NCBI GenBank assembly: GCA_947246475.1
Contig: CAMXSH010000004.1
Coordinates: 26,701-90,700 of the forward strand
Direction of reading: 5' to 3'
From: an uncultured Roseburia sp.
GTDB taxonomy: Bacteria; Bacillota; Clostridia; Lachnospirales; Lachnospiraceae
Length of the DNA: 64,000 bases
In this document: one piece after another, positions 1 to 64,000 of the stretch
How the letters are laid out: every line of letters begins with the position of its first letter
Numbering within the stretch: the stretch's first letter is position 1
Notes under the pieces: model-generated
Seen by the model: the letters and a program-made list of their open reading frames with translations, nothing else
Told to the model about the DNA's origin: nothing
Databases searched by the model: none
Made by a program: the position numbers and the translations under genes

Positions 1-59
1 AATTTGTAGCGTTGATTGCAGATAAGATACGACTAGAGCAGAAAATGCGTGCGAATTAA
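1..59 (+). CDS. 3' end of a Spo0A-like (Spo0A C-terminal domain) gene, truncated by the window start
   Basis: Frame from base 3 reads FVALIADKIRLEQKMRAN*, resembling the Spo0A C-terminal signature (EFIAxxADKLRL). Only 18 codons are visible. Confidence 0.6.
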   Translation, partial: FVALIADKIRLEQKMRAN

Positions 60-147
60 AAGATTTTCCAGACAGGAAAGCTGACAAGGTGATTCCTGGT
101 ACTGGTAAACTGTATATACAAAAAATTTCAAAGGCTGAGGTGAAAAG

Positions 148-188
148 AACACCATCATGAATTCCAGATACCTGTTCATGATGGTGTT
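148..188 (+). terminator. Intrinsic terminator-like hairpin after the Spo0A-like gene
   Basis: 14-bp inverted repeat AACACCATCATGAA / TTCATGATGGTGTT followed by a T-rich stretch. Confidence 0.7.
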
Positions 189-323
189 TTTGCATTTGTG
201 CGGATCGTAACCAGGAGTTTTTTATGTGGAGCTGCCAGTTTGCAAGACACTGGTTGCATTTTCGGGATTTTTCTTATATAATTATAAATATGCGACAAAA
301 AACATCTGAAAGGGTTGGTATGT

Positions 324-2648
324 ATGGCAGAAGACAGACAAAGTGAATTGATAGAAAAATTTGATACAGGTGAACTGTCCCAGGATATTATTCCACCCAA
401 TTTTACTGATCCTGATGTGTTGTTCGAAGTTTTGAAAAAGATCATTCTCACCGATCATCCAGGTGGCGATCTGGTGATCATCAAAAAAGCATACGAGCTT
501 GCCAAAGAGGCGCATAAGGACCAGCGGCGCAAATCCGGGGAACCGTATCTTATCCATCCAGTATGTGTGGCGATCATACTCGCCCAGATCGATATGGATG
601 AGGAGACGATTGTGGGAGGGCTGCTCCATGATGTAGTAGAAGATACCAAATACACAGTGGAAGATATCACCGAAATGTTTAGTGAAGAAATTGCCTTGAT
701 GGTGGACGGTGTCACCAAACTGACCCAGTTGAATTATTCGGCAGATAAGCTGGATGTTCAGGCAGAAAATCTCAGAAAAATGTTTCTCGCCATGGCAAAA
801 GATATCCGTGTGATCATCATAAAACTGGCAGACCGTCTGCACAACATGCGGACGCTCCAGTTTATGAAGCCGGAAAAGCAGAAGGAAAAGGCCAGGGAGA
901 CGATGGACATTTACGCACCTATCGCCCACCGTCTCGGTATTTCCAAGGTGAAAGTAGAACTGGATGATCTTTCCCTGCAGTATCTGGAGCCGGAGGCATA
1001 CCAGGAACTGACAGACAAATTCAATCACATGCGTGTCCGCAAAGAGACCTTTGTCAAAGATATTATGGCAGAGGTGCGGGAACATCTGGAGGAGGCACAG
1101 ATCGCCGCCACCATTGACGGCCGTGTGAAACATCTGTTCAGTATTTACCGGAAAATGGTGAATCAGGACAAAACGCTGGATCAGATCTATGATCTGTTTG
1201 CGGTGCGTATCATTGTGGATACCGAGCAGCAGTGCTATACGGCACTGGGTATTATTCATGAGATGTATAAACCAATTCCGGGAAGGTTCAAGGACTACAT
1301 AGCGATGCCGAAGCCGAACCACTACCAGTCGCTGCATACCACGCTGATCAGTCCCAATGGCCAGCCCTTTGAGATCCAGATCCGGACTTATGAGATGCAT
1401 CAGACGGCGGAGTATGGTATTGCTGCCCACTGGAAATATAAGGAGAGCAAGGGAAGCGAAGAAAGCGTCGAAAATGATGAGGCTAAGATGACATGGCTCC
1501 GCCAGATTCTGGAATGGCAGCGGGATATGTCGGATAACAAAGAATTTCTGAGCCTGATCAAGAGTGATCTGAACCTGTTTTCGGACAGTGTATATTGTTT
1601 TACACCAAACGGCGATGTAAAGACGCTTCCTGCTGGATCCACTACCATCGACTTTGCCTATGCGGTGCACACTGCCGTGGGAAATAAGATGGTGGGTGCC
1701 AGAGTGAACGGAAATCTTGTGAAGCCGGATTATCAGATCCAGAACGGCGACCGCATCGAGATCAATACGTCCCAGAACAGCAAGGGACCGAGCCGCGACT
1801 GGCTGTCCATCGTCAAAAGTACTCAGGCGAAAAACAAGATTAACCAGTGGTTCCGCAGTGAGTTCAAAGAAGAAAACATTGTCCGGGGAAAAGAGCTGCT
1901 GGTTCAGTATGCGAAAACCAAAAGCATCGATCTGTATAAACTGGTGAAACCAGAATATGTTGAGGCGTGCAAACGCAAGTACGGTTTCAAGGATTGGGAT
2001 TCTGTCTGTGCCGCCATTGGTCATGGCGGTCTGAAAGAGGGACAGGTGATCAACAAATTACAATACGAGTACGATAAAAAGAACAAAAGAATCGTCTCAG
2101 ATGAACAGGTACTTGAGGTGATCGAGAGCGCCAAGGAGGCAAAGGCTGCCAAGGAAGCCAGTCGGAATAATGGCGTCTCCAAAAGTAAGAGTGGTATCAT
2201 CGTGGAAGGTCTTGATGATCTTGCAGTACGGTTTTCCCGATGCTGTAATCCAGTGCCGGGAGACGAGATTGTTGGTTTTGTCACCAGGGGGCGGGGGGTA
2301 TCTATTCACCGGACGGACTGTGTCAATATGATCCATCTTCCGGTGGAAGAGAGAAACCGGCTGATTGAGGCAGAGTGGAGTGTGGAGGCGAAGAAGAATC
2401 AGGAATACTATCCAGTGGAGATCGTGATATATTCCTACAATCGTAGTGGTGTTCTCTTTGATGTGTCCAGAATCTTTACAGAAAATGAAATTGATGTGAA
2501 ATCCATGAATGTCCGGACTACAAAACAAGAAAAGGCGACAATTGTAGTTGGATTTGAGACGAAAGGTGTAGAACAGTTGAATAAACTGGTGAAAAAACTG
2601 CGTGGAGTGGAGAGTGTCATCGATATTGAGAGACGCTCCAACGGGTGA
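324..2648 (+). CDS. rel: Bifunctional (p)ppGpp synthetase/hydrolase (Rel/SpoT homologue)
   Basis: HD hydrolase motif (LLHDVVED), KLADRLHNMRT, synthetase motifs (GRVKHLFSI, YQSLHTT, EIQIRT), TGS region, CC motif and C-terminal ACT. ATG 324 preferred to TTG 315. Confidence 0.97.
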   Translation: MAEDRQSELIEKFDTGELSQDIIPPNFTDPDVLFEVLKKIILTDHPGGDLVIIKKAYELAKEAHKDQRRKSGEPYLIHPVCVAIILAQIDMDEETIVGGLLHDVVEDTKYTVEDITEMFSEEIALMVDGVTKLTQLNYSADKLDVQAENLRKMFLAMAKDIRVIIIKLADRLHNMRTLQFMKPEKQKEKARETMDIYAPIAHRLGISKVKVELDDLSLQYLEPEAYQELTDKFNHMRVRKETFVKDIMAEVREHLEEAQIAATIDGRVKHLFSIYRKMVNQDKTLDQIYDLFAVRIIVDTEQQCYTALGIIHEMYKPIPGRFKDYIAMPKPNHYQSLHTTLISPNGQPFEIQIRTYEMHQTAEYGIAAHWKYKESKGSEESVENDEAKMTWLRQILEWQRDMSDNKEFLSLIKSDLNLFSDSVYCFTPNGDVKTLPAGSTTIDFAYAVHTAVGNKMVGARVNGNLVKPDYQIQNGDRIEINTSQNSKGPSRDWLSIVKSTQAKNKINQWFRSEFKEENIVRGKELLVQYAKTKSIDLYKLVKPEYVEACKRKYGFKDWDSVCAAIGHGGLKEGQVINKLQYEYDKKNKRIVSDEQVLEVIESAKEAKAAKEASRNNGVSKSKSGIIVEGLDDLAVRFSRCCNPVPGDEIVGFVTRGRGVSIHRTDCVNMIHLPVEERNRLIEAEWSVEAKKNQEYYPVEIVIYSYNRSGVLFDVSRIFTENEIDVKSMNVRTTKQEKATIVVGFETKGVEQLNKLVKKLRGVESVIDIERRSNG

Positions 2649-2698
2649 TCCTATGGTGGTTTGAGAAGACTGCCAGAATGGCAGAAAGGAGGTTTAAT

Positions 2699-3340
2699 AT
2701 GTTATTAAACGGAATTGAAATTGATTCTATCGTTGTAGGTGGAGTTGGTACAAACTGCTATATTGTGAGACGGGAAAACAGCGATCAGTGTGTTGTGCTG
2801 GATCCGGGATACAGCGGTAGAAAGATTGCCAGACATATCCATAATGAGGGATGTAAACTGGAGGATGTGCTTCTGACCCATGGACATTTTGACCATATGA
2901 TGGGAGTGACATTTTTGATGGAAGAGGCAGGAGGCAGACTGTGCGCTTTCAAGGACGAGCAGGCGGTGTTGGAAGATCCTGGACTGAATGTGACGGCGAT
3001 GGCAGGCAGTGCCATGACGCTGCAGGCAGATGTGTATTTCCGGGATGGACAAGTATATGAGACGGCTGGTATGAAGTTTACCGTGATCCATACCCCAGGA
3101 CATACGAAGGGGAGCTGCTGTTATTACTTAAAAGATGAGGGTATACTGTTCAGCGGGGATACTTTGTTTCTGGAATCTGTGGGAAGGACGGATCTGCCTA
3201 CCGGCAATGACCGCCAGATTATAGAATCCCTGAAAGAAAAAGTGCTGACTCTTCCCGATGAAGTAAAAGTATTTCCAGGCCATGGACCGGCGACAGAGAT
3301 CGGGTATGAGAGGGAAAATAACCCTTATGCCGCCATGTAA
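2699..3340 (+). CDS. Metallo-beta-lactamase-fold hydrolase (glyoxalase II-like)
   Basis: THGHFDH, HTPGHT, FSGDTLF and PGHG motifs. AGGAGG RBS precedes ATG 2699. Confidence 0.9.
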   Translation: MLLNGIEIDSIVVGGVGTNCYIVRRENSDQCVVLDPGYSGRKIARHIHNEGCKLEDVLLTHGHFDHMMGVTFLMEEAGGRLCAFKDEQAVLEDPGLNVTAMAGSAMTLQADVYFRDGQVYETAGMKFTVIHTPGHTKGSCCYYLKDEGILFSGDTLFLESVGRTDLPTGNDRQIIESLKEKVLTLPDEVKVFPGHGPATEIGYERENNPYAAM

Positions 3341-3355
3341 AGGACAGGGACTGAC

Positions 3356-4780
3356 ATGATTCATATTACCATCAAAGACAATGAGTTTTCCTATGATCTG
3401 AAGGCGCTTGCCATGGTGTTTTTCCCGGAACAGGAGTGTCACGTAGAAGAAGATCCGGCGCTGCTTCTTAGAAGGGGATTTACCATGGTGATCCGAATCG
3501 ATGGGGAAAAGCCTTTGGAGGAGTTTCTGCCCGCTCCCTATACAAAAAATGAAGTAAAGCAGAAGGCATACCATTATTTCAGCAGGGTCTGTGACAGGAC
3601 GCTGCCATGGGGCATCCTAACGGGGATCCGTCCGGCTAAGATTCCCTTCCGCAGGATTCTTGAGGGGAAGGGGAGGCAGGAGATTCTCCAGGAACTGGAA
3701 GAAGAATATTTTTGCGTCAGGGAGAAAGCGCAGCTGGCTGTAGATGTGGCGGGTAAAGAAGTGAGGATGACACAGGGAATGGATCACGAACGCAGTGTCA
3801 GCATTTATATAGGTATTCCCTTTTGTCCGAGCATCTGCGCCTACTGTTCTTTTTCCTCTTATCCCCTTAAGCAGTACGAAAACAAGACCGATGCTTATCT
3901 GGATGCCCTGGAAAAAGAGATCACCTATGTAGGAGAACATCTGGGAGGAAGGCGGCTGCAGACGGTCTACATCGGTGGCGGGACGCCTACATCCCTGACA
4001 GAAGCACAGCTGGAACGGCTGTTTGACATGATAGAAGACCATTTTCCCCTGAATGAGGTGCGGGAGTATACTGTGGAGGCAGGACGTCCGGACAGTATTA
4101 CGGAGGGCAAGCTGAGGTGTATGAGGAATCACAAGGTATCGAGGATCTCCATCAATCCCCAGAGCATGAAACAGAATACGCTGGATCTGCTGGGGAGGAG
4201 ACATACCACAGAACAGATTCGGGATACATTTCAGATGGCGAGGAATCTCGGCTTCGACAATATCAATATGGATCTGATCCTGGGACTGCCAGAGGAGACA
4301 CTGGAAGACTTTAAATACACTCTTTCAGAGGTGGATGCAATGGGACCGGACAGCATAACGATCCATACGCTGGTGATCAAACGGGCATCCCGGATCCGGA
4401 AGGAAAAGCTGGAGCAGGGCGGCAAGATCAGCGATGAGGACGCCTGTATCCCACAAATGCAGGAATATTCTGAGAAATTCTGCCGGGAACACGGATATGA
4501 ACCCTACTATATGTACCGTCAGAAAAACAAGGCGGTGACCAGCCGGAATACCAATCAGGAAAATGTGGCATATGCCAGACCGGGTAAGGAGTGCATTTAC
4601 AATGTACTCATGATGGAAGAACTCCAGACGATACTGGCTTTGGGCTGCGGCGGCTCATCCAAGTATGTCTTCCATGAAGAGGACAGGATGGAGCGGGTGG
4701 AAAATGTAAAAAGCGTAGATGACTACATAAGTAGAATAGATGAAATGATCCAGCGAAAACTACCGTTGTCGTCAGAATAA
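3356..4780 (+). CDS. hemZ: Radical SAM coproporphyrinogen dehydrogenase-like protein HemZ
   Basis: CPSICAYCSF (CxxxCxxC), LPWGILTGIRP, YIGGGTPT and PYYMYRQK motifs; usual position between the MBL gene and hisS. Confidence 0.9.
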   Translation: MIHITIKDNEFSYDLKALAMVFFPEQECHVEEDPALLLRRGFTMVIRIDGEKPLEEFLPAPYTKNEVKQKAYHYFSRVCDRTLPWGILTGIRPAKIPFRRILEGKGRQEILQELEEEYFCVREKAQLAVDVAGKEVRMTQGMDHERSVSIYIGIPFCPSICAYCSFSSYPLKQYENKTDAYLDALEKEITYVGEHLGGRRLQTVYIGGGTPTSLTEAQLERLFDMIEDHFPLNEVREYTVEAGRPDSITEGKLRCMRNHKVSRISINPQSMKQNTLDLLGRRHTTEQIRDTFQMARNLGFDNINMDLILGLPEETLEDFKYTLSEVDAMGPDSITIHTLVIKRASRIRKEKLEQGGKISDEDACIPQMQEYSEKFCREHGYEPYYMYRQKNKAVTSRNTNQENVAYARPGKECIYNVLMMEELQTILALGCGGSSKYVFHEEDRMERVENVKSVDDYISRIDEMIQRKLPLSSE

Positions 4781-4814
4781 AATCCTGCCAAGGAAAAGGA
4801 AAAGAGGTATAGAG

Positions 4815-6065
4815 ATGGCATTAAAAAAGAAACCAGTCACGGGGATGAAGGATATTCTTCCCAGAGAGATGGAGATACGTGATTATGTGATCAGGCTGAT
4901 CAAGGAGACTTATGGGACCTATGGATTTTCTTCCATCGAGACTCCCTGTGTAGAACACATTGAGAGCCTGTGCAGTAAGCAGGGGGGCGAAAATGAAAAG
5001 CTGATCTTTAAGATCCTGAAGCGGGGTGAGAAGCTTAAGCTGGATACTGCAGAATGTGAAGCGGATCTGGTAGACAGCGGCCTGCGGTATGATCTGACGG
5101 TACCCCTCTCCAGGTATTATGCAAATAATTCCAGTGAACTGAGCGCTCCTTTCAAGGCGTTGCAGATGGGCAGTGTGTGGCGGGCGGACCGCCCCCAGAG
5201 GGGTCGTTTCCGTCAGTTTATGCAGTGTGATATCGATATTCTGGGAGAGCCTTCTATTCTGGCAGAGATCGAACTGATTCTCGCCACCACCACGCTGCTT
5301 GGAAAACTTGATTTTAAAAATTTTACCATTCGTATCAACAACCGTAAGATGTTAAAGGCGATGGCAGCGTATTGTGGATTTGCAGAAGGAGAGTATGACA
5401 ACGTATTTATCATATTGGATAAGATGGACAAGATTGGTATGGACGGGGTACAGGAAGAACTGCTGGCTGCCGGTTATGAAAAGGAAGCTGTGGACCGGTG
5501 CATCGATCTGTTCCAGACAGTGACCAACGATATTGACGGCGTCCGGTATCTCAAAGAGACGCTGGGAGATCATTTGGAAGCGGGAACAGCGGAGGATATG
5601 GAGACCATTATTTCCATGGTGGAAGAGACAAAGACGGCAGATTTTAAAATGTGTTTTGATCCCACCCTGGTGCGGGGAATGGGGTATTACACAGGACCTA
5701 TTTTCGAGATCTCCATGGATGAGTTCGGCGGTTCAGTGGGCGGCGGAGGACGCTACGATGAGATGATCGGTAAATTTATGGGAAGTGACACCTGTGCCTG
5801 TGGATTTTCAATCGGTTTTGAGAGAATCGTCATGCTGCTTTTAGAACGGGATTTTAATGTTCCAACGGCAGCTAAGAAAAAGGCTTATCTCATCGAAAAG
5901 AAGGCATCTCCAGAGAAGATGAAAGAAGTGCTTTTGCAAGCCCAGAGGGAGCGGGATGCCGGTTACCGGATCAGTATCAATGTGATGAAAAAGAACAAAA
6001 AATTTCAGAAAGAACTTTTGGCAAAGGATGGCTACACTCAGATCGAGGAATTCTTTGCAGATTAA
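4815..6065 (+). CDS. hisS: Histidine-tRNA ligase
   Basis: LRYDLTVP, WRADRPQRGRFRQFMQCDID, RGMGYYTG and GGGRYD motifs. Confidence 0.97.
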   Translation: MALKKKPVTGMKDILPREMEIRDYVIRLIKETYGTYGFSSIETPCVEHIESLCSKQGGENEKLIFKILKRGEKLKLDTAECEADLVDSGLRYDLTVPLSRYYANNSSELSAPFKALQMGSVWRADRPQRGRFRQFMQCDIDILGEPSILAEIELILATTTLLGKLDFKNFTIRINNRKMLKAMAAYCGFAEGEYDNVFIILDKMDKIGMDGVQEELLAAGYEKEAVDRCIDLFQTVTNDIDGVRYLKETLGDHLEAGTAEDMETIISMVEETKTADFKMCFDPTLVRGMGYYTGPIFEISMDEFGGSVGGGGRYDEMIGKFMGSDTCACGFSIGFERIVMLLLERDFNVPTAAKKKAYLIEKKASPEKMKEVLLQAQRERDAGYRISINVMKKNKKFQKELLAKDGYTQIEEFFAD

Positions 6066-6132
6066 TATGCTACCAGGGTCAAAAGGTATTTTGACCCAAC
6101 ATCATTAATATATGAGCTAAAGGAGAATGACA

Positions 6133-7944
6133 ATGGCAGAATCAATGAAGGGCTTAAAGCGTACCTGCCGATGCGCGGAGCTCACGACAAATCATATCGG
6201 TCAGACTGTGACAGTTATGGGCTGGGTGCAGAAGAGCAGAAATAAAGGAGGTATCATTTTTGTGGACCTCAGGGACCGGTCCGGGATCATCCAGCTGATC
6301 TTTGAGGAGGGTGATGCCGGGACAGAGGCCTTTGAGAAGGCTGCTAAGCTGCGTGCTGAGTTTGTAGCAGCGGTGACAGGTGTAGTGGAAAAACGTTCTG
6401 GCGCCGTCAATGAGAATCTTGTGACTGGCGCCATCGAGGTGAGGGCAAAGGACATCCGGATCCTTTCCGAATCAGAGACGCCGCCTTTCCCTGTGGAGGA
6501 GAACAGCAGGACGAAGGATGAGCTTCGGCTGCGTTATCGTTTTCTGGATCTGCGCCGCCCGGATCTTCAGCGTAATCTGATCATGCGGAGCAGGATTGCT
6601 ATGCTGACCAGACAGTTTCTCGCAGATGAGGGATTTTTAGAGATCGAGACGCCGATGCTTACCAAGAGTACGCCGGAGGGAGCCAGGGATTATCTTGTTC
6701 CCAGCCGTGTGCATCCGGGGAATTTTTATGCCCTTCCCCAATCGCCGCAGCTGTTTAAACAGCTTCTGATGTGTTCTGGCTATGACCGCTATTTCCAGAT
6801 CACCAAATGTTTCCGCGACGAGGATCTGCGTGCAGACCGCCAGCCGGAATTCACCCAGATCGATATGGAGTTCTCCTTTGTGGATGAAGATGATGTGATT
6901 GATGTAAATGAACGTCTTCTCCAGAAGCTGTTCCAGGAGGTTCTTGGCGTGGAGCTGTCCCTGCCATTTCCGCGTATGACCTGGCAGGAAGCCATGGACC
7001 GTTATGGTTCTGACAAACCGGATACCCGGTTTGGCATGGAGTTAAAAGATGTGACAGAGACCGTGAAGGGCTGTGGTTTTGGTGTATTTACCGGAGCGGT
7101 CGAAGCGGGAGGTTCTGTCCGGGGGATCAATGCCAAGGGACAGGGGGCGATGCCCAGAAAGAAGATCGACGCCCTTGTGGATTTTGCCAAAGAATATGGG
7201 GCAAAGGGGCTTGCCTATCTGTGTGTGAATGAGGATGGCAGCTATAAATCATCCTTTGCTAAATTTATGACAGAAGAGGAGCTGAAAGCGCTGGTCTGTG
7301 CCATGGAGGGAGAGCCGGGAGACCTGCTTCTCTTTGCGGCGGATAAAAATAAAGTGGTATATGATGTTCTTGGAAACCTTCGTCTGGAGCTTGCCAGAAA
7401 AATGGAGCTTCTGGATAAGAACGTATATCATTTCCTCTGGGTAACGGAGTTTCCGCTTCTGGAGTACAACGAAGACCTGGGACGCTATCAGGCGATGCAC
7501 CATCCTTTTACGATGCCGATGGAAGAGGATCTTGGGCTGATCGATACAGATCCGGGCAAAGTGCGGGCGAGAGCCTATGATATCGTACTGAACGGTACAG
7601 AGCTTGGCGGTGGTTCGGTGCGTATCCATCAGAACGATGTTCAGGAAAAAATGTTCGAGGCTCTTGGATTTGCCAGGGAAACTGCATATGAGCAGTTTGG
7701 TTTTCTGCTAAATGCGTTTAAGTACGGGGTGCCGCCTCACGCGGGACTTGCTTATGGTCTGGACCGTCTCGTGATGCTTATGGCGAAAGAGGACAACATT
7801 CGGGAAGTGATCGCCTTTCCAAAGGTAAAGGATGCTTCTTGTCTCCTGACAGAGGCGCCGAATGTGGTAGATGAGAAACAATTAGAAGAACTTGGAATTG
7901 ACATCCGCCCGGATGCAGCAGAGGCGGCGGAATCAAATAAATAA
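6133..7944 (+). CDS. aspS: Aspartate-tRNA ligase
   Basis: OB domain (FVDLRDRSG), STPEGARDY, ALPQSPQLFKQLLM, CFRDEDLRADRQPEFTQID and PPHAGLAYGLDR motifs. Confidence 0.98.
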   Translation: MAESMKGLKRTCRCAELTTNHIGQTVTVMGWVQKSRNKGGIIFVDLRDRSGIIQLIFEEGDAGTEAFEKAAKLRAEFVAAVTGVVEKRSGAVNENLVTGAIEVRAKDIRILSESETPPFPVEENSRTKDELRLRYRFLDLRRPDLQRNLIMRSRIAMLTRQFLADEGFLEIETPMLTKSTPEGARDYLVPSRVHPGNFYALPQSPQLFKQLLMCSGYDRYFQITKCFRDEDLRADRQPEFTQIDMEFSFVDEDDVIDVNERLLQKLFQEVLGVELSLPFPRMTWQEAMDRYGSDKPDTRFGMELKDVTETVKGCGFGVFTGAVEAGGSVRGINAKGQGAMPRKKIDALVDFAKEYGAKGLAYLCVNEDGSYKSSFAKFMTEEELKALVCAMEGEPGDLLLFAADKNKVVYDVLGNLRLELARKMELLDKNVYHFLWVTEFPLLEYNEDLGRYQAMHHPFTMPMEEDLGLIDTDPGKVRARAYDIVLNGTELGGGSVRIHQNDVQEKMFEALGFARETAYEQFGFLLNAFKYGVPPHAGLAYGLDRLVMLMAKEDNIREVIAFPKVKDASCLLTEAPNVVDEKQLEELGIDIRPDAAEAAESNK

Positions 7945-7962
7945 TAGCAGGAGGTAAGTAAG

Positions 7963-9000
7963 GTGAGTGTGACAACAAGTAATTTTGGGACGACGAAGGA
8001 TGGGAAAGAGGTAACGCTCTATGCCATTGAAAACAAAAATGGAATGAAGGCAGAAGTGATCGATTATGGGGCAAATATTGTCAGACTGTTTGTACCGGAC
8101 AAAGAGGGCAGGCTGGACGATGTTGTACTGGGGTTTGATGATGTGGCTGGCTATGAAGGGAATGGCTGCTTCTTTGGATCCTTTATCGGAAGACATGGAA
8201 ACCGGATCGGGGATGCCAGATTTGAATTAAATGGTGTTACTTATGAGCTGGAGAAAAACGATGGAAAGAATAACCTTCACGGTGGAACACCAGGATATAA
8301 CCATGTGATGTATGAGGCGGCAGCTATGGACAACAGCGTGACCTTCTATAGAGTCAGCCCGGACATGGAGCAGGGGTATCCGGGAAATCTGGAAATCAGC
8401 GTAACCTATACAGTGACAGATGAGAACGAGCTCAAGATCAGTTATCTGGCAAAATCTGATAAGGATACACTTTGTAATGTGACAAATCATTCGTATTTTA
8501 ATCTTAAAGGACACGACGGCGGAGAGATCACAGATCACAAAGTGTGGATCCAGGCAAAGGGCTTCACGGAGACTACAGATGATCTGATCCCCAATGGAAA
8601 TATTGTGGATGTGACGGGAACTCCGATGGATTTCCGCGAGAAAAAAGCGATCGGGGATGATATAGAGGCGGATTATAAGCCTCTTAAGATCGCAGGTGGT
8701 TATGATCATAACTTTGCCCTGGACAAAACTCCAGGCAAGGTAGAGAAGGTGGCAGAACTTTCGGAGGAAACTACAGGACGTACTATGGAAGTCTATACGG
8801 ATCTTCCAGGTATGCAGCTCTATACCGGAAACTTTATTCAAAAAGAAAATGGAAAAAATGGCACGGAGTACACGAAGAGAACAGGAGTATGCTTTGAGAC
8901 ACAGTTTTTCCCGAATTCTGTGAACGTGCCAGCTTTTGATTCCTGTGTACTGAAAGCTGGGGATGCTTTTGCCAGCACGACCATCTACCGGTTTTGTTAA
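7963..9000 (+). CDS. galM: Aldose 1-epimerase (galactose mutarotase)
   Basis: GRHGNRI, NLHGG, GYPGNL, TNHSYFNL, GYDHNF and CFETQ motifs. Confidence 0.93.
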   Translation: MSVTTSNFGTTKDGKEVTLYAIENKNGMKAEVIDYGANIVRLFVPDKEGRLDDVVLGFDDVAGYEGNGCFFGSFIGRHGNRIGDARFELNGVTYELEKNDGKNNLHGGTPGYNHVMYEAAAMDNSVTFYRVSPDMEQGYPGNLEISVTYTVTDENELKISYLAKSDKDTLCNVTNHSYFNLKGHDGGEITDHKVWIQAKGFTETTDDLIPNGNIVDVTGTPMDFREKKAIGDDIEADYKPLKIAGGYDHNFALDKTPGKVEKVAELSEETTGRTMEVYTDLPGMQLYTGNFIQKENGKNGTEYTKRTGVCFETQFFPNSVNVPAFDSCVLKAGDAFASTTIYRFC

Positions 9001-9036
9001 AAATCATACATTCTTATATGTATAACGAAACAAGAT

Positions 9037-9510
9037 GTGGGCGAATACTATAAGGATAAGGATACAAACCGAAGGAGAAAAGTTTTGAACAGTGTTTTGG
9101 GGAAATTGATCCAGAAAGAATTTGGGAGAAATAAATATAAAATATACTGCAGCAAGCTGGACCAGAAAGAATGCATGGATATCTTCTGTGACATTTATCT
9201 GGAATTGCACCGGATATCGGAAGACAAACTAAGCGACAGGCTGTTATGCCTGCTTCGGACCGTCCAGCTGTCGGTCAAGATCAGTCAGATATTTTTCTAT
9301 ATAACGGTTGGTTTTCTGGCAGCGATACTCACGATATCCATGATCCCGGTTCTGCTGGAGATCAAGGCGGTGGGCATCGGAGCCCTGACGGTCATGTATT
9401 TTTATAAGCTGGCAGAGTATATGAGAAACCGTTATTGTGACAGAGATGTCCGTCTTGTATTAATCTATAAGACAGCGTTGTTTCATTTGCTGTCAGAGGA
9501 AGGGAAGTAG
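9037..9510 (+). CDS. Hypothetical membrane protein (two predicted TM helices)
   Basis: 157-aa ORF in operon context with hydrophobic segments IFFYITVGFLAAILTISMIPV and IGALTVMYFY. No family recognised. Confidence 0.6.
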   Translation: MGEYYKDKDTNRRRKVLNSVLGKLIQKEFGRNKYKIYCSKLDQKECMDIFCDIYLELHRISEDKLSDRLLCLLRTVQLSVKISQIFFYITVGFLAAILTISMIPVLLEIKAVGIGALTVMYFYKLAEYMRNRYCDRDVRLVLIYKTALFHLLSEEGK

Positions 9511-9515
9511 GAAGG

Positions 9516-10193
9516 ATGAAGCGAACGCGGCTCAGGGATAGAGATCTCCCGGATTATACAAGGGGAGAAGAAATTTTTAATATGGTATCCCATATCGTGG
9601 GAGGGGCTCTCGCGATTGCGGCACTGGTGCTTTGTGTGATATTTTCTGCGCTGAGGGGGGACGCCTGGAGTGTTGCTGCTTCAGCCATATATGGAGCCAT
9701 GATGGTGTTACTGTATACCATGTCCAGTATTTATCATGGTCTGACATCTGAGATGGTTAAAAAAGTATTTCAGGTGATCGACCACTGTACCATCTATTTT
9801 CTGATCGCAGGAACCTATACTCCCATCACTCTTGTGGGTCTGCGCAAAGTGGATCCGGTCATTGGCTTTGTGGTTTTTGGCATCGTGTGGGGATGCTGTC
9901 TGGTGGCGGCGACGCTCACAGCCATTGATCTGGAAAAATATAAGAAGCTGGCGATGATCTGTTATCTTGGCATGGGCTGGTGCATTATCTTCTTTATCCG
10001 GCCCACGATGCAGGCGCTGGGACCGGGAGGAATGGTGTATCTCATCACGGGAGGGCTCGCCTATACCATCGGTGCCGCGTTATATGGTGTGGGGAAGAGA
10101 AAAAGGTATATCCACTCCCTGTTTCATCTTTTTGTGATCGCGGGAAGTGTACTGCATTTCTTTATGATATTATTTTATGTAATCTTGTCCTAA
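9516..10193 (+). CDS. Hemolysin III / PAQR family membrane protein
   Basis: EEIFNMVSH, SSIYHG, DHCTIYFLIAGTYTP and HSLFHLFV motifs; about 7 TM segments. Confidence 0.92.
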   Translation: MKRTRLRDRDLPDYTRGEEIFNMVSHIVGGALAIAALVLCVIFSALRGDAWSVAASAIYGAMMVLLYTMSSIYHGLTSEMVKKVFQVIDHCTIYFLIAGTYTPITLVGLRKVDPVIGFVVFGIVWGCCLVAATLTAIDLEKYKKLAMICYLGMGWCIIFFIRPTMQALGPGGMVYLITGGLAYTIGAALYGVGKRKRYIHSLFHLFVIAGSVLHFFMILFYVILS

Positions 10194-10252
10194 GCCAGCG
10201 ACTCTGCCGGGCTGGCAGGATGGCGTGCCTCAGGCACAGGAAGGAGTAAAAA

Positions 10253-11413
10253 ATGGTAGTAGAACCAAAGGTAAAAGGCTTTATTTGCACCACGGCCCAT
10301 CCTAAGGGCTGTGAAGAAAGTGTAAGAAGACAGATTGAATGCACGAAAAAGTTTGGTAAGGCTGAGGGACCCAAAAAAGTGCTGGTTATCGGATCTTCCA
10401 CGGGTTATGGACTTTCCTCGCGCATTGCTGTGACTTATGGATATGGGGCAGATACCATTGGTGTTGCCTTTGAGAGAGAATCCAATGGCAAGCGGACAGC
10501 CACGGCGGGCTGGTATAATACCAAAGCATTTGAAAAAATAGCCGGAGAGGATGGTTATTATGCCAAATCCTTTAATGGAGATGGATTTTCCAGGGAAATG
10601 AAGGATGACGTGATCCAGTGCATCAAAGAGGATTTTGGAAAAGTGGACATGGTGGTATACAGCATGGCTGCACCGAGACGTACTCTGCCCAGTGGAACCA
10701 CGGTCTCTTCCGTGCTGAAGACAGTGGGAGAGCCATTTACCAACAAAACCCTTGATCTGCGAACCAATGAGATCAAGGAGGTTACAGTTCCTGAGGCAGA
10801 TGAAGATGAGATCAAGGCTACGATACAGGTCATGGGTGGAGGCGACTGGAGAGACTGGATCATGTCGCTGTATGATGCTGGAGTGCTGGCAGAGGGCGCA
10901 GTGACCCTGGCGTATTCCTATATCGGGCCGGTGGTGACTCATGCGATCTATAAAGATGGCAGTATTGGACAGGCAAAGAAACATCTCTATGATACTTCCG
11001 TGGAACTTACAAACAAATATAAAGACATTGGTCTGAAAGCATACATATCGGTGAACAAAGCGCTGGTGACCCAGTCCAGTGCGGCGATCCCTATCGTTCC
11101 TCTTTATATCTCCATGCTCTACAAGGTGATGAAGGAAAAAGGGCTTCATGAGGGCTGTATCGAGCAAATGAACCGTCTCTTTCTGGAGAAACTTGCCGGC
11201 GGGGTGGTTCAGACGGACGAGGCGGGCAGGATCCGACTGGATGATTATGAGATGAAAGAAGAGATCCAGAGCCGCATCTCTGAGGTATGGGACAGTGTGG
11301 ATTCTGAATCCATAAAAGAACTTGGAGACATTAAGGGGTACTGGGACGAATTTTATAATATGTTTGGATTTGGCTATGATAATGTGGACTACAGTGAGGA
11401 TGTAGAGATCTGA
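10253..11413 (+). CDS. fabV: Trans-2-enoyl-CoA/ACP reductase FabV
   Basis: GPKKVLVIGSSTGYGL, YSMAAPRR, MGGGDW, YSYIGP, YxxGSIGQAK and KALVTQSSAAIP motifs. Confidence 0.93.
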   Translation: MVVEPKVKGFICTTAHPKGCEESVRRQIECTKKFGKAEGPKKVLVIGSSTGYGLSSRIAVTYGYGADTIGVAFERESNGKRTATAGWYNTKAFEKIAGEDGYYAKSFNGDGFSREMKDDVIQCIKEDFGKVDMVVYSMAAPRRTLPSGTTVSSVLKTVGEPFTNKTLDLRTNEIKEVTVPEADEDEIKATIQVMGGGDWRDWIMSLYDAGVLAEGAVTLAYSYIGPVVTHAIYKDGSIGQAKKHLYDTSVELTNKYKDIGLKAYISVNKALVTQSSAAIPIVPLYISMLYKVMKEKGLHEGCIEQMNRLFLEKLAGGVVQTDEAGRIRLDDYEMKEEIQSRISEVWDSVDSESIKELGDIKGYWDEFYNMFGFGYDNVDYSEDVEI

Positions 11414-11440
11414 TACGAAAGGAAGCTTTTGATAAAAGAG

Positions 11441-11477
11441 TGCCTGCCAGAAAGAAGAGGATACTTTCTGGCAGGCA
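11441..11477. terminator. Likely bidirectional terminator between fabV and the convergent cassette
   Basis: Perfect 14-bp inverted repeat TGCCTGCCAGAAAG / CTTTCTGGCAGGCA between convergent genes. Confidence 0.8.
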
Positions 11478-11483
11478 GTTCTA

Positions 11484-12194
11484 CTATAAGAAATCTTTTT
11501 TTCTCTGAAACAAAAACACTCCGATCATTACTACACTTACAATCCAAATTAAAAGGATTCCGATTGAAACAACAGGTGCTGTAATACTGCTGTTTAACCT
11601 TAATTGCTGTAAAGCACCCTGCACTGGCAGGTACCTGACCCATTTGATATCATTTTTAATTAAAAAAAGCTGAATCCACTCGCTGATCAATACCATTAAA
11701 ACTACAAAAATATTACTGGCAATGAGAGAGAATATATTTAGTACTATGATTAAAAATAACAGGTATAAGATGAAATTGATAATTTCAAGAAAAGCAAAAA
11801 TATCAAGTTTCCAAACAGGTGCATTACAAAATAATGCTGTTATCCATGAAAGAAGAATTTGTGCTGATATAAAAATCATACTTCTTTTCAATAATCCCCA
11901 AAGTGTATAGATCATGATCTTTGGTTTGGAATCCTGTCTGCAGACTAAAATTGTAAAATTGGGTTTTAGTGTTCTCTCAAAATAGTCAGAATATAATATT
12001 ATTAATGGAATCTGAGGGAATAGCCATAAAATGGAATTCCAGATAAATTGATCTTCCTGAGAAAATTCAATAGTGCCAAAAACCAGAGCGAAATACTCGT
12101 TGCAATTTTTGACTTCTGGAACATGAAATATATAGAGCTTATAGCACAAATATATCAGGAAGATCAAAATAGCATATATATATTGTTTTCTCAT
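11484..12194 (-). CDS. Multi-pass membrane protein (putative ABC permease/immunity subunit)
   Basis: 236 aa with about 6 hydrophobic segments; last gene of an AT-rich operon with overlapping start/stop codons. Confidence 0.65.
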   Translation of the reverse strand: MRKQYIYAILIFLIYLCYKLYIFHVPEVKNCNEYFALVFGTIEFSQEDQFIWNSILWLFPQIPLIILYSDYFERTLKPNFTILVCRQDSKPKIMIYTLWGLLKRSMIFISAQILLSWITALFCNAPVWKLDIFAFLEIINFILYLLFLIIVLNIFSLIASNIFVVLMVLISEWIQLFLIKNDIKWVRYLPVQGALQQLRLNSSITAPVVSIGILLIWIVSVVMIGVFLFQRKKDFL

Positions 12195-12880
12195 TCATGT
12201 CCGCCCCCGATTAGTGTCTGGATCTGTTTTTGGTATATTTGATATAAATCCAGGATTTGTTTGTCAAGTATTAATGCATCATACGAATAAACCTCATTAA
12301 AATTTAGTTCTTTATCTTCTTTACGTTTATATGCTTTTCCTGTTACCCTGTTTTGGGTACATTGATATTTGCTTAATGCAGTTGTTGTCGGAAGATATAC
12401 AGATTTTTGGCCATTATAGAGACTACACTGGATTTCTCTAAGAAAAACGATATATTCTTTGTTATCCTCCATCAACTGATATGCTCCTACAGTCCATACA
12501 CTGTGTTTATCAATATAAGCTGGTTCAAAAATAGATAATGTTTTTCCTGAGACATTACCTTGATATACTTCAAGTACCTCAGCAGTTGTCAATGTACACT
12601 CTGTATACATTGTTCGTTCATTATTTGCTGTTACTTTTAAGCGTACAATTGCATCTGCTGTACCACAAAGCTGCTCAAATGAGGATACTTCTTCTGGCAG
12701 TAGAAATGAAATATCTTCCTCTGAATCCGAAGGCTCGACTGTTAAATTTCCTTCTTTGAGATGGTCCCGCAGCTGGGTATCATCATTCCAGCCTTTGCAA
12801 GTGTTTACTCCCCGGAATATCGAAATGATGAATGCCAGTAACATACAGAAATATGGTAAAAACGTTACGATTTTTCTCAT
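12191..12880 (-). CDS. N-terminally anchored or secreted hypothetical protein
   Basis: Single N-terminal hydrophobic segment followed by a soluble domain; translationally coupled to its neighbours. Confidence 0.65.
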   Translation of the reverse strand: MRKIVTFLPYFCMLLAFIISIFRGVNTCKGWNDDTQLRDHLKEGNLTVEPSDSEEDISFLLPEEVSSFEQLCGTADAIVRLKVTANNERTMYTECTLTTAEVLEVYQGNVSGKTLSIFEPAYIDKHSVWTVGAYQLMEDNKEYIVFLREIQCSLYNGQKSVYLPTTTALSKYQCTQNRVTGKAYKRKEDKELNFNEVYSYDALILDKQILDLYQIYQKQIQTLIGGGHE

Positions 12881-13527
12881 TTTGCTATCCTCCCCACTGC
12901 GTCTATCCTGCCATTTTCCATAGAAATTATTGCATCGCTGTAGGATTGTAGTGATTCTCCATTATGGCTTACAATCACAATTACTGCATTTCTGGACTTT
13001 TCTTCTATAATAATTTTATTAAATCTCCCACAGCCCTCTTTATCCAAAGCATTTGTTGGTTCATCCAATAAAATTATATCTGGTTTTTCCATAATTGCTT
13101 GTGCAATTCCTAATCTCTGCCTCATTCCTAAAGAATATTTTCCCACAGGAACATTTTTTACTTCTTCAAGCCCAACACGGTCTAATACGTCTGAAATTTC
13201 TTTTTCTCCTATACTTTTTTTGATTTCAGCCAGCATTTTCAATGTTTCAAATCCAGTCTTATATTTCCAGAATTCTGGATTTTCAATCAGTACGCCAATA
13301 CTTGGTGGAAAATCTATTTCTTTTTTTAATTCTTGCCCGTTAATTCGCACATAACCGCTTGTAGCAGTAATCAATCCGGCAATAGCACGAAGAAGCATTG
13401 TTTTACCGCAGCCATTATGACCCTGCACACCGTATATTTGTCCGCGTTCAAATTCAAGATTTATATCTTCTAATACATATTTTCCTTTCAATTTTTTGTA
13501 ATAATTTACGATAGAAATAAACCTCAT
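12877..13527 (-). CDS. ABC transporter ATP-binding protein
   Basis: Walker A GHNGCGKT, signature YSLGMRQR, Walker B LLDEPT and H-loop VSH. Confidence 0.93.
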   Translation of the reverse strand: MRFISIVNYYKKLKGKYVLEDINLEFERGQIYGVQGHNGCGKTMLLRAIAGLITATSGYVRINGQELKKEIDFPPSIGVLIENPEFWKYKTGFETLKMLAEIKKSIGEKEISDVLDRVGLEEVKNVPVGKYSLGMRQRLGIAQAIMEKPDIILLDEPTNALDKEGCGRFNKIIIEEKSRNAVIVIVSHNGESLQSYSDAIISMENGRIDAVGRIAK

Positions 13528-14189
13528 ACGATCTCCTTCCTGAAAACATCATTTCTTTTCTGCACTACGATAGTTATAATTGAAATCAGCAGCGAAACCA
13601 TCGCTGCTATAAGGCCATGCAGTAGTTTATTTTCGTATTTACCTCCTGCTTCCTTTATTAGCATTACGGAAAAAATATTGTATATGTATTTTCCCATTCT
13701 GAATAAAACACCATTGGATAGTCCCATCACGATACAGTATCCCCAGGTCAGTAATAAAGCTGCCATTCTGCTCCAAAAAGAAAATAGCAAAAAATACACA
13801 CTTCCAATAAAATACCAGCCAACCAGGTTAATAAATAAAACAATCATTATAAATATTATAAAATTTTCATTTGCGTAATCACATATTCTCATGATAGCTG
13901 CCAGCATTCCGCTAAGTACCAGACTATAGATCAATGAAGTAAAAAATATTTTTTTTATATAATGAAATGTATTTTTACTTTTTTTTCCAACTCGAATCAG
14001 TAATAATTCATTAAATGTCTCCTTTACATCCTCACTTATTATATACAGATATATTGGAGTATATAAAAATAAATAGTATAAAGAAGAACAAATAATGGTA
14101 TATATATTTTCTGATTTATGATACAAAAAAGCATTTGCCAGAAATAATGTAATCAGCAAAATATATGGAATGGTTTTTTTTCTGATCAT
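13524..14189 (-). CDS. Multi-pass membrane protein (putative ABC permease)
   Basis: 221 aa with about 6 hydrophobic segments; coupled to the ABC ATPase gene. Confidence 0.65.
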   Translation of the reverse strand: MIRKKTIPYILLITLFLANAFLYHKSENIYTIICSSLYYLFLYTPIYLYIISEDVKETFNELLLIRVGKKSKNTFHYIKKIFFTSLIYSLVLSGMLAAIMRICDYANENFIIFIMIVLFINLVGWYFIGSVYFLLFSFWSRMAALLLTWGYCIVMGLSNGVLFRMGKYIYNIFSVMLIKEAGGKYENKLLHGLIAAMVSLLISIITIVVQKRNDVFRKEIV

Positions 14190-15013
14190 AAAATATCCCC
14201 CTTATACATGCCTTTTTTCAGCCCCAGGCTTCCCAACAGCATAATGGTCAGCCATATTATTGCAAACATTTCCAGTTTTCCATATTGATTCATTGCCAAT
14301 ATATTAGTTGAGAAAAACAATTTTACTGTTTGCTGTGAAATCATGGTTTTTCCGATTTGAAAAAGAAGCTGCATACATACGATAAACACAAAAGGAACCA
14401 GGATGATCGTAATCTTTTTCATCCATTTTCCAATAAAAGAACAACCATATGCCATAAAGGCAAACGCCCCTGCGAACAGAGCACGCAGAAAAATGAATAT
14501 AAATAAGTTTATATATGGATGTAACCGGTAAATGGAATCCAACATATATTCATTATCTATGTTCAGCAATCTGGCATAATCTGCCTGGAACATAGTATTG
14601 TAACCTTGTAAGGGAAATGTAACAGCAGACAAAATAAAACTAATGAGCAGGCAGAATAATACAATAAAAAACGCGGCAATATAAACGGCAGCGGCCTGTT
14701 TCAGAATATATGTTTTTTTACTTTCTCTCGTATATATACAAGCTGTTATCCCTTGTTTTTTTTCTTCGTATGCAAGTGTTGAAGCTATAATACTTACGCA
14801 TATAGGCATAAGCAAACCATAACACACTCCAAATGGTGAATTAAAATTGTTTGATAAAATTGTGCCATCATATGCCGATATCACACCCGATAACTTTGTA
14901 TCCTCAAACATATGGCAGCCATATAGAAATTCTCCGATGACGGAAAAGAAGAGTACTAAAAATACAAATACAAATTCTTTTCTGACAATAATTTTTTTTA
15001 TTTCCCTCAGCAT
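14186..15013 (-). CDS. Multi-pass membrane protein (putative ABC permease)
   Basis: About 6 hydrophobic segments. AGGAGG RBS 7 nt before ATG 15013. Confidence 0.65.
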   Translation of the reverse strand: MLREIKKIIVRKEFVFVFLVLFFSVIGEFLYGCHMFEDTKLSGVISAYDGTILSNNFNSPFGVCYGLLMPICVSIIASTLAYEEKKQGITACIYTRESKKTYILKQAAAVYIAAFFIVLFCLLISFILSAVTFPLQGYNTMFQADYARLLNIDNEYMLDSIYRLHPYINLFIFIFLRALFAGAFAFMAYGCSFIGKWMKKITIILVPFVFIVCMQLLFQIGKTMISQQTVKLFFSTNILAMNQYGKLEMFAIIWLTIMLLGSLGLKKGMYKGDIL

Positions 15014-15112
15014 CGTGCAGCCTCCTAAACATAACAAACTTTTTCGCCACATAGAGCATAGTATGTCTGTTTATAACATACTATGCCCATATCTGTGGAG
15101 CGGGGTAATTAC

Positions 15113-15538
15113 TTATTTGTAATTTACTATACCTGCTGCGTCATCTCTGAACAACCATGTATAGTCAGAGTTTTCTATACCCATGTCAACGCTGCTTCCT
15201 TTTTTGCTGCTGCTGTTATAATTGACAGTCTTCTTGGCTTTCTTTGTAAATTTCACAACGTCTGTGATCCGGACTACATCTTTCAAAGAAGTTCCTTTGT
15301 TAAACCACACAGCTACACCACTTGACTCCAATTTTGTGACCTGCACATAACCAGATTTTTCATTTGTTTCTTTTTTTCTAAAGGGATAATAATAGTTACC
15401 ATGCTCATGAGGAAGTGACAAGGACCAATCTCTGTCTGTTCCCGCTGCGGAAGAGGTGTCGCTTCCATTGAACATTCCAACTACACCTAACATCAGTGAC
15501 GTAACAAGAATTGAACAAATCTTTTTATTGATCTTCAT
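15113..15538 (-). CDS. Small secreted basic beta-rich protein (bacteriocin-like / DUF2712-like candidate)
   Basis: Sec-type signal peptide ending about SSAA; K/S/T-rich mature part of about 105 aa; first gene of the ABC cassette. Family label is tentative. Confidence 0.6.
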   Translation of the reverse strand: MKINKKICSILVTSLMLGVVGMFNGSDTSSAAGTDRDWSLSLPHEHGNYYYPFRKKETNEKSGYVQVTKLESSGVAVWFNKGTSLKDVVRITDVVKFTKKAKKTVNYNSSSKKGSSVDMGIENSDYTWLFRDDAAGIVNYK

Positions 15539-15645
15539 AAAATAATTCTCCTTTTTTCTTTTCTTTTAAAAAATTTTCTGATATGATAGAAATGGTTTCT
15601 TTAAAGAGCGTTCTTTCAGGTATGGTTTTATTTCCGAAAGAACGC

Positions 15646-15681
15646 TTATTCAATCATATCTCTGAATAACATACTACCCAT
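15646..15681 (-). CDS. Putative leader/small peptide MGSMLFRDMIE
   Basis: GGAGGTG RBS 5 nt before the ATG. The stop codon overlaps an 11-bp hairpin arm at 15636-15646. Not in the ORF track. Confidence 0.35.
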   Translation of the reverse strand: MGSMLFRDMIE

Positions 15682-15760
15682 TATTTCACCTCCATATTTT
15701 CCTGCGTTAAGGATAAATTTCATTTCTAGTATCATTTTTAATGTATCATAACATAATATA

Positions 15761-15799
15761 TTTTGTCAAATACTATTTATAAAAAAGTATTTGACAAAA
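15761..15799. promoter_or_regulatory. Perfect 14-bp inverted repeat containing TTGACA on each strand (candidate operator/promoter of the cassette)
   Basis: TTTTGTCAAATACT-11 nt-AGTATTTGACAAAA. Confidence 0.5.
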
Positions 15800-15805
15800 A
15801 TTATT

Positions 15806-15849
15806 CCCCGCCTGGAAATCAGACAATAAAGCAAAATTTCCAGGCGGGG
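15806..15849 (-). terminator. Terminator-like hairpin downstream of arcC
   Basis: 14-bp inverted repeat CCCCGCCTGGAAAT / ATTTCCAGGCGGGG. Confidence 0.7.
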
Positions 15850-15893
15850 GTATTTGTTATGATGCAGAGATTGGAAGCACTTGAAAAATGGAC

Positions 15894-16808
15894 CTAGCGG
15901 ATGATGGTGCCGCATCTTCCCCTGACGGCATCTGCCGCCTGTTCCAGTTTTCCGATCACAGCGGTTCGGTTTTTACCGGAGTTGACAAAGGATACGCTGG
16001 CATCTATCTTGGGAAGGGTAGTGATGGGATCAAAATGACCTTCTTCGATCAGGGAGAGGGCTTCCCTGCTGGTGATCTCGCCAATTGGTTTTTCTCCCGC
16101 GCAGATCTGTTCGCTTCCTGTGAGGATCAGAAGACAGGAGACGTCAAGCATATCTGCCAGTTTGGCAGCAGTATAGTCTTTTTCTATGACCGCGCTGGCA
16201 CCTTTGAGCCGGGTGCCCTGCTGTATCACTGGAATTCCACCGCCGCCAGCGGCGATCACGATCTGTCCGGCATCTGCCAGTGCTTTGATGGCATCGATCT
16301 CATAGATATCGACAGGGTGTGGGGAGGCAATGATCCTGCGCCAGGAGCCATTTTCACTTGTAACATGGTTGCCTTTTTCTTCTTCGGCCTTTGCCTCGTC
16401 TTCTGACATACAGCGTCCGATAATCTTGGTGGGGTGGTTAAATGCCTTGTCGAAAGGATCTACCCGCACCTGGGTGATGACTGTGGATACAGGTTTGAAG
16501 ATGCCCCGGTTCAATAGTTCGGTACGGATGGCATTTTGAAGATCGTATCCAATATAGCCCTGGCTCATAGCTCCGCACAATGACATCGGCGCCACCGTGT
16601 ACCGGGGCTCCAGTCTGGAAAATTCCGTCATCGCTGTCTGAATCATCCCTACCTGGGGACCGTTACTGTGGGTAATGACGATATCATATTTCAATTCTGC
16701 CAGATCTGCGATGGCATCTGCTGCTTTTTTCACATTTTTCTGCTGCTCCGGAAAGGTCTCGCCAAAGGCGTTCCGGCCGAGGGCAACAACAAGTTTCTGA
16801 TTTTTCAT
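15894..16808 (-). CDS. arcC: Carbamate kinase
   Basis: THSNGPQVG, MSQGYIGY, TQVRVDPFDKAF, WRRIIASP, AGGGGIPV and VIEKD motifs. The N-terminal motif reads ALGRNA rather than ALGGNA. Confidence 0.9.
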   Translation of the reverse strand: MKNQKLVVALGRNAFGETFPEQQKNVKKAADAIADLAELKYDIVITHSNGPQVGMIQTAMTEFSRLEPRYTVAPMSLCGAMSQGYIGYDLQNAIRTELLNRGIFKPVSTVITQVRVDPFDKAFNHPTKIIGRCMSEDEAKAEEEKGNHVTSENGSWRRIIASPHPVDIYEIDAIKALADAGQIVIAAGGGGIPVIQQGTRLKGASAVIEKDYTAAKLADMLDVSCLLILTGSEQICAGEKPIGEITSREALSLIEEGHFDPITTLPKIDASVSFVNSGKNRTAVIGKLEQAADAVRGRCGTIIR

Positions 16809-16901
16809 AAAGCGTCCTCCCTGTCACTGTATTGTGCAGAATGTCTTTTCCTTAGTATACCAAACAACAAAAAAACAATCAAATTCTATTTGAAAAAGAA
16901 G

Positions 16902-16930
16902 TTGAAAAAAAATGCCCGATGGGCTATACT
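16902..16930 (+). promoter_or_regulatory. Sigma-A-type promoter for the beta-CASP gene
   Basis: TTGAAA-17 nt-TATACT. Confidence 0.55.
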
Positions 16931-17016
16931 TATCTTATATAGTTTTGGGTTTTTTTGGTGTCCAGGGATGAAAACAGGAGAAGGTGTAAAGTTTTAGAGG
17001 CTGGAGGGAGGTAGTC

Positions 17017-18621
17017 ATGAAACTTGAATTTTTGGGGGCGGCTCACGAGGTCACTGGAAGCTGTCATTATCTGGAGATTGGGGACAAGAAACTCTGTGTG
17101 GATATTGGGATGGAGCAGGGGCGGGATCTGTTTGAAAACCAGGAAATCCCAGTAACCCCGGCAGATCTTGATTACATACTTTTGACACATGCACATATTG
17201 ACCACACCGGATTGCTGCCGATGCTTTATGCCAGAGGATTCCGGGGACGGGTATTTACCACAAAAGCCACTGCTGACCTCAGCAGTATCATGTTGAGGGA
17301 CAGTGCGCATATCCAACAGTTTGAGGCTGAGTGGAGAAACCGTAAGGCGCAGAGAGCCGGAGGAGAACAGTACATTCCACTTTATACGATGGAAGATGCC
17401 CTGGGGGCGGTGAGACTCCTGGTTCCCTGTGAATACGACCACAGGATCACACTTTGTGAAGAGGTTACCATACGGTTTACTGATGTAGGACATCTGCTGG
17501 GGTCTGCTTCTATCGAGGTTTTTGCCACAGAGGGAGACCAGCACAGGACCATTGTTTTTTCTGGAGACCTGGGAAATGTCAATAAACCGATCCTTAGAAA
17601 TCTTTCTTATACCCAGAGTGCAGATTTTGTTGTAATGGAATCTACCTATGGAGACCGTTATCATGGCGAGGCTCCGGATTATGTGGGAGAACTGGCAGAT
17701 ATTATTGAAAAGACTTTTGAGCGGGGGGGAAATGTAGTAATTCCTGCCTTTGCCGTGGGGAGGACCCAGGAACTTCTTTATTTTATCCGTCAGATCAAAG
17801 AACAGCAGCTTATCCGCACAAATTCGGATTTTGAGGTGTATGTAGACAGCCCATTGGCGGTAGAGGCTACCAATATTTTTGGAAAAAATGTAGAGAGCTG
17901 TTTTGATGATGAGGCGAGGGCACTGGTACAAAAGGGGATCAATCCCATCGGCTTTCCCGGGCTGAAGCTGTCCATCACCAGCGATGACAGTAAGGCCATC
18001 AATCTTGAGCAGAAGCCAAAAGTGATCATTTCCGCTTCAGGAATGTGTGAGGCGGGACGAATCCGGCATCATCTCAAGCACAACCTCTGGAGAAAAGAGA
18101 GTACTATCGTCTTTGTCGGCTACCAGTCAGTGGGGACACTGGGCAGGTCGCTCCTCGAAGGAACGGATAGTGTTAAGCTGTTTGGAGAGACCATTGAGGT
18201 AAAAGCGGAGATCGTAAAGATATCCGGCATCAGCAGCCATGCCGACAAGAAGGGGCTTCTCGACTGGGTAAGAGGCTTTCAGGAAAGACCGCCAGTACAG
18301 GTATTTGTAGTACATGGAGAAGACCATGTCTGTGACAGCTTTGCCGGGTGCATAAGAGAGGAACTTGGTATAGAGGCAAGTGCACCTTACAGCGGCAGCA
18401 TCTTTGACCTGATAGGGGGACAGTACGAATACGAGGCTCCTCCAGTATATGCGAAGAAGAAAGATTCAGCCAGAAAACGTGCTTTGGATGTATTTGGACG
18501 GCTTGTGGCAGCGGGTGAGCGGCTATTGGCGGTGATCCGCAGGAACGAAGGGCTGAGCAATAAAGAAACAGCCAAATTCACAGATCAGATCAATGCTTTG
18601 TGTGATAAATGGGATCGATAG
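17017..18621 (+). CDS. MBL-fold beta-CASP ribonuclease (YSH1/RNase J-like superfamily)
   Basis: THAHIDH, VGHLLGS, SGDLG, MESTYG, PAFAVGRTQE, SASGMCEAGRIRHHL, SSHAD and VHGE motifs. Confidence 0.92.
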   Translation: MKLEFLGAAHEVTGSCHYLEIGDKKLCVDIGMEQGRDLFENQEIPVTPADLDYILLTHAHIDHTGLLPMLYARGFRGRVFTTKATADLSSIMLRDSAHIQQFEAEWRNRKAQRAGGEQYIPLYTMEDALGAVRLLVPCEYDHRITLCEEVTIRFTDVGHLLGSASIEVFATEGDQHRTIVFSGDLGNVNKPILRNLSYTQSADFVVMESTYGDRYHGEAPDYVGELADIIEKTFERGGNVVIPAFAVGRTQELLYFIRQIKEQQLIRTNSDFEVYVDSPLAVEATNIFGKNVESCFDDEARALVQKGINPIGFPGLKLSITSDDSKAINLEQKPKVIISASGMCEAGRIRHHLKHNLWRKESTIVFVGYQSVGTLGRSLLEGTDSVKLFGETIEVKAEIVKISGISSHADKKGLLDWVRGFQERPPVQVFVVHGEDHVCDSFAGCIREELGIEASAPYSGSIFDLIGGQYEYEAPPVYAKKKDSARKRALDVFGRLVAAGERLLAVIRRNEGLSNKETAKFTDQINALCDKWDR

Positions 18622-18800
18622 GACGAAGGCCTGAAGAAAATAAAAATAATAAAGAAACAGCCAAATTCACAGATCAGATCAATGCTTTGTGTGATAAATG
18701 GGATCGATAGGACGAAGGCCTGAAGAAAATAAAAATAATAAAGAAACAGCCAAATTCACAAATCAGATCAATGCTTTGTGTGATAACTAGAATCAATAGG
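18559..18800 (+). repeat. 89-bp tandem repeat, about 2.7 copies, derived from the 3' end of the beta-CASP gene
   Basis: Units start at 18559, 18648 and 18737. Copies 1 and 2 are identical; copy 3 is partial with 5 substitutions in 63 nt. Confidence 0.95.
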
Positions 18801-18811
18801 AGGAATTGATT

Positions 18812-20137
18812 TTGAAACAAGAGGATAGTTCAGCTTTGGACCATAAAAACAGCCCATACGATTCCCTGACAGGATTGTATCATCTGGATACTTTTAAGAC
18901 GAATATGAAACAGTATTTAAAAGAACAGGATTCAGAATCCCACCTCGCACTTCTCTATACGGATATCGCACACTTTGAGAGGATTAATAATCTATATGGA
19001 AGAAGCCTGGCAGACAGCCTGCTGCTGGAATTGTCCCGGGTGATATCGGAGATTGATTTTGGACTGTGTCTGTACTGCCGGAGTGTGGCGGATCATTTTG
19101 CCATGCTGGTCAAATTCGAGGAGAAAAAAAAGCTGGATCATGATCTGCAGCAGTTTTGTCAGGAATTTAACCGGTTGGCATTGGAGCGCTTTCCTGAGGC
19201 AGTTCCCCGGCTGGGTATCGGAGCCTTTATCATTCATGACGCATCAGAGCCCATCGATGATATGGTGGAGAAAGCAAATGCGGCGAGAAAGAGTCTGAGA
19301 GGGAGATCTTCGGTGCGGGTTGCCTATTACAATCCAATTGATTTCGGAAAACACCGGAGAGCGAAGGAACTGGAAAAGAATATGGAGTATGCGCTGGCTC
19401 ATAAGGAGTTTAAGGTGTATCTTCAGCCAAAGTATGATCTTGTGACCAAAAAGATGGTCGGAGCAGAAGCCCTTGTCCGCTGGGTGAAGGAAGATGGGAC
19501 GATGATCTTTCCGGATGAATTTATCCCAGTATTTGAAAAAAATGGTTTTATCAAGCAGTTGGATTTCTATATGCTGGAGCAGGTTTGTGAAATGCTTCGC
19601 AGAAGACTGACAAAAAATAAAGTCTGCTTTCCTATCTCCATCAACCAGTCAAGAGTCCTGTTAAATAGCGAGACTTATACCGCAGATGTGGCAATGGTAC
19701 TGAGCAGCCATGATACGCCGCCGGATCTGATCGAGCTGGAGCTGACAGAGAGGATTTTTTCGGATTCCCTGGATGAAATGGCGAAGATGATGTCTGTACT
19801 TAAAGATTTAGGAATCCGATGGTCCATTGATGATTTTGGAACCGGGTATTCATCGCTGAATCTCCTGAAAAAACTGCCAGTGGATATTATAAAGATTGAC
19901 AAGGCATTTTTGGACGAGACAGAGACTTCGAATGTGAGCAAAATTATTATAAGAAAAACGGTAGAACTTACCCAGGAACTTGATAAAATGGTGGTCTGCG
20001 AGGGCGTGGAGACTGAGGAACAGGCAAGTTACCTCAAAGCGATCCACTGTGATCTCGCCCAGGGGTATCTGTATGCAAAGCCGATGCCGATGGATGAATT
20101 TGAAAAATTGATGGATTCCACGGAAGTTGTGGCATAG
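18812..20137 (+). CDS. Degenerate-GGDEF + EAL domain c-di-GMP phosphodiesterase
   Basis: YDSLTGL and DIAHFERINNLYG mark a GGDEF domain whose active site reads SVADHF. EAL motifs are intact (AEALVRW, PDEFIP, ELTE, IDDFGTGYSSL, EGVE, QGY). Confidence 0.92.
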   Translation: MKQEDSSALDHKNSPYDSLTGLYHLDTFKTNMKQYLKEQDSESHLALLYTDIAHFERINNLYGRSLADSLLLELSRVISEIDFGLCLYCRSVADHFAMLVKFEEKKKLDHDLQQFCQEFNRLALERFPEAVPRLGIGAFIIHDASEPIDDMVEKANAARKSLRGRSSVRVAYYNPIDFGKHRRAKELEKNMEYALAHKEFKVYLQPKYDLVTKKMVGAEALVRWVKEDGTMIFPDEFIPVFEKNGFIKQLDFYMLEQVCEMLRRRLTKNKVCFPISINQSRVLLNSETYTADVAMVLSSHDTPPDLIELELTERIFSDSLDEMAKMMSVLKDLGIRWSIDDFGTGYSSLNLLKKLPVDIIKIDKAFLDETETSNVSKIIIRKTVELTQELDKMVVCEGVETEEQASYLKAIHCDLAQGYLYAKPMPMDEFEKLMDSTEVVA

Positions 20138-20240
20138 TTCTGTTATTTACATAAAAGCCGCTGCAAGGCAGGATAGTTTTGATTATGTAGTATCTGCATG
20201 ATGCTATCATATATATAAAAATTTTTAGGAGGTATTCATA

Positions 20241-20900
20241 ATGAAGTTTTTTGTTGACACAGCAAAAATTGATGACATTAAGAAAGCTAATGATATGGGT
20301 GTAATCTGTGGTGTTACTACAAACCCGTCGTTGATCGCGAAAGAGGGTGGCAGAAGCCAGGAAGATGTTTTGAAAGAGATTGCTTCTATCGTGGATGGTC
20401 CCATCAGCGGTGAGGTAAAGGCGACCACTGTTGATGCAGAGGGCATGATCGCAGAGGGAAGAGAGATTGCCAAACTTCATCCTAATATGGTAGTAAAAAT
20501 TCCTATGACAGTAGAAGGACTGAAAGCTACAAAAGTACTGGCCAGTGAAGGGATTGATGTAAATGTTACGTTGATCTTTACTGCCAATCAGGCGCTTCTT
20601 GCAGCCAAGGCAGGCGCTGCTTATGTATCTCCGTTCCTGGGACGTCTGGATGACATATCCCAGGCAGGGATCGATCTGATCGAGTCTATTTCTGCTATTT
20701 TTGCCAATTATCCGGATATTGATACCGAGATCATTGCAGCCAGCGTCCGTAATCCGATCCATGTAACAGACTGCGCTCTTGCTGGAGCAGACATCGCTAC
20801 CGTTCCATACGGAGTGATCGAGCAGATGACAAAGCATCCGCTGACAGATCAGGGAATTGCGAAGTTCCAGGCAGACTATAAAGCGGTGTTCGGGGAATAA
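20241..20900 (+). CDS. fsa: Transaldolase / fructose-6-phosphate aldolase (small TalC/Fsa family)
   Basis: [34 protein letters not shown] and AASVR motifs. Confidence 0.93.
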
Positions 20901-20984
20901 AATGTCCCACAAAGTGGGACATGGCAAGTTTGCAGGCAAAACTGTGAACCGTGACAATCATAAAATATAAAAGGAGTAAAAACT

Positions 20985-21812
20985 ATGAATACGTTAGAAC
21001 TGAAAAAAATGGCTAACGAAGTTCGTAAGGGTATTGTGACTGCTGTACATAGTGCAAAGTCTGGTCATCCGGGTGGATCACTTTCAGCAGCAGATATTTA
21101 CACATATCTTTTCTTTGAGGAACTGAATATTGATCCGAAGGATCCGCAGAAAGCAGACAGAGACCGTTTTGTGCTCAGTAAAGGGCATACGGCGCCAGGT
21201 TATTATTCTGCACTGGCGAACAGGGGATTTTTCCCAGTGAAAGATCTTGAAACCCTTCGCCATACAGGATCTTATCTGCAGGGACATCCGGATAAAAAGC
21301 ATATTCCGGGCGTAGATATGTCAAGTGGTTCTCTGGGACAGGGAATTTCCGCTGCTGTTGGAATGGCATTATCTGCAAAACTCAGTGGGGATGATTATCG
21401 TGTATATACCCTGCTTGGGGATGGAGAGATCCAGGAAGGACAAGTATGGGAGGCAGCAATGTTTGCCGGACATCGTAAACTGGACAATTTTGTTGCTATC
21501 GTGGACAACAATGGGCTTCAGATCGATGGAGATATCGCAGATGTATGCTCCCCATATCCCATCGATGATAAATTCAAGGCGTTTAATTTCCATGTGATCA
21601 ATGTGGACGCCCATGATTTCGACGCATTGAAAAAAGCCTTTGATGAGGCGAAGGCAACCAAGGGACAGCCGACAGCGATCATTGCCAAGAGTGTAAAGGG
21701 CAAAGGCGTATCCTTTATGGAAAATCAGGCAAGCTGGCATGGTGCAGCTCCGAATGACGAGCAGTATGCACAGGCTATGGCAGACTTAGAGAAAGTAGGT
21801 GAATCCCTGTGA
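20985..21812 (+). CDS. Transketolase, N-terminal (TPP-binding) subunit
   Basis: SGHPGGSLS, DRFVLSKGH, LQGHP, GSLGQG, LGDGEIQEG and WHG motifs. Confidence 0.95.
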   Translation: MNTLELKKMANEVRKGIVTAVHSAKSGHPGGSLSAADIYTYLFFEELNIDPKDPQKADRDRFVLSKGHTAPGYYSALANRGFFPVKDLETLRHTGSYLQGHPDKKHIPGVDMSSGSLGQGISAAVGMALSAKLSGDDYRVYTLLGDGEIQEGQVWEAAMFAGHRKLDNFVAIVDNNGLQIDGDIADVCSPYPIDDKFKAFNFHVINVDAHDFDALKKAFDEAKATKGQPTAIIAKSVKGKGVSFMENQASWHGAAPNDEQYAQAMADLEKVGESL

Positions 21813-22750
21813 GTGAAGTAAAAAAGATTGCGACTCGTGAGAGTTATGGAAATGCCCTGGCAGAGCTGGGAGCAGAATTTGAGAACCTGGTTGTTCTGGA
21901 TGCGGACCTTGCCGCTGCTACAAAGACGGGAGTGTTTAAAAAAGCATTTCCGGACAGACACATAGACTGTGGTATCGCAGAGTGTAATATGATTGGCATT
22001 GCCGCAGGACTTGCCGCTACCGGTAAGATTCCTTTTGCTAGTTCTTTTGCCATGTTTGCAGCAGGACGTGCCTTTGAGCAGGTTCGCAACTCCGTTGCTT
22101 ATCCGAAACTGAATGTGAAGATCGGAGCCACCCATGCGGGAATTTCCGTAGGTGAGGATGGAGCTACCCACCAGTGTAATGAGGATATCGCCTTAATGCG
22201 TACGATCCCAGGAATGGTAGTTCTCAATCCATCAGATGACGTGGAAGCAAAGGCAGCAGTACGGGCAGCCATCGAACATGAAGGTCCGGTATATCTTCGT
22301 TTTGGACGTCTCGCTGTACCTGTGATCAATGACAAGCCGGATTATAAGTTTGAGCTTGGCAAGGGTGTTGTACTTCGTGAAGGCAAAGATGTAACCATTA
22401 TCGCTACTGGACTGCCTGTATCTGAGTGTATGGCAGCAGCAGATAAACTGTCAGCTGACGGCATCGATGCGAAAGTGATCAATATACATACTATCAAACC
22501 TCTGGATGAGGAGCTTGTTCTGGCAGCAGCCAAAGAGACTGGCAAAGTAGTAACCGTTGAGGAACACTCTGTGATCGGTGGACTTGGAAGCGCAGTGTGT
22601 GATGTGCTTTCTGAGAAATGCCCGACTAAAGTTATGAAGATCGGTATCAATGACACCTTTGGTGAATCAGGACCTGCTGTTGAGCTGGTTAAGAAATATG
22701 GTCTTGACGCAGACAGCATCTATGCAAAGGTAAAGGATTTTGCTAAATAA
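21809..22750 (+). CDS. Transketolase, C-terminal subunit
   Basis: ATRESYG, DADL, CGIAECNM, GEDGATHQ, TIKPLD and EEHSVIGGLG motifs. Confidence 0.95.
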   Translation: MSEVKKIATRESYGNALAELGAEFENLVVLDADLAAATKTGVFKKAFPDRHIDCGIAECNMIGIAAGLAATGKIPFASSFAMFAAGRAFEQVRNSVAYPKLNVKIGATHAGISVGEDGATHQCNEDIALMRTIPGMVVLNPSDDVEAKAAVRAAIEHEGPVYLRFGRLAVPVINDKPDYKFELGKGVVLREGKDVTIIATGLPVSECMAAADKLSADGIDAKVINIHTIKPLDEELVLAAAKETGKVVTVEEHSVIGGLGSAVCDVLSEKCPTKVMKIGINDTFGESGPAVELVKKYGLDADSIYAKVKDFAK

Positions 22751-22794
22751 TAAAGATTTTTATTAAATTATTACACTAGTACAAAACAAAAGAG

Positions 22795-22860
22795 ATGGGG
22801 ATTATGTTTCTGACCGAATCATAGTCCCCATTGTATAGCCCAGCGCCGTCTGGCTATACA
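22795..22860 (+). terminator. Two adjacent hairpins after the tal-tkt operon
   Basis: Imperfect inverted repeats at 22795-22831 (ATGGGGATTATG.../...CATAGTCCCCAT) and 22832-22860 (TGTATAGCC.../...GGCTATACA). Confidence 0.55.
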
Positions 22861-22925
22861 AACGAGAAAACGGTAAAAGAAGGAATATACAGCACACTAG
22901 TTGGAATGAGAAGGGGAGTGTAAAC

Positions 22926-24251
22926 TTGAAATCTTTTACATGTATACCATTAAAGAAAAATCAACGATATGAAGTGACTGTGCCGGGTTCTAAGAGCATA
23001 ACGAACCGGGCGCTTCTTTTGGGAGCACTGGGCAAAGGAAAGACTGTACTAAAAGGCGTTCTTTTCAGTGACGATTCCAGGGTGTTCATGCAGGCGCTGA
23101 AAGAGATTGGTTTTTATGTGGATATTGAAGAAGAAGAAAAGATAGTGACCATTGAGGGAATGGGGGGAGAAATTCCGGGTGACGGGACTCTGGAGAGAAG
23201 AGTGTATGTAGGGAGTGCGGGAACTGCCGCCCGGTTTCTCACAGCGATGCTGGCACTATCTGGTGGGAGATTTCTGGTGGAGTCCTCGGAACAGATGAAG
23301 GCAAGACCGATGAAACCACTGCTCCTGGCGCTGGAAGAGCTGGGGGCGGAGTTTGAATATCTGGAGGAATCTTATGCTTTTCCGTTCCGCATCCTTGGGA
23401 GGAGATCCCAGGGGAAATCTGTGCTGGAAGAGAATTCACCCAGAGTAGACCTGAATATCGATCAGAGCAGCCAGTTTTTAAGCGCCCTGCTTTTGAGCGG
23501 TGTCATGTGCAGCGGAGGATTGACGATCCGTCTGACAGGAACACGAAGTGCGAAGGCCTATGTGAATATATCCATGAGAATGATGGAAGAATTTGGATGT
23601 GAGGTGGAGCAGATGGGGGAAGATACCTACCGTGTGCTGCCGGAGCAGCAGTACCAGGCAGGGGAATATCAGGTGGAACCAGATGTATCTGCGGCGTGTT
23701 ATTTTTATGCCATAGCGGCAGTGACAGAGAGTGAGGTAAAGGTAAAGCATGTACACAGCAATACTACTCAGGGAGATATCCGCTTCCTGGAAGTTTTACA
23801 GCGTATGGGATGCCAGCAGAGAGAAGAGGAGGACGGTATCGTCGTAGCCGGTGCCCCATTAAAAGGGGTTCATGTGGATATGGGGGATTTTTCCGACCAG
23901 ACCATGACACTGGCTGCCATTGCTCCCTTCGCTGAGGGGGACACGGTCATCGATGGCGTAGGGCATATCCGGGGACAGGAGTCTGACCGGATCCGGGGCA
24001 TTGTCACGGAGCTTGGCAGGATGGGCATCCAGTGTGAGGAACGGCAGGATGGACTGACGGTCCATCCCGGTGAGGTCCGCCCAGCGGTGGTTCAGACTTA
24101 TGAGGACCACCGGATGGCGATGGCATTTGCCGTTACCGGCTGCAGGGCCGGAGGGATTGTTATAGAAGATCCAGGGTGCTGCCGTAAAACATTTGAAAAT
24201 TATTTTGAAGTGTTGACAAGTCTCGATTTAACAACTAATATAAAAGAATGA
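22926..24251 (+). CDS. aroA: 3-phosphoshikimate 1-carboxyvinyltransferase (EPSP synthase)
   Basis: VPGSKSITNRA, GSAGTAARF, RPM, SSQFLSALL, ESDRI and DHRMAM motifs. Confidence 0.95.
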   Translation: MKSFTCIPLKKNQRYEVTVPGSKSITNRALLLGALGKGKTVLKGVLFSDDSRVFMQALKEIGFYVDIEEEEKIVTIEGMGGEIPGDGTLERRVYVGSAGTAARFLTAMLALSGGRFLVESSEQMKARPMKPLLLALEELGAEFEYLEESYAFPFRILGRRSQGKSVLEENSPRVDLNIDQSSQFLSALLLSGVMCSGGLTIRLTGTRSAKAYVNISMRMMEEFGCEVEQMGEDTYRVLPEQQYQAGEYQVEPDVSAACYFYAIAAVTESEVKVKHVHSNTTQGDIRFLEVLQRMGCQQREEEDGIVVAGAPLKGVHVDMGDFSDQTMTLAAIAPFAEGDTVIDGVGHIRGQESDRIRGIVTELGRMGIQCEERQDGLTVHPGEVRPAVVQTYEDHRMAMAFAVTGCRAGGIVIEDPGCCRKTFENYFEVLTSLDLTTNIKE

Positions 24252-24289
24252 CAGAAATAAGTTGTTAGAACAGATGAATGGAGAGTAGT

Positions 24290-26068
24290 ATGAAAAAGTT
24301 GACGGAACAGTTAGAAGAGATTGTAAAAGCCGGCTTTGAGCGGGCAGGTTATGACAAAAAGTACGGATTTATCAGTGTTTCCAATCGTCCAGATCTATGC
24401 CAGTACCAGTGCAATGGTGCGATGGCGGCGGCAAAGGAGTATCATAAAGCGCCGATCCAGATCGCCGGGGATGTGGTAGAAGGATTAAGGGAGAATTCTG
24501 CCTTTGAAAAGATTGAGGCAGTCAACCCTGGTTTTATAAATATAACAGTAAGTGGAGAATTGCTGAGACAGGCTGGCGTTCAAATGATGACACAGGAGCG
24601 GTTCGGCCTTGAAAGGTCAGCAGAACCGAGATCCGTGGTGATCGATTATGGTGGGCCGAATGTGGCGAAACCCCTTCATGTGGGCCATCTCCGTTCCGCT
24701 ATCATTGGAGAGAGTATCAAGAGGATTTACCGCTATATGGGAGATCATATCCTGGGCGATGTGCATCTCGGCGACTGGGGCCTTCAGATTGGTCTGATTA
24801 TCACAGAGCTGAAAAAGCGTCAGCCGGAGCTTCCGTATTTTGATGAGAGTTTTGAAGGGGAGTATCCGGAGGAAGCGCCCTTTACGATATCAGATCTGGA
24901 AGAGATTTATCCCTATGCTAGCGGTTATTCAAAAGAACACGAAGATTATCTGGCTGAGGCACAGGAAGCGACAGTAAGGCTCCAGGAGGGGAACCGGGGA
25001 TACCGTGCCCTCTATGACCACATTTTGAACGTATCCGTTGTAGATTTAAAGAAAAATTATGAAAAATTAAATGTTGAATTTGATCTGTGGAAAAAAGAGA
25101 GCGATGCCCAGCCCTATATCCCGGCTATGGTGGAAAAGTTGAAGGCAGATGGCCTTGCTTATATGAGTGAGGGAGCGTTAGTGGTGGACGTCACAGAAGA
25201 GGGCGACAAAAAAGAGCTTCCACCATGTATCATCCTGAAATCCAATGGGGCATCATTATATTCCACCACAGATCTTGCTACAATTGTAGAACGTGAGAAG
25301 CTGTTCGCGCCGAAGGAGATCATTTATCTGGCGGACAAACGTCAGACCATGCATTTTACCCAGGTGTTCCGCGTGGCGAAAAAGGCAGGGCTTGCTGGTG
25401 ATGACACGGAGCTTACCTTTATTGGTTTTGGCACCATGAATGGAAAGGATGGAAAACCTTTTAAGACGAGAGACGGCGGGGTTCTGCGATTAGAGACACT
25501 GCGGGAGGATACCAGTACAGAAGTGTATAAAAAGATTCAGGAAAACCGTGATTATGAGGAGGCAGAAGCGAGGGAGATCGCAGAGAAGGTCGGCCTTGCG
25601 GCGATCAAATACGGAGATCTGTCCAATCAGGCGTCCAAAGATTATATATTTGATATGGAGCGTTTTACCTCTTTTGAAGGAAATACAGGGCCATATATAC
25701 TTTATACCATCGTCCGCATCAAATCGCTGCTTGCCAAGTATGAACAGGCAGGAGGAAGGGTATCCCCGACGGGTGAATCGGAGAAACTTCTGGCGCCGGT
25801 TCAGGACAGCGAAACTGGATTGTATCTGACACTGTGCAAATTTGCAGATACGGTGGAAGCTGCCTACAGTGAGAGAGCTCCCCATAAGATCTGTCAGTTT
25901 ATCTATGAACTGAGTGAGAGTTTTAACCGCTTTTATCATGAAAATAAGATTCTGGCCAATGAGGATGAGGAAAGGAAGACTTCCTATATCCAGCTGCTTG
26001 TGCTGGTGAAAAATGTACTGGAACAGTGTGTTGAACTGCTTGGTTTCAGCGCACCGGACCGGATGTAG
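24290..26068 (+). CDS. argS: Arginine-tRNA ligase
   Basis: GPNVAKPLHVGHLRS (HIGH-like), HLGDWGLQIG, KPFKTRDG, FEGNTGPY and FNRFYHE motifs. Confidence 0.97.
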   Translation: MKKLTEQLEEIVKAGFERAGYDKKYGFISVSNRPDLCQYQCNGAMAAAKEYHKAPIQIAGDVVEGLRENSAFEKIEAVNPGFINITVSGELLRQAGVQMMTQERFGLERSAEPRSVVIDYGGPNVAKPLHVGHLRSAIIGESIKRIYRYMGDHILGDVHLGDWGLQIGLIITELKKRQPELPYFDESFEGEYPEEAPFTISDLEEIYPYASGYSKEHEDYLAEAQEATVRLQEGNRGYRALYDHILNVSVVDLKKNYEKLNVEFDLWKKESDAQPYIPAMVEKLKADGLAYMSEGALVVDVTEEGDKKELPPCIILKSNGASLYSTTDLATIVEREKLFAPKEIIYLADKRQTMHFTQVFRVAKKAGLAGDDTELTFIGFGTMNGKDGKPFKTRDGGVLRLETLREDTSTEVYKKIQENRDYEEAEAREIAEKVGLAAIKYGDLSNQASKDYIFDMERFTSFEGNTGPYILYTIVRIKSLLAKYEQAGGRVSPTGESEKLLAPVQDSETGLYLTLCKFADTVEAAYSERAPHKICQFIYELSESFNRFYHENKILANEDEERKTSYIQLLVLVKNVLEQCVELLGFSAPDRM

Positions 26069-26119
26069 CCCGACAGCCAGATAAAAATATTACTAACATG
26101 GAAGAAATGGGGAAATAGG

Positions 26120-27451
26120 ATGTATCGTCATGTGTCAAGACTGATCATGTATGGAAATATCAGCAGGGATTCGGTGCTGATGAAGCTGAGCGGGATCTTT
26201 AAGAAGATCTCGGAGGACAGCGGGATTGCTGCCGGCAGGGAAAGTTATGTAAGGGAGATGTACGACCAGGTGTACAGGCTTCTGGATATCGCTACCAGAT
26301 ACGGTTTCGACAATAATCTGTGGCAGTGTTATATCGCGTATCTGCTCGCTGTCAATGAAAATCCCTTTAGTGTGATCTGCGAGAAAGTGGGGGTGGATCA
26401 TGAAAAGGAGGATGCCGCCAGCGTGAACCGGATCGTAAAACAGGATATGCAGTGCTTTTACCATTTGTTCCATTATGATTTTTCAGAAGTGGAGGCGCTT
26501 CTGGAGGTAGAGTGCTTTTCTATTCTGACCGATTACCATTCAATGGCGAAGGATGAAAATACCTACAATAAAAGTGTCAGCGCGAAAGTGAAAGAACTGG
26601 CAAAGGAGCTTTCTGAAGCCCCGGATGGGGATGGATTTTTCCGGGTTCTGACGGATTTCTATAAAAAATACGGCGTAGGCAGATTTGGACTGAATAAAGC
26701 GTTCCGGGTGAAACACGAAAAGTCCGGCGAGATGGTGCTGGCGCCCATCACCCATACCAGTGATGTGGCTTTATCCCATCTGGTAGGGTATGAGATCCAG
26801 AAACAGAAGCTTATCGATAACACAGAGGCATTTGTGGAGGGGAGAAAGGCGAATAACTGTCTGCTGTTCGGTGACAGCGGCACTGGAAAATCCACCTGCA
26901 TCAAGGCTGTTCTGAATCAATATTATGACCGTGGCCTCCGGCTGATCGAGATCTATAAGCATCAGCTTCAGGATCTCTCCAGCATCATCGAGCAGGTGAA
27001 GAACCGAAACTACAGGTTTATCATATATATGGATGATCTCTCTTTTGAAGAATTTGAGATCGAATACAAATATCTGAAGGCGGTCATCGAGGGCGGGATG
27101 GAGGTGCGTCCGGATAACGTGCTGATCTATGCTACCTCAAACCGCCGCCATCTGATCCGGGAGACCTGGAGCGACCGCTCGGATATGTCCAAGGATGAGC
27201 TCCATCACTCGGATACAATGCAGGAAAAACTTTCCCTGGCGGCCCGCTTTGGCGTAACCATCAATTTTTCCAGCCCGTCGAAAAAGGAATTTGAGGAGAT
27301 CGTCCTGGGGCTGGCAGCGGAGCACCCGGATATCCGCCTTACCAATGAGGAATTGCTGATGAAGGCGAATGCCTGGAGCGTGAGGAACGGCGGCTATTCA
27401 GGAAGAGTAGCGGAGCAGTTCATCATCTATTTAAAATCCGTAAAAGCTTAG
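26120..27451 (+). CDS. AAA+ family ATP-binding protein (DUF815-like)
   Basis: NCLLFGDSGTGKST, FIIYMDDLSFE, YATSNRRHL, EKLSLAARFG and SGRVAEQF motifs. Confidence 0.88.
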   Translation: MYRHVSRLIMYGNISRDSVLMKLSGIFKKISEDSGIAAGRESYVREMYDQVYRLLDIATRYGFDNNLWQCYIAYLLAVNENPFSVICEKVGVDHEKEDAASVNRIVKQDMQCFYHLFHYDFSEVEALLEVECFSILTDYHSMAKDENTYNKSVSAKVKELAKELSEAPDGDGFFRVLTDFYKKYGVGRFGLNKAFRVKHEKSGEMVLAPITHTSDVALSHLVGYEIQKQKLIDNTEAFVEGRKANNCLLFGDSGTGKSTCIKAVLNQYYDRGLRLIEIYKHQLQDLSSIIEQVKNRNYRFIIYMDDLSFEEFEIEYKYLKAVIEGGMEVRPDNVLIYATSNRRHLIRETWSDRSDMSKDELHHSDTMQEKLSLAARFGVTINFSSPSKKEFEEIVLGLAAEHPDIRLTNEELLMKANAWSVRNGGYSGRVAEQFIIYLKSVKA

Positions 27452-27459
27452 AAAGGAAA

Positions 27460-28002
27460 ATGGAAATGTTCGAGAGATTTTTTCCAGATGAGTCGGTATC
27501 ATCCACCTATGATATTGACTTTCAGAGTTTGTATGAGGAAGGCTACCGGGGAATCCTGTTTGACATTGACAATACTCTGGTGGAACATGGCAAGGGGGCC
27601 AGTGACCAGGCACTGGATCTGTTTCACCGGCTTAAAGAGATAGGGTTTCAGTGCTGTCTGATCTCCAACAATAAAAAACAGCGGGTCAGCAGTTTTAACG
27701 AAAAAATTGGCGCCCATATGATCTTTAACGCCCATAAGCCCAGAAGAAAAGGCTATCGCGAGGCCATGGAAATGATGGGGACGAACAAAGAAAATACCCT
27801 TTTTGTAGGCGACCAGCTCTTTACGGATATATGGGGGGCAAAACGCATCGGGATACGGAATATCCTGGTGAAACCCATCAATAAAAACGAGGAAATCCAG
27901 ATCGTTCTTAAACGGTATTTGGAAAAAATCATTTTGAAAGAATATCGTCAGAAAAAGAAGGATAGAAAGAATGGAAAGAATGAAAAAAATATTACTTGCT
28001 AG
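27460..28002 (+). CDS. YqeG-family HAD IIIA phosphatase
   Basis: FDIDNTLV, SNN, AHKP and VGDQLFTDIWG motifs. Confidence 0.9.
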   Translation: MEMFERFFPDESVSSTYDIDFQSLYEEGYRGILFDIDNTLVEHGKGASDQALDLFHRLKEIGFQCCLISNNKKQRVSSFNEKIGAHMIFNAHKPRRKGYREAMEMMGTNKENTLFVGDQLFTDIWGAKRIGIRNILVKPINKNEEIQIVLKRYLEKIILKEYRQKKKDRKNGKNEKNITC

Positions 28003-29077
28003 GAAGCTGGACGGCATACTGGTCAGCTCACCGGCAAATATGAGAAGTTCCGTCGGGTTTCGGGGAGAGGGGATTGTTTTTGTTTCCAGGAACAGACCGC
28101 TGGTGTTTACGGACTCCCGCTACACCATCGCGGCAAAAGAGGAATGTCCGGAAGCAGATGTGATCCAATATAAAAAAAATATTTATGAAAACTGGCTTTT
28201 GGAGCTGCTGGAACGCCTGGGCAGGGAGGCAGCAGCCGGGATATCCATCGGATTTGAGTATGAGACCATGACGGTTCAGACTTATCAGACAATACTTGCA
28301 CTTTTTGAAAAGCATGAAGTGGAAAATATAACACTGGTGCCCCTGCATAAAGAACTGGATCAGCTCCGGCAGGTGAAGACGGAACAGGAGCTTCTGGCTA
28401 TAGAAAAGGCAGAACAGATCGGAGACAGGGCATTTGCCCGGATCGTTGAGAAGATCAGAGAGAGCCGGAGCCGGGGAGAAGACATGACGGAAAAACAGGT
28501 GGCGGCTTACCTGGAATTTTACATGAAAGAAATGGGGGCAGAGGGGACTAGTTTTGATACCATCGCTGCCAGCGGGATCCACTCTTCCATGCCCCATGCC
28601 ATTCCTACCGACAAGGCGCTGGAAGATGGGGACTTTCTGACGATGGATTTTGGATGCCGGGTGAACGGATACTGCTCCGATATGACCCGTACGGTCGTGA
28701 TCGGTGGGGCAGATGAGCGGCAGAAGGAGATCTACGATGTGGTGCTGCGGGCACAGACAGCGGCGATCCAGGCAGTGAAGCCAGGGAAAAGGGGTTGTGA
28801 GATTGACGCGGTGGCGCGGGATATTATCCGGGAGGCGGGTTATGGAGATTGTTTTGGCCATAGCCTGGGCCACAGTGTGGGTCTGATGATCCATGAGACG
28901 CCCTGCTTTTCCCCGAAAGATGAAACCGTCCTGGAGCCGGGAATGGTTATTACCGTGGAGCCAGGGATCTATGTAGAAGGTTTTGGGGGCGTGAGAATCG
29001 AGGATGTGGTGGCAGTTACAAAAGGCGGCTGCCGGAATCTTACCCATTCTCCCAAAGAATTGATGGAACTGAGATAA
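27971..29077 (+). CDS. Xaa-Pro aminopeptidase (M24 family)
   Basis: MDFGC, YCSDMTRT, FGHSLGHSVGLMIHE, TVEPGIY and GVRIED motifs. Confidence 0.93.
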   Translation: MERMKKILLARKLDGILVSSPANMRSSVGFRGEGIVFVSRNRPLVFTDSRYTIAAKEECPEADVIQYKKNIYENWLLELLERLGREAAAGISIGFEYETMTVQTYQTILALFEKHEVENITLVPLHKELDQLRQVKTEQELLAIEKAEQIGDRAFARIVEKIRESRSRGEDMTEKQVAAYLEFYMKEMGAEGTSFDTIAASGIHSSMPHAIPTDKALEDGDFLTMDFGCRVNGYCSDMTRTVVIGGADERQKEIYDVVLRAQTAAIQAVKPGKRGCEIDAVARDIIREAGYGDCFGHSLGHSVGLMIHETPCFSPKDETVLEPGMVITVEPGIYVEGFGGVRIEDVVAVTKGGCRNLTHSPKELMELR

Positions 29078-29100
29078 TAGAAGAAAGAGAGATAGACAGG

Positions 29101-30333
29101 ATGATGCGACCAGAGATCTGTATTCCGGTCACGGATACGACGAGAGACAAAATCATTCAGCGGGCAAAAGAGTTTGCAGTTCTGCCGGCGGAGCTGGTGG
29201 AATGGCGGGTGGACTTTTTTGCCGGATATGAAAAGGAAATAATCAGTGTTGTGAGGGAACTCCGGGAGATCCTCCGGGAGAAAAAATTTATCTTTACTTT
29301 GAGGACAGTACAGGAGGGCGGAGAGGAAAACGGGAGCCGTTTTGACTATGCCGCCCTGTTAAGTGATGTGGCGGCAAGCGGTCATGCGGATTATGTGGAT
29401 GTGGAGATCCGCCGGGATCCCGACATGGTACAGACCGTGATCCGGGCAGCAGGACAGAGTGGAACCAGGATCATCGGATCCTTTCATGATTTCACACAGA
29501 CTCCTTCGGAAGAAGAGATCTTACATATTTTAGAAGAGGCAAGAACCTGCGGTGCAGACATTGGGAAGTTGGCGTGTATGTCATCTACAGATGTAGAAAA
29601 AGGGAGGGCGGATGCGGTGCGCCTGCTGGCAGCGACAGAGCGGATGAAGGAGAAACATCCAGATTTTCCTTTGATTACCATGTGCATGGGAGAGACGGGA
29701 AAGATGACGAGACTGTATGGGGGACTGTATGGTTCTGAGGTTTCATTCGGATGCGTGGGCAGGGAATCCGCGCCGGGACAGATCAGGTTGTCAGAAATGA
29801 AGGAAGTATTTGACAAGTTATATTCCGGCAAACGGCACATTGCCCTCATTGGTTTTATGGGAGTAGGAAAGTCCACGGTCTCCAGGGCGCTTCATCGTCT
29901 CAGCGGCAGAACAGAGATTGATACCGACCAGAGGATCGTAAAGAGGCAGGGGTGTCCGATCTCCCAGATATTTGAGGAGAAGGGCGAATCGTATTTTCGG
30001 CAGCTGGAGACAGATTTTATTGATGAGCTAGCGGCGTCAGAGCCAGGGATCATTTCCTGCGGCGGCGGGATGGCGCTCCGGGATATCAATGTCAAAAAGC
30101 TGCGCGCCATCGGTGAGATCGTACTTTTGACGGCAGAGCCGGAGACGATCTATGAACGGGTTAAGGACAACAAAGACCGGCCCCTTCTCAATGGAAATAT
30201 GAACATACCATATATCAGGGAACTTATGGAAAAGCGTCGGCCATTTTATGAAAAGGCAGCCACAGTCACAGTTTCTACCGATGGAAAGAGTGCGGAGCAG
30301 ATCGCCAGGGAGATCTTATCCGCCGTTTCATAA
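29101..30333 (+). CDS. Type I 3-dehydroquinate dehydratase - shikimate kinase fusion
   Basis: N-terminal EWRVD, FTLRT..EGG, SFHDF, GKLA and SAPGQ (AroD); C-terminal GFMGVGKS, IDTD, FRQLE, CGGG and RPLL (AroK). Confidence 0.92.
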   Translation: MMRPEICIPVTDTTRDKIIQRAKEFAVLPAELVEWRVDFFAGYEKEIISVVRELREILREKKFIFTLRTVQEGGEENGSRFDYAALLSDVAASGHADYVDVEIRRDPDMVQTVIRAAGQSGTRIIGSFHDFTQTPSEEEILHILEEARTCGADIGKLACMSSTDVEKGRADAVRLLAATERMKEKHPDFPLITMCMGETGKMTRLYGGLYGSEVSFGCVGRESAPGQIRLSEMKEVFDKLYSGKRHIALIGFMGVGKSTVSRALHRLSGRTEIDTDQRIVKRQGCPISQIFEEKGESYFRQLETDFIDELAASEPGIISCGGGMALRDINVKKLRAIGEIVLLTAEPETIYERVKDNKDRPLLNGNMNIPYIRELMEKRRPFYEKAATVTVSTDGKSAEQIAREILSAVS

Positions 30334-30417
30334 GGCACAGCTTCGGCATTCGTTTCTGGTAGGAAGAATCAGGAAATAAAGCAGTTGGAAATAAATTGGA
30401 AACAATAAAAATTTTTC

Positions 30418-30446
30418 TTGAAAAATGTTTCAAAATATAATAGAAT
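30418..30446 (+). promoter_or_regulatory. Sigma-A-type promoter for efp
   Basis: TTGAAA-17 nt-TAGAAT. Confidence 0.55.
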
Positions 30447-30522
30447 AATGCTTAGATGTATTAAATTGTATAGAACGAATTAAAATGAGTATTCTGTACG
30501 TAAAAAGCAGGAGGAACTGAAT

Positions 30523-31080
30523 ATGATTTCAGCAGGAGATTTTAAAAATGGATTGACCATCGAGATAGATGGAACTGTATTTCAGATCATTGAATTTCAG
30601 CATGTTAAGCCGGGCAAGGGTGCAGCATTTGTTCGTACCAAGCTCAAAAATGTTGTAGACGGCGGTGTTGTGGAGAAGACCTTCCGCCCGACAGAAAAAT
30701 ATCCCCAGGCACACATCGACAAAAAAGAGATGCAGTATCTGTACGCAGAGGGTGATATGTATAATTTCATGGATATGGAGACCTATGACCAGATCGCACT
30801 TGCAGACGATGCCATCGGCGATGCGATGAAATTTGTGAAAGAAAATGATATGGTGAAGATGGTATCCTATAAAGGAAATATCTTTTCTGTAGAGCCGCCG
30901 ATGTTTGCGGAGCTTGAGGTTACTGAGACTGAGCCTGGTGTAAAAGGTGATACAGCGACAAACGTGACAAAGCCGGCTACTGTCGAGACGGGAGCACAGG
31001 TAAACGTTCCTATTTTTGTAAACCAGGGTGATGTGATTCAGATCGATACCCGTACCGGAGAATATTTGAAGAGAATCTGA
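30523..31080 (+). CDS. efp: Elongation factor P
   Basis: [29 protein letters not shown] and DTRTGEY motifs. Confidence 0.98.
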
Positions 31081-31139
31081 TGCTTTATATCAAATGAGAT
31101 GGGAAAACATCCGGGAAATTAAAATAATAGAGAATATGA

Positions 31140-31166
31140 CAAGAGGGCTGTAAAAAGGCTCTCTTG
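31140..31166 (+). terminator. Terminator-like hairpin after efp
   Basis: CAAGAGGGCT / GGCTCTCTTG stem followed by ATTTT. Confidence 0.5.
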
Positions 31167-31259
31167 ATTTTGGTTTTAAGGAAAAAATCTAAATAACCGT
31201 ATGAGGTGGTTTTTAAAACCAAATCATAGAGGATCGTATTTTATTTTGGAGGAGATTTC

Positions 31260-32234
31260 ATGGCAGTTAAGATTATCGGAACCGGGAGTTATTTACCGAA
31301 GAATGTGGCGGATAATCAGTTTTTATCCACCATCGTGGATACCAATGATGAATGGATCAGCCAGCGGACAGGGATCAAAGAGCGTCATTTGTCCAGCGGG
31401 AGCAAGGAGGGAACCTCTTTTATGGCGATCGAGGCAGCCAGGGCGGCTCTTGATAATGCGGGAATAACACCGGAGGACCTGGATCTGATCATTGTGGCAA
31501 CAGTGTCGGCTGATACCTACGTTCCCAGCACTTCCTGCCAGGTTCAGGGAGAGATTGGTGCAATCCGTGCTACCTGTTTTGACCTGAATGCCGCCTGCTC
31601 TGGTTTTTTGTTTTCGATGAATACAGCAAATGCCTATCTTGAGATGGGGATGGCGAAAACGGCATTGATCATCGGTGCGGAGACGCTTTCCCGCGAGGTG
31701 GACTGGTCAGACCGCAGCACCTGTATTCTCTTTGGCGACGGCGCCGGCGCCGCCGTGCTGAAAAAAGTGGAGGGTGAAGGCGGCATCCTCGCCAGCGTTA
31801 CCGGTTCGGATGGAACCCAGGGAGATGTCCTCACCTGTAAGGGAAGGGGGATCCAGAATCCATTTTATAAGAGCAGAAGAAAAAAGGATTATATCCAGAT
31901 GCAGGGGCAGGCGGTGTTCCGTTTTGCGGTGTCAACGGTTCCCAAGTATATTAAGCATATACTGAAGAAGACGGAGCTGGAGCCAGATGATATCAAATAT
32001 TACATTTTGCATCAGGCAAACCGCAGAATCCTGGAGCTGATTGCAAAGCGGCTGAAGGTGGATATGGATAAGATCCCGATGAACCTTGACCATTATGGCA
32101 ACACATCTTCGGCGAGCATACCGATCCTTCTGGATGAACTCAACCGCAATGGATTACTGGAACAAGGAGATAAGATCGTTCTCTCTGGTTTTGGCGGCGG
32201 CCTGACCTGGGGAGCTACGTTGATTGAGTGGTAA
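31260..32234 (+). CDS. fabH: 3-oxoacyl-ACP synthase III
   Basis: RTGIKER, DLNAACSGF (catalytic Cys), LFGDGAGA, LHQAN and YGNTSSAS motifs. Confidence 0.96.
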   Translation: MAVKIIGTGSYLPKNVADNQFLSTIVDTNDEWISQRTGIKERHLSSGSKEGTSFMAIEAARAALDNAGITPEDLDLIIVATVSADTYVPSTSCQVQGEIGAIRATCFDLNAACSGFLFSMNTANAYLEMGMAKTALIIGAETLSREVDWSDRSTCILFGDGAGAAVLKKVEGEGGILASVTGSDGTQGDVLTCKGRGIQNPFYKSRRKKDYIQMQGQAVFRFAVSTVPKYIKHILKKTELEPDDIKYYILHQANRRILELIAKRLKVDMDKIPMNLDHYGNTSSASIPILLDELNRNGLLEQGDKIVLSGFGGGLTWGATLIEW

Positions 32235-32292
32235 AACTGGGATTGTAAATTGGCGCCATTGAGTTAGCCCGGTGGCACCTTCAAGTTAAGGA

Positions 32293-32424
32293 GCCCTGCG
32301 GTTTATCCGCAGGGCGAACTAATTTACGCGAAGGTAAAGTGAGAATATCTGCGGGCTTGCTCGCAGGAAATTCGAGCGCACCCGCGAACCTGAGCGGTCT
32401 CGCGAAGCGTGACGCTCGGGGTTT
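32293..32424. repeat. Cluster of three GC-rich hairpins (REP-like intergenic element)
   Basis: GCCCTGCGG-TTTAT-CCGCAGGGC (32293-32315), CTGCGGGC..GCTCGCAG (32349-32366) and a long imperfect stem closed by GCGAAGC (32386-32424). Confidence 0.55.
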
Positions 32425-32436
32425 GGAGGAAAGAGA

Positions 32437-33156
32437 ATGATTAAGAAAATATTAATACAGGGGGCGATGGAGAGTGAGATATGCTGGTATCTGGAGCAGG
32501 AATGTTTTCAGAAGGCAGAGAAAATTACCAGAAACGGTTTTCCTTTCTATCGGACGGAGCTGAATGGCAGGGAGATCCTTCTGCAGCTTACTAAAATGGG
32601 AACGGTACACGCTGCCATCGCCACCATGACAGCGATTTATGAGTTCCAGCCGGATGTTATCATCAATCAGGGAACTGCTGGAGCCCAGGTGGATAGCTTA
32701 AGAAGCGGAGATCTGGTGATCGGCAGCCAGGCGGTCAATGTACATTCCCTGGAGATGCCCAAGAGGGATTTTGGAGAGGGCATGGCGCCGGAAAAGTGGC
32801 TGAAGATGGAAACAGAGTATATCGATGCGGACCCGGATCTGGTTCAAAAGTTTGAGCAGGGGATCGGGCAGGAAACCAGGACGGGAAAGGTGGTTTCGGG
32901 AATTCTTGGAACAGGGGATCTGTTCAGTAAGGAAAAGGACAGGATCCAGTGGCTGCATGACACATTTGGCCATCTCAGTGAGGACATGGAATCCTTTGCG
33001 GTGTATAAGGCATGCCGGGAATGCAGCGTACCCTGTGTGGCGCTGCGGGTGATCTCCAACAACGAGCTTCTGAATGAAGATTATGACAAGGGGACGTCGC
33101 TGGAGCTGCAGAGAGTGATCTGGGAGACAATAAAGTCATTGTACATTTTCCCATAA
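32437..33156 (+). CDS. mtnN: 5'-methylthioadenosine/SAH nucleosidase family protein
   Basis: IQGAMESE, MGTVHAA, INQGTAG, GTGDLF, DMESFAV and RVISN motifs. Confidence 0.8.
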   Translation: MIKKILIQGAMESEICWYLEQECFQKAEKITRNGFPFYRTELNGREILLQLTKMGTVHAAIATMTAIYEFQPDVIINQGTAGAQVDSLRSGDLVIGSQAVNVHSLEMPKRDFGEGMAPEKWLKMETEYIDADPDLVQKFEQGIGQETRTGKVVSGILGTGDLFSKEKDRIQWLHDTFGHLSEDMESFAVYKACRECSVPCVALRVISNNELLNEDYDKGTSLELQRVIWETIKSLYIFP

Positions 33157-33200
33157 CACGGTATAATGGAACTATAAATGATTTGGAGGTAAAAGACAGA

Positions 33201-34985
33201 GTGAGAGATATTTTATGCTATACGAGAAAACCAATTGACGAGTTTTATTATGATCCGAAACTGGCTTACAGCATGCACCTTGCACTGGGAGAAGAGGGGG
33301 GCTTCCAGGCCCTTAATCATAATTCAGGGGTACTGTTTGCCAAGGCGACAGAAAATGAGGATGGTTCACTGAATGCAAAAAGTATCCGCAATCCCTATCT
33401 GTTTGTGATGAAGGATGGTACATACGGAGTAGTGGCTGTGCGGGTAGACGGTGATGGCGGTGAGGATGTGGAGAGTACAGGTAAGGCCATATTTTTTACC
33501 AGCCACGATCTGCTGGAGTACAAGGAGGAAGGTCTTCTGTCTCTGTGCGAGGGAGCGGTAGACCGGGTGGTGTGCCGTTATGACCCTGGAAAAGAGATGT
33601 ATGAATTGTGCTGGTGCCAGTCAGACCAGCAGTGGCACAAGACAGAGCTGCAGGACATAGAATGCACAGACCAGAAGATCACTGGCGTGAAGGTGGATGA
33701 GCTGGTCCTGCCAGTGGTGGAGACGGAGATTGAAGGGGCAGTGGCAGGAAATGTCATTTCTATACCGGATGAGACAGCAAAGCGGTTGCAGCAGAAACTG
33801 CAGCCCCCCAGTCATATAAAGACGGAAGTGCCAGAGGAAGTCCAGGCAGCCAGCCGGGAGCAGCTGGATATGGTCTGGGCAAGGGCGCTGTACAGCGATG
33901 GGACAGTTGCATTAAAGCGGGTGGACTGGAATATGGACTCCATCGACTGGAGCAGTCCGGGAGTTTACGAGGCAGAGGGGAAGCTTCATCAGGATCATTT
34001 TCCTTTCCCTATGGCGGAGGACAGGGCAGATCCCTGCATTACATACTGGAACGGAAAATATTATTTTATTGCTACCAATGACGCAGACAAGAACCATACT
34101 TTATATGTCAGAGAAGCGGATACCATTCCGGGCCTGGTGGAGGCAGAAGAGCATCTGATCCTGGATTCGGATACCTATGATTATGTGGGAAATCTTTTAT
34201 GGGCGCCGGAATTTCATGAGATCAAAGGTGAATTATATATATTTCTGGCGCTTACTCCTGAGGAGTTTTTCTGGGAGGAATCCCACATCATGAAGCTGAA
34301 AGAAGGCGGGAATCCTTCCTGTAAGGAAGACTGGTCGGAGCCAAAACGGGTGGTTCGCAGCGATGGAAGCCAGCTGTGCGAAGCGGGGAAGACCATTACG
34401 CTGGATATGACATGTTTTTTCTGGGAAGGAGACTATTATGTGGTCTGGTCACAGCGGGAGTTTCTGCCCAAAGATCTCGGAGCCTGGCTCTATATCGCTA
34501 AATTAAATGCGGATGAACCATGGAAGCTGCTCTCGGAACCGGTACTGCTCTCCAAACCGGAATATGGATGGGCAAATAACCATACCTTTGTGGATGAAGG
34601 ACCATTTGCCCTTCCCCAGGAAGAACGTCTGATTCTTACTTTTTCCAGCGCGGCTGTGGATACTTCCTATGTGGTGGGGATCATGACCATCGACAGGGGG
34701 AAAGATCTGCTGGATGCGAAAAACTGGAAGAAGGGAAATTATCCCATTATGACCTCCCGCAGTGTGGAGGGAGAATTTGGAACAGGCCATAATGCTTATG
34801 TGGTGGATGAATACGGCGATATCTGGAATTCCTACCATGCCAGACCAGGGATCCACGGTGAGAGAAGCAGCGGGATCCGCAGGGTTCATTTTGATATCGA
34901 TGGTCTGCCGGTACTGGATCTTGTGGAGAGCCAGGATGTTTCGGAAGAATTCAGCTGTGTCAGGACAAAAGTCGTAGTTGGATAG
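33201..34985 (+). CDS. Glycoside hydrolase family 43 (arabinofuranosidase/xylosidase-like) with an N-terminal extension and an Ig-like segment
   Basis: RADP, LWAPE, LDMT, VDEGP and GTGHN motifs. The segment ALYSDG...VDW...GVYEAEG resembles a Big_4 Ig-like module. Confidence 0.85.
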   Translation: MRDILCYTRKPIDEFYYDPKLAYSMHLALGEEGGFQALNHNSGVLFAKATENEDGSLNAKSIRNPYLFVMKDGTYGVVAVRVDGDGGEDVESTGKAIFFTSHDLLEYKEEGLLSLCEGAVDRVVCRYDPGKEMYELCWCQSDQQWHKTELQDIECTDQKITGVKVDELVLPVVETEIEGAVAGNVISIPDETAKRLQQKLQPPSHIKTEVPEEVQAASREQLDMVWARALYSDGTVALKRVDWNMDSIDWSSPGVYEAEGKLHQDHFPFPMAEDRADPCITYWNGKYYFIATNDADKNHTLYVREADTIPGLVEAEEHLILDSDTYDYVGNLLWAPEFHEIKGELYIFLALTPEEFFWEESHIMKLKEGGNPSCKEDWSEPKRVVRSDGSQLCEAGKTITLDMTCFFWEGDYYVVWSQREFLPKDLGAWLYIAKLNADEPWKLLSEPVLLSKPEYGWANNHTFVDEGPFALPQEERLILTFSSAAVDTSYVVGIMTIDRGKDLLDAKNWKKGNYPIMTSRSVEGEFGTGHNAYVVDEYGDIWNSYHARPGIHGERSSGIRRVHFDIDGLPVLDLVESQDVSEEFSCVRTKVVVG

Positions 34986-35054
34986 CTTTTTGGTGTTACG
35001 AAGAAAATGATGCCGCGGGGAATGCGGCGGGGAAAGCGAGGAGGAAATAAAGCA

Positions 35055-36479
35055 ATGAAGGAAGCAGCAGACGGCAGGAAGAAACAGGCGGTGAATCCAT
35101 ATCTTCCCTCCTGGGAGTATATTCCGGACGGAGAGCCTTATGTCTTTGACGGAAGAGTGTATGTATATGGTTCCCACGATTATTATAACGGGCATGTATT
35201 CTGTCTGGGGGATTATGTGTGCTGGTCGGCGCCGGTGGAAGATCTGGGAGACTGGAGATATGAGGGAGTGATCTATCCAAAGACGGAGGATCCGCTGAAC
35301 AAGGACGGAAAGATGTGTCTCTACGCACCGGATGTGACAGTAGGACCGGACGGAAGATATTATTTATATTATGTGCTGGATCATGTATCTGTGGTTTCTG
35401 TAGCAGTCTGCGATTCGCCGGCAGGACAGTATCAGTTTTATGGATATGTACATTATGAAGATGGCACAAAGCTGGGAGACAGGGAGGGAGACGAACCTCA
35501 GTTTGATCCTGGTGTGCTTACCGAAGGGGAACGTACCTATCTTTATACCGGCTTTTGTGGCAGAGGGGATAAGTCCCGTACCGGAGCTATGGCGACGGTT
35601 CTTGGCCGGGATATGCTTACGATCATCGAAGAACCGGTGAGGGTGGCTCCCGGATGCGAATATTCAGAGGGCAGCGGCTTTGAAGGTCATGAGTTCTTTG
35701 AGGCATCCTCTATGCGAAAGATCGGAAATACCTATTATTTTATTTATTCTTCCGTTGTAATGCATGAGCTCTGTTATGCTGTGAGCAAGGAGCCATGTAA
35801 AGGATTTACCTATGGAGGGGTGATCGTCAGCAACTGTGACTTGAATCTGGATGAGGGCAAGCCGGCTTCCCTGCCTATGGCTTATGGCGCCAACAATCAC
35901 GGAAGCATTGTGGAGATTGGTGGAAAATGGTACATATTTTATCACCGCCACACCAATGGCAGCTGGTACAGCCGGCAGGGGTGCGCCGAGGAGATTCACA
36001 TTCTGCCAGATGGAAGCATCCCTCAGGTGGAGATCACGTCCTGTGGTCTGAATGGCGGTCCCCTGTCAGATGAAGGGGAATACCCTGCTTATATAGCCTG
36101 TCACTTATTTACGGATAAGCCTTCTGTCTATGTAGGGGGAGATGAATTTCCCAAGATCATGCAGGATGGAAGAGATGGAGATGAAGAGCCGGGATATATC
36201 GCTAATATGCAGGATTCTGCCACTGCGGGATTCAAATATTTTTCCTGTGAAGATGTGACAGGGATCCGGATTAAAGTCCGTGGTTATGCAGATGGCGTAT
36301 TTGAAGTCAAGACAAAATGGAACGGAGAAGCGCTGGCGGCGATACCGGTTCAGTACACCAATGTGTGGGAAGAGTATTCTGTAAAAGCACCGGTTCCAGA
36401 CGGGACCCAGGCGATCTATCTCACCTACCGGGGAGGTGGCACGGCGAGTTTACTGTCTTTCGAGCTGCTGCATGAGTGA
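35055..36479 (+). CDS. Glycoside hydrolase family 43 with a C-terminal CBM6-like module
   Basis: NPYLPSWEYIPDGEP, YAPDV, FDPGV, FFEASS and NNHGS motifs; C-terminal GFKYF beta-sandwich. Confidence 0.87.
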   Translation: MKEAADGRKKQAVNPYLPSWEYIPDGEPYVFDGRVYVYGSHDYYNGHVFCLGDYVCWSAPVEDLGDWRYEGVIYPKTEDPLNKDGKMCLYAPDVTVGPDGRYYLYYVLDHVSVVSVAVCDSPAGQYQFYGYVHYEDGTKLGDREGDEPQFDPGVLTEGERTYLYTGFCGRGDKSRTGAMATVLGRDMLTIIEEPVRVAPGCEYSEGSGFEGHEFFEASSMRKIGNTYYFIYSSVVMHELCYAVSKEPCKGFTYGGVIVSNCDLNLDEGKPASLPMAYGANNHGSIVEIGGKWYIFYHRHTNGSWYSRQGCAEEIHILPDGSIPQVEITSCGLNGGPLSDEGEYPAYIACHLFTDKPSVYVGGDEFPKIMQDGRDGDEEPGYIANMQDSATAGFKYFSCEDVTGIRIKVRGYADGVFEVKTKWNGEALAAIPVQYTNVWEEYSVKAPVPDGTQAIYLTYRGGGTASLLSFELLHE

Positions 36480-36534
36480 CGGAGCGGGGCTCAGACTGAA
36501 GATTTTGAGCTGTCGGTTTATATGAAATAAAAAC

Positions 36535-36576
36535 GGGATCCCAGAAGGCAGGTCATGGCCTGTCTTCTGGGATCCC
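36535..36576. terminator. Likely bidirectional terminator
   Basis: GGGATCCCAGAAGGCAGG / CCTGTCTTCTGGGATCCC between convergent genes. Confidence 0.75.
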
Positions 36577-36641
36577 TTCTTAGGGTTCATGGCGTCGTTG
36601 CGCTATATCTGGACGGGCATTTTAACGCCGTTCCTGTATTG

Positions 36642-37013
36642 TCAAAGTTCTACTAAAATATCCAGCAGTGAGCGGTGTACTGCCTGAAGTTCCTCAGAGA
36701 CGGAACTAAGCTGATCCGCGTCGATCTCTTCCAGCTGATTTTTACCCCGGAGAAGTTCAACCATTTCGGCCGCATGTTTAGCGATTGGATCCAGACCAAG
36801 ATTTCCCGCAACACCTTTTAACGTGTGTGCGCTTTTGAATGCCTCTTCTACATTCTTTTCTGCCAGATATTTCTCGATATTTGCAGCACTTTCGTCATTT
36901 TGATACTTGGCAAGAAACTTGAGGTACAGGTCTTCTTTGCCCATAAAACGTTTGATGGCAGTGTCTACATCGACACCTGACTCTTTTAATTTGTCAAAAA
37001 ATAATGTATCCAT
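36642..37013 (-). CDS. Stand-alone Hpt (histidine phosphotransfer) protein
   Basis: AHTLKGVAGNLG motif; 123 aa, helical. Confidence 0.92.
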   Translation of the reverse strand: MDTLFFDKLKESGVDVDTAIKRFMGKEDLYLKFLAKYQNDESAANIEKYLAEKNVEEAFKSAHTLKGVAGNLGLDPIAKHAAEMVELLRGKNQLEEIDADQLSSVSEELQAVHRSLLDILVEL

Positions 37014-37291
37014 TTTGTCCCCCTGCTAAAGTTATTCGCCGGGAGCAAGTGTGTTTTGCCTCCGACCGTATAAATTTAAGTTTATTATACAGGATTTTGG
37101 TGGGATTGTCTAACTATTTTTTTCATTCCTGATGAACTTAAATCGATAGAAAGAAATACCTGTGGATGGCAATATATAACACCTTTAAGAAGGCAATTAT
37201 CAATCGGATATTTGTTGACATTTTCAACAATCTATGATATCCTCTAGTTTAAAGAATGTTAAAAAATAAAATAAGTTGTACAGGAGTAAAA

Positions 37292-38374
37292 ATGGATATA
37301 GAACGGATTTTAATAGTAGATGATGAAGAAGTAAATCGAACCATATTGGAAGTAATGTTCCGGTCAAGTTTTCATATTGTGGAGGCCACCAATGGTCAGG
37401 AGGCAATTGACAGGCTTGAGGAAGATCCGGGGTATGTGCTGGTTTTGCTGGATATTGTGATGCCAATAAAAGATGGATTTGATGTGCTGGAGTATATGAA
37501 GCAGAAGGGACTGATTGAGCAGGTTCCGGTTATTCTGATCACCAGCGAGACCATCCGGGACAGCGAGGACAGAGCATATGCTTATGGCATAGCGGATGTG
37601 ATACATAAACCATTTTATCCGGATATTGTTAAAAGAAGAGCGCAGAATATCATTGATCTCTACCAGCATCAGGCAAACATGGAGAGAAAACTGAAAGAGC
37701 AGGAAGAGGCGATCCTGGCGAAGGAAAAGAAGATCCAGGAAAACAATGAATTTTTGATCAGCGCCCTCAGCTCTGTAGTGGAATTCAGAAGTTCGGAGAC
37801 CGGAGAGCATATCCGCCGGATCAAATACTTTACAAGGATCTTGTTAAAGTATCTGGCGAAATATTTCCCCAAATATGGAATTACCGATGCGCAGATTAAT
37901 GAGATTGCCAGGGCGTCTGCGCTTCATGATATTGGAAAGATTGGAATACCGGATTCCATTCTGTTGAAGCCAGGAAAGTTGACAGCAGAAGAATTTGAGA
38001 CGATGAAGACGCATACGACGATCGGCTGCGACATGCTTAAAAAGTTCAAGAAAGAAGAGGACAATGAGTTTTACCGGTACTGTTATGACATCTGCCGTTA
38101 TCATCATGAAAGATGGGATGGCAATGGATACCCGGATCATCTGGCAGGGGATGAGATCCCAATCTGGGCGCAGGTGGTATCGATCGTAGACGTGTACGAT
38201 GCGCTGATCAGCGAGAGGGTATATAAGGCTGCATTCCCTCATACCGTTGCCTATGAGATGATCCAGAACGGTGAGTGTGGACAGTTTTCTCCGGATATTC
38301 TGGAGTGTTTTGAACTTGCAAACGAAGACTTCTTTGATATGGTAGATGTAAATCGTATATTTAGTTTTATGTAA
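37292..38374 (+). CDS. Response regulator with HD-GYP output (RpfG-like c-di-GMP phosphodiesterase)
   Basis: REC (IVDDEE, LDIVMP, KPF) plus ETGEHIRR, ASALHDIGKIGIPD, HHERWDGNGYP and DVYDAL motifs. Confidence 0.93.
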   Translation: MDIERILIVDDEEVNRTILEVMFRSSFHIVEATNGQEAIDRLEEDPGYVLVLLDIVMPIKDGFDVLEYMKQKGLIEQVPVILITSETIRDSEDRAYAYGIADVIHKPFYPDIVKRRAQNIIDLYQHQANMERKLKEQEEAILAKEKKIQENNEFLISALSSVVEFRSSETGEHIRRIKYFTRILLKYLAKYFPKYGITDAQINEIARASALHDIGKIGIPDSILLKPGKLTAEEFETMKTHTTIGCDMLKKFKKEEDNEFYRYCYDICRYHHERWDGNGYPDHLAGDEIPIWAQVVSIVDVYDALISERVYKAAFPHTVAYEMIQNGECGQFSPDILECFELANEDFFDMVDVNRIFSFM

Positions 38375-38443
38375 ATGGAACAGACGGCGGAGTAGAAGGA
38401 AACTGCTGCTTTATACGCTGTCTTTCTATGTGTGGAGGAAGAT

Positions 38444-39901
38444 ATGGATCAGGTTGGAGCACTGCCTGTTGAGAACGCTTTGGAAATGATCCTTATGTTT
38501 AGCCAGGAAGGTATCATTACATATGCGAATGCTGCTGCGAAAGAGAAACTAGAATATGGAGATGAGTTGTGCGGCAGTCACATTAGCAGTATTTTTCCCA
38601 ATGAGTTTCAACAGATCGAGAATGGATTTTCAACAGAATATCGTTTCGGCAGCCAGATACAGAATGTATTTGCTTATCGGAAAAATCTGACATGTTTTCC
38701 CGCAGAGGCACGAATGATTTGGGACGAAGAAAGATCCCAGTACGTGTGTATGGCAAATGACATCCTGGAGAAAGAATTTTTGAACCAGGAGATGGAACGG
38801 GTAAAGCAGGAAGCAGAGCAGGCGCTCAAGGTAAGGTCCGAATTTGTAGCCAATGTGACACATGAACTCAGAACTCCGGTCAATGGAATTCTGGGAAATG
38901 TCATGGATCTGACTGAGAAAGAAGAAGATGAGAAAAAGCGTAAGGCCCTGCGTCTGATCGAGCGCTGCTGTGGAGATATGAACCGGCTCATAAATAACAT
39001 TCTGGATTTTTCCAAGCTGGAAGCCGGAAAGTTTGTATTGGAAAACCGCAGGTTTCATTTTCGCAATATGATAGACTATGTACGCGGTAATCATCAGAAC
39101 AGGATGACGGAAAAAGGGCTGGAATTTTTTGTTACAGTCTCGCCGAAGATACCAGAGTATATCATAGGAGATGAGCTGAAAATTGTTCAGATCCTGAACA
39201 ATCTGTTATCAAATGCCCAGAAATTCACCCATGTGGGAAGCGTTTCCGTGGAGATCATTGAGACTGCCCAGGTGAAAAATTCCATCGAACTGTATTTTCT
39301 CGTGATGGATACCGGGATTGGTATAAAAAAAGAAGATTATGATAAATTGTTTCAGAGTTTTTCTCAGGTGGATGCCTCGATTACAAGAAAATACGGAGGT
39401 ACCGGTCTGGGATTGAATATTACCAGGCAGTTTGTGGAGATGATGGGAGGCAGTATCAGCGTAGAAAGCGAAGTAAATAAGGGAACGACCTTTACCTTTT
39501 CTATCTGGGTTACCATCGAAGAGGATAAGGATTCCGGTCCCATCGCCCCAGAATCCCATCCGGGTCGAAAAGCTGGAGAGCTCCCAGACACTGTTCTGGA
39601 ACTGAAAGAGAAGAAAGAAAGCCAGGTAGAAGGTTTTCGTATATATGGTTCGCCGGAGAACAAAGAGATTTTGGGCAAGACTCTTTCAAAACTCATTCTC
39701 TGTATAGAGATGGAGAACTGGGAAAAAGCAGAGGATTTTATGGAGACCATAAGACAGCTGACAGAAGAGGCGCCCAGAGAGGTGACGCGAGGAGTGCTGC
39801 GGCTTAAGATGGCGGTACAGAAGGCGAATTACGAAAAAGCAATCAAAGGACTGGAAGAATTAAAAACATGCGTTGAACATGAGACGGAAGAAGGAAATTA
39901 A
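38444..39901 (+). CDS. PAS-domain sensor histidine kinase
   Basis: N-terminal PAS-like region; H-box VTHELRTPVNG, N-box NNLLSNAQKFT, DTGIG and GTGLGL. Confidence 0.92.
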   Translation: MDQVGALPVENALEMILMFSQEGIITYANAAAKEKLEYGDELCGSHISSIFPNEFQQIENGFSTEYRFGSQIQNVFAYRKNLTCFPAEARMIWDEERSQYVCMANDILEKEFLNQEMERVKQEAEQALKVRSEFVANVTHELRTPVNGILGNVMDLTEKEEDEKKRKALRLIERCCGDMNRLINNILDFSKLEAGKFVLENRRFHFRNMIDYVRGNHQNRMTEKGLEFFVTVSPKIPEYIIGDELKIVQILNNLLSNAQKFTHVGSVSVEIIETAQVKNSIELYFLVMDTGIGIKKEDYDKLFQSFSQVDASITRKYGGTGLGLNITRQFVEMMGGSISVESEVNKGTTFTFSIWVTIEEDKDSGPIAPESHPGRKAGELPDTVLELKEKKESQVEGFRIYGSPENKEILGKTLSKLILCIEMENWEKAEDFMETIRQLTEEAPREVTRGVLRLKMAVQKANYEKAIKGLEELKTCVEHETEEGN

Positions 39902-39905
39902 ATTG

Positions 39906-40979
39906 ATGGATTATGAGCAAAATGAGGTTTGTGGTTCTGTAATTTTGATTGTAGACGATGTGGAAACCAACAGGGTGATCCTGGAAGAGATCATTAAGGA
40001 CATGGGCTGTGTTCCAGTTTCAGCGGAGAATGGAGTTCAGGCACTGGAGCAGTTAGAGCGCGGCAGCCCGGATCTGGTATTGACAGATGTATCCATGCCT
40101 GAGATGGGGGGGCATGAATTATGCCGGATCTTAAAAGAGAACGCGAAGACAAGAGAAATTCCCGTCATTTTTATCTCTGCTTTTGGAGAGACCGAGGATG
40201 TGATCAAAGGCTTTTCCCTGGGAGGAAATGATTATATAGTCAAGCCGTTTATCCCGGAGGTCGTTCAGGCGAGAGTAAAACTTCATCTCTCTCTTCATGC
40301 GGCGACTCTTGAGATCAGTGAAAATAACAGACGGCTCCAGAAATCGGTTCAGGAACAGGTGAGCCAGATCGAACAGGAGCGGAAAAATGTACTGTATGCG
40401 CTGGTTGGTGTGGCGGCAGAAAATTCTTTTCATAGTCACGGGCATATTGAGCGGCTGCAGCAAAACTGCAGAATGCTGGCACAAAGCATGCAGTTTTCAC
40501 CTTTGTTTACAGACCGGATCTCGGATACATATATAGATACGATAGAAGTTGCAGCGCCCCTTTGTGATATTGGAAATGTCGGAATACCCAGATCTGTTCT
40601 GCACAAAGGATCGGAGCTTTCTGAGGAAGAGAAAGTATTGGTTCAGAGCCATACTCAGATTGGGGCGAAGCTTTTGAAAGACTTGTATGTGACAAGTGAT
40701 TTTAATGATTTTATCCAGATTTCTATTGATGTGGCGAATTATCATCATGAAAATTGGGATGGAAGCGGATATCCGTCACAGTTAAAAGAAGAGGAGATCC
40801 CTTTGGCGGCACAGATCGTATCCATTGTGGATGTGTATTGTGCCCTCACAGAGAGGAGATCCTACCGTAAAGAGTACAGCAAAGAAGAGGCTTTGCAGAT
40901 TATGAGTCAGGAATCTGGTAAGAAATTCCATCCGGAGATATTTAAAATTTTTCATAAAATATCACGTCAGCTTTGTTAG
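39906..40979 (+). CDS. Response regulator with a degenerate HD-GYP domain
   Basis: REC intact (VDDVE, TDVSMP, VKPF). The HD dyad reads PLCDIGN instead of ALHDIGK; HHENWDGSGYP is retained. Confidence 0.88.
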   Translation: MDYEQNEVCGSVILIVDDVETNRVILEEIIKDMGCVPVSAENGVQALEQLERGSPDLVLTDVSMPEMGGHELCRILKENAKTREIPVIFISAFGETEDVIKGFSLGGNDYIVKPFIPEVVQARVKLHLSLHAATLEISENNRRLQKSVQEQVSQIEQERKNVLYALVGVAAENSFHSHGHIERLQQNCRMLAQSMQFSPLFTDRISDTYIDTIEVAAPLCDIGNVGIPRSVLHKGSELSEEEKVLVQSHTQIGAKLLKDLYVTSDFNDFIQISIDVANYHHENWDGSGYPSQLKEEEIPLAAQIVSIVDVYCALTERRSYRKEYSKEEALQIMSQESGKKFHPEIFKIFHKISRQLC

Positions 40980-41018
40980 AAAAAGACGTAAAAATTTTAT
41001 TGTTAAGGAGTAAGAGCA

Positions 41019-41822
41019 GTGATTACGGACAATGAGTTTTTGAGAATAGTTTCTTTTTTAAAACAGCGGTATGGCATTGACATGAGCCAGAAAAAGGTTA
41101 TAATGAATGGCAGGCTGGAAAATTATTTGAAATCGGGTGGCTGGAGTTCTTTTGATGAGTATATGAATGATGTGGAGAAAGATGCTTCTGGCGAGTTAGA
41201 GAAGACGCTGGTTAATTTTCTGACAACAAACCATACTTATTTTATGAGGGAATTCGGACATTTTGAATTTTTTAAGAGTGTTGTACTTCCCTGGATTCAA
41301 AAGAAGGAAGAGCATTCTAAGGATATGCGTATTTGGTGTGGTGCTTCTTCAACAGGAGAAGAGCCCTATATGATCGCTATGGTGGTCAATGAGTTCCTGG
41401 GACTGGATCATAAAAACTGGGATGCCAGGATCCTGGCGACAGATATATCAACTCAGGCACTGAGTCATGCGATCGCTGGAGTTTATGAGGATGAACATCT
41501 GAAAAGTGTACCGGCAAACTGGAAACGGCATTTTTTCAATCAATTGAAAGACGGCAGCTATGTCGCAACAGATGAATTGAAAAAAGAAGTGATCTTTAGG
41601 AAATTTAACTTAATGGAACCTTTCCCATTCCGGAAGAAAATGCACACGGTATTTTTGCGCAATGTGATGATATATTTTGATGAAGCAACCAAGCGGGAGC
41701 TGGTACAAAAGGTATATGATTCACTGGAGCCGGGAGGGTATTTATTTGTCGGTATGACGGAGACGCTGGACCGGAGCAGTACGCCTTTCCAGCTGGTGCA
41801 GCCTTCGATATTTAAAAAATAG
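41019..41822 (+). CDS. cheR: Chemotaxis methyltransferase CheR
   Basis: TTNHTYFMRE, WCGASSTGEEPY, LATDIS and LRNVMIYF motifs. Confidence 0.95.
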   Translation: MITDNEFLRIVSFLKQRYGIDMSQKKVIMNGRLENYLKSGGWSSFDEYMNDVEKDASGELEKTLVNFLTTNHTYFMREFGHFEFFKSVVLPWIQKKEEHSKDMRIWCGASSTGEEPYMIAMVVNEFLGLDHKNWDARILATDISTQALSHAIAGVYEDEHLKSVPANWKRHFFNQLKDGSYVATDELKKEVIFRKFNLMEPFPFRKKMHTVFLRNVMIYFDEATKRELVQKVYDSLEPGGYLFVGMTETLDRSSTPFQLVQPSIFKK

Positions 41823-41839
41823 AAAGAAAGGTTAAAGCT

Positions 41840-42868
41840 ATGCGTCCAATTAAAGTTTTAGTGGTGGAAGATTCCATGGTATTCAGAGAGCTGCTTGTGC
41901 AGAGCTTAGGCAAAGATCCGGACATACAGGTAGTGGGTACGGCCAAAGACCCTTTTGAAGCAAGGGACGCCATACTGGAATACAAGCCGGATGTTATGAC
42001 TCTTGATGTGGAACTTCCGCGAATGAGTGGAATTGAATTTTTAAGAAAATTGATACCACAGTATCCTCTTCCGGTGGTAGTCATCAGTTCTCTTTCTGAT
42101 AAGGTATTTGATGCAATGAACGCCGGGGCGGTGGATTTTGTGGCGAAACCGTCCTATACAGACAGGAAACAGCTGGAAAGTTTTGTTCATAATGAATTGT
42201 TGGTAAAGATCAAAATTGCTTCCACTGCTAAGATCAGTAAGATCAAAAGGAAAGTTGCGCAGGAAGTACAGCAGAATTTTGTATCAAAAGGAAAAAATCT
42301 GATCATTGCAATCGGTGCTTCTACAGGAGGCACTGAGGCGATCTGTACTGTGATGAAGGATTATGGTGCAGATCTTCCTGGTATCGTTGTCGTACAGCAT
42401 ATGCCCCCCGGATTCACGGAGATGTATGCGAAAAGGCTGGATAACCAGTGCCGTGTCCGGGTAAAAGAAGCTCAGACCGGGGACAGGGTTCTGCCAGGAA
42501 CAGTGTTGATCGCTCCGGGAGGCGACAAACATATGCGGGTTGTAAATGTAGGTGGAAATTACCAGGTAGAAGTGGTTGCAGGACCAAAAGTAAACGGTCA
42601 TTGTCCGTCGGTAGATGTGTTGTTTGAGTCAGTAGCGAGAGTGGCAGGAAAGGATGCTCTGGGTATCATTCTGACCGGAATGGGTGGAGACGGTGCGAAA
42701 GGCCTGCTTGCCATGAGACAGGCGGGAGCCAGGACCATAGGCCAGGATGAATCTACATGTGTCGTATATGGTATGCCGAAAGTGGCATACGATCTTGGCG
42801 CTGTGGAGTTTCAGGATAAATTATCAGATATTGCAAAAAGAACATATTCTGTTTTAAACAGGATGTAA
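41840..42868 (+). CDS. cheB: Chemotaxis methylesterase CheB
   Basis: REC domain plus IGASTGG, QHMP, PSVD and ILTGMGGDGA motifs. Confidence 0.96.
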   Translation: MRPIKVLVVEDSMVFRELLVQSLGKDPDIQVVGTAKDPFEARDAILEYKPDVMTLDVELPRMSGIEFLRKLIPQYPLPVVVISSLSDKVFDAMNAGAVDFVAKPSYTDRKQLESFVHNELLVKIKIASTAKISKIKRKVAQEVQQNFVSKGKNLIIAIGASTGGTEAICTVMKDYGADLPGIVVVQHMPPGFTEMYAKRLDNQCRVRVKEAQTGDRVLPGTVLIAPGGDKHMRVVNVGGNYQVEVVAGPKVNGHCPSVDVLFESVARVAGKDALGIILTGMGGDGAKGLLAMRQAGARTIGQDESTCVVYGMPKVAYDLGAVEFQDKLSDIAKRTYSVLNRM

Positions 42869-42880
42869 AGGAGTGAAGAT

Positions 42881-43273
42881 ATGAAAATTTTATTGGCAGA
42901 GGACGATTATGCAACCAGGAAGTTTATGGTGAGTTTCCTGTCCCAATACGGAGAATGTGATGTGACCGTAGATGGAATGGAGGCGGTGGATGCATTTCTG
43001 ATGGCTCTGGAAGACGAAGAACCCTATGATCTGGTATGTCTGGATATTATGATGCCGGTTATGGATGGATATCAGGCTTTGATGGGGATCCGGAATCTGG
43101 AGAAGCAGAAAAATATTCCAAAGGAAAAAGAAGTTAAGGTGATTATGACCACCGCATTGAATGAGGAACAGAATGTAAAAATGGCATTCGATCTGGGATG
43201 TACCATTTATTCTGGTAAACCGATTGATCAGACCAGGTTTGAGCAAGCATTAAAAAAGCTGAATCTGATATAA
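42881..43273 (+). CDS. Single-domain response regulator (CheY-like)
   Basis: LAEDD, LDIMMP, MTT and GKP; 130 aa. Confidence 0.9.
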   Translation: MKILLAEDDYATRKFMVSFLSQYGECDVTVDGMEAVDAFLMALEDEEPYDLVCLDIMMPVMDGYQALMGIRNLEKQKNIPKEKEVKVIMTTALNEEQNVKMAFDLGCTIYSGKPIDQTRFEQALKKLNLI

Positions 43274-43306
43274 TAAACACAAGAATCTAAGGGAAAGGAG
43301 AAGGAT

Positions 43307-45460
43307 ATGGCTGAAGAATTTAACTTAGAAGGAATGCTTGATACGTATCTGTTTGAAAACGAGCAGCTGCTGGAGCAGCTTCAGGAGATCGTTCTGGATC
43401 AGAAAGATGCAGAATGTTTTGATGAAGACAGTATCAATGAGATATTTCGAACAATGCATACGATCAAAGGTTCTTCTGGAATAATGATGTTCGACAATGT
43501 CACAGCCATCTCACATAAGCTGGAGGATGTTTTTTATTACCTGAGAGAATCTCATCCCGAAAATGTCGTTCATGCCGATCTGGTTGAGCATGTACTTCAA
43601 GTGGCGGATTTTATTACCGCTGAAATGGAAAAGATACAGGAAGGCAGCCCGGCAGATGGAGACCCTGCTGCTATCATCGCTGAGTTAGACAGCTTTTTGG
43701 AGAATATTAAAAATGGTGCAGTAGAAGAAGGGAAGGAACTCCCGGAGGAGAATGTAAGCGAAGAACCAAAACATTTTTACATCGCACCAGTGGCAAACAG
43801 TGCCAGCCGTTTTTATAAGATTTACATAAACTTTTTTCCAGAAACAGAGATGGCAAATGTTCATGCCTACAAAACGGTATATTCGCTGAAGGAGATTGCA
43901 GAGGACCTGCTGTATGAGCCGGAGGATCTGATCACTGATGCCAGCAGCATCGATGCGATCATGGAGGATGGATTCCGTATTCTGCTTCAGGCGCAGTGTT
44001 CTGAGGAAGATCTTCGGGAGCTTATAAAGGTTGGTTATGACATTGAGCGGGTGGATATCTATGAGTGCAAAGCCGAAGAATTCCTGCAGGGCTTTGATTT
44101 TGGAGATCACCCAGCGGTCGGGATCGATCTGGAATCCAGTGCTGAAGAGATTGAGGCAAAAGCCATAAAGGCGGAAGAGGCTGCTGAGAAGAAAGAAGCG
44201 CCGAAGCCGAAGATGGCGCCAGGAGACTTTGTCATTAAGTCCAAGGAGCCTGGTAAGCCTAAGAAACTGGCAAAAGATAAGCAAAGAGGAGTTAAAGATT
44301 CTTTCATCAGTGTAAACGTGAAGAAGATGGATCAGCTTATGGATCTGATCGGAGAGTTGGTAATCTCGGAGTCTGTTGTTCTGCAGAACCAGGATCTAAA
44401 GGTACCTGGATTGAATCTTACCAACTTTAATAAAGCGGCAGCTCAGATGGCTAAGATTTCCACGGATCTGCAGAATGTGATCATGTCCATGCGAATGGTG
44501 CCTCTTACCAACGTATTCCAGAAAATGAACCGGATCGTCTTTGATGTTTCCAGGAAACTTGGAAAAGATGTTGAGTTTGTGATGATCGGAGAGCATACGG
44601 AAGTGGATAAAAATATTATTGAAAATATTTCGGATCCGCTGATGCATCTGGTTAGAAATGCCGTCGATCATGGAATAGAGACCAATGAAGAACGGGTAGA
44701 CAGCGGTAAGCCCGACCGTGGAAAGATTACATTGTCAGCCAGAACAGAAGCTGGTAAGGTTTGGATCAGCGTGGAGGACAATGGAAAAGGTCTTGACCGG
44801 GAAAAGATTTTGGATAAGGCGAGGAAACAGGAGCTTCTGGATCCTACCAAACCGGATTCCGCTTATGAAGATAAAGATGTATTTCAGTTTATCACCCTCC
44901 CTGGTTTTTCAACCAATGAACAGGTGACAGAATACTCAGGCAGGGGTGTGGGAATGGATGTTGTTGTTCAGAACATCCAGTCTATTGGTGGAACACTGGA
45001 TATAGAAAGTAATCTGGGAATGGGTACTACCATGACACTGAAAATTCCTTTGACTCTGGCGATCATTGACGGAATCGTTATGGAGACAGGAAATTCATCT
45101 TTTGTGGTTGAAACTGGCGTCATAAAAGAATTTGTCAGTGTGACAGAGGATATGATGATTCATGAGCCTACAGGCGAAGAGTACATCATGATCCGTGGAG
45201 AGTGTTTCCCTGTGCTTCGACTTGGAGACTGGTATGGATTGGAAGAGTACCACAAGAATGTAGAAGAGGGAATGATGTTGATTTTTGAGGTAGAAGGAAA
45301 GACTATTTGTCTGCTTGTGGACCGGCTTATTGGAAAACAGGAGATCGTAGTAAAACCAATTCCTTCTTACATCAAAAAGGTAAAAGGAATTTCCGGCTGT
45401 ACCCAGTTAGGAGACGGCAGTATCGCTCTTATTCTGGACCCAGTAGGATTAATAGAATAA
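43307..45460 (+). CDS. cheA: Chemotaxis histidine kinase CheA
   Basis: P1 FRTMHTIKGSS, dimerisation region LMDLIGELVI, HLVRNAVDHGIE, GFST...SGRGVGMDVV and a C-terminal CheW-like domain. Confidence 0.97.
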   Translation: MAEEFNLEGMLDTYLFENEQLLEQLQEIVLDQKDAECFDEDSINEIFRTMHTIKGSSGIMMFDNVTAISHKLEDVFYYLRESHPENVVHADLVEHVLQVADFITAEMEKIQEGSPADGDPAAIIAELDSFLENIKNGAVEEGKELPEENVSEEPKHFYIAPVANSASRFYKIYINFFPETEMANVHAYKTVYSLKEIAEDLLYEPEDLITDASSIDAIMEDGFRILLQAQCSEEDLRELIKVGYDIERVDIYECKAEEFLQGFDFGDHPAVGIDLESSAEEIEAKAIKAEEAAEKKEAPKPKMAPGDFVIKSKEPGKPKKLAKDKQRGVKDSFISVNVKKMDQLMDLIGELVISESVVLQNQDLKVPGLNLTNFNKAAAQMAKISTDLQNVIMSMRMVPLTNVFQKMNRIVFDVSRKLGKDVEFVMIGEHTEVDKNIIENISDPLMHLVRNAVDHGIETNEERVDSGKPDRGKITLSARTEAGKVWISVEDNGKGLDREKILDKARKQELLDPTKPDSAYEDKDVFQFITLPGFSTNEQVTEYSGRGVGMDVVVQNIQSIGGTLDIESNLGMGTTMTLKIPLTLAIIDGIVMETGNSSFVVETGVIKEFVSVTEDMMIHEPTGEEYIMIRGECFPVLRLGDWYGLEEYHKNVEEGMMLIFEVEGKTICLLVDRLIGKQEIVVKPIPSYIKKVKGISGCTQLGDGSIALILDPVGLIE

Positions 45461-45473
45461 CAGATAGAAAGGA

Positions 45474-46010
45474 ATGGTGCTAATCATGGATGAAACAAAA
45501 GATCTCACCAGCGAGCACGACGCACAAAAAGGCAAGTACATGACCTTTAAATCTGGAAATGAATATTTTGGACTGAAGATTCAGTATGTAAATGAGATTA
45601 TTGGTTTTCAGGCAATTACAGCAATACCGGAGACAGAGGATTATATTAAAGGTCTGATTAATTTAAGAGGAAAGATTCTTCCTGTTATTGATGTGCGGCT
45701 TCGGTTTAAACAGGATCCCTTTGAGTATAATGACAGAACCTGCATTATTGTCATTAATGTCAAGGATACAGTAGTTGGATTGATCGTCGAAAAAATTGCA
45801 GAGGTAGTGGAGATTCCAGATGAAAATATTCTGCCTCCTCCGTCGATCGGACGAATGGATAAGGCTCAGAACCAGTATGTTTATGGTATTGGAAGAGTTG
45901 GCGATTCCGTAAAACTGCTGCTTGATCCGGATAAGCTTTTAAACGACGAAGATTTGTCACTTATTGAAGAGGTCAATGACATGAGTGAAGAAGAAAGAGA
46001 GGTAAAATAA
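45474..46010 (+). CDS. cheW: Chemotaxis adaptor CheW
   Basis: [18 protein letters not shown] and [11 protein letters not shown] motifs. Confidence 0.95.
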
Positions 46011-47356
46011 TGAAGAATATAAAAATTAGAACAAAATTATTAATTGGATTTTTGATTCCGGTTTTATTGATGATTGTCAATGTGTTTATGGAGAATACTG
46101 CCATGAGAAGACTCAAACAGGCAGAGGACACAGAAGCATACATAGAAAGTTATTTAGTGTTTTCAGCAATACTTATCGTTGTTTCCATTCTTGTTATTGT
46201 AATATATGCTTATTTTGTCATCCGGACGATCCGGGTATCGGTTTCCCAGCTCTCAACTGCAGCGAAAGATATTGCACTGGGAAAAGTTGATATTAAGCTG
46301 ATAAAGCACAACAACGATGAATTTGGCGGGCTGGTAGATGAATATACTAAAGTAATTGAAAATATCAAGTATCAGGCGGATATTGCAGAAGAAGTTTCAA
46401 ACGGAAATCTGACGGTGCAGGTAACACCAAAATCAACCGATGATCTTTTGGGGAATTCCTTAAAGAAACTGGTAGATGATAACCTGCATGCTATGATCAA
46501 CATCAACGATGCAGCTTCCCAGGTAACTGTTGGTGCATCTCAGGTGGCAGATGCCAGTCAGTCTCTGGCACAGGGATCTACAGAGCAGGCAAGTGCGATC
46601 CAGCAGATCACAGCTTCCATTGATGAAATAGCAGATAAGACACGACAGAATGCAGAGCAGGCAAATTCTGCTGCTGAATTAGTGGTTCAGGCAATCTCCG
46701 ATGTGAAGATGGGAAATAAACAGATGCAGGATATGATGGAAGCGATGAAAGATATCAATAAGTCTTCTGAGAGCATTTCCAAGATTATCAAGGTAATTGA
46801 TGACATTGCTTTCCAGACAAATATTCTTGCTTTGAACGCAGCAGTTGAGGCGGCAAGAGCTGGTGAAGCTGGAAAAGGTTTTGCTGTGGTAGCTGAAGAG
46901 GTAAGAAGCCTTGCAGCTAAAAGTGCAGCAGCGGCAGCAGAGACAGCAGAGCTCATTGAAGATTCTATCGTGAAAGTGGGAGCAGGTTCCAAGATTGCAG
47001 ATGATACTGCAAAGGCACTGGATATTATTACAAATGTAGTTGAGAAGAGTGAAGTAATTATCAATGGTATTGCAGAGTCTTCTAATTATCAGACCACTGC
47101 TGTAGTGCAGATTGAGCAGGCTATATCTCAGGTTTCCCAGGTTGTACAGACCAACTCTGCTACCAGCGAGCAGTGTGCGGCAGCCAGCGAAGAGTTATCA
47201 AATCAGGCGACACGCATGCGTGACCTGCTTTCTATCTACAATACTGGTTCAGATTCAGGAGCTTCTGCTTTTCGCGGAGACAGCTCTATGTCATCATCAA
47301 AGATTAATATGAATGAGCAGATCATTTCCCTTGGAGATGGATTTGACAAGTATTGA
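46010..47356 (+). CDS. Methyl-accepting chemotaxis protein with a very short extracellular loop
   Basis: Two TM helices about 20 aa apart, HAMP region, and [34 protein letters not shown] signalling tip. Confidence 0.95.
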
Positions 47357-47394
47357 TCATTAAGCATATTGCTTTATATATGTTAAAGGATAGG

Positions 47395-47420
47395 GTCAGG
47401 TGTGGAGTACCACACCTGAC
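47395..47420 (+). terminator. Terminator-like hairpin after the chemosensory operon
   Basis: GTCAGGTGTGG-AGTA-CCACACCTGAC, a perfect 11-bp stem. Confidence 0.65.
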
Positions 47421-47538
47421 ATCTCCCTTTATTTGCAAGGAAGGCACAAGACAAGCTGGCATGCTTGCAATTTTCAATTTGGCGCCACCTGTGGTTTTAT
47501 GATCTTGTAAAAATTTCTAAAAAAAATAAAAAAAAAGA

Positions 47539-47567
47539 TTGCAATATAGGTGCTGTTTTAGTAAAAT
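47539..47567 (+). promoter_or_regulatory. Sigma-A promoter of tRNA-Pro with an upstream A-tract
   Basis: TTGCAA-17 nt-TAAAAT preceded by an A-rich UP-like tract. Confidence 0.7.
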
Positions 47568-47578
47568 AATATAGTGAA

Positions 47579-47652
47579 CGGAGCATGGCGTAGTTTGGTA
47601 GCGCGCACGGCTGGGGGCCGTGAGGTCGCAGGTTCAAATCCTGTTGCTCCGA
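47579..47652 (+). tRNA. tRNA-Pro (anticodon GGG); CCA not encoded
   Basis: Acceptor stem CGGAGCA/TGCTCCG, D-loop AGTTTGGTAG, anticodon arm CACGG-CTGGGGG-CCGTG and T-loop GGTTCAAATCC. Confidence 0.97.
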
Positions 47653-47670
47653 TTTTTCAAGGGTATTATA

Positions 47671-47699
47671 AAAGAACGGGTCGTGGCTACCCGTTCTTT
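47671..47699. terminator. Likely bidirectional terminator after tRNA-Pro
   Basis: AAAGAACGGGT / ACCCGTTCTTT with a T tract. Confidence 0.8.
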
Positions 47700-47732
47700 T
47701 GTCTTTCAATCTTCCTTGTTTTTGCATTCAGA

Positions 47733-48794
47733 TTATGAATGATTCAGTTCATTATAAAATTCAATTAGCTGATTGATCGTCTTACGTTCTTTGTTACTAA
47801 TTTTATAAGAATAACTTTTATTATCATCTGTATAAATATTAAATAGTATTTTATCTCCTTGAAAAATATCTATACTCTTTTGCAATTTTTCTTCGTCAGT
47901 AAATAAAAATTGTAGAAATGAAGTATAAAGTCCTATACCATTTTTAATGTCATAACTTAGGTCATAATTACTACTGTCGGATACAATCTTCCCTTTGTTA
48001 GATTTTATATATAATTGTTCTGGAGTATGATAATCATTAAGGTCAGTTATATAGGAGTTTACGAGTAATCCATTTGATATTTCATTGTCTTCGATTATTA
48101 AAGCCCAGCCTGGAATCATATAATAAAAAGCGTCTTTTTTCTCAGTTATATCAAAAAATTTTTTTGATTCTACCCAAACAGTTTTTTTGTCAGAATTTGA
48201 TCTTACTAACAAATTGTCAAGTTTTTTGTCTTTCACAATCTGCTTTGCTGTTTTTTTCAGGTTAGAGAAAGTCCATTTTTGTTTCACAGTAACTTTTACC
48301 TGTTTTTCTCCCTGATTACCGCTTGAATCAGAGGCAAGATATTTTACGCTGTATTCTCCAGCTTTTTTGTTATCAACATTTTGTTCCGAAACCGTGGCTT
48401 CGATATTTTCGCCTGAGTTATCTGTAACGGTTACATCTTTCAATAAGTCAAATTCATCATTCTCATAGATCACAATATCCTCTGCATTGATTTCAGGTGC
48501 AATATCATCATATACGTCCACCAGGTAAGTTGCATCAACCTGGTTGTTATCAGCTGAAATTGTGGTGTCAAGGGAGTAAGATCCCACCTTCTGGGAATTA
48601 AAAGAATCTGCATTTTTAAATCCCAGTTGTACGCCTTCTTCGCATTCAAATAAGTCATTGAGATTAATATTTGTCCCTACTTGAATTCGTGTTTGTTTTT
48701 GTTTTACTTTTTCGGTCAGATCCCCCGAGCAACCAGTTAATGATATTACACATAATCCGGTTGCAATTAGAAGACCAATATTCATTTTCTTCAT
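47733..48794 (-). CDS. AT-rich lipoprotein with bacterial Ig-like (HYR/DUF5011-like) repeats
   Basis: Lipobox LTGC at residue 22; VYDDIAPEI...DVTVTDNSG...KAGEYSVKYLASDSSGN resembles Ig-like repeats. Confidence 0.75.
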   Translation of the reverse strand: MKKMNIGLLIATGLCVISLTGCSGDLTEKVKQKQTRIQVGTNINLNDLFECEEGVQLGFKNADSFNSQKVGSYSLDTTISADNNQVDATYLVDVYDDIAPEINAEDIVIYENDEFDLLKDVTVTDNSGENIEATVSEQNVDNKKAGEYSVKYLASDSSGNQGEKQVKVTVKQKWTFSNLKKTAKQIVKDKKLDNLLVRSNSDKKTVWVESKKFFDITEKKDAFYYMIPGWALIIEDNEISNGLLVNSYITDLNDYHTPEQLYIKSNKGKIVSDSSNYDLSYDIKNGIGLYTSFLQFLFTDEEKLQKSIDIFQGDKILFNIYTDDNKSYSYKISNKERKTINQLIEFYNELNHS

Positions 48795-49063
48795 AATTTT
48801 ATTCCTTTCTTTATCTTAGAATTTGTATATAATATTAATTTTTTATATTATATCATTATTTTTGGGGGTATGCAATGAATGTTTCTAGTGTTTTGAATTG
48901 TAAAAATATGGTTATCTGGCACAATGTATGAAACATTAAATGTCGTAAAATAAAAAAGGTTTTCATGGTAAAAAATTAGATTTTTAGAAGTAATTGTGGT
49001 ATTCTGTTATTATAAAATGATTGTTTGATTTAGCAAAAAAGTGTGCAGAAGGAGAGGAAAAAA

Positions 49064-51040
49064 ATGATAAAACTAGATCCAAAAAACCAAAGACTGATCT
49101 TCCAGAGGAGAGATGAACTGACTATAATTGAGCCCTATGGGGAAAATTGTCTTCGTTGCCGGATGACCAGGAATGGGGTGGTCTCAGATGAAAAATGGAC
49201 TTTGCAGGAGGCTGTCACCAAAGATTGCTGCAGGCTGGAAGGGGATGAGATGTTTGCGACAATCACCAATGGTGATATCTCCGCTACTATAGAGACAGGA
49301 CAGCCCTGGTACGGAGGTGTGATCAGTTATTATAAAAAAGGAAAAATGATCTTACATACTAAGTTTGAAGGAGACTATGTGAACCGTTTCGTCCATGTGG
49401 AAGGGGACAATTATCAGATCAAAGTGATCTTTGATGCAAATGAGGGTGAACATTTTTATGGTCTGGGGCAGGAGACGGAGGATGCTTTTGACCGGAAAGG
49501 GAGTACGAGCAATCTGGTTCATTACAATACGAAATCCACGATTCCCTTTTTATATTCTTCTCTGGGATACGGTTTTTTTTGGAACAATCCGTCTCCGGGA
49601 AGGTGTGAGACCACGAGGAACCATACGCTCTGGTGCGCTGATAGTGCATATCAGGCAGATTATCTCGTGTTTACGGGAGATACGCCTGGGGATGTCATGA
49701 AGATTTACAGTGACCTGACGGGGTATGCGCCAAAATTTCCGGCATGGGCGGCAGGTTTTTGGCAGTGCAAGCTGCGTTACGAAAGCCAGGATGAACTGCT
49801 GGAGGTTGCCAGAGAGTATAAAAAGCGGGGGATTCCTATATCAGCCATCGTGATCGACTATTTTCACTGGACAGAACAGGGAGAGTGGAAATTTGATCCC
49901 AAGTATTGGCCAGATCCTGAGAAAATGTGCCGGGAATTGGCAGAGATGGACATCAAGCCCGTTGTTTCTATCTGGCCGACCATCAATCCTGACAGTGAGA
50001 ACTATAACAAAATGAATGATGCCAATATGCTGGTCCGGACGGAGAACGGGCAGTATGGTACATTTTCCTTTTATGGGCAGCAGACTTTTATCGATGCCAT
50101 GAATCCGGACACCAGGGAATATGTGTGGGATATTGTGAAAAATAACTATTATGATAAGGGTATACGGAATTTCTGGCTGGATGAGGCGGAGCCGGAAGTG
50201 CACCCACAGCAGTTCGGGCACCTGAAATTTTATCTCGGAAATGGTGCACAGACTGCGATGCTCTATCCCTATTATTATGCTAAGATGTTTTATGACGGCT
50301 TGAGAGCCCAGGGGGAGGAAGAGATCATTCTTCTGACCAGGGCGGCCTACCCGGGAAGCCAGAAATTTGGAGCAGCTGTCTGGAATGGAGATATTTTATC
50401 GGACTGGGCGGCGCTCCGGCAGAGTGTGACCAGCGGCTTGTCCATGGGAATGTGTGGCATACCATGGTGGAACAGTGATATCGGCGGATTTTTAAATGGG
50501 GATACTGAGAGCGAGGATTTCAGGGAGCTTATTGTCCGCTGGTTCCAGTTCGGGCTGTTCTCTCCGATCATGCGGCTTCACGGCGTGCGAAAAAGAGTGG
50601 AGGGTCAGCCGGAACCGAATCCGGGCATTATTGAGAGAAGTGGCGGTCCTAATGAAATATGGTGTTTTGGTGAAAGAAATTATAACATTATCAAATCTCT
50701 GATCGAGCTGCGGGAAAAGCTGCGCCCTTATATTTTAAAGTATATGGAGATCGCCAGTCAGACAGGAGCACCCTTGATGCGTCCTATGTTTTTTGATTAT
50801 CACAAGGATGCTCACTGCTATACCTTAGAGGAGCAGTATATGTTTGGCGAGGATATTTTGTTTGCCCCTGTCATGCGGAAGGGACAGAGAGAATGTAAAG
50901 TATATCTGCCAGAGGGAACGTGGGTCAGTGTGATCGACAAAAAGGTGTATGAGGGAAGGCAAACGATAGAAGTACAAGTGGAACTGGATCAGTTTGCTGC
51001 CTTTGTAAAGCAGGGAAGCAGTATTATTGATATTTTTTAA
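49064..51040 (+). CDS. Glycoside hydrolase family 31 (alpha-xylosidase-like)
   Basis: GFWQCKLRY, IVIDYFHW, FWLDEAEP (nucleophile Asp), WNSDIGGF, RWFQFG, PIMRLHG and PLMRPMF motifs. Confidence 0.93.
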   Translation: MIKLDPKNQRLIFQRRDELTIIEPYGENCLRCRMTRNGVVSDEKWTLQEAVTKDCCRLEGDEMFATITNGDISATIETGQPWYGGVISYYKKGKMILHTKFEGDYVNRFVHVEGDNYQIKVIFDANEGEHFYGLGQETEDAFDRKGSTSNLVHYNTKSTIPFLYSSLGYGFFWNNPSPGRCETTRNHTLWCADSAYQADYLVFTGDTPGDVMKIYSDLTGYAPKFPAWAAGFWQCKLRYESQDELLEVAREYKKRGIPISAIVIDYFHWTEQGEWKFDPKYWPDPEKMCRELAEMDIKPVVSIWPTINPDSENYNKMNDANMLVRTENGQYGTFSFYGQQTFIDAMNPDTREYVWDIVKNNYYDKGIRNFWLDEAEPEVHPQQFGHLKFYLGNGAQTAMLYPYYYAKMFYDGLRAQGEEEIILLTRAAYPGSQKFGAAVWNGDILSDWAALRQSVTSGLSMGMCGIPWWNSDIGGFLNGDTESEDFRELIVRWFQFGLFSPIMRLHGVRKRVEGQPEPNPGIIERSGGPNEIWCFGERNYNIIKSLIELREKLRPYILKYMEIASQTGAPLMRPMFFDYHKDAHCYTLEEQYMFGEDILFAPVMRKGQRECKVYLPEGTWVSVIDKKVYEGRQTIEVQVELDQFAAFVKQGSSIIDIF

Positions 51041-51145
51041 ATATTGACCAGGTGAATTAAAATTGTTTTTCTTCGGTACAAACAGAAATAAATGTGTTAT
51101 ACTATATTCAGTTCGTTGTGTAAGAATTAAAGGAGAGCAGTGCTT

Positions 51146-52330
51146 ATGTTTAGAAAATTAAAAGTTGACAATTTTAAATCATTAGTGAATTTTTCTATTG
51201 ATTTTTCGCCTATGAGTGTGATTATTGGCAACAATGCCACAGGCAAGAGTAGTGTTTTGCAGGCAATTGATTTCTTGTGCAGTTCAGTAAAAGAAGATTT
51301 TGGGATTATGTTAGAACGTCGGGGCTGGTCGGCAGATAATATCAAGTCTAAATTAATAAATTCAAACAAAATTCATTTTGAGAGTAATATTTTACTTTAT
51401 TCGGATGAAGGAGATCTTAGTTATGACTGGAAAATGGTTTTGTCGATTTATACTGGAAAAAATGAAGTGAGTTTGCTCTCTGAAAGTCTTGTGTGTAATG
51501 GAGAAGAATTGTTAGTGTATCAAAAGGGGAAAGATGGACTGATTAAAGATGAATATAAAGATATTAATATCTTACCCAGAGCGCTGGTGATTCATTCCTC
51601 TGTATTACGAATGTTGAACCGAGATGAGAAGTTGGATTTTCGGATTAAACGTTTTGTTGACTTTTTAGAAAAGTCTGCTTCTTTTGAGATGCTTTCGCCA
51701 AATGAAATGAGACTTAGCAGCCGTGGTGTGAAAAAAAGCATTGGAATGTCTGGGAAAAATTTACCATCATTTATAAAGCAAATGACATCAGAGCAAAAAA
51801 AAAGTTTTATGAATAAGCTGACGTTTCTGTTGGGTGATAGAATTTCTGGAGTAGATGCTAAGACGCAGGGAAAACCTGGTTGGACTCAGATCGATAGTGT
51901 GGAAAAGTATAAAAATAAGGAGATCCATGTATCTTCAAAAGAGATGAGCGATGGAATGCTACGCTTGTTAGCGTTTGTTGCTATCAGTGAAATAAAAGAG
52001 TCCAATGCAACAATGCTTTTAGACGAGGTAGAGAATGGTGTAAATACGAATTATGCGGAGCAGTTGTTAGAACTTCTTGGGAAAATGTATGAAGAGAGAG
52101 GACATCAGTTGATTTTGACAACTCATAGCACGGTATTTATGGACTATATTCCACCAGAAAATATTGTTTATCTGTATCGGGATGATGACGGATACACAAA
52201 GTCTGTGCAACTTTTTGAAAGAGAACAGATGAAAGAACAACTGGACTATATGTATCCAGGAGAGATATTGCTTAATATGTCACAAATGGAGTTGTTGGAT
52301 AAATTACTTGCATATCGTGAGGAAGGTTGA
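51146..52330 (+). CDS. ABC/SMC-like AAA ATPase (AAA_15/AAA_21, COG4637-like)
   Basis: N-terminal KLKVDNFKSL, Walker A GNNATGKSS, signature-like MSDGMLRLL, Walker B LLDEVENG and H-switch LTTHS. Confidence 0.9.
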   Translation: MFRKLKVDNFKSLVNFSIDFSPMSVIIGNNATGKSSVLQAIDFLCSSVKEDFGIMLERRGWSADNIKSKLINSNKIHFESNILLYSDEGDLSYDWKMVLSIYTGKNEVSLLSESLVCNGEELLVYQKGKDGLIKDEYKDINILPRALVIHSSVLRMLNRDEKLDFRIKRFVDFLEKSASFEMLSPNEMRLSSRGVKKSIGMSGKNLPSFIKQMTSEQKKSFMNKLTFLLGDRISGVDAKTQGKPGWTQIDSVEKYKNKEIHVSSKEMSDGMLRLLAFVAISEIKESNATMLLDEVENGVNTNYAEQLLELLGKMYEERGHQLILTTHSTVFMDYIPPENIVYLYRDDDGYTKSVQLFEREQMKEQLDYMYPGEILLNMSQMELLDKLLAYREEG

Positions 52331-52331
52331 T

Positions 52332-53060
52332 ATGATGAAAATTGCTATAACCGGTGAGGGAAACACGGATTATGGGAAAAAAGAGTATGGTACAGGAGAG
52401 TGGTCGCCAGGACCAGCAATCATTTATGCTGAAAAAATAGCAAAAGAGCAAGGAATGAATGTAGAACTGTTGCCAATTGAAAAACAAGACGTCATGAAAG
52501 TAAGAGTGCAAGGACGTTCTACAAAGGGACTGTCTGGAAGAGGCATTCCGGCTAAGAAATTCATGATATTGAAGAATAAGAATAATTGTGATGCCGGAAT
52601 ATTTTACTGTGATGCTGATAAGGGAACAGGAACCAAAAGCAGCAATTGCTCAGCGGTCGTTAAACATTATGAAGAGGTGTATGAAGAAGTAAAGAATGGA
52701 TTGAGTTCAGATCAAGCCATTCCAATGATACCCTTAAGTATGATAGAGTGTTGGATGTTAGGAGATAAAGCAGCTTTGGAACAAATATTTCATCTTTCTA
52801 TTTCTGAAAGTAAACTGCCGGATAAGCCAGAGTATGTCTGGGGAGCAAAAACGGATCCTGATAGTGACTATCCGAAAAATTATTTTGTACGACTAATTCG
52901 TAGCTTGGATCGTCGGTATGGTACATATCAATCTTGTCAGGAAGATTTTAATAAAATTGCAGAGCACTCAACAATCTCAACATTACGAAAAACCTGTCCT
53001 CTTAGTTATGAACGTTTTTACACAGATTTTATTAATTTGCTTAAAAATGTAAATAAATGA
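52332..53060 (+). CDS. TOPRIM-like protein (DUF4276-like)
   Basis: ITGEGNTD (conserved Glu), YCDAD (DxD), MIECWMLGD, PE...YPK and CPLSYERF; starts 2 nt after the ATPase stop. Confidence 0.7.
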   Translation: MMKIAITGEGNTDYGKKEYGTGEWSPGPAIIYAEKIAKEQGMNVELLPIEKQDVMKVRVQGRSTKGLSGRGIPAKKFMILKNKNNCDAGIFYCDADKGTGTKSSNCSAVVKHYEEVYEEVKNGLSSDQAIPMIPLSMIECWMLGDKAALEQIFHLSISESKLPDKPEYVWGAKTDPDSDYPKNYFVRLIRSLDRRYGTYQSCQEDFNKIAEHSTISTLRKTCPLSYERFYTDFINLLKNVNK

Positions 53061-53090
53061 AAACATTCCAAGGAAGAGGTGCCTAATATT

Positions 53091-53126
53091 CAACCCCGGT
53101 GTGCCAATTACGGCATACCGGGGTTG
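53091..53126. terminator. Likely bidirectional terminator
   Basis: CAACCCCGGTGTGCC / GGCATACCGGGGTTG between convergent genes. Confidence 0.75.
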
Positions 53127-53138
53127 TAAATTAACATA

Positions 53139-53936
53139 TTAAGCTTTTACCTGACGCCCCTCATGATTGATGGTATATCCATCTTTCATAATGAGTTCTG
53201 AGATTGGTACGAAGGAAAAACCCTTTTCTTTTAGTGTCTTGATCATGGCATCCAGTGCTTCCGCTGTGTGCTTGGCGCCGTTGTGGCAGAGAATGATGGT
53301 TCCATTGCCCAGATGTTTATGTTCTGTTACTTTTTTGATGATGGTACTTGCATCATAGTCTTTCCAATCCAGTGAATCTACATCCCACTGGATGGGATAA
53401 TATCCGATTTCCCGGCAGACATTGATCAGGTTGTCATTGTAGTCTCCGTAGGGCGGCCGGAACAGGCACATGTCCTTGCCTGTCAGCTGTTTTACTTTTT
53501 CATGGGGTTTCATGATTTCATCCTTGCATTGTTCGGCAGAGAGCTGGGACATCTGCTTGTGGTTTTCGCTGTGGTTTCCAAGATCATGTCCCCCGGCGGC
53601 GATGGCCTTAACGTCATCGGGATATTTTTCAATCCATCCTCCTGTCATGAAAAATGTGGCGCGGACGTCATTTTGTTTTAAAATCTCCAAGAGTTTGGGA
53701 GTGTCCTCATTTCCCCAGGCAGCATCAAATGAAATAGATATTTTTGCCTCGTCCCCTTTGTCAACACAATAGATTGGAAGTTCTTTCTGGCTTGTATTGA
53801 CATGAGAGCTGATGGTGGCGGCGGTTTGTGGGTAAAAATAAATGCTTGTTACAAGAAGAAGGAGTGAGGTGAGTACGATGGCACCTACCTTTGTAAAAAT
53901 GATGAGATTCTCTTTTTCTTTTTCGATATCATTCAT
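53139..53936 (-). CDS. Polysaccharide deacetylase (NodB/CE4, sporulation PdaB-like)
   Basis: ISFDAAWG, ATFF, GNHSENH, FRPPYG, WDVDSLDW and ILCHN motifs; N-terminal TM anchor. Confidence 0.9.
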   Translation of the reverse strand: MNDIEKEKENLIIFTKVGAIVLTSLLLLVTSIYFYPQTAATISSHVNTSQKELPIYCVDKGDEAKISISFDAAWGNEDTPKLLEILKQNDVRATFFMTGGWIEKYPDDVKAIAAGGHDLGNHSENHKQMSQLSAEQCKDEIMKPHEKVKQLTGKDMCLFRPPYGDYNDNLINVCREIGYYPIQWDVDSLDWKDYDASTIIKKVTEHKHLGNGTIILCHNGAKHTAEALDAMIKTLKEKGFSFVPISELIMKDGYTINHEGRQVKA

Positions 53937-54032
53937 AGAATTATTCCCGGCGGATTTTTTATCATTTTATTTTTAAATTTCTTTTTTTATACCCAGAAGG
54001 GTGAAAATAGATAAAATTGTAAAAATTTTCAT

Positions 54033-54066
54033 TTGACAAATGCAGCTGTTTTTGTTATTGTATAAT
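54033..54066 (+). promoter_or_regulatory. Promoter region of ssrA
   Basis: TTGACA (54033) with TATTGT at 17-nt spacing; a TATAAT also lies at 54061. Confidence 0.55.
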
Positions 54067-54083
54067 CACAGTACGAAAACTTC

Positions 54084-54428
54084 GGGCTTGTACTGGTTTC
54101 GACAGGCCGGCTGAAGATGGAGAAGCTATCCGTGGGCTGTGACCACGTTAAAACGCAGAAAAAATTAAACGCTGACGATAATAGATTAGCATACGCAGCC
54201 TAAGTGCTGCTGTCTGACCTGGAGCACCTACACTCTGGGAGCCAGGCATCAATGATGTAGGAAACGACGTATATTAAGCTTTGCGTATACGGGCGTATCA
54301 TGAAGCTACTAAAGCCTGAAGGATGTTCATTTCCGTCAGGTGGAGGGAATGTAAAAGAATGAACTATGATAGTAGAAGTACATGGGATTCCGGTTTGGAC
54401 GCGGGTTCGATTCCCGCCAGGTCCACCA
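54084..54428 (+). ncRNA. ssrA: tmRNA; tag peptide (A)DDNRLAYAA encoded at 54171-54203
   Basis: 5' GGGCTTGTACTGGTTTCGAC pairs with 3' CAGGTCCACCA including a G.U pair; T-arm GCGGGTTCGATTCCCGC; internal ORF GCT GAC GAT AAT AGA TTA GCA TAC GCA GCC TAA. Confidence 0.97.
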
Positions 54429-56118
54429 GAAAGTTCTTACTCCAACCCTTACCAAAAAAATTTAATAAGCGGTTGGGTATTGTGGATAGGAAGCTCGTGA
54501 GCATTTGCTCACGAGCTTCTGCGTTCTCTGCAGTATTATATTTAGCAACCTCATCTTTGATCGGTTCTACCAGCATCGTAAATGGTTCAGCAAACTCTGC
54601 TGTCACTTTTCCGTCGGAACCAATCAGCAGGCGTTCAAAGATAGCCTGGTTCATTAGCTTCTTCATCTTATCATTTGCCAAACGGTAGGTCATGCCACAG
54701 TCAGTAATCAGTTCAATGGCATCGTCCAGTCGTTCTATAATCGTGGTAAACGTATAGTCATATGCTTTGGTCTGATGATCGATTGTGGCAAGCTGCTTAG
54801 CGATTTTCTGTTGTTCACTTTTAAGTAGGTCAAGTGGGATGGCATCGTTGTAATGTGCCTCAAGCAGTTTCTTACGCTGCCTCTCCAGCTTATCTTTCTC
54901 CCGGCGCAGCCCGTCTAACTCGGTTTCGTATTTATCACGTTCTTTTTCTATATTCTGCCTCAGCCAGTCTTCCAGATAACTGGCTATTTGGGGAGGGAAA
55001 GAATATCGGTCATAAATCTGTTCCACTTGCCGCTCGACATCCGCAATCAATACCGCCCGCTGTTTACAGTCCGTACGTTTGCTATGCCGTCCCCCGCAGA
55101 CAAAATACGGATAGCGGATGCCGGTATGGGATTTGGTATAGTTGACAATCATCCGTGCCCCACAGTTTTTACAGAAAACACTGCCCTTTAAGAAATGAGG
55201 GTGTTCACGGGTGCGCTCGCCGTTGATATGCGATTCCAGAATATCCTGCACCTGCTGCCAGGTGTCGGCATCTGTCAGTGCCGGGTGTGTCCCCTCATAT
55301 TCTGCGCCTTGGTATGACACAATGCCCTTGTAATAAGGATTTATCAGTATCTTGTTCAAGGATTTTTTGTTGATGGGCTGGGATGGGATTCTGGGCGTGG
55401 CACGGGTAGTCAGACCGCAGGCTGCCAGATGTTCTGCCAAATCCTGTACCGTCCAGTTGCCGGTGGCATATTCCTCAAATGCCAGCTTAATCAATGGGGC
55501 GCGCTCTTCATCCAGTATGACTGTCCGTTCCTCCCGTCCCTTATCGTCTGTACGCCGGATATTGAGGTAGCCAAGCGGAGCACGGCTGGGCGTCCCTCCT
55601 CCTTTAACTTTCTCGTTCAGGCCCTTTTTAACTTCGTTTGCCAGATTTTGTGAGTAAAACTCGGCGATGGAACTCATAATGCCATGCAGCAGCATTCCGG
55701 CAGGGGTATCATCTATGCTTTCTGAAGCTGATACCAGCTGGATGCCGCATTCACGCAATGTGCGCATAATGTCAACGTCATCACCGCGGTTGCGTGCGAG
55801 ACGGTCGACCTTATGTACAATCACGTAATCAATCCTGTCGGCATTTTCTTTGACATATTCCAGCATTTTCTGGAGTTCCGGGCGGTCTGCCGATTTGGCG
55901 GAAGTACCCCGGTCAACAAATTCCTTGCCAACCATTGCGCCCATGGAGAGTGCTTTTTTCTTGTTCGCTTCTCTCTGCGCAGGAATAGAGAACCCCTCAT
56001 CTGCACCGCCGCCACGTTCTGCCTGTCCGCGCGTAGAAACCCGGAGGTATGATACGGCAAACTTCGGTGTCATGGCATCGGTCAGTGACTGCATGGGGTT
56101 AGCTGTAGTGTATTCCAT
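54364..56118 (-). CDS. Large serine recombinase (integrase)
   Basis: YLRVST catalytic Ser motif, KVDRLARN, AEFYSQNLANEVKKG, recombinase domain (APLGY, NPYYKG), zinc ribbon CKNCG...C...C and a coiled coil. Confidence 0.95.
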   Translation of the reverse strand: MEYTTANPMQSLTDAMTPKFAVSYLRVSTRGQAERGGGADEGFSIPAQREANKKKALSMGAMVGKEFVDRGTSAKSADRPELQKMLEYVKENADRIDYVIVHKVDRLARNRGDDVDIMRTLRECGIQLVSASESIDDTPAGMLLHGIMSSIAEFYSQNLANEVKKGLNEKVKGGGTPSRAPLGYLNIRRTDDKGREERTVILDEERAPLIKLAFEEYATGNWTVQDLAEHLAACGLTTRATPRIPSQPINKKSLNKILINPYYKGIVSYQGAEYEGTHPALTDADTWQQVQDILESHINGERTREHPHFLKGSVFCKNCGARMIVNYTKSHTGIRYPYFVCGGRHSKRTDCKQRAVLIADVERQVEQIYDRYSFPPQIASYLEDWLRQNIEKERDKYETELDGLRREKDKLERQRKKLLEAHYNDAIPLDLLKSEQQKIAKQLATIDHQTKAYDYTFTTIIERLDDAIELITDCGMTYRLANDKMKKLMNQAIFERLLIGSDGKVTAEFAEPFTMLVEPIKDEVAKYNTAENAEAREQMLTSFLSTIPNRLLNFFGKGWSKNFLVDLAGIEPASKPESHVLLLS

Positions 56119-56152
56119 AGAATTAGCCTCCTTTCTTATCGTTGTCTGTGCG

Positions 56153-56181
56153 ATTATACCTCTGTTCGCACCTCACATCAA
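56153..56181 (-). promoter_or_regulatory. Sigma-A promoter of the integrase
   Basis: Minus strand TTGATG-17 nt-TATAAT; AAAGGAGG RBS before ATG 56118. Confidence 0.7.
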
Positions 56182-56237
56182 GTCGTTTATGCCTTTCTTA
56201 TTAAATTGTTAATAATATCAGTTTTCAGGTTATGGAA

Positions 56238-56261
56238 AGTCTGCCCGCTATGGGGCAGACT
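56238..56261 (-). terminator. Hairpin separating the cargo operon from the integrase
   Basis: AGTCTGCCC / GGGCAGACT 9-bp stem with a weak U tract. Confidence 0.5.
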
Positions 56262-56356
56262 GGTATATATTACAGCGTTTTCTGCCTTAATTAAGGTACT
56301 GGCGGGAAGATTATAACTTCCGCATTTGTTTCACGATATACTGATTGGAAAAATGA

Positions 56357-57205
56357 TTATTTGCCATAATCTTTACCGCATTCGTTTTCTATGGATTCTT
56401 CCGCCTCTTCGCCTACTGGAACAGTAACAGATTCTGTAGGTTCGGAACTCGCCACGCCTTCTGCCAACCGTTCTGGCTGATGGCCAGACTTCCAGCTGCT
56501 GTTGCCGCTTAGGTTTCGGAGCAGGATTTTCCGGGCAGATTTGTATTCGTCCCCGATAAATCCCAGACGGATGAGGAATAAACGCATCTCATATTTGGCA
56601 TTCTCCACCAGCTTTTCTGTGGCAGTAACCCGTCTCTGTGTCTTTGCCATGCGGCAGATGGCGGCAACCAGACGGCTGTATGCGTCAGCTTCGCCCTCCA
56701 AACCCTGCCTGGTAAACCATGGGAAAGAGATTTTTCCATCGGCTTCCTTAATATCTAAGGTTTCTGTTTTGAGGGCTTGCTTTAGCAGTGTCTCCTTACT
56801 GGCGATAATCTTTAGCAGATTCTCCCTTGCCAGCGGGGTAAACCCAGTATCCGGGACTGTGATAATCAGCTTGTCTGGCTGCTTTGGAATTGTTCCAGTA
56901 TCTGCCGATGCCTCCCCAGAGCTGCTGTTTGCTGTGACATCTTCCTCTGCCGTGTTTTCTGCCGCTGCATCTTCCGCCACAAAGCCTTGCTCTTGCAATG
57001 CCCTGATTAGGTTATTGGTAGTTTCCGAATTGGTTTCTTCCGGCAGCGTCAGAACACCTGCCCGGTCAATATGGCAGCCGCCTACGATGTAGGCAAAGCT
57101 GGGTGCTCCCTGATACACAGCAGGGGAATTTACTATTTGGCTGACAGCCTCCACCAACGGTTTTCTGTCGCTGCCGGTAAGTTTGTAATGGTATTGGAAG
57201 TTCAT
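56357..57205 (-). CDS. Uncharacterised mobile-element protein (often labelled 'virulence protein') sharing a C-terminal domain with the amidoligase
   Basis: AAAGGAGG RBS before ATG 57205. GxDRKxLV...YxGAPSFAY...SFPWF...RLGFIGDEYK pattern recalled from Firmicute elements; no catalytic motif recognised. Confidence 0.75.
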   Translation of the reverse strand: MNFQYHYKLTGSDRKPLVEAVSQIVNSPAVYQGAPSFAYIVGGCHIDRAGVLTLPEETNSETTNNLIRALQEQGFVAEDAAAENTAEEDVTANSSSGEASADTGTIPKQPDKLIITVPDTGFTPLARENLLKIIASKETLLKQALKTETLDIKEADGKISFPWFTRQGLEGEADAYSRLVAAICRMAKTQRRVTATEKLVENAKYEMRLFLIRLGFIGDEYKSARKILLRNLSGNSSWKSGHQPERLAEGVASSEPTESVTVPVGEEAEESIENECGKDYGK

Positions 57206-57296
57206 GTTTCCTCCTTTCTTCCACACACATCTATCACTCAGACTGCCAAAAACAGCAAGCCTTGATTTTATTTGGAGATGTGCGGGAATATCCGGG

Positions 57297-57485
57297 TTAT
57301 TCATCGGCTGTGGCTCTGCCGGTCAGAATAAAATTGGCATATTCTTTCCGGTGTTCTTCCAGATAAATAACCAGCTCATAGTAGCCTTCACGGTTGGCAA
57401 TATACTGCACCATGTTTGCATCAAACATATTCGTTTCCCCGGCTGCCCGGATGGCGAGAATCTGCTCTTTCACGGTTTCTGTCAT
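57297..57485 (-). CDS. DUF5049-like small protein (62 aa)
   Basis: VKEQILAIR...TNMFD...YELVIYLEEHRKEYANFILTG; GGAGG RBS before ATG 57485. Confidence 0.75.
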   Translation of the reverse strand: MTETVKEQILAIRAAGETNMFDANMVQYIANREGYYELVIYLEEHRKEYANFILTGRATADE

Positions 57486-57984
57486 GGGAATTACCTCCTC
57501 CCCGGTATTTTTCTGCCAGATATGTCTCCCACACAGAGTCAAGGACAGCCTGGCGCAGCACTCCGGTGTCAAAACCAGAGGATTCGTAGCCCTGCCGGAT
57601 CGTTTCAAAATAGCTTCGGGATGGCGTATCATAGGGATGGTGCGCCTCATTCATAATGTAGACCATGGCGCTCATCCGTCTGCGGTTTACCGTTATCCTT
57701 AACATTTCTTTGCGGTAGAGGTGGGGATAGCCTTCATACATATCCAGGCTTCGCTCATCACCGGGCTGCAGCCGCCAGATCAATACTGGCACCTGGCTGC
57801 CCTCATGTTTTTCTACCGTTGCCACGGCAGTGTTTTTGCCGTGGAACATCAGCCGCCAGTTGCGGAGAAATGTTGTTCCCACAATTTCCGCAGTGGGGCA
57901 GCGCCTTGCCATCTGTTCGATGTTGAGGTTAGAACCGTAGGCAATATAGAATCTGTCTCTAGCTGGATTATTATTTTTACTCAT
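57421..57984 (-). CDS. Gamma-glutamylcyclotransferase (AIG2/GGCT-like)
   Basis: YIAYGSNLN..QM..RCP and LDMYEGYPHLY (catalytic Glu) motifs; coupled to the amidoligase stop codon. Confidence 0.88.
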   Translation of the reverse strand: MSKNNNPARDRFYIAYGSNLNIEQMARRCPTAEIVGTTFLRNWRLMFHGKNTAVATVEKHEGSQVPVLIWRLQPGDERSLDMYEGYPHLYRKEMLRITVNRRRMSAMVYIMNEAHHPYDTPSRSYFETIRQGYESSGFDTGVLRQAVLDSVWETYLAEKYRGGGNSHDRNRERADSRHPGSRGNEYV

Positions 57985-58937
57985 AGGTTTCGTCCTCCAT
58001 TCTCAGTATTTCTGATGCCTATATGGCTTCTGACATTTTCCCTTGAACCATACCGCCAGGCGGCATTGCCGTCTAAATGCTGGTATAGATGTTCCCGGCA
58101 ACTCTTAAACTCGTCACCGATAAACCCGATGCGGTTCAGCCACACGCGCATGGCAAACTTCTCATTTTCCTCCTGCACTTTCCGGCTGCTGGCGCTTTTC
58201 TGCGTCAACGCCTGATGGTTCAGGGCGAGTGCCAGCACAATGTAGGCACGGATTTTCCCGGCATGCAGTGTCCCGTTAAACCCTCTCAGCTCAACAGTAT
58301 GGTTGCCATGGAAAAAGCTGTGTAGGTTGAGGAAGTAGTAACGGCTGCTGTTGTAGTGGCTGTTACGGTTTCCAGGATACTTCTCATACCAGATACTCTC
58401 AATCTGCTCAAAGGTTGTCGGTTTCTCCCTGTTCATCCGTTCCACGAGGTAGGCATCCATCTTTTTACAGTAACGCATCCGCTCCGGTGCAATCTGCAGT
58501 GCTTTATAAAGCAGGTCATTGTGTGCATAAATGATGTTAATAAAGTTGCGAATACTCCTCGGCGTATGGTCTGCCCCGTTCAGGTGGATGTGGATGCCGC
58601 AGGATTTGTTTGCAAACCCACCGGCTTTGCGCAGACGCCTTGCCAGCGCCTGCACCGTGCCGATATCCTCCTGGTAGAGCAGGATGGGGCTGACCAGCTC
58701 CACGCTGAAATGGTCGTCCGCACCGATGGTGTGGTTTCCGTTTTTGCGCTGGCAGTGAATGCTGCCGTCAGACATAAACTTCCATATGCGCCCGTCAGAC
58801 GCAGTGACTTTTTGGGTATTATAGTAATCCCCTGGGGCGGCGGTTGTGCCGTCCAGGTAATTTGCAGCGGTTTCCGCTGCCTTTTCCCGGGTAATCCCGG
58901 TAAACTCGGCTTCAATGCCGAACTGGTTGGTAAACAT
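57981..58937 (-). CDS. Putative amidoligase (COOH-NH2 ligase, Amidoligase_2-like)
   Basis: FGIEAEFTG, WKFMSDGSI, VELVSPIL, SCGIHIH, SRYYFLN and TVELRGFNGTL motifs; AAGGAGG RBS before ATG 58937. Confidence 0.88.
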   Translation of the reverse strand: MFTNQFGIEAEFTGITREKAAETAANYLDGTTAAPGDYYNTQKVTASDGRIWKFMSDGSIHCQRKNGNHTIGADDHFSVELVSPILLYQEDIGTVQALARRLRKAGGFANKSCGIHIHLNGADHTPRSIRNFINIIYAHNDLLYKALQIAPERMRYCKKMDAYLVERMNREKPTTFEQIESIWYEKYPGNRNSHYNSSRYYFLNLHSFFHGNHTVELRGFNGTLHAGKIRAYIVLALALNHQALTQKSASSRKVQEENEKFAMRVWLNRIGFIGDEFKSCREHLYQHLDGNAAWRYGSRENVRSHIGIRNTENGGRNL

Positions 58938-59169
58938 TTGGCTTGCCCTCCTTTTCTGACAGCACAGTGCGAAACGGGGGCATCCACGGATGCGCCCCGG
59001 ATTCTGGGTGCGCACCATGGCTGCCGTATGTTTACTTCGTGTTTCTGTTACGTGCTAGGGTTAGACCTCCTTTCTTGTCCACATCTATCAAGCGGCTGAT
59101 GTATTACCATATTGCTTCTGCCGCTTTCATAGATATTAATGATATGCAGTGGGGATATCTGATTTGGTG

Positions 59170-59394
59170 CTATGACATGATATCCCCCTTATTTTCTGCC
59201 GGCAGATACCCGGCCAAAGCGGTTTTTGCCAGGGATGCCGTCTCTTTGTTCGTTTCTTTCTCTTTCGCATTCTCGATTGCAATAGCAATAAGCGCCCTCC
59301 CAATCTTTTCTATATCAGGGTGTTCCCGAAAGTCTGGTGTAACCCTTACATTATGAGCAGATGACGGCCGTCCACGTTTTCTTTTATTGTTCAT
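59170..59394 (-). CDS. Small basic-then-helical protein (74 aa), possible DNA-binding protein
   Basis: ATG overlaps the MTase TGA; KRKRGRPS AT-hook-like segment followed by an amphipathic helix (PDIEKIGRALIAIAI). Confidence 0.6.
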   Translation of the reverse strand: MNNKRKRGRPSSAHNVRVTPDFREHPDIEKIGRALIAIAIENAKEKETNKETASLAKTALAGYLPAENKGDIMS

Positions 59395-60563
59395 GCTGCC
59401 TCCTTTTCTGCCCCGGCGGCTGCATTTTCCAGCCATACGGCTTTAAGGCGCAGGCCAAGGGCGTGTATCACATTGACGGTTACGGCATTGCCAGCCTGTT
59501 TATATGCCTGAGTATCAGAAGTCACAGCCAGCAGTTTATCAATCTGCTTATCAGAAAACCCCTGCAGCCGCAGGCATTCTTTCGGGGTAAGGCGCCGGAT
59601 CCGCATATCCGTGTCCACAACCGCCTTATCGGCATGCGTGGTCAGGGTGTAGGAAATGCCATGCCCTACACGTGCGCGTTTTTGGTTCTGGCTGACATAG
59701 GAAGTGTCGACAGAATCGCCGGGTTTCGCCTCACTGTATCCCCGCCTGGTGGCCTCTTTGATGAGGAGGACGCCATCGCGTGCCTGCCCGCTGCCAAGCC
59801 CTTTGGCATAGCTGGCAGTAAGGGTGCGGGCGGACTCCCGGGTATCCGAGATGCCGTCCCGGCTGCTGCAGCTTACGAGATACAGCCCGGTTTTCCCGCC
59901 ACCTCCCCCGGAACTGGCGAGCTGGGTGCAGGCTACGCCGCTGGGGTCGTAGACTCTTGCCCCCTGCGCCCCGCCGACGATCTGTATAAGAGCTTTTCCA
60001 TCTGTTCCCGGGAGAGGAAGTATTTTTCCGGCACATTTTGGATCAAGATATCCGACAATGTAGACCCGTTTCCGTGACTGCGGGACTCCAAAACTCTTGC
60101 TGTTAAGCACCTGCCATTCCACACCATACCCAAGTTCTGATAGCGTGCCAAGGATGGCTGTAAATGTCCGTCCTTCGTCATGGCTGAGCAGTCCGGGAAC
60201 GTTTTCAAGTATAAAAAACGCAGGGTGTTTGGCTTTAAGGATACGCGCGATGTCAAAAAAGAGCGTGCCTCTCGCATCCTGGAAACCACAGCGTTTTCCG
60301 GCAATGGAGAAACTCTGGCAGGGGAATCCTGCGCAGAGCAGGTCAAAGTCCGGCATTTCTTCTGCTTTGATGGTTGTTGCGTCTTCATAGTAGGTTTCCT
60401 TTGGGTTAATGTGATACATATTCCGGTATGCCTTGTCGGCATGCGTGTCAATCTCGGAGTGGCCGATGCAGGCAAAGCCCCCGGCTCGCTCCAGGCCGGC
60501 ACGGAATCCCCCGATACCGGCAAACATATCGAAAAAACGAATATTCTTTATGTTCATGGGCAT
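59391..60563 (-). CDS. DNA (cytosine-5) methyltransferase
   Basis: Motifs I (FAGIGG), IV (GFPCQSFS), VI (LENVPG), VIII (PQSRKRVYIVG), IX (RRLTPKECLRLQGF) and X (YKQAGNAV). Confidence 0.96.
   Translation of the reverse strand: MPMNIKNIRFFDMFAGIGGFRAGLERAGGFACIGHSEIDTHADKAYRNMYHINPKETYYEDATTIKAEEMPDFDLLCAGFPCQSFSIAGKRCGFQDARGTLFFDIARILKAKHPAFFILENVPGLLSHDEGRTFTAILGTLSELGYGVEWQVLNSKSFGVPQSRKRVYIVGYLDPKCAGKILPLPGTDGKALIQIVGGAQGARVYDPSGVACTQLASSGGGGGKTGLYLVSCSSRDGISDTRESARTLTASYAKGLGSGQARDGVLLIKEATRRGYSEAKPGDSVDTSYVSQNQKRARVGHGISYTLTTHADKAVVDTDMRIRRLTPKECLRLQGFSDKQIDKLLAVTSDTQAYKQAGNAVTVNVIHALGLRLKAVWLENAAAGAEKEAA
59933..60523 (-). other. Stop-free +1 overlapping frame inside the MTase gene (possible second polypeptide)
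   Basis: 196-aa ORF with an internal ATG at 60277; contains TLSDILIQNVPEKYFLS. Translation is unproven. Confidence 0.4.
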
Positions 60564-60666
60564 TCTTCCTTTCTTAGAATTACTAAAACAGTTACAGTAA
60601 CAGTTTGTCATCTCCAGACCCTTAGCACAGCTAAGGCTGGCAGGGCAGGGTAAACTGGCAAATTTG

Positions 60667-60909
60667 TTATTTCTTTTCCGGTTTATTTTTGTGGTCTGTT
60701 TTACTGTGTTTGTTTATATCCTCAAGGAGCATCTTGACAAATTTAGCTGCTTTGGCATCCCCTTCCTTTTCTGCTTCATGGAGTGCCTTGGTCAGCATGT
60801 CTATTGCCTGGTCATGGGTAAGTGTCATTTCCCAGTCAATGATTTTTCCGTTTTCGTCCCGGTTCACCCACAGTGATATGCTGTCGGGACCACTTGCATT
60901 GTTGTTCAT
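60667..60909 (-). CDS. Hypothetical protein (80 aa)
   Basis: AGGAGG RBS; flanked on both sides by CTTAGC-nnn-GCTAAG palindromes. Confidence 0.6.
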   Translation of the reverse strand: MNNNASGPDSISLWVNRDENGKIIDWEMTLTHDQAIDMLTKALHEAEKEGDAKAAKFVKMLLEDINKHSKTDHKNKPEKK

Positions 60910-61035
60910 AAGCCTCCTTATGGCATTTATTAAACTGAAACAGTGGTTAAAATAATCTTTCTAAGAAATATGTCCTTTGCCGTTTTCGTGTCCTGTCCCT
61001 TAGCTGGGCTAAGAGCCTGGAAGACAAGTGGCTGC

Positions 61036-61995
61036 CTAACACAGCATGGCATCATCCCCTCCATACCGGATCAGCCGGTCCAGTTCCTCATCCGTGATGA
61101 CGGCAAAGAGCCGGGGCTGCCCCACAAAAGCGGCGTGGATATGCTCCGCTAAATGTTCTTTGCGTTTCTTAGTTGGCACGATCCAGACCGCCAGCGGGAA
61201 CATGCCATGTTCTTTCTGCTCCAGTCCGCTGTGGTAGTATTTGTGGTAACGCTGGCATTTTTCTATAATCTTGGTGGGAGATTCGGTGTCCAGGTCAATT
61301 TCCAGAAAATAGCGGTCTTCATATTCTGCGGAGGTAAGAGCAGCATACAGGTCTGGTTTGAGGGCAACATGTTTTCCATGTTCACTGTAAACACGCCAGC
61401 ATTCCGGCTCCGGCTGCAGTGCGGACAGTTCCAGTCCTGTCTCCTGGCTGATCTCCAGAATACGGATGGAGGCTTCTGCCACGGCGAGGGTATGTGCCAG
61501 GAAATATGGGCTTGGTTCAAATGTCCTCCTTATCGGATAGGGTTTATGTTCATGCAGGCGCAGCAGACGCTCCCCGGCATGGGTGGTATGCCAGATGAGG
61601 GATGCCGAGCCTGCCCTCACTCCACCAATGCGCCGTGAGAGGCTGTCAACCAGCCCTAATTCCTTCAGCTTTTTGAGGTTGCGGCTGGCAGCCCGCAGGG
61701 CAGCGAAGGGATTTGCCGCATTCGTAAAATGCAGCCGCTGAACCTGCCCGCTCATCAGATAGCGGTATCGCCGAACCGAGAGCAAGACCTCCTTGTCACG
61801 CTGACTGAGGGAAATGTCCAGTTCTTCCAGTTTCTTCTTAGACAAACGGAGATGCTGTCCAGAGGTGCTGCTGCCAGTCTGGGAATCCGTAGTGGGAACG
61901 GAGTAGGAATCGCAGACCTTATACCGGGAAAATCCCGATACGGAGGGAGTTTCCGCTTTTGCTTTGCTGGCTCCGTTCGTTAGTCGGCTCGTCAT
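61036..61995 (-). CDS. Replication-relaxation (Replic_Relax) family relaxase-like protein
   Basis: N-terminal wHTH-like region, HTLAVAE, LKPDL and FLEIDLDTE (PD-(D/E)xK-like); ATG overlaps the coupling-protein stop. Confidence 0.85.
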   Translation of the reverse strand: MTSRLTNGASKAKAETPSVSGFSRYKVCDSYSVPTTDSQTGSSTSGQHLRLSKKKLEELDISLSQRDKEVLLSVRRYRYLMSGQVQRLHFTNAANPFAALRAASRNLKKLKELGLVDSLSRRIGGVRAGSASLIWHTTHAGERLLRLHEHKPYPIRRTFEPSPYFLAHTLAVAEASIRILEISQETGLELSALQPEPECWRVYSEHGKHVALKPDLYAALTSAEYEDRYFLEIDLDTESPTKIIEKCQRYHKYYHSGLEQKEHGMFPLAVWIVPTKKRKEHLAEHIHAAFVGQPRLFAVITDEELDRLIRYGGDDAMLC

Positions 61996-64000
61996 GGTCG
62001 TTTCCTCCTTCCAATTGTTGCATTTTCCCATTCCTGCCCGGTGTCACATCCGTCAGAAAACATACTGAGGTATTCCTCTTCAATTTGTTCCGCTGGGACA
62101 CCATAGGTGGCTTGGCTCTTTGCCTTCAGTTCTGCGGCATTATGCAGGGCTGGCGGTGGCGGCAGCGTCCTGCCCTGAACCCAGCCAACATTTCTGCCGT
62201 TTGACTGGAATGAGGTATAAATCTGGTAACGGGGCAGTGCCATAAAATCTTCAGCCGTGAGTTCTAGTGCCATCGCTGCTATGTCTTTGGCATCCCGGCT
62301 GTTTAGTCCGAAGACGATTTTGTTCCTGGCGTTGGCGTCTATCCCGGAGCGGATATTAATCGGTAACTGATCACGGTATTGGTGTGCCAGCGTCAGCCCA
62401 ACACCCAAGCCCCTGGCTTGCGCTAAAGCGTCAGAAAGGTCGGTTGGGAGTGACAGATAATCCTGCAGCTCGTCAATATAGATTTCTACAATGTGCCGCT
62501 TCTCGGCTGGGATACCCGCCCTTGACAGCGCCAGAGTCCAGGTTAGTCCAACAATCAGACTGCCGAGCAATCTGGCACTTTCTCCTCCTGTCAAACCTTT
62601 ATTGAGAGGAATCAGTACAATGCGACGCTTGTAGAATAAATCTGTCAGGGAAAACTTTGGCTTTGCCTGTCCTAATACGTTTCTCAGTCCGGGGCGTAAA
62701 AGAAACTGGCGCAGCTTGTTCAGCACGGGTTCAGTCTGCTGTCTACGCTCCGTCTCCCTGAGAGCATTAAACTGCTCCCAGAATGGTTTTAACGCTACCT
62801 TGTCTTTTATGATGCTGGTAATCTTGTAGCGAAAACTATCATCAGTCAACAGCGGAGGCAACCATAAGAGGGTAGCATTTTCCACTTCCACCAGTGTCAG
62901 CAGTGCCGCATTCAGGATATCTGCGATTCTCACACCCCAGCTGTCACTCCAAATTTCTTTGAGAACCGAAAGGATGGCATCGGCAATCAACGATGGGTTG
63001 CCATAGTCCTTAAACGCCAATGGGTTAAACCCACAGGGAGCCGGATCGGACGGGTCAATTACCACCACCTCGTCCATGCGTTCTTCTGGAATCCGCATTA
63101 GTATATCTGTTACCAAATCTGCCTTCGGATCAAGCACGAGGACACTTCTCCCGGCGTTAATATCCGCCAGAATCAGATGTAGCATGGCAGTTGACTTGCC
63201 GCTACCAGTCGGACCGATCAGGTGGCAATTTTCTAGGCTGTCCCATGGGGAAATACTCAGTTTCTTGGGATTTACTGCATCCATGGAAACGGCAAAGCTG
63301 CGGTCATTATTCTTGTTGATGGGACTGCGATACCAGTCCGGTGGTAGTGTCTGTTTGGGATGCAACCCCGGTGTCCCCGGCAGTTCTTCCTCCCCAGCGG
63401 CTAATAACAGGAAATTTGCAAGCTCCTTCGACGAAAGCTGCAGGGGAAAATGCCAGGGGATGCGGTTATTGTTAAGGTCGTCTGGTTTGGTGGATTCTTC
63501 ATGGATATGCACCCCTGCTGTCTCCAGCACCTTAAACGCGCTGACAACGTTCCGTAAGCGAGAAACCGCCCCATCCCCAGACACTCCAATGCGGATTGCT
63601 GCCTGGAAGATATACTGTTCGGCTTTCTCCCGGACTGCTTTCCGGGTTTCTGCGGAGGCTTTCTGCACATCACCCAGCAGAATCTGTAACCATGTTGCAT
63701 TCGGGTCCGATAAGTTGGCTGGCACTGGGGAAGGTGCATTTGCTCTCCCCAGTATAATCTGCACGACAGCTTCCGAGTCGCTCTTGTTTTCTGATAATGC
63801 TGCCAGTCCTGCTCGGATCACTGCCTGTGTGATGTCAGTCTTGAGGGGCAGGGACGGATGGCTGATTTTGAGCTGTCTGGCGGTACTAATAGGTGTGCGT
63901 GCGGTTTCTTCTGCATCATGGAACTCGATACTGCCATGGGCTTTTACTGCTTTTTCTATGTCCGCAATATACCTTTTATCTGCACCCAGAAGATAATGAA
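61992..64000 (-). CDS. Type IV coupling protein / VirD4-TraD-like ATPase, 5' end beyond the window
   Basis: Walker A GPTGSGKST, LDPKAD, FNPL, YIDELQDY (Walker B) and LAHQY. The frame stays open from 63821 up to the window edge. Confidence 0.9.
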   Translation of the reverse strand, partial: HYLLGADKRYIADIEKAVKAHGSIEFHDAEETARTPISTARQLKISHPSLPLKTDITQAVIRAGLAALSENKSDSEAVVQIILGRANAPSPVPANLSDPNATWLQILLGDVQKASAETRKAVREKAEQYIFQAAIRIGVSGDGAVSRLRNVVSAFKVLETAGVHIHEESTKPDDLNNNRIPWHFPLQLSSKELANFLLLAAGEEELPGTPGLHPKQTLPPDWYRSPINKNNDRSFAVSMDAVNPKKLSISPWDSLENCHLIGPTGSGKSTAMLHLILADINAGRSVLVLDPKADLVTDILMRIPEERMDEVVVIDPSDPAPCGFNPLAFKDYGNPSLIADAILSVLKEIWSDSWGVRIADILNAALLTLVEVENATLLWLPPLLTDDSFRYKITSIIKDKVALKPFWEQFNALRETERRQQTEPVLNKLRQFLLRPGLRNVLGQAKPKFSLTDLFYKRRIVLIPLNKGLTGGESARLLGSLIVGLTWTLALSRAGIPAEKRHIVEIYIDELQDYLSLPTDLSDALAQARGLGVGLTLAHQYRDQLPINIRSGIDANARNKIVFGLNSRDAKDIAAMALELTAEDFMALPRYQIYTSFQSNGRNVGWVQGRTLPPPPALHNAAELKAKSQATYGVPAEQIEEEYLSMFSDGCDTGQEWENATIGRRKRP

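Follow-up and report, generated by a model that had tools for sequence, protein, structure and literature searches.

A two-gene ABC ATPase and DUF4276-like module from an uncultured Roseburia sp. that, judged by sequence, is a divergent branch of the candidate family PDC-M25

The window, a stretch of 64,000 nucleotides from an uncultured Roseburia sp., contains a compact pair of genes that encode an ABC-type ATPase and a putative nuclease partner. The features of the pair, with the basis of each call, are listed below.

51095-51103, plus strand: possible extended -10 promoter element, TGTTATACT, some 40 nt before the ATPase start codon (sequence reading, weak)
51146-52330, plus strand: ABC-type (SMC/Rad50/PtuA/OLD-like) ATPase gene, 394 aa (ORF call, profiles and fold model)
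51227-51250, plus strand: Walker A of the ATPase (translation)
51947-51964, plus strand: signature motif of the ATPase (translation)
52013-52027, plus strand: Walker B of the ATPase (translation)
52118-52129, plus strand: H-loop of the ATPase (translation)
52319-52326, plus strand: ribosome-binding site of the partner gene, GAGGAAGG, within the 3' end of the ATPase gene (sequence reading)
52332-53060, plus strand: gene for a DUF4276-subfamily, TOPRIM-like putative metal-dependent nuclease, 242 aa (profiles, AF2 model and hhalign)
52353-52370, plus strand: GEGNTD of the partner, containing E9 (translation)
52611-52619, plus strand: DAD of the partner, D94 and D96 (translation)
52743-52754, plus strand: IECW of the partner, containing E139 (translation)
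52830-52832, plus strand: E167 of the partner (alignment)
52875-52877, plus strand: K182 of the partner (alignment)
53091-53126, no strand assigned: 15-bp hairpin, rich in GC, where the partner and deacetylase genes converge (RNA fold)

The ATPase ORF extends from 51140 or 51146 to 52330. Its likeliest start is the ATG at 51146, which has a ribosome-binding site 10 nt upstream (AAAGGAG, 51129-51135, from sequence reading) and fits the PADLOC model, with model position 1 aligned at this start. The partner ORF begins at 52308 or 52332, most likely at the ATG at 52332, and ends at 53060. Independent gene calls on metagenome contigs repeated the 394-aa and 242-aa products. The ATPase stop codon (TGA, 52328-52330) is one base away from the partner ATG on the same strand, and the partner's ribosome-binding site lies within the ATPase gene; therefore, the two genes are translationally coupled. 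The pair is 31-38% G+C, compared to 45-50% for the GH31 gene upstream. An AT-rich two-gene operon at 51146-53060, as proposed in a preliminary description of this DNA, was thus confirmed. A second promoter-like site was found at 51036-51063 with 9 of 12 consensus matches, and the number of such sites was no higher than in shuffled sequence.

Other early statements about the locus held in part. The operon had been given its own terminator. The hairpin at 53091-53126 is strong (-32.9 kcal/mol, z -5.2, with none of 200 shuffles as stable), but it lacks a clean U-tract and did not appear in the output of a terminator scan. It is a probable bidirectional terminator. The genes on either side, GH31 and a polysaccharide deacetylase, had been described as core genes. 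This is true of the deacetylase, which is kept in 21 of 26 species of the genus, but not of GH31, which was not syntenic with the deacetylase in the other species examined. The tmRNA gene, ssrA (54084-54428), was said to be about 1 kb away, and the measured distance from the pair is 1.0 kb. This proximity is incidental because the conserved deacetylase gene lies between the pair and ssrA, and the serine-recombinase element integrated at ssrA lies on the far side. The idea that the pair is cargo of that element was rejected, as the element starts at the ssrA 3' end, past the deacetylase gene. An empty site, with GH31 beside the deacetylase and the pair missing, was sought in the genus and none was found; other species carry different genes beside the deacetylase, and every contig with an identical deacetylase also carries the pair. 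Phage genomes searched by DNA and protein gave no match and so provided no evidence for a phage-borne pair. Within the window, no restriction-modification (R-M) or BREX link to the pair was found, and no methyltransferase is adjacent to it.

Translation of the first gene gave a Walker A motif (GNNATGKS), a signature (SDGMLR), a Walker B motif (MLLDE), and an H-loop (TTHS), all invariant across the relatives compared. These motifs, and the GEGxTD, DAD, and IExW motifs of the partner, had been noted earlier and were all verified. The ATPase matched Pfam AAA_21 (5e-24) as well as AAA_15. Its AF2 model (pLDDT 89.8) was compared to known structures using Foldseek, and the best matches were PtuA, the retron I-A ATPase, an SMC head, OLD (6p74), Rad50, and GajA, with E values from 1e-13 to 1e-10. 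The closest neighbors by structure are mostly defense ATPases. The least conserved segment of the protein in the conservation profile is residues 81-180, approximately. With both the motifs and the ABC fold in place, the first gene product is an ABC ATPase of the SMC/Rad50/OLD/PtuA class.

The partner carries GEGNTD, DAD, and IECW. In an alignment of 81 partner sequences, E9, G15, G27, D94, E139, W141, and E167 are invariant, and conservation reaches at least 90% at G8, G10, D13, D96, D145, and K182. The AF2 model (pLDDT 96, pTM 0.92) predicts a core with the order beta1-alpha-beta2-alpha-beta3-alpha-beta4 and, after it, a helical domain at the C terminus (residues 181-241, approximately). E9 is placed just after strand 1 (residues 2-7) and D94-x-D96 just after strand 3 (residues 88-92), which is the TOPRIM arrangement. 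Against Pfam DUF4276 (PF14103), the window protein itself scored 26.3 bits (E 1e-5), short of the gathering threshold of 30.2, and the match covered only the C-terminal half. The same model was matched by 76 of the 81 full-length relatives with E values no higher than 0.01 (best 5.7e-13). By these profile matches, the partner family clearly represents a divergent DUF4276 subfamily; it comprises 333 clusters at 50% identity among 1.84 billion representatives. DUF4276 has been assigned to the TOPRIM superfamily (PMC12065111; PMC11464382).

Comparisons of fold were less direct. When the partner model was searched in PDB and BFVD with Foldseek, no hit was significant and no TOPRIM entry came up, only flavodoxin-like and SGNH folds (E above 0.007; best E 0.013, TM 0.3 or lower), and a profile of the 81 partner sequences had no match among PDB sequences. 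Alignment of the partner family with OLD-type TOPRIM domains from 14 genomes, using hhalign, was not significant. The sole stretch aligned in that comparison sets DAD onto the OLD DxD. The partner is best described as TOPRIM-like, an assignment that rests on the motifs, the model topology, and the literature, since the Foldseek and profile comparisons did not recover the fold.

Next to these general assignments, PADLOC-DB provided a specific one. The ATPase matched PDC-M25A with an E value of 2.4e-79 (residues 3-391 on model positions 1-371 of 380), and the other matches, HEC-01A (8e-36), PDC-M07A, AbiLi, AriA, and mad3, were far behind. The window partner matched HEC-01B (7e-9) and, over the N-terminal third (model positions 1-95 of 248), the PDC-M25B models (8e-6 to 9.5e-6). 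Among its 81 relatives, 77 matched the PDC-M25B and HEC-01B models, with a best PDC-M25B E value of 3e-16, and none matched the mad4, AriB, or AbiLii models. The PDCs are 145 candidates that were predicted from their embedding in BREX, DISARM, or type I R-M systems (Payne et al., bioRxiv 10.1101/2024.01.29.577857). This embedding was the criterion for discovery and is not demanded of every homologue. A literature search by the name PDC-M25 found no paper.

Full-length homologues of the ATPase, 25-29% identical, were found by tblastn on eight proteobacterial plasmids, two of which were opened to view the gene context. On both, an Azotobacter plasmid and Acinetobacter pNDM1_010055, the ATPase gene and a gene for a hypothetical protein of about 245 aa lie between pglX and pglZ of BREX-1. 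Both plasmid pairs are archetypal PDC-M25, scoring 1e-155 to 1e-167 on the A model and 1e-92 to 1e-98 on the B model. The window partner family aligned with the Acinetobacter PDC-M25B from end to end in hhalign (97.8%, E 8e-13, 211 columns). Gene order and sizes are also shared, an ABC ATPase of about 380 aa followed by a DUF4276-like protein of about 245 aa, and so are the GEGxxD, D-x-D, and E-x-W motifs. The window pair differs from the proteobacterial archetypes in its low identity to them (25-29% for the ATPase and about 20% for the partner), in standing alone outside BREX, DISARM, and type I R-M, and in having relatives largely in glycan loci of gut Firmicutes. On this profile and alignment evidence, the pair belongs to PDC-M25, a candidate family in PADLOC, as a divergent branch from gut Firmicutes (Lachnospiraceae), and is close to HEC-01. 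The pair matches an already described system and is therefore real but not novel. With it, a candidate family so far defined mainly by proteobacterial, BREX-embedded examples gains a gut-Firmicute branch of about 330 clusters at 50% identity.

The statement in the preliminary description that no characterized example of such a pair was known has to be withdrawn: PDC-M25 has been catalogued, HEC-01 has been tested, and MAD3-MAD4 has been both solved and assayed. MAD3-MAD4, an ABC ATPase and a DUF4276 protein from the MADS system of Pseudomonas aeruginosa, is a 2:2 heterotetramer (NAR 2026, PMC13662399). MAD4 alone is insoluble or unstable, and MAD3 hydrolyzes ATP only within the complex (PMC13662399). 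The complex binds and cuts plasmid DNA, and cleavage was seen only in the complex; active-site mutants lowered it only modestly, and the tie between ATP hydrolysis and cleavage was left open (PMC13662399). The same paper describes the full MADS system as antiphage (PMC13662399). The window pair is not orthologous to MAD3-MAD4, as the ATPase scored 91 bits against the MAD3 NCBIfam model, which has a cut-off of 420, and mad4 went unmatched in the partner family. In addition, MADS consists of eight genes and is linked to methylation, in contrast to the bare pair in the window, near which no methyltransferase lies. HEC-01 (Hma-embedded candidate 01) is likewise a two-gene ABC ATPase and TOPRIM (DUF4276) system, and in E. 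coli it did not protect against the phages tested (bioRxiv 10.1101/2024.01.29.577857). It is defined by embedding in Hma, and its ATPase model, HEC-01A, matches the window ATPase less well than PDC-M25A does.

More distant comparisons can be made with PARIS (AriA/AriB), AbiL (AbiLi/AbiLii), and OLD or Gabija GajA, in which an AAA_15/AAA_21 ABC ATPase is likewise paired with or fused to a TOPRIM-superfamily nuclease. MADS3-4 and AbiL have been counted among ABC ATPase and TOPRIM systems and grouped in an AAA15/21 tree (PMC11464382). The analogy to OLD, PARIS, and Gabija that was drawn from the sequence at the outset, together with the ABC ATPase and DUF4276-like domain calls, agrees with the results from Pfam, PADLOC-DB, the AF2 topology, and Foldseek of the ATPase. 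However, the TOPRIM families of these systems are DUF4435, RloB, and the OLD-like TOPRIM PF20469, and the window partner has no HMM match to them. PF20469 had no match in the window's own genome. OLD and GajA are also fused proteins, whereas the window has two separate genes.

The distribution of the pair was then considered. In species-representative genomes (Lachnospiraceae, a Treponema, and a Succinivibrionaceae MAG), the ATPase gene was directly upstream of the partner gene in all 19 loci, across which partner identity ranged from 31% to 99%. Pairwise identities of the two proteins were correlated at the 17 intact loci (Mantel r 0.76, reached by none of 5000 permutations). In comparison with the closest distinct relative, the ATPase had a dN/dS of 0.09 and the partner one of 0.12. 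The two proteins co-evolve, and both are under purifying selection (dN/dS about 0.1). Within the genus, the ATPase search covered 25 species and found the pair in two of them (G000 and G001), and a third (G041) was seen to have it beside the deacetylase, outside that search. One more species (G004) has a 78%-identical ATPase without a partner and a large surface-protein gene directly after it. The best explanation for this patchiness and the foreign-looking composition is that the pair is a horizontally acquired accessory module.

Partner genes were found in various states of decay. The gene is frameshifted at two loci (L008 and L015), N-terminally deleted at L016, internally deleted at L017, interrupted by a stop at L018, and missing in G004. 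Of about 21 species-level loci, 6 have a broken or absent partner, and the adjacent ATPase is intact at each of these. A Fisher test of this asymmetry gave p 0.047 from a 5-versus-0 count, made before the sixth case was recognized. Loss of the partner with retention of the ATPase fits a costly nuclease effector, with the numbers being small. MAG assembly errors may account for the frameshifts, though not for the deletions.

The genes around the relatives gave mixed support for a role in defense. The expectation of defense-island neighbors stood for some loci, where defense or toxin-antitoxin genes are present, but glycan and flagellin genes dominate. At the Roseburia hominis locus, two more ABC-ATPase modules are immediately upstream, one of them PDC-M38A/AbiLi-like (3e-64). 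In a Treponema, the locus includes PDC-M25A and HEC-02A genes, both truncated, and one further locus has an AbiLi-like ATPase. HipA kinase genes are present at three loci, and a Panacea-domain gene and a PARP+SecB / HD_assoc / DUF2971 islet are also among the neighbors. The commonest immediate neighbors are genes for glycan biosynthesis, flagellin glycosylation, and surface proteins, rather than known defense genes. These neighborhoods argue against a simple defense-island picture.

On metagenome contigs, four of the five ATPase variants looked up have the pair in NeuB/DegT/PglD/CTP-transferase/Maf clusters, beside flagellin genes, or between duplicated manC genes. The glycan clusters that hold the pair include nonulosonic-acid and polysaccharide clusters, and an identical ATPase occurs amid differing sets of glycan genes. 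At least one glycan-like gene was present within five genes on either side in 6 of 15 genome loci, compared to 9.7% of 10-gene windows in the window's own genome, and at least three were present in 3 of 15, compared to 1.1%. The glycan-like genes in these counts were called by crude BLAST transfer of relatives' annotations, the background is a single genome, and one locus is not independent of the annotation set, so the enrichment in glycan loci is suggestive only. The co-location may reflect hitch-hiking in exchange hot spots.

The pair is intact, translationally coupled, and always adjacent, with the catalytic motifs of the ATPase and the acidic residues of the partner conserved. We favor the reading, with a probability of roughly 60%, that it is a self-contained, horizontally acquired ATPase and DUF4276 nuclease module of the PDC-M25 branch that would act as a DNA-cutting complex, most likely in defense against phages or other mobile DNA. 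We infer the assembly, substrate, and trigger of this complex by analogy with MAD3-MAD4. The ATPase and partner would assemble as a hetero-oligomer, probably 2:2, in which the ATPase dimer would become competent for ATP hydrolysis and would stabilize and position the Mg2+ site of the nuclease at the interface. The complex would then bind and cut its nucleic-acid target, which is most likely foreign DNA. The surface for sensing or specificity would probably be the variable ATPase insert (residues 81-180, approximately). Should the pair turn out to protect, it would become the first stand-alone ABC ATPase and DUF4276 system to be validated and a compact two-protein model for the control of MAD3-MAD4-type nucleases.

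An alternative mechanism, favored in the preliminary description, is PARIS-like abortive infection, in which the ATPase keeps the nuclease inactive until a phage protein causes its ATP-dependent release. Host tRNA would then be cut by the freed TOPRIM nuclease, and the cell would be arrested. PARIS has the same two-gene ABC ATPase and TOPRIM layout (PMC11464382), and the AriA models do match the window ATPase, although the match is weak and partial (5e-26) and far behind PDC-M25A. The loss of the partner beside an ATPase that is always intact would fit a toxic effector that is never left unguarded, but some of these disruptions may be errors in MAG assembly. Against the alternative, none of the 81 partner relatives matched AriB, DUF4435, or mad4, and AriA was absent from the top 50 Foldseek matches of the ATPase model. 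The nearest characterized DUF4276 protein, MAD4, also follows the opposite logic, as it is unstable alone and active on DNA only in the complex. A release-and-kill tRNase is possible, but it is less supported than a MAD3-MAD4-type complex, and we consider it unlikely.

The DNA-cutting complex that we prefer could have a further connection to surface glycans. In this doubtful reading, the Lachnospiraceae and Treponema branch would be preferentially lodged in surface-glycan and flagellin-glycosylation clusters and would stay in place while the glycan genes are swapped. A phage-receptor diversification locus and a nuclease-based immune cassette would then be passed on and exchanged as one, or the module itself would have a part in turnover of the locus, and the preferential decay of the nuclease gene beside a retained ATPase would reflect the cost of a self-targeting effector. 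If the glycan link holds, it bears on the joint travel of receptor variation and immunity in gut commensals.

[quoted passage not shown] The pair could, by analogy, be a module for nucleic-acid maintenance or recombination, or a selfish addiction cassette, that resides in hypervariable glycan loci and is not primarily immune. This is quite unlikely: the repeated occurrence inside nonulosonic-acid, flagellin-glycosylation, or polysaccharide clusters, the glycan-like neighbors in excess of background, the same ATPase amid different glycan genes, and the failure of HEC-01 to defend are in its favor, but the pair is patchy in the genus and foreign-looking in composition, the family archetypes lie within BREX-1 on plasmids, the proteins that the ATPase most resembles in structure are largely defense ATPases, and the glycan association could come from hitch-hiking in known exchange hot spots, measured against a one-genome background with annotations derived from related loci. 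Lastly, two minus-strand ORFs that overlap the pair, at 51127-51369 and 52272-52511, were taken as chance frames in AT-rich DNA.

The DUF4276 partner gene was found to be frameshifted, truncated, interrupted or absent in six of about 21 species-level loci, and the adjoining ATPase ORF was intact in all six. The affected loci are as follows:

L008:6128-6854, partner frameshifted
L015:10001-10728, partner frameshifted
L016:10001-10537, partner deleted at its N-terminus
L017:10001-10620, partner internally deleted
L018:1270-2022, partner interrupted by a stop
L064:999-2300, ATPase locus of the congeneric genome G004, partner absent

In G004, a gene for a 1110-aa surface protein directly follows the ATPase gene.

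Homologous ATPase and DUF4276 pairs recurrently sit in surface-glycan, nonulosonic-acid or flagellin-glycosylation clusters, as seen in metagenome contigs (L024-L038) and genome loci (L005, L006, L007, L009, L013 and L015). These clusters contain genes for NeuB, DegT, PglD, CTP_transf_3, Maf/MptE-like proteins, manC, glycosyltransferases and flagellin, and the glycan gene sets differ around one and the same ATPase protein. On proteobacterial plasmids, archetypal pairs of the PADLOC family PDC-M25 lie between pglX and pglZ of BREX-1 (L087:9001-10901 on NZ_CP045303.1; L088:6001-7869 on NZ_CP032284.1). One of these two plasmids is conjugative, and one bears the name pNDM1_010055.

Other ATPase and defence-like genes were also observed near relatives of the pair. 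In a Roseburia hominis MAG, two more ABC-ATPase modules lie immediately upstream (L005:4363-8650), making three ATPase-based candidate systems in a row. One module is PDC-M38A/AbiLi-like (3e-64), and the other ATPase is followed by genes of 208 aa and 282 aa. Duplicated manC genes also enclose the pair (L024:4224-9864 and 12280-13805; L026:5197-8754). Its flanks there hold a PARP-domain gene with a SecB-like gene, HD_assoc and DUF2971 genes, and a gene for an unknown protein of 1009 aa; in one variant contig a 1185-aa SMC_N/AAA_23 protein replaces the upstream part. The stretch between the manC copies resembles a small, variable islet of defence or toxin genes. AAA-ATPase_like and PDDEXK_9 genes (PF09820/PF08011) recur no more than a few kb from the pair in several Lachnospiraceae loci:

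L028:12280-15141
L036:18065-19762
L015:11087-14404
L017:5985-7037

Two further features were noted in the window:

54364-56118, large serine recombinase gene overlapping the ssrA 3' end
47733-48794, minus strand, 353-aa lipoprotein-like gene, 26-37% G+C

In G010, which belongs to a different species of the genus, a recombinase with 95% identity occupies the same ssrA-adjacent position (L057:7607-9639); the elements integrated at ssrA in the two species are therefore the same or very similar. The lipoprotein-like gene directly adjoins tRNA-Pro (47579-47652), and its region is a further compositionally foreign stretch near the pair.

Follow-up and report, generated by a model that had tools for sequence, protein, structure and literature searches.

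Genes and features at the locus

The window, i.e. the whole stretch of 64,000 nucleotides that was analysed, contains a tmRNA (ssrA) gene and, on the opposite strand, an open reading frame (ORF) for a large serine recombinase (LSR) that overlaps the tmRNA gene by 65 nt (Table 1). As the initial annotation described it, and as the ORF listing and the sequence confirm, the last 20 residues of the LSR (VDLAGIEPASKPESHVLLLS) and its TAG stop codon are the reverse complement of tmRNA positions 54364-54426. The identical fusion of an LSR to antisense tmRNA is found in a congener (G010). From 54084 to 54425 the tmRNA gene is host DNA, and its terminal CCA (54426-54428) comes from the element; the insertion leaves the mature tmRNA sequence unaltered.

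Table 1. Features at the junction of the tmRNA gene and the element, in positions of the window.
Feature	Position	Strand	Basis or remark
tmRNA (ssrA) gene	54084-54428	+	ARAGORN; Rfam RF00023, 159 bits, full length (model 1-374)
ORF of the integrated-form LSR, 584 aa	54364-56118	-	ORF listing, Pfam
19 codons (DLAGIEPASKPESHVLLLS) and TAG, antisense of the tmRNA T-arm and acceptor stem	54364-54423	-	Replace the 160 codons of the circular form
Crossover core CCA (two acceptor-stem C and discriminator A73)	54423-54425		Comparison of attB of G001, attL of the window and attR at G000:C54:5731-5733
Element-encoded part of the integrase, codons 1-565	54424-56118	-	Reconstruction; comparison of homologues
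P' arm of attP (right half of attL)	54426-54460	+	attP reconstruction and repeat search
Left 9.6 kb of the element (~20.8-21 kb)	54426-64000		Continues to C4:96148, then C54:1-5733; Pfam
Hairpin 1, tmRNA-sense transcript	54442-54476	+	CCAAC...GTTGG; P' motif pairs with a third copy of the motif
Hairpin 2, 15-bp stem (54489-54520) and small stem, with T-rich tail (54519-54543)	54489-54543	+	
Promoter-like site of the integrase gene, TTGATG-17-TATAAT (56181-56153), and ribosome-binding site AAGGAGG before ATG 56118	56119-56181	-	

Three Pfam domains are recognised in the LSR ORF, namely Resolvase (PF00239, E = 4.5e-32, residues 21-174) with the motif YLRVSTRGQ, Recombinase (PF07508, residues 204-295) and Zn_ribbon_recom (PF13408, residues 310-366), and the AF2 model of a homologue (P0013) predicts long paired helices at 378-474. 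The protein has the parts by which LSRs are defined: a catalytic resolvase domain with the serine motif, a Recombinase domain and then a zinc ribbon with a coiled-coil insertion. Only sub-threshold matches to CcrB, CcrC and XisF are obtained in NCBIfam (119 bits against a cut-off of 900), and a sequence search of the PDB with the LSR returns matches to the catalytic domain only. The genome otherwise contains no close homologue of the LSR.

The left part of the element carries the LSR gene and genes for a GGACT protein, an amidoligase, a C5 methyltransferase, Replic_Relax and a type IV coupling protein; the neighbours of the LSR gene encode a 315-aa protein with no Pfam match, the GGACT protein and the amidoligase. 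T4SS-DNA_transf and Replic_Relax are present, and no VirB4 is seen among the ORFs scanned, which are a part of those of the element. On the contig that holds the far end of the element there is an ORF of 190 aa with a Phage_integrase domain, the tyrosine-recombinase catalytic domain, and no N-terminal DNA-binding domain (C54:195-767). The element is colinear with a 21,302-bp element in G010. Carrying an LSR, Replic_Relax, a VirD4-like coupling protein, methyltransferases and cargo, it would be an integrative mobilizable element.

Integration junctions and the crossover site

The far junction, attR, lies on a separate contig (G000:C54), where DNA of the element is joined to a downstream terminator of the G001 type (98% identity). 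The empty sites in the congeners G001, G006 and others run to ...GGTCCA and then diverge, and relative to these sites the insertion is exact. The trinucleotide CCA is the sole sequence common to attB, attL, attR and attP, and the same core is found in G010. That only 3 bp are common to the junctions fits a serine recombinase, and short att sites without long direct repeats, as found here, are characteristic of LSRs. When a second or displaced copy of the ssrA end was sought, only T-arms of tRNAs were matched, none of them a displaced fragment, and there was none at attR.

From the junctions, attB is predicted to be ...CAGGTCCA-TTTTG... and attP to be ...GATAATC-CCA-CCAGAAAG.... The P' arm contains, in this order, CCA, GAAAGTT, CTTACTCCAA (54436-54445) and a run of seven A (54454-54460), and it mirrors the P arm on contig C54, which contains TTGGAGTCAAG and a run of six T. 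The core, with the arms TTGGAGT(C)AAG and CTTACTCCAA on either side, forms the centre of attP, which is an imperfect palindrome. Among the junctions listed, the P' arm is kept in 46 out of 46.

Circular and integrated forms of the integrase

The check suggested in the initial annotation, i.e. finding the far att junction, rebuilding attP and translating the C-terminus of the circular form, yields a C-terminus different from that of the integrated form. When the ends of the element are rejoined, a single ORF of 725 aa is obtained with the crossover at codon 565, the GTG codon of V565 straddling the crossover; homologues have ...NFFGxGWSxxFLV in common up to this point and diverge beyond it. Upon integration, 160 C-terminal residues are lost and 19 tmRNA-antisense residues are gained, resulting in a protein of 584 aa, and the lost 160 codons now lie at G000:C54:5249-5733, the other end of the element. 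The same split gene is found in a second species, where the G010 element, contained in a single contig, gives an ORF of 724 aa when rejoined.

Since attP lies within the integrase ORF, the circle and the integrated copy encode different C-termini. The earlier proposal that the excised circle encodes a different tail (725 aa against 584 aa) therefore stands, except that the end of the circular form is a 160-residue module with two helix-turn-helix (HTH) motifs and not a short tail; the alternative of the same tail in both forms is excluded by the reconstructed attP. With attP in the ORF and C-termini that differ between the integrated and excised states, the element has the properties of those that carry the att site in their own integrase gene.

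A function for the tmRNA-derived tail was considered and rejected, because the length of the tail in relatives (from none to ~50 or more residues) merely tracks the target tRNA, according to which its sequence varies as well. The 19-residue tail would be a by-product of integration with no function of its own.

The C-terminal module

In the circular form, the LSR core is followed by a linker, which is predicted poorly and contains attP, and this in turn by the C-terminal module. The linker is probably flexible, judging from the full-length model of P0013, in which residues 560-639, including the junction, are predicted with pLDDT < 50. The 160-residue module comprises a helix, a β hairpin and two HTH motifs of the resolvase/transposase type, and HTH_7 is matched in two stretches of it (E = 1e-12). 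Its AF2 model (mean pLDDT 75.7) predicts a helix at 4-19, strands at 34-54 and two three-helix units. A fold search with the module gives nothing at E ≤ 0.001, the nearest folds being Cbp1, the DNA-binding domains of Mos1/SETMAR and the paired domains of Pax, all weak; because these best folds are weak tandem-HTH matches, the module may be called 'paired-like' by resemblance only. The PDB sequence search with the module likewise gives weak HTH matches, with 2LVS first. The circular form ends in ...SRWDYEQK, which belongs to a folded HTH module and is not an ssrA-like tag.

The dN/dS ratio is 0.034 in the core and 0.146 in the tail, and dS is reduced in the linker that codes for attP. Judged by these ratios, the C-terminal module is under purifying selection. 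This also accounts for the 'double-HTH proteins' in annotations of the far ends of elements of this kind, which are severed 3' parts of the integrase gene.

Relatives of the integrase

A search with one genome per species among ~185,000 species finds 478 relatives of the LSR. In 69 of the best 80 of the 478, spread over two phyla, a convergent tRNA or tmRNA gene is present at the junction in a fixed register. LSRs that are 89-95% identical to that of the window are found at tmRNA, tRNA-Val and tRNA-Ala genes, and a collection of plasmids contains no near relative (best matches < 30% identity). The fusion of LSR and tmRNA is not due to chance, because the same fusion is found in G010 and the same register in those 69 relatives.

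The fixed register also bears on the question of which enzyme integrated the element. A tyrosine recombinase could have done so, with the LSR as a passenger at the edge; tmRNA genes are classic targets of tyrosine integrases (PMC4383910), and the element does carry the 190-aa ORF with a Phage_integrase domain. That ORF, however, lacks the N-terminal DNA-binding domain, the junctions have only 3 bp in common and no displaced ssrA fragment, attP is an imperfect palindrome about its core as LSR sites are, and the LSR adjoins the tRNA 3' end in 69 of the best 80 relatives. It is hardly credible, considering these facts, that a tyrosine recombinase was responsible.

Uninterrupted homologous genes, coding for 667-748 aa, exist. 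P0013, P0012, P0063 and L081 align through the junction to the C-terminal SRWDYEQK/KSWEYPRK, and both flanks of the junction are conserved (FLV and xLSxLxSxxY, on its two sides). A relative of the P0013 type has a 744-aa gene on element-only contigs, and residues 1-594/598 of P0013 are 97.7-99.3% identical to the tmRNA-fused copies in L071, L055, L059 and L058. The copy in L059 is that of Massiliimalia massiliensis Marseille-P2963T, a cultured strain. A contig with the attP form (L026) shows no terminal overlap that would indicate circularity; the contig is partial, and attP lies within it with genes of the element on either side. Nine additional genomes, from Bacillota and Actinomycetota, contain intact C-terminal fragments 17-25 kb from the LSR and on the same strand, their position on the contig of the LSR being an apparent one derived from matching coordinates.

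The overlap might be trivial, in the sense that ~565 residues make up the whole LSR, integrated or not, and the double-HTH ORF at the opposite end is a separate accessory gene, in frame by chance, so that there is no switch. McMurdie et al. weighed such a trivial reading for DsiB (PMC3146451), the truncated form retains all the canonical LSR domains, and the seven attR junction codons read are all ATG or GTG, from which a separate translation of the fragment is conceivable. Such start codons should not be counted as evidence, however, because three of the four possible host bases give one by chance and the junction codon has no Shine-Dalgarno sequence before it. Moreover, the frame is continuous through attP in every element rebuilt or read, and the uninterrupted genes and the conserved residues on both sides of the junction speak for one protein. 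A trivial overlap is therefore considered unlikely.

Hairpins and a putative terminator at the junction

The native terminator of the tmRNA gene is displaced to attR, and the new 3' trailer, which has a strong hairpin as well as a T-rich tail, comes from the P' arm. CCA is encoded by none of the 31 host tRNA genes, and here it is supplied by the element. RNAfold gives -45.6 kcal/mol for 54426-54540 (z = -7.1). Relatives show a hairpin equivalent to hairpin 1, and G010 shows a compensatory change in hairpin 2. The latter is part of the integrase ORF, in which it codes for EAREQMLTSF, and is located between the integrase core and ssrA; it is oriented to stop transcription in the tmRNA sense and not that of the integrase mRNA. 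The initial annotation's statement that no terminator separates the two genes thus holds for the integrase mRNA, for which the terminator-like element is oriented the other way, but not for the tmRNA sense, in which a hairpin and a terminator-like stem are present.

In 44 of 66 loci the integrase ORF contains a terminator-like hairpin with the orientation of the tRNA, as compared with 7 of 264 control windows, the 66 loci being mutually related and not independent samples. The T-tract after hairpin 2 is weak in the subclade of the window (CTGCGTTCTCT), and termination is consequently less certain there than in the other subclades. The embedded hairpin would terminate transcription of the tmRNA or tRNA in place of the displaced terminator, and would shield the integrase gene from convergent read-through. 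The earlier suggestion that integrase transcription dampens trans-translation finds no support; the terminator-like element conserved in the family points the other way, to an insulation of the integrase gene from tmRNA read-through.

Should the embedded hairpin act in both directions, the integrase mRNA would end in it with no stop codon, and the protein would be tmRNA-tagged and degraded, so that integration silences the enzyme. The hairpin does lie inside the ORF, and a T-rich stretch follows it in the integrase sense, too, in 21 of the 66 loci. The T-tracts are nevertheless biased toward the tRNA sense (44 against 21), and the same hairpin is present in the ORF of the circular form, from which full-length product must be made. 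Silencing of this kind is very improbable.

Proposed mechanism and significance

It is highly probable that the element was inserted by its own LSR at the 3' end of ssrA, with attP in the integrase ORF; we further infer an embedded terminator, a difference between the isoforms and a recognition of tRNA ends. On the evidence of the sequences, the LSR would insert the element by a crossover in CCA at the ssrA 3' end, and it would recognise generic tRNA-like 3' ends, i.e. the T-loop GGTTCRA and a terminal CCA-like end. Integration transfers the 160 C-terminal codons to the opposite end of the element, and the ORF then continues for 19 codons into antisense tmRNA. The two isoforms would be expected to differ in activity; the initial annotation suggested a switch of stability or directionality. 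The full-length form, made from the circle only, would serve integration or post-excision functions by means of its additional putative DNA-binding module, and the truncated form would be what remains available for excision.

A more tentative possibility, to which we give distinctly less weight, is a directionality switch encoded by topology. The module present only in the circle would be needed for, or restrict the enzyme to, attP x attB synapsis, the severed isoform would be competent for excision with no recombination directionality factor (RDF) or be parked until the fragment is supplied in trans, and the attP region would be both CCA donor and terminator. If this is true, a large clade in Bacillota and Actinomycetota would have become specialised in tRNA-like genes, with their universal T-loop and acceptor end.

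For inserting large DNA, serine integrases are the principal tools. The prevailing view is that separate RDF proteins set their direction and that in nature they target protein-coding genes. The present analysis points to a populous clade of serine integrases that targets the terminal bases of tRNA and tmRNA genes without changing the mature RNA, provides the gene with CCA and a putative terminator, and alters its own protein by a whole putative DNA-binding module according to the state of integration. If the isoforms differ in activity, this would be a compact, RDF-free control of direction, and would also point to enzymes that recognise a near-universal sequence. A literature search, in an incomplete collection, found neither this clade nor the loss of the HTH module nor the embedded terminator described. 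The principle of an att site within the integrase gene is already known from DsiB, rumA ICEs, Mx8 and SSV1, and these precedents are described with neither a lost HTH module nor an embedded terminator.

Comparison with known systems

In the canonical phage LSRs, attP is outside the integrase gene, the targets are usually protein-coding genes that are disrupted, and the direction is set by a separate RDF. Like A118/LI, phiC31, Bxb1, TP901-1 and CcrB/CcrC/XisF, the LSR of the window has the Resolvase and Recombinase domains and the Zn-ribbon with coiled coil, together with short att sites and a tiny crossover. Unlike in the canonical LSRs, attP is inside the integrase gene, and the target is the end of a tRNA-like gene.

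The ssrA islands of Dehalococcoides have a CcrB-like LSR, DsiB, at the attL edge, for which full function on the circle only was speculated by the authors (McMurdie et al. 2011, PMC3146451). In both systems, the ORF of the serine recombinase overlaps attL and ssrA. The DsiB islands, however, have a direct repeat of 20 bp, and their insertion was inferred to lie in the T-loop, whereas here the overlap is 3 bp at the acceptor end and discriminator; they have a six-gene module and a small serine recombinase (DsiA), whereas none adjoins the LSR here; and the C-terminus of the circular form of DsiB was left unresolved, whereas here it is a defined double-HTH module (PMC3146451). Both enzymes are CcrB-like in a broad sense only, and DsiB is set beside the LSR of the window by description and not by sequence.

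The rumA-targeting serine integrases of streptococcal ICEs and IMEs also have the att site inside the integrase gene (Ambroset et al. 2016, PMC4701971), and the length and C-terminus of the integrase differ between the excised and integrated states as they do here. In that case a protein-coding target is disrupted or re-tailed, whereas here an RNA gene is left intact and receives CCA and a putative terminator; the rumA integrases are described without a double-HTH module (PMC4701971). In the myxophage Mx8, according to Magrini et al. (1999) as cited in PMC4701971, attP is within int, integration swaps 112 C-terminal residues for 13 (IntP/IntX), and the prophage form is less active. Mx8 may offer the best functional analogy for an isoform switch, although its integrase is a tyrosine recombinase with another mechanism and another att architecture. 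The 'suicidal' integrases of the SSV type in archaeal viruses and plasmids, including SSV1, have the att site in the integrase gene and a tRNA target, and the gene is split on integration (PMC8371274). These are archaeal tyrosine recombinases whose catalytic part is split, leaving the provirus with no working enzyme, whereas here the catalytic and att-binding core remains whole.

The ends of tRNA genes are described as the domain of tyrosine integrases (PMC4383910; 2017 IME review PMC5704250), and serine integrases were not known to target tDNAs (PMC4383910). The Islander-type tDNA islands of tyrosine integrases share with the present element the class of target and the need for the 3' end of the gene to be restored by the element. 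There, a copy of the tDNA 3' end results in a long direct repeat, whereas no part of the mature RNA is duplicated here. In place of the full-length tyrosine integrase and displaced tDNA fragment that mark an Islander, the present element has the 190-aa catalytic-domain ORF and no fragment at attR.

The integration-dependent immunity of mycobacteriophages, drawn upon in the initial annotation, involves an attP in the repressor gene and the removal of a C-terminal degradation tag by integration, neither of which applies here. The analogy is a loose one, because the att site is in the integrase gene and not in a repressor gene. Closer precedents are DsiB at ssrA (PMC3146451) and the rumA-ICE integrases and Mx8 IntP/IntX (PMC4701971).

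The LSR gene ends on the antisense strand of ssrA

The tmRNA gene is covered end to end by RF00023 (Rfam, 159 bits). The single ORF on the opposite strand is a large serine recombinase (LSR), with the catalytic motif YLRVSTRGQ, the Pfam domains Resolvase (residues 21–174), Recombinase (204–295) and Zn_ribbon_recom (310–366), and a coiled-coil-like stretch downstream of the last of these. The two genes overlap by 65 nt. As the initial annotation had it, the LSR ends in antisense tmRNA: residues 565–584 (VDLAGIEPASKPESHVLLLS) and the TAG stop codon are the reverse complement of 54364–54426. About 1 kb upstream of ssrA (51140–53060) are two overlapping ORFs, one for an AAA-ATPase (396 aa) and the other for a 250-aa partner.

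Features of the ssrA–LSR region (window coordinates) and of the severed LSR fragment (residues)
Feature	Position	Strand or sense	Source and remarks
tmRNA gene	54084–54428	+	ARAGORN, one tmRNA gene found; tag ADDNRLAYAA
LSR ORF, 584 aa	56118 to 54364	opposite to tmRNA	ORF listing
Hairpin 1	54442–54476	tmRNA sense	RNA fold
Hairpin 2, 15-bp stem	54489–54520	tmRNA sense	RNA fold
Small stem and T-rich tail	54519–54543	tmRNA sense	
Fragment helix	residues 4–19		AF2; P-arm-coded, bears the conserved LSxLxSxxY
Fragment beta-hairpin	residues 34–54		AF2
Fragment HTH 1	residues 61–97		AF2
Fragment HTH 2	residues 113–146		AF2

Crossover site

When the ssrA region was searched against 40 relatives, two situations were seen. 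In the close congeners G001 (98% identity) and G006 (96%) the match ends at the 3' end of the tmRNA gene; in G010, a mouse-gut MAG labelled 'uncultured Eubacterium sp.', it runs on from ssrA into the element. In the aligned 3' ends, ...CCCGCCAGGTCCA at the empty sites gives way to unrelated DNA that is for the most part rich in T and encodes no CCA, while the filled sites of the window and G010 read ...CCAGGTCCA|CCAGAAAGTTCTTACTCC.... The window's own assembly (G000, in which the window is C4:26701–90700) contains the ssrA 3' end just once; matches of 15–17 nt, considered as displaced ssrA ends, were rejected as the T-arms of ordinary tRNA genes.

The DNA 3' of the G001 tmRNA gene corresponds to G000 contig C54 from position 5731 (98% identity). 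The junction there, ...GGAGTCAAGCCTTGATAATC-CCA-TTTTGGTTAAAAGAGATGAACAGC..., has the order element DNA, CCA, native tmRNA terminator. Comparison of the attB, attL and attR junctions thus confines their common sequence to CCA (window 54423–54425), which is made up of the final two bases of the acceptor stem plus discriminator A73. An overlap of 3 bp agrees with the 2-bp staggered cut of a serine recombinase. It does not agree with a tyrosine integrase, from which a longer repeat of the tDNA end would be expected. The reconstructed attP, with arms TTGGAGT(C)AAG...CTTACTCCAA and outer runs T6 and A7, is symmetrical about the two C bases, and the crossover dinucleotide would therefore be CC or CA.

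Downstream of attR lie two paralogous host genes (G000:C54:5903–7316 and 7499–8914), 78% and 92% identical to the one copy in G001.

The circular form and the severed tail

With attP rebuilt in silico by joining C54[..5733] to window[54426..], the LSR frame stays open for 160 codons beyond V565, the codon spanning the crossover, and stops at C54:5249, giving 725 aa in total. The circle thus encodes a different C-terminus, as had been proposed. The tail begins VGLSRLDSKKYQAVLNFKRQ... and holds two helix-turn-helix (HTH) units, matched by HTH_7 in two stretches (E = 1e-12), with further matches to HTH_23, HTH_38 and an IS630-type transposase HTH. Its stop codon is followed by a hairpin, as is usual where a gene ends.

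The homologous G010 element lies on one contig, with 21,302 bp between its two CCA cores; its rebuilt LSR has 724 aa and a tail 84% identical to that of the window. The G000 element (~20.8 kb; C4:81126–96148 and C54:1–5733, with a small assembly gap) is colinear with it. Between the two LSRs, dN/dS is 0.034 in codons 1–564, 0.146 in the tail and 0.10 in its HTH part, and dS is lowered in the linker that holds the attP P arm. The low dN/dS of the tail indicates that the severed piece is a maintained coding sequence.

In seven of seven attR junctions read (G000:C54:5731–5736, G010:C10 at ~29247, and loci L110–L112, L119 and L131) the codon across the crossover is ATG or GTG, so that the severed 160-aa double-HTH fragment opens with a codon that could serve as a start; it has no visible ribosome-binding site in front. 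A convergent host gene (L021:2144–3415, minus strand) could read into the fragment.

As to other genes of the element, the cargo adjoining the LSR (56357–59018), conserved in the G010 element, comprises an Amidoligase_2 gene (E = 2e-71), an AIG2/GGACT-like cyclotransferase gene and a gene for a 315-aa protein with no Pfam match. Beyond the window, a 190-aa ORF (G000:C54:195–767, minus strand; region 81% identical in nucleotides to the G010 element) has only a catalytic Phage_integrase domain (E = 2e-23) and may be a multimer resolvase or invertase.

Uninterrupted homologues

A search with LSR residues 430–725 gave more than 100 homologues of 560–625 aa that match only as far as the junction, and a few that match over the full length of the query, namely P0013 (744 aa), P0063 (729 aa) and P0012 (667 aa, with its N-terminus cut off). 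The short homologues have ...NFFGxGWSxxFLV in common, beyond which their tails differ, as in VEHTGLEPVASTLPVWRAP..., VDQTGIEPVSKNQSPVLLRA, VRLTGLEPARS... and VEISGIEPLTS; these tails are what translation of antisense T-arms should give. The long homologues run on as ...FLV(G/D)LSxxxSNxY... and align with the rebuilt tails to a C-terminal (S/K)(R/S)W(D/E)Y. P0013 is found on two metagenome contigs and P0012 on a third; all three contigs lack a tRNA gene and carry element genes to either side of the LSR; the neighbours of P0013 are Replic_Relax, DUF5049 and DUF4314 genes upstream and a methyltransferase gene downstream. Locus L081, a 79-kb contig, has an open frame of 748 codons (740 aa from the first ATG). 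Residues 1–594/598 of P0013 are 97.7–99.3% identical to the antisense-tmRNA-fused genes of loci L071, L055, L058 and L059 (the last from Massiliimalia massiliensis); therefore, the same gene is found in the attP and attL states.

Predicted structure of the tail

In the AF2 model of full-length P0013 (25 sequences, mean pLDDT 65) the LSR core is recognisable, residues 560–639, including the junction V593, have pLDDT below 50, and the last 100 residues (pLDDT 72–85) form two three-helix units. The severed fragment modelled alone (15 sequences) has a mean pLDDT of 75.7. Sequence and fold searches with the tail gave weak matches to tandem-HTH DNA binders (the CRISPR-repeat binding protein 2LVS, the Mos1 and SETMAR DNA-binding domains, Pax paired domains and resolvase HTHs), none at E ≤ 0.001. 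From the low-pLDDT junction and the tandem-HTH tail, attP lies in DNA that codes for a probably flexible linker, and the part lost on integration would be an additional, bipartite DNA-binding module.

Distribution of the arrangement

A scan of one genome per species gave 478 LSR relatives, of which the best 80 loci were examined. At 54 of these, the 3' end of a convergent tRNA or tmRNA gene is no more than 60 nt from the site that V565 predicts (modal offset -4 nt, 33 times). At 15 more the gene is slightly further on, because the LSR has an insertion before the junction, which brings the total to 69 of the best 80. The remainder comprises loci at contig ends, truncated genes, L081 in its attP form, and loci with seemingly tRNA-derived tails at which ARAGORN called nothing. 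Genes for tmRNA and for tRNA-Ala, -Val, -Leu, -Arg, -Lys and -Pro serve as targets, and the carriers belong to Lachnospiraceae, Oscillospiraceae and other Clostridia, as well as Coriobacteriales, Acidimicrobiia and other Actinomycetota. CCA and a conserved P' arm, (A/G)AAAGTxCTTACTCxAAC...A6-7, follow the tRNA end in all 46 junctions listed.

A profile search with the tail found intact fragments in 13 of 15 genomes that carry such loci, in nine of them 17–25 kb from the LSR and on the same strand; judging from matching coordinates, the fragment in these nine would be on the LSR's own contig. At the far junctions read the frame fits, as xTG followed by (G/E/D/A)LS....

LSRs 89–95% identical to that of the window occur at tmRNA, tRNA-Val and tRNA-Ala genes. 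Since their B arms have little in common except the T-loop GGTTCRAxxCC and the terminal CCA, the enzyme probably reads generic features of tRNA-like 3' ends.

Three intact severed fragments, each beginning ...MVDLSQLYSNH, stand in tandem within 9 kb at G046:C14:697169–705903 (L113, L123, L130) and resemble what several integrations at a single tRNA locus would leave behind. In a Coriobacteriales element (L116, G049:C5 at ~470.7 kb), the far-end fragment is preceded by ~50 in-frame codons identical to the LSR gene 3' end at attL (...TTFFSAHGLNKRLLV|ALSELESKYF), an intact attP-like site within an integrated element. LSRs 74–95% identical to that of the window occur in MAGs labelled Candidatus Saccharibacteria (L029, L033, L034, L045 and others), including two of ~1 Mb, G043 (90%) and G045 (74%); genomes G043, G045, G046 and G053 are ~1.0–1.1 Mb. 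Either these MAGs are mislabelled or mis-binned, or the element has recently moved between Lachnospiraceae and ultra-small bacteria.

CCA and a candidate terminator supplied to ssrA

The mature tmRNA sequence is wholly host-encoded, and CCA is added by the element. None of the 31 G000 tRNA genes (ARAGORN) encodes CCA, which leaves the integrated ssrA as the sole gene with an encoded CCA. The native terminator, directly 3' of the gene in the empty site, is at attR after integration.

In the tmRNA sense, RNA from 54426–54540 folds with -45.6 kcal/mol (z = -7.1). The opposite strand of hairpin 2 codes for EAREQMLTSF of the LSR, and in G010 this hairpin has a compensatory change from G-C to A-T. 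At the same place, other subclades have quite different stems of 13–19 bp followed by U-tracts (for example, GAAGCAGCTCGCTAGAAATAGCGAGCTGCTTTGTTTG and GGCCACATTCAAAGAAATCATGGATGTGGCCTTTTGC); the U-tract is weak in the window's own subclade. Structures were counted if the stem had 11 pairs or more and 5 or more T came after it; they occur in the tRNA sense at 44 of 66 loci, in the integrase sense at 21 of 66 and in 7 of 264 control windows taken within those genes. The 66 loci are mutually related, so that the counts give no formal probability, but the stem sequences differ between subclades. The hairpin is thus probably an intrinsic terminator of the target RNA gene, lying antisense within the LSR ORF.

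Proposed working and comparison with known systems

At the level of sequence, the switch of C-terminal tail is real and larger than first supposed. The long enzyme would be made from the circle; after integration, the core enzyme alone would be made, its tail meaningless and set by whichever tRNA is the target. Because spread of the element requires excision from the integrated state, the truncated form is presumably the one that recombines attL x attR, alone or with helpers, and the long form would then be available for integration or post-excision functions. The further suggestion that integrase mRNA dampens trans-translation is unsupported and, on general grounds, unlikely, because tmRNA is abundant and structured and integrases are usually produced in small amounts. 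The conserved candidate terminator suggests the opposite concern, that of barring tmRNA read-through from the LSR gene.

Serine integrases were not known to target tDNAs according to the Islander paper (PMC4383910), serine-recombinase IMEs are described in a 2017 review as inserting within and disrupting dispensable genes (PMC5704250), and tRNA is not mentioned in the large LSR survey of Durrant et al. What appears to be new here is a widespread LSR clade specialised on tRNA and tmRNA 3' ends, a crossover at the acceptor end and discriminator, the removal of a predicted bipartite HTH module by integration, and an attP region that also gives the target gene a CCA and a putative terminator.

Ambroset et al. 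described att sites within the serine integrase genes of rumA-targeting ICEs and likened them to Mx8 (PMC4701971). In Mx8, as cited there, the prophage-encoded IntX is less active than IntP, which parallels the proposed LSR isoforms. McMurdie et al. speculated that a Dehalococcoides enzyme is fully functional on the circle only; their case differs in having a 20-bp repeat and insertion in the T-loop, with the circular C-terminus left open (PMC3146451). In the SSV-type 'suicidal' integrases, unlike the LSR here, the catalytic part itself is split (PMC8371274).

Follow-up and report, generated by a model that had tools for sequence, protein, structure and literature searches.

What does a carboxylate-amine ligase do on a mobile element when the gene next to it encodes an enzyme that would undo its product, and what are the two smaller genes that accompany the pair? 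The question is raised by the window analysed here, a stretch of 64,000 nucleotides from an uncultured Roseburia sp., in which a cassette of four genes, all intact and with good ribosome-binding sites, occupies positions 56357-58937 of the minus strand. A first-pass annotation had claimed four genes here and read them as a putative peptide-tag writer-eraser system that might serve entry exclusion or counter-defence, in which the 62-residue DUF5049-like protein may be a carrier or substrate and the last gene encodes a partner. All four genes are indeed present at those positions and on that strand, and the enzyme assignments, motifs and linkage given to them are borne out below; the carrier or substrate role is disfavoured, and no specific feature supports the label of a peptide-tag system. 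The main new result is the identity of the partner, which its sequence marks as a ligase paralogue that is catalytically dead.

Gene layout and genomic setting

The first gene (57981..58937, minus strand) encodes the ligase, an Amidoligase_2 protein of 318 aa, and has a Shine-Dalgarno sequence AAGGAGG 5' of its ATG at 58937. Its stop codon overlaps the start of the gamma-glutamyl cyclotransferase (GGCT) gene in the tetranucleotide ATGA (57421..57984, minus strand, 187 aa), an arrangement by which GGCT is predicted to be translationally coupled to the ligase. The GGCT tail, which past about residue 150 is not conserved, in turn overlaps the start of the DUF5049 gene (57297..57485, minus strand, 62 aa), and the 282-aa partner (56357..57205, minus strand) closes the cassette. 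The starts chosen earlier at 58937 and 57205 match those of homologues and carry ribosome-binding sites of the AGGAGG type. Promoter and terminator scans of the locus performed at chance level and lend no support to an operon structure.

An orphan C5-cytosine DNA methyltransferase lies directly upstream of the cassette (59391..60611, minus strand; PF00145, E=2.8e-81), preceded by a Replic_Relax relaxase (PF13814, E=7.5e-36) and a VirD4-like coupling protein (T4SS-DNA_transf, E=2.1e-8, in a 746-aa ORF); the latter two are co-oriented with the cassette (61036..64000, minus strand), in a stretch that continues past the end of the window. At the other side, a large serine recombinase with Resolvase, Recombinase and Zn_ribbon_recom domains (54364..56118, minus strand) marks the end of the element and abuts a tmRNA (54084-54428). 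A displaced tmRNA 3' end, which would mark the far end of the element, was found nowhere in the assembly; the element outruns its contig, the end of which is reached first. We know of no oriT for Replic_Relax relaxases. In another genome, the 20 kb upstream of a related element hold no recognisable type IV secretion genes; the element may be mobilisable or self-conjugative.

The two enzymes

The ligase matches PF12224 with 241.5 bits (cut-off 22; E=1.6e-71) over model positions 3-244 of 245, and PHROG 2443 with E=1.4e-90. The metal and ATP motifs named in the first-pass annotation are all in place, as IEAEF at residues 8-12, DGS at 57-59, ELVSP at 80-84, HIH at 116-118 and ELR at 216-218, and the underlying ExE, DGS, ExVSP, HxH and ExR patterns correspond to invariant columns in an alignment of 39 homologues; E9, E11, E80, V82, P84, H116, H118, E216 and R218 are the invariant residues present in the ligase. 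We thus regard it as an active-looking, ATP-dependent, predicted carboxylate-amine ligase. In the literature searched we found no biochemical work on any member of Amidoligase_2, nor any experimental work on its pairing with a cyclotransferase, and PDB sequence searches with the ligase, with DUF5049 and with the C-terminal domain described below gave nothing useful.

The cyclotransferase, with the AIG2/GGACT fold, scores 48.7 bits against a cut-off of 22.8, matches PF06094 (E=1.4e-12) and also PF13772, and finds PHROG 2520 with E=2.7e-43. When aligned to human GGCT (2pn7), it shows YGSNL at residues 16-20, and its Glu84 lines up with the Glu in the QEG motif of the human enzyme, a residue that we take to be the catalytic Glu98. 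Profiles, YGSNL and Glu84 all agree with the earlier assignment, and the protein looks like an active gamma-glutamyl cyclotransferase. The writing and erasing of gamma-glutamyl groups, also proposed earlier, is the chemistry that the two families imply, and we infer it here on that basis.

A predicted dead paralogue of the ligase

The product of the fourth gene, of 282 aa, had been noted simply as a partner. It belongs to the same protein family as the ligase (PHROG 2443, E=2.7e-49), and in a profile-profile comparison with hhalign it aligns to the ligase over its full length (probability 100%, E=8e-43); with the C-terminal domain removed, the match still holds (probability 99.3%, E=4e-20), while GGCT, used as a control, gave a probability of 0.4%. 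In the partner, the ExE motif is replaced by H.K and HxH by I.T, and the segments carrying ExVSP and ExR are deleted. Judged from these replacements, the partner is a full-length, catalytically dead ligase paralogue that lacks every metal and ATP motif and retains the fold core and a basic C-terminal domain.

This C-terminal domain is common to both proteins (42% identity over 71 aa, E=1e-15 in BLASTP), comprising residues of about 236-300 in the ligase (58038..58232, minus strand), where it lies outside the PF12224 model and has a pI of 9.0, and residues 186-246 in the partner (56468..56650, minus strand), where the pI is 10.4 and helices with a GFIGDE loop are predicted. Sequence searches found no Pfam or PDB relative of the shared domain. 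The full-length partner had no Pfam match, the isolated N- and C-terminal pieces of partner and ligase also found nothing in Pfam, and an NCBIfam search was equally empty. The AF2 model of the partner (pLDDT 83.6) has a disordered acidic linker at residues 82-108; in Foldseek searches it had no significant match in the PDB, and its best match in BFVD was a phage amidoligase, at a weak E=6.6e-3 and a TM-score of about 0.3.

DUF5049 as a probable subunit rather than a tag

The 62-aa acidic helical protein described earlier is a clear DUF5049 member (PF16468, 104.5 bits against a cut-off of 28.7, E=2.6e-30) with a pI of 4.7 and four helices in its AF2 model (pLDDT 91.8), for which Foldseek found no match in the PDB. 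The domain is widespread: the representative protein library contains 1,689 clusters of it.

A small protein next to a ligase and its paralogue invites comparison with PafA, Dop and Pup: PafA and the ligase are both members of the carboxylate-amine ligase superfamily, the ligase is accompanied by a paralogue much as PafA is by Dop, and DUF5049 is about the size of Pup, at around 60 aa. DUF5049 would then be a tag joined by the ligase to lysines of its targets. However, none of the Lys, Cys or Ser residues of DUF5049 is invariant, and after a conserved FILTG its C-terminal tail varies in length and sequence, with no conserved terminal Glu or Gln; a role as Pup-like tag, carrier or acceptor is therefore disfavoured, and we rejected the Pup-like reading on the variable tail. 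It is further opposed by the prediction that DUF5049 is a well-folded four-helix domain, where a tag of the Pup type would be small and disordered and end in a conserved Gln or Glu, by a paralogue that appears to be dead where Dop is active, and by an eraser that is a cyclotransferase and not Dop-like; by established chemistry, a Glu with its alpha-amine tied up in a peptide bond cannot be cleaved off by a cyclotransferase. We consider the chance that DUF5049 is such a tag to be close to negligible.

A role as subunit or adaptor is favoured instead because DUF5049 occurs in in-frame fusions to two of the other components, namely to GGCT (L006, L038, L116, P0124 and P0258) and to the partner (L058 and P0143), in divergent lineages. 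These same GGCT-DUF5049 and DUF5049-partner fusions make it likely that all four proteins sit in a single complex.

Distribution and gene order

The cassette is abundant, with at least 381 loci in bacterial genomes sampled at one genome per species and at least 509 in viral contigs. Co-occurrence was counted at loci flanked on either side by 3 kb or more, 57 genomic and 36 viral. At the genomic loci GGCT is always present (57/57), DUF5049 is found in 52/57, the partner in 45/57 (plus 2 variants), and all four genes in 44/57; at the viral loci GGCT and partner are both universal (36/36 each), with DUF5049, and thus the complete set, in 33/36. Co-occurrence across elements had been set beforehand as a test that could refute the idea of a four-gene system, and the four genes do travel together. 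They do so in two orders: mobilisable elements have AmLig-GGCT-DUF5049-partner, and phages have partner-AmLig-GGCT-DUF5049.

The components can nonetheless be separated. Streptococcus phage Javan630 carries partner, a DUF4314-like gene and DUF5049 between a methylase and the large terminase, and neither ligase nor GGCT is present anywhere in its record; CWou-2020b has the partner only, and several loci hold ligase and GGCT alone. Many small domains of unrelated kinds are likewise found fused to DUF5049, among them DUF7678, DUF7768, DUF6329 and DUF3846. These observations would fit two independent sub-modules, ligase with GGCT and dead paralogue with DUF5049, that act on different targets and merely share a methylase-rich accessory slot common in Firmicutes phages and mobilisable elements. 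Such a split has a real chance of being correct, but we think it unlikely, given that GGCT-DUF5049 fusions physically join the two halves, that ligase and partner are paralogues with a common C-terminal domain, and that all four genes are retained in 77-92% of loci across both gene orders.

The surroundings of the cassette are equally recurrent. On mobilisable elements it is placed between relaxase/coupling protein and integrase, and in gut phages directly before the large terminase, which is the next gene in 51 viral-contig cases. A relaxase and coupling protein of the same kind as here accompany 47/80 genomic loci; orphan DNA methylases adjoin the cassette, with a Dcm or MT-A70 homologue at 52/80 genomic loci (Dcm at 36/80) and ParB-N6 methylases upstream at 50 viral-contig loci. 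An anti-restriction or establishment island of a conjugative or mobilisable element would be expected beside oriT, in the leading region that enters the recipient first; what is seen here is that orphan Dcm and MT-A70 methylases lie close to the cassette. Not every carrier keeps to this position: in Faecalibacterium phage Taranis, which we rejected as a model, a lone ligase sits near regulatory genes.

Three further readings can be weighed against this setting. The pair might be a fragment of the gamma-glutamyl cycle that reprograms host metabolism, either making a gamma-glutamyl peptide or amine metabolite or spending ATP to turn glutamate into 5-oxoproline. Among solved structures, human GGCT is nearest to the cyclotransferase, and this enzyme acts on small gamma-glutamyl amino acids; synthesis of glutathione-like peptide metabolites has been proposed for the ligase family (Iyer, Burroughs and Aravind 2008, PMC2588565). 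For a simple metabolic pair one would not expect a dead copy of the ligase, an accessory domain of basic character or a small protein that resembles a scaffold, and the cassette lies consistently near methylases and DNA-export genes, not metabolic genes; we thus find this explanation decidedly unlikely.

The overlapping stop and start of a writer/eraser pair might also point to a toxin-antitoxin or abortive infection system, with a toxic ligase and the cyclotransferase as antidote, that stabilises the element or defends the host. Writer/eraser pairs with such an overlap resemble the logic of DarT/DarG-type systems. No model of PADLOC-DB (2023 library) matched any of the four proteins at E<=0.01, although absence there is not proof; the phage cassette is part of the packaging block, shares its orientation and immediately precedes the large terminase, a place unlike that of a moron expressed in lysogeny, and relatives of the ligase are found in a range of phages. 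This makes a toxin-antitoxin role highly improbable in our view.

Lastly, the cassette could covalently modify the DNA of the element, or proteins bound to it, before packaging or transfer, protecting it from restriction in the next host alongside the methylases. Methylases of the Dcm, N6 and MT-A70 types and SAM synthetase are its constant neighbours, its place is either immediately ahead of the large terminase or in the interval from relaxase to integrase, and the predicted basic helical domain of ligase and partner (pI 9-10.4) could bind nucleic acid. Set against this, Pfam and PDB searches assigned no DNA-binding fold to that domain, no pathway for an amine-bearing base is encoded nearby, and about a third of loci are without methylases. 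Modification of this kind seems very improbable indeed.

A proposed gamma-glutamyl writer/eraser complex

The locus is a complete, intact, four-component Amidoligase_2 / AIG2-GGCT cassette of a mobile element. The explanation that we prefer, tentatively and at somewhat short of an even chance, is that its products form one gamma-glutamyl writer/eraser complex that serves this element. Going by the two enzyme families, the ligase would phosphorylate the gamma-carboxylate of glutamate and then join the glutamate to an amine on a target, and the cyclotransferase would undo the ligation with release of 5-oxoproline. The non-catalytic subunits of the same complex, for scaffolding or targeting, would be DUF5049 and the dead paralogue, and the beneficiary would be the mobile element and not the host. 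Most likely the cassette would act around transfer or establishment in a new cell, as suggested by its co-orientation with relaxase, coupling protein and integrase (in phages, with the large terminase) and by the orphan methylases alongside. Several points count against this explanation: a ligase and a cyclotransferase working on one bond constitute a futile cycle unless they are kept apart in time or space, the components are separable as described above, and DUF5049 has its other, unrelated fusion partners.

We can speculate further, though as a long shot, that DUF5049 scaffolds a complex in which the ligase/cyclotransferase pair is directed, by the dead paralogue and by the basic C-terminal domain that ligase and paralogue have in common, to a macromolecule involved in the export of DNA. 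This could be the DNA of the element, a protein bound to DNA, or one that leaves together with the DNA via the capsid or the coupling protein. In the next host the mark would then serve as a new kind of counter-defence, loaded in advance and working in parallel with the methylases.

The locus itself is a typical member of a known cassette, now better annotated, and the cassette matters because gut phages and mobilisable elements carry it very commonly, next to anti-restriction methylases. The dead paralogue, the fusions of DUF5049 to two other components and the existence of a stand-alone non-catalytic pair lead to a defined four-subunit model that can be reconstituted. With a host defence factor or the transferred DNA as target, the cassette would represent counter-defence of a new class; with a small metabolite as target, it would be an ordinary auxiliary metabolic module.

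Comparison with known systems

[quoted passage not shown] It agrees with the present locus in ligase family, adjacent cyclotransferase and inferred gamma-glutamyl amide chemistry, whereas here, as in most loci, a 62-aa DUF5049 gene and a dead paralogue are added and tied to the enzymes by fusions. Iyer et al. reportedly extended the description of this neighbourhood in 2009. The phiEco32-type cassettes of proteobacterial phages (amidoligase, class-II glutamine amidotransferase and GGCT) share the ligase family, while the cassette studied here has no Ntn amidotransferase; among the cassettes examined, the dead paralogue with the shared C-terminal domain occurs only in those of Firmicutes type.

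A matching run of SAM synthetase or DNA methylase, partner, amidoligase, AIG2/GGCT and terminase occurs in module B of Tn6164 from Clostridium difficile M120 (PMC3485107) and in gut phages of Ca. Heliusvirales (PV036453 and PV036446). These are prophages with the order partner-ligase-GGCT, whereas our locus belongs to an element that carries a serine recombinase, a relaxase and a coupling protein, and it has the partner at the end. In these records the partner bears the name 'virulence-related protein', the annotation that its relatives also carry at NCBI.

The cassette and its four genes

The four ORFs announced by the first-pass annotation are present and intact on the minus strand of the window, between 56357 and 58937. 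The first encodes the ligase (residues 1-318; 58937 down to 57981), which matches the Amidoligase_2 profile with 241.5 bits; the motifs claimed for it, ExE (residues 8-12), DGS (57-59), ExVSP (80-84), HxH (116-118) and ExR (216-218), were all found, each on invariant columns of a 39-member alignment. Its stop codon forms an ATGA overlap with the start of the cyclotransferase gene GGCT (57984-57421), whose product matches the AIG2/GGACT family. When aligned with human gamma-glutamyl cyclotransferase (2pn7), GGCT contains YGSNL, and its Glu84 faces the Glu of the human QEG motif, which we take to be the catalytic Glu98. Next come DUF5049 (57485-57297), an acidic 62-aa protein (pI 4.7) that matches the profile of that name and is predicted with high confidence to form four helices (pLDDT 91.8), and a partner of 282 aa (57205-56357) that found no match in Pfam, NCBIfam or PADLOC searches. 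AGGAGG-type ribosome-binding sites are found at all homologue-supported starts.

Conservation, gene order and fusions

Close relatives of the ligase occur in at least 381 loci in one-genome-per-species bacterial contigs and at least 509 in IMG/VR; 80 genomic and 80 IMG/VR loci were taken and scored with our own HMMs, and co-occurrence was counted only where at least 3 kb flanked the ligase on both sides. In the 57 genomic loci that remained, GGCT was always present (57/57), DUF5049 was found in 52 and the partner in 45, plus two ligase-like variants; in the 36 viral loci, GGCT and the partner were both universal (36/36) and DUF5049 was found in 33. The co-occurrence of all four genes across elements thus holds, with complete sets in 44/57 genomic and 33/36 viral loci. 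The order is ligase-GGCT-DUF5049-partner on elements with recombinase and relaxase genes and partner-ligase-GGCT-DUF5049 in phages, and rarer orders are also seen; the set therefore stays together through rearrangement.

GGCT and DUF5049 form a single reading frame in three divergent loci (L006, L038 and L116; mutually 45-55% identical), while in a fourth, L058, DUF5049 and the partner are fused into one 449-aa protein. When 1.84 billion representative proteins were searched by profile, further fusions of both kinds came up (GGCT-DUF5049 in proteins P0124 and P0258, DUF5049-partner in P0143). That the cassette proteins act together physically is suggested best, among the evidence at hand, by these fusions.

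The partner as a dead paralogue of the ligase

The partner matches PHROG 2443 ("amidoligase enzyme", E=2.7e-49), and the stretch of the profile that it hits is the one hit by the ligase. When a profile of 55 partner homologues was compared with one of 76 ligase homologues, drawn from related loci, the two aligned over their whole length (probability 100%, E=8e-43). Because the C-terminal stretches of the two proteins are very similar (42% identity, E=1e-15), the comparison was rerun without them, and partner residues 3-149 still aligned with ligase residues 6-151 (probability 99.3%, E=4e-20); a control comparison against the GGCT profile gave a probability of 0.4%. In the alignment the ExE of the ligase is replaced by H.K and HxH by I.T, and the segments carrying ExVSP and ExR are deleted. 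Distant partner-type proteins (in loci L066 and L073, and in Clostridium phage CWou-2020b) retain a larger share of the ligase middle, again with every catalytic motif absent. The AF2 model of the partner is confident in its folded parts, with a disordered acidic linker at residues 82-108; Foldseek found no significant match for it in the PDB, and its top match among viral models was, weakly, a phage amidoligase. Judged from these sequence comparisons, the partner is a paralogue of the ligase that has become a pseudo-enzyme.

The common C-terminal domain is basic (pI 9.0 in the ligase, 10.4 in the partner) and predicted to be helical; Pfam and PDB searches returned no relative of it. Since the partner has kept this domain along with conserved surface motifs of its own (R14, YQGAPSFAY and FPWF), a role as targeting or regulatory subunit fits.

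Separability of the set

Streptococcus phage Javan630 has, in order, a SAM synthetase, an adenine methylase, the partner (E=5.5e-76 against our partner HMM), a DUF4314-like ORF, DUF5049 (E=3.3e-29) and the large terminase, with no ligase and no GGCT anywhere in the record. The partner stands by itself in Clostridium phage CWou-2020b, and some loci have only ligase and GGCT, others these two with DUF5049. As the parts also occur separately, the unit is best seen as an enzymatic pair and a non-catalytic pair that usually travel together; the fusions suggest that the two pairs interact, and the non-catalytic pair must have a function of its own too. The fusion partners of DUF5049 include the small mobile-element domains DUF7678, DUF7768, DUF6329 and DUF3846. 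These domains, of unknown function (DUF7678 has a YDRGWD motif), are joined to DUF5049 or lie beside it at L011 5403-5936, L164 5622-5846, P0197, P0221, P0200 and P0218, and a second DUF5049 copy often trails the relaxase gene. In its behaviour DUF5049 resembles a promiscuous adaptor domain belonging to the mobile elements of Firmicutes.

Genomic context

The element carrying the cassette abuts the tmRNA gene, and its genes in and just past the window are all co-oriented, in the order MT-A70 methylase, VirD4-like coupling protein, Replic_Relax relaxase, orphan Dcm, 88-aa basic protein, cassette and large serine recombinase. The cassette has this backbone around it in 47/80 genomic loci, and a Dcm or MT-A70 homologue is present in 52/80. 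Promoter and terminator scans at the locus gave matches at chance level; orientation and spacing suggest that the cassette may be co-expressed with the export genes. On viral contigs the large terminase immediately follows the cassette in 51 cases, and then come portal, ClpP-like protease and capsid genes. On the upstream side ParB-N6 methylases were counted in 50 loci, and Dcm, SAM synthetase and a P27-type small terminase turn up in some. This position is not universal: in Faecalibacterium phage Taranis the ligase stands alone beside regulatory genes.

Proposed mechanism and relation to known systems

In the carboxylate-amine ligase superfamily (glutamine synthetase, gamma-glutamylcysteine synthetase, PafA), ATP activates the gamma-carboxylate of glutamate, which is then joined to an amine, and enzymes with the GGCT fold split 5-oxoproline off gamma-glutamyl amides whose alpha-amine is free. 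By this family chemistry the ligase would gamma-glutamylate an amine and the cyclotransferase would take the group off again. Acting on one bond without separation, the two enzymes would burn ATP and convert glutamate to 5-oxoproline; therefore either the steps would run at different times or sites, or the purpose would lie in the net conversion. The first-pass reading is partly supported: the enzyme families, the intact motifs and the linkage of the four genes hold, but its suggestion of DUF5049 as carrier or substrate is disfavoured: the tail is variable and there is no invariant Lys, Cys or Ser, which makes an acceptor or Pup-like tag unlikely. DUF5049 may rather be a scaffold, as its fusions point to. 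Because orphan methylases and DNA-export genes accompany the cassette on phages and mobilisable elements, a role in transfer or establishment is the most economical guess.

The pairing of this ligase family with an Aig2 cyclotransferase in Firmicutes, and with a glutamine amidotransferase in Proteobacteria, was described in 2008 in a paper which stated that the pair has no small conserved ORFs beside it and which proposed glutathione-like peptide synthesis (PMC2588565). PHROGs labels both ligase and partner "amidoligase enzyme", and both are given as such in a 2024 prophage survey (PMC11318856). The annotated layouts of Ca. Heliusvirales phages and of Tn6164 module B of C. difficile are the same as in the viral cassette loci; our literature search found no experimental study of the cassette. 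The locus is an intact and typical representative of a mobile-element cassette that is widespread and was predicted long ago, departing in nothing from hundreds of relatives. New here are the partner as pseudo-enzyme, the fusion evidence and the separable non-catalytic pair, which improve the annotation of a known kind of system and do not amount to a new kind. The cassette is common, and the proposed model of four subunits has become concrete enough for reconstitution.

Other features of the element and its surroundings

The serine recombinase ORF (54364-56118) overlaps the 3' end of the tmRNA (54084-54428, opposite strand) by 65 nt; no second copy of this 3' end was found anywhere in the assembly. 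The 88-aa basic protein (59170-59436, minus), between Dcm and the ligase, has an N-terminal KRKRGRP and no Pfam match. It co-varies with recombinase type: a homologue is present in every related locus with a single serine recombinase at least 56% identical to that of the window, and loci of the two-recombinase type are without one. The protein may serve the recombinase as a directionality factor or regulator.

To the right of the window (L001 12640-15231; C4:92639-95230, plus) lie two genes, one for an unknown protein of 372 aa and one for a DUF11 surface protein of 472 aa. Both are conserved with the element in L005, L002 and L017; the element therefore reaches past the window, with surface-protein cargo, and the contig stops short of the element's end. 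In another genome (L166, G001:C23:289000-308700), an element of this type is preceded upstream by several large ORFs (1089, 407, 400, 316 and 262 aa) that match nothing in Pfam; type IV secretion genes could not be recognised there. About 1 kb from the tmRNA, a two-gene pair (51140-53060, plus) comprises an ABC-type ATPase matching the PADLOC candidate system PDC-M25A (E=2.4e-79) and a 250-aa neighbour weakly matching HEC-01B and PDC-M25B; the pair is probably a candidate anti-phage system.

Follow-up and report, generated by a model that had tools for sequence, protein, structure and literature searches.

Sequence and profile comparisons identify a 282-residue protein encoded in the window (the whole 64,000-nucleotide stretch of DNA that was analysed) as a paralogue of the Amidoligase_2 enzyme encoded beside it, and one that has to all appearances lost catalysis. 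A 41-residue stretch near the C-terminus is shared by the two proteins, in our reading because the second of them, referred to here as the partner, arose as a copy of the ligase next to it and has since been shortened and lost its catalytic residues. We consider it very likely that the partner is such a dead paralogue; the conserved C-terminal extension of both proteins would then serve as a binding surface, and the partner would act as a binder, adaptor or competitor, either beside the ligase and the gamma-glutamyl cyclotransferase-like protein (GGCT) encoded next to it or without them. The features of the locus are the following.

59391..60611, minus strand: C5 cytosine DNA methyltransferase (PF00145, E 2.8e-81), upstream of the module
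Minus strand, between the C5 methylase and the amidoligase: orf88, an 88-residue ORF
57981..58937, minus strand: amidoligase of 318 residues (Amidoligase_2, PF12224, E 1.6e-71)
58038..58268, minus strand: C-terminal helical extension of the ligase, residues 224-300, including the 41-mer at 58047-58169
57421..57984, minus strand: gamma-glutamyl cyclotransferase-like gene (AIG2/GGACT, GGCT; PF06094, E 1.4e-12; phrog_2520, E 2.7e-43)
57297..57485, minus strand: DUF5049 small protein of 62 residues (PF16468, E 2.6e-30)
56357..57205, minus strand: partner of 282 residues, a putatively dead, internally deleted amidoligase paralogue
56966..57205, minus strand: N-terminal domain of the partner, residues 1-80, beta-alpha-beta4-alpha (AF2 pLDDT 83-94)
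56873..56965, minus strand: variable acidic linker of the partner, residues 81-111 (column identity 0.45, variable length, pLDDT <50)
56705..56872, minus strand: middle region of the partner, residues 112-167, homologous by hhalign to a bridging family and the ligase
56474..56704, minus strand: C-terminal helical segment of the partner, residues 168-244, including the 41-mer at 56483-56605
56360..56473, minus strand: acidic disordered tail of the partner, ending in GKDYGK, a variant of the conserved GGxxYGK motif
56311..56367, minus strand: DUF4314 remnant of 18 codons (MANNHFSNQYIVKQMRKL and a stop), overlapping the partner stop
54364..56118, minus strand: large serine recombinase (Resolvase, Recombinase and Zn_ribbon_recom domains), located where the mobile element ends

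The start of the GGCT gene overlaps the stop of the ligase gene, and the start of the ligase itself was placed at the methionine at 58937, where the cluster of its homologues also starts, within a longer ORF that extends to 59018. The partner starts at M34 of a 315-residue ORF (ATG at 57205, with AAAGGAGG before it), which gives the product of 282 residues. A DUF5049 gene of identical size, 62 residues, is called in relatives too, and the full-length DUF4314 protein of relatives has 76 residues (MANSRFPD...) and begins at the same overlap with the partner stop. No terminator-like sites were found on the minus strand between the ligase and the partner. Upstream of the module lie genes for a Replic_Relax protein and a VirD4-like coupling protein, with an MT-A70 methylase just outside the window, and from these neighbours we conclude that a small mobilisable island, about 12 kb long, carries the module as cargo. 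Among the PADLOC models for known anti-phage defence, none matched the ligase, GGCT, DUF5049, the partner or orf88.

The similarity from which the analysis started, described in the earlier note as an ungapped match of 22 identical residues in 41 that extended upstream ('A..TQ'), proved to be real in both respects. The quoted peptides translate exactly, the two 41-mers align gap-free with 22 of 41 residues identical, and none of 100,000 shuffles reached that number, the maximum being 11. BLASTP of the full ORFs returned a single ungapped alignment with 30 of 71 residues identical (E 1e-15), spanning residues 204-274 of the partner ORF and 254-324 of the ligase ORF, and the upstream extension falls within it. 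When the whole genome was searched with the partner, copies of the segment were found in the partner itself and in the ligase C-terminus only. Chance, low complexity or recent gene conversion between neighbours could be invoked on account of the physical closeness of the two genes, and of nothing else, but we regard such an origin as exceedingly improbable: the E value and the shuffles count against chance, and the two families, with thousands of homologues, each retain a distinct and fixed form of the segment. Recent gene conversion was rejected because the nucleotide identity of the 41-mers is 59% and the codons are mostly different, the same codon being used at just 8 of the 22 identical residues; on these same figures the divergence of the segment must be old.

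The homology does not stop at the segment, and for this reason the idea of a dedicated module carried by an otherwise unrelated protein had to be given up. In profile comparisons based on 57 partner and 58 ligase homologues, partner residues 112-244 were aligned with ligase residues 114-300 at a probability of 98.7%, and in a local run on 120 homologues per family the alignment grew to partner residues 8-244 against ligase residues 11-300, the probability over the two comparisons being 98.7-98.8%. The C segments of the two families matched with an hhalign P of 6.6e-19, and the middle region of the partner (residues 112-167), which corresponds to the HxH strand, the two following helices and the ELR strand of the ligase, gave P 9e-5 against the ligase and 1.7e-7 against the bridging family. 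Stripped of its C segment, the partner (residues 1-165) matched the bridging family with P 2.8e-5. The N-domain of the partner aligned in register and collinearly with ligase residues 1-110 (P 8e-4; 0.007 against the bridging family), and for this domain homology to the ligase is only suggestive. Off-register controls in these piecewise comparisons gave P 0.12-0.98. PHROG 2443 ('amidoligase enzyme') matched both proteins over the same span of its profile, with E 2.6e-49 for the partner and 6.7e-92 for the ligase. It is the collinear homology upstream of the segment that leads us to regard the partner as a degenerate copy of the ligase.

The bridging family, which was found by a genome survey, consists of proteins of 268-286 residues whose N half matches PF12224 above the cut-off and whose C half matches the partner HMM at ~1e-24. 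Its matches to the ligase HMM reached ~1e-20 over positions 4-160 and ~1e-16 over positions 213-296, and hhalign of the bridging family against the ligase gave 1e-33. A joint alignment revealed that the bridging family and the partner have a common deletion of approximately ligase residues 161-213, together with a derived strand, ISFP(Y/W)F, which in the ligase reads TVELRGF.

The statement that the partner lacks the catalytic motifs of the ligase was likewise borne out by the alignments. Among 58 ligase homologues, E9, E11, E80, H116 and H118 are invariant and E216 and R218 are conserved in at least 90%, and the partner differs at 7 of these 7 conserved polar positions, with H or N for E9, K or N for E11, a deletion at E80, I for H116, T for H118, S for E216 and P for R218. 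We take the seven positions to be catalytic from the known layout of GS/GCS2-fold ligases; this assignment is inferred from that knowledge of the fold and from their invariance or near-invariance in the family. The deletion in the partner, which corresponds to a roughly 55-residue insert in the ligase, also removes R199, N204 and H206, and its acidic linker occupies the place of the ligase E80 strand region. No Pfam family, Amidoligase_2 included, matched the partner even at E<=10, and NCBIfam and PADLOC returned nothing for the partner or its pieces.

The ligase, for its part, scored 241.5 bits against PF12224 (cut-off 22), and its AF2 model (pLDDT 80) found YbdK (1r8g/1tt4; prob 1.0, E 1e-4) as the top Foldseek match, followed by glutamine synthetases, so that the modelled fold is that of a GS/GCS2-like carboxylate-amine ligase. 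The ligase family profile matched no sequence in PDB. The order of secondary-structure elements is collinear between the AF2 models of the ligase and the partner, the latter being confident only at residues 1-80 and poor beyond them (pLDDT 57). Foldseek searches of PDB and BFVD with the partner model, reliable for residues 1-80 only, returned nothing significant.

The earlier note had tied the two genes into one system, and their linkage was confirmed. Among the matches listed for 401 same-order genomes, 42 genomes had the partner N-domain and 48 a strong ligase, with both genes in 18, the partner alone in 24 and the ligase alone in 30, which corresponds to a co-occurrence odds ratio of 8.2 (Fisher P 5e-8). 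Partners were counted by their N-domain match and the locus counts are lower bounds: among the matches listed, a ligase lies within 3 kb of the partner at 15 or more of 54 loci (at least), no ligase was called as a neighbour at 39 of the 54, and the C segment is present in at least 45 of 56 ligase loci. GGCT follows the ligase in every surveyed locus in which a ligase was called, and in the fetched loci DUF4314 nearly always follows the partner. The two genes are adjacent in two gene orders. Type A runs methylase, partner, DUF4314, ligase, GGCT and sometimes DUF5049, and type B, seen in the window and in loci L005-L008, runs methylase, orf88, ligase, GGCT, DUF5049, partner and DUF4314. Loci L001-L004 have the same type of element with DUF5049, partner and DUF4314, and neither ligase nor GGCT. 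The order of a methylase followed by the partner, or by the ligase, is recurrent in relatives and in phages. Within the phage collection, the N part of the partner occurs in 27 records, the catalytic part of the ligase in 67 and both in 13, 14 of the 27 partner-bearing records having no ligase, and a Ca. Heliusvirales phage has the complete type A set. The linkage between partner and ligase is real yet optional.

These counts split the proposal that the partner is a non-catalytic subunit of the ligase. The non-catalytic part stands, with seven polar positions lost, but an obligate subunit is contradicted by the ligase-less majority noted above (24 of 42 genomes and 39 of 54 loci, among the matches listed, and 14 of 27 phage records), and the partner is probably a non-catalytic binding protein instead. 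The same counts bear on a broader alternative, in which an autonomous module of about 41 residues sits in two otherwise unrelated proteins and the partner is an obligate non-catalytic subunit, adaptor or decoy. The extreme conservation of the segment in both families, the adjacency of the genes in two orders with an odds ratio of 8.2, and the low pLDDT that the segment has when each protein is modelled alone, which is compatible with folding on a partner, would all suit this alternative. We nevertheless think it improbable, because homology reaches upstream of the segment, because the segment stays conserved where the ligase is missing, because 30 of the 48 ligase genomes have no partner N-domain match among the matches listed, and because every carrier of a different architecture, among the best 150 matches to the segment profile, is a singleton from a contig shorter than 3 kb.

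That last point comes from the carriers of the segment, whose architectures the earlier note had proposed to list. A search of 1.84 billion representatives with the segment profile (E<=0.001) returned 2,708 clusters at 50% identity, and the best 150 of these 2,708 matches were nearly all partners, ligases or their fragments. The other carriers in the best 150 were fusions to Enc34 SSB, HTH_3, SAM methyltransferase, PriCT_1 and DUF5049. Every one of these fusions was represented by one sequence, from a contig between 0.7 and 3 kb in length, and they are probably chimeras of assembly or isolated recombination products. Since the odd architectures among the best 150 of the 2,708 matches are all such singletons on short contigs, we do not regard the segment as promiscuous. 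The extension is limited to one clade, the Firmicute mobile-element and phage ligases paired with GGCT; the amidoligase of Arthrobacter phage Salgado, which has a glutamine amidotransferase as its neighbour, is without the C segment, and in the ligase of Faecalibacterium phage Taranis the segment is divergent and shortened.

Although the ligase extension (residues 224-300) lies mostly beyond the Pfam model, the 41-mer within it is the best-conserved stretch in both families, with a mean column identity of 0.94 in partners and 0.95 in ligases, compared with 0.77-0.84 in the less conserved N-terminal parts; over the whole partner C segment (residues 168-244) the value is 0.89. Purifying selection acts more strongly on the extension than on the catalytic domain, in active and dead copies alike. 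The C segment is conserved equally in partners from loci that have no ligase, which argues against a purely ligase-binding role.

In another explanation the C segment would be a nucleic-acid-binding element of the helix-hairpin-helix (HhH) type or a docking element for the transfer machinery, which would recruit both proteins to DNA that is incoming or being packaged and would explain why DNA methylases, ParB-like nucleases and terminases are found as neighbours. That the partner, in mobile elements and in phages, comes directly after genes for DNA methylases fits this explanation, as does the LGFIGDEYKTARKIL stretch, which we take to be superficially like an HhH motif. However, neither HhH nor any other Pfam family matches the C segment even at E<=10, no PDB sequence matches its profile at E<=10, the next Ala stands two residues further from the G-I-G turn than it does in HhH, and the fusions to SSB, HTH, methylase and PriCT domains are unreplicated singletons, so that we judge an HhH or docking element to be very unlikely.

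The C-terminal end of the partner was considered separately. The motif GGxxYGK ends 81 of 120 close partner homologues and is missing from the broader family. It is confined to the subclade of the window, is present in the ligase-less locus L001 and is missing from most ligase-adjacent partners, and a GGxxYGK C-terminus acting as a Pup-like substrate site of the ligase was rejected as a general feature.

Returning to the dead-paralogue reading, we suggest that the C-terminal extension may be a surface for oligomerisation or for binding a common macromolecular target, and that the partner, itself without catalysis, would be a binder, an adaptor or a competitor. It might work beside the ligase-GGCT pair, which is presumably a writer and eraser of gamma-glutamyl-type amide bonds, and also in the absence of that pair, as in phages where its neighbours are DNA methylases. 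The helical hairpin of the extension, as the most constrained part of active and dead proteins, is the obvious handle on the target of the ligase and GGCT. In a bolder version, which we hold to be unlikely, the primary effector, and the more widely distributed one, would be the dead paralogue instead of the enzyme, its hairpin binding a specific macromolecule of the host or the element during establishment or packaging. The same hairpin would bring the optional ligase-GGCT pair to that target for reversible gamma-glutamylation, and likewise the bridging dead ligase with its own GGCT. If this were true, the hairpin would be the shared targeting device of a protein-tagging activity of phages and mobile elements, possibly directed against host defence or a DNA-associated factor.

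With regard to known systems, the pairing of ligase and GGCT in Firmicute phages and mobile elements was reportedly predicted computationally by Iyer, Abhiman, Burroughs and Aravind in Mol Biosyst in 2009. The window ligase conforms to that pairing as a clear Amidoligase_2 member with a YbdK/GS-like predicted fold and GGCT next to it, whereas the partner escapes the Pfam model and has none of the conserved polar residues, and the C extension lies mostly outside the model. PMC11318856 cites Iyer et al. 2009 for Amidoligase_2 with an AIG2/GGCT neighbour. Both window proteins match PHROG 2443, and phages annotated with Pharokka have both genes labelled 'amidoligase enzyme', so that active and dead forms are lumped under the name of an enzyme. 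PHROGs thus already place the partner among the amidoligases, and what we would add is the reading of it as a dead paralogue; in the searchable literature we found no statement that the second gene is catalytically dead or a dead paralogue.

The 'virulence-related protein' of the Streptococcus Javan prophages and of Erysipelothrix phage phi1605 is a full-length homologue of the partner, 85% of which aligns at 31-40% identity; its gene lies between those for a SAM synthetase and an adenine methylase on one side and the terminase gene that follows it; unlike the window, these phages have no ligase and no GGCT. The name is an annotation label, for which no functional test was found. The partner family, for which clustering at 90% leaves more than 4,000 homologues, carries no domain assignment and ranges over gut Bacillota phages (including Ca. 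Heliusvirales), streptococcal prophages and mobilisable islands. If our reading is right, both labels should be corrected, the partners being dead copies of amidoligase, not virulence factors and not active enzymes. The window protein is an ordinary member of this widespread and poorly annotated family, and no new kind of system is revealed by it. By way of analogy, and with the difference that the dead copy is here often solitary, the arrangement may be likened to pairs of an enzyme and a dead paralogue in general, such as the AdoMetDC/prozyme heterodimer, in which, as would be the case here, an inactive paralogue stands beside an active enzyme and the non-catalytic surfaces are kept.

The partner, a 282-aa catalytically dead paralogue of the amidoligase, ends in a disordered acidic tail whose last residues carry a conserved motif, GGxxYGK:

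56360-56380 of the window, (-) strand: conserved GGxxYGK motif closing the partner's disordered acidic tail, also found in homologues P0017-P0122

This motif formed the tail end in 81 of 120 close partner homologues, was limited to the subclade of the window's partner, and was present independently of the presence of the ligase; members of the ligase family carry NGG near the C-terminus. The partner homologues P0246, P0277, and P0323 have the N-terminal domain in two or three tandem copies ahead of the middle region and the C-terminal helical segment.

In nearly all relatives, a DUF4314 gene lies 3' of the partner gene and overlaps its stop codon. This gene has been lost from the window's element, leaving an 18-codon remnant:

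56311-56367 of the window, (-) strand: DUF4314 gene remnant, MANNHFSNQYIVKQMRKL*

A second type of shortened amidoligase was found in seven loci:

L011 3009-3833, (-) strand; L012 2019-2870, (+) strand; and L013-L017: shortened amidoligase of 268-286 aa

These proteins retain E-x-D, lack E80, HxH, the insert, and ELR, and are probably dead. A gamma-glutamyl cyclotransferase-like (GGCT) gene lies directly 3' of the shortened gene with no active ligase nearby in five of the seven loci, and in L011 the shortened gene is followed by an active ligase and two GGCT genes.

Two orphan DNA methylases are encoded on the island, the C5 methylase and a second one:

L041 (flank of the window) 1081-1761, (-) strand, just past the window end: MT-A70 orphan DNA methylase (MT-A70, E 3e-28)

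The island appears to end ~2.5 kb beyond the window, giving a length of about 12 kb.

Streptococcus phage Javan630 and Erysipelothrix phage phi1605 (L038 and L039) share a conserved gene run containing a partner homologue, in the order helicase, SAM synthetase, adenine methylase, partner, small ORFs, and terminase, which hints that the partner is tied to DNA methylation or packaging rather than to virulence.
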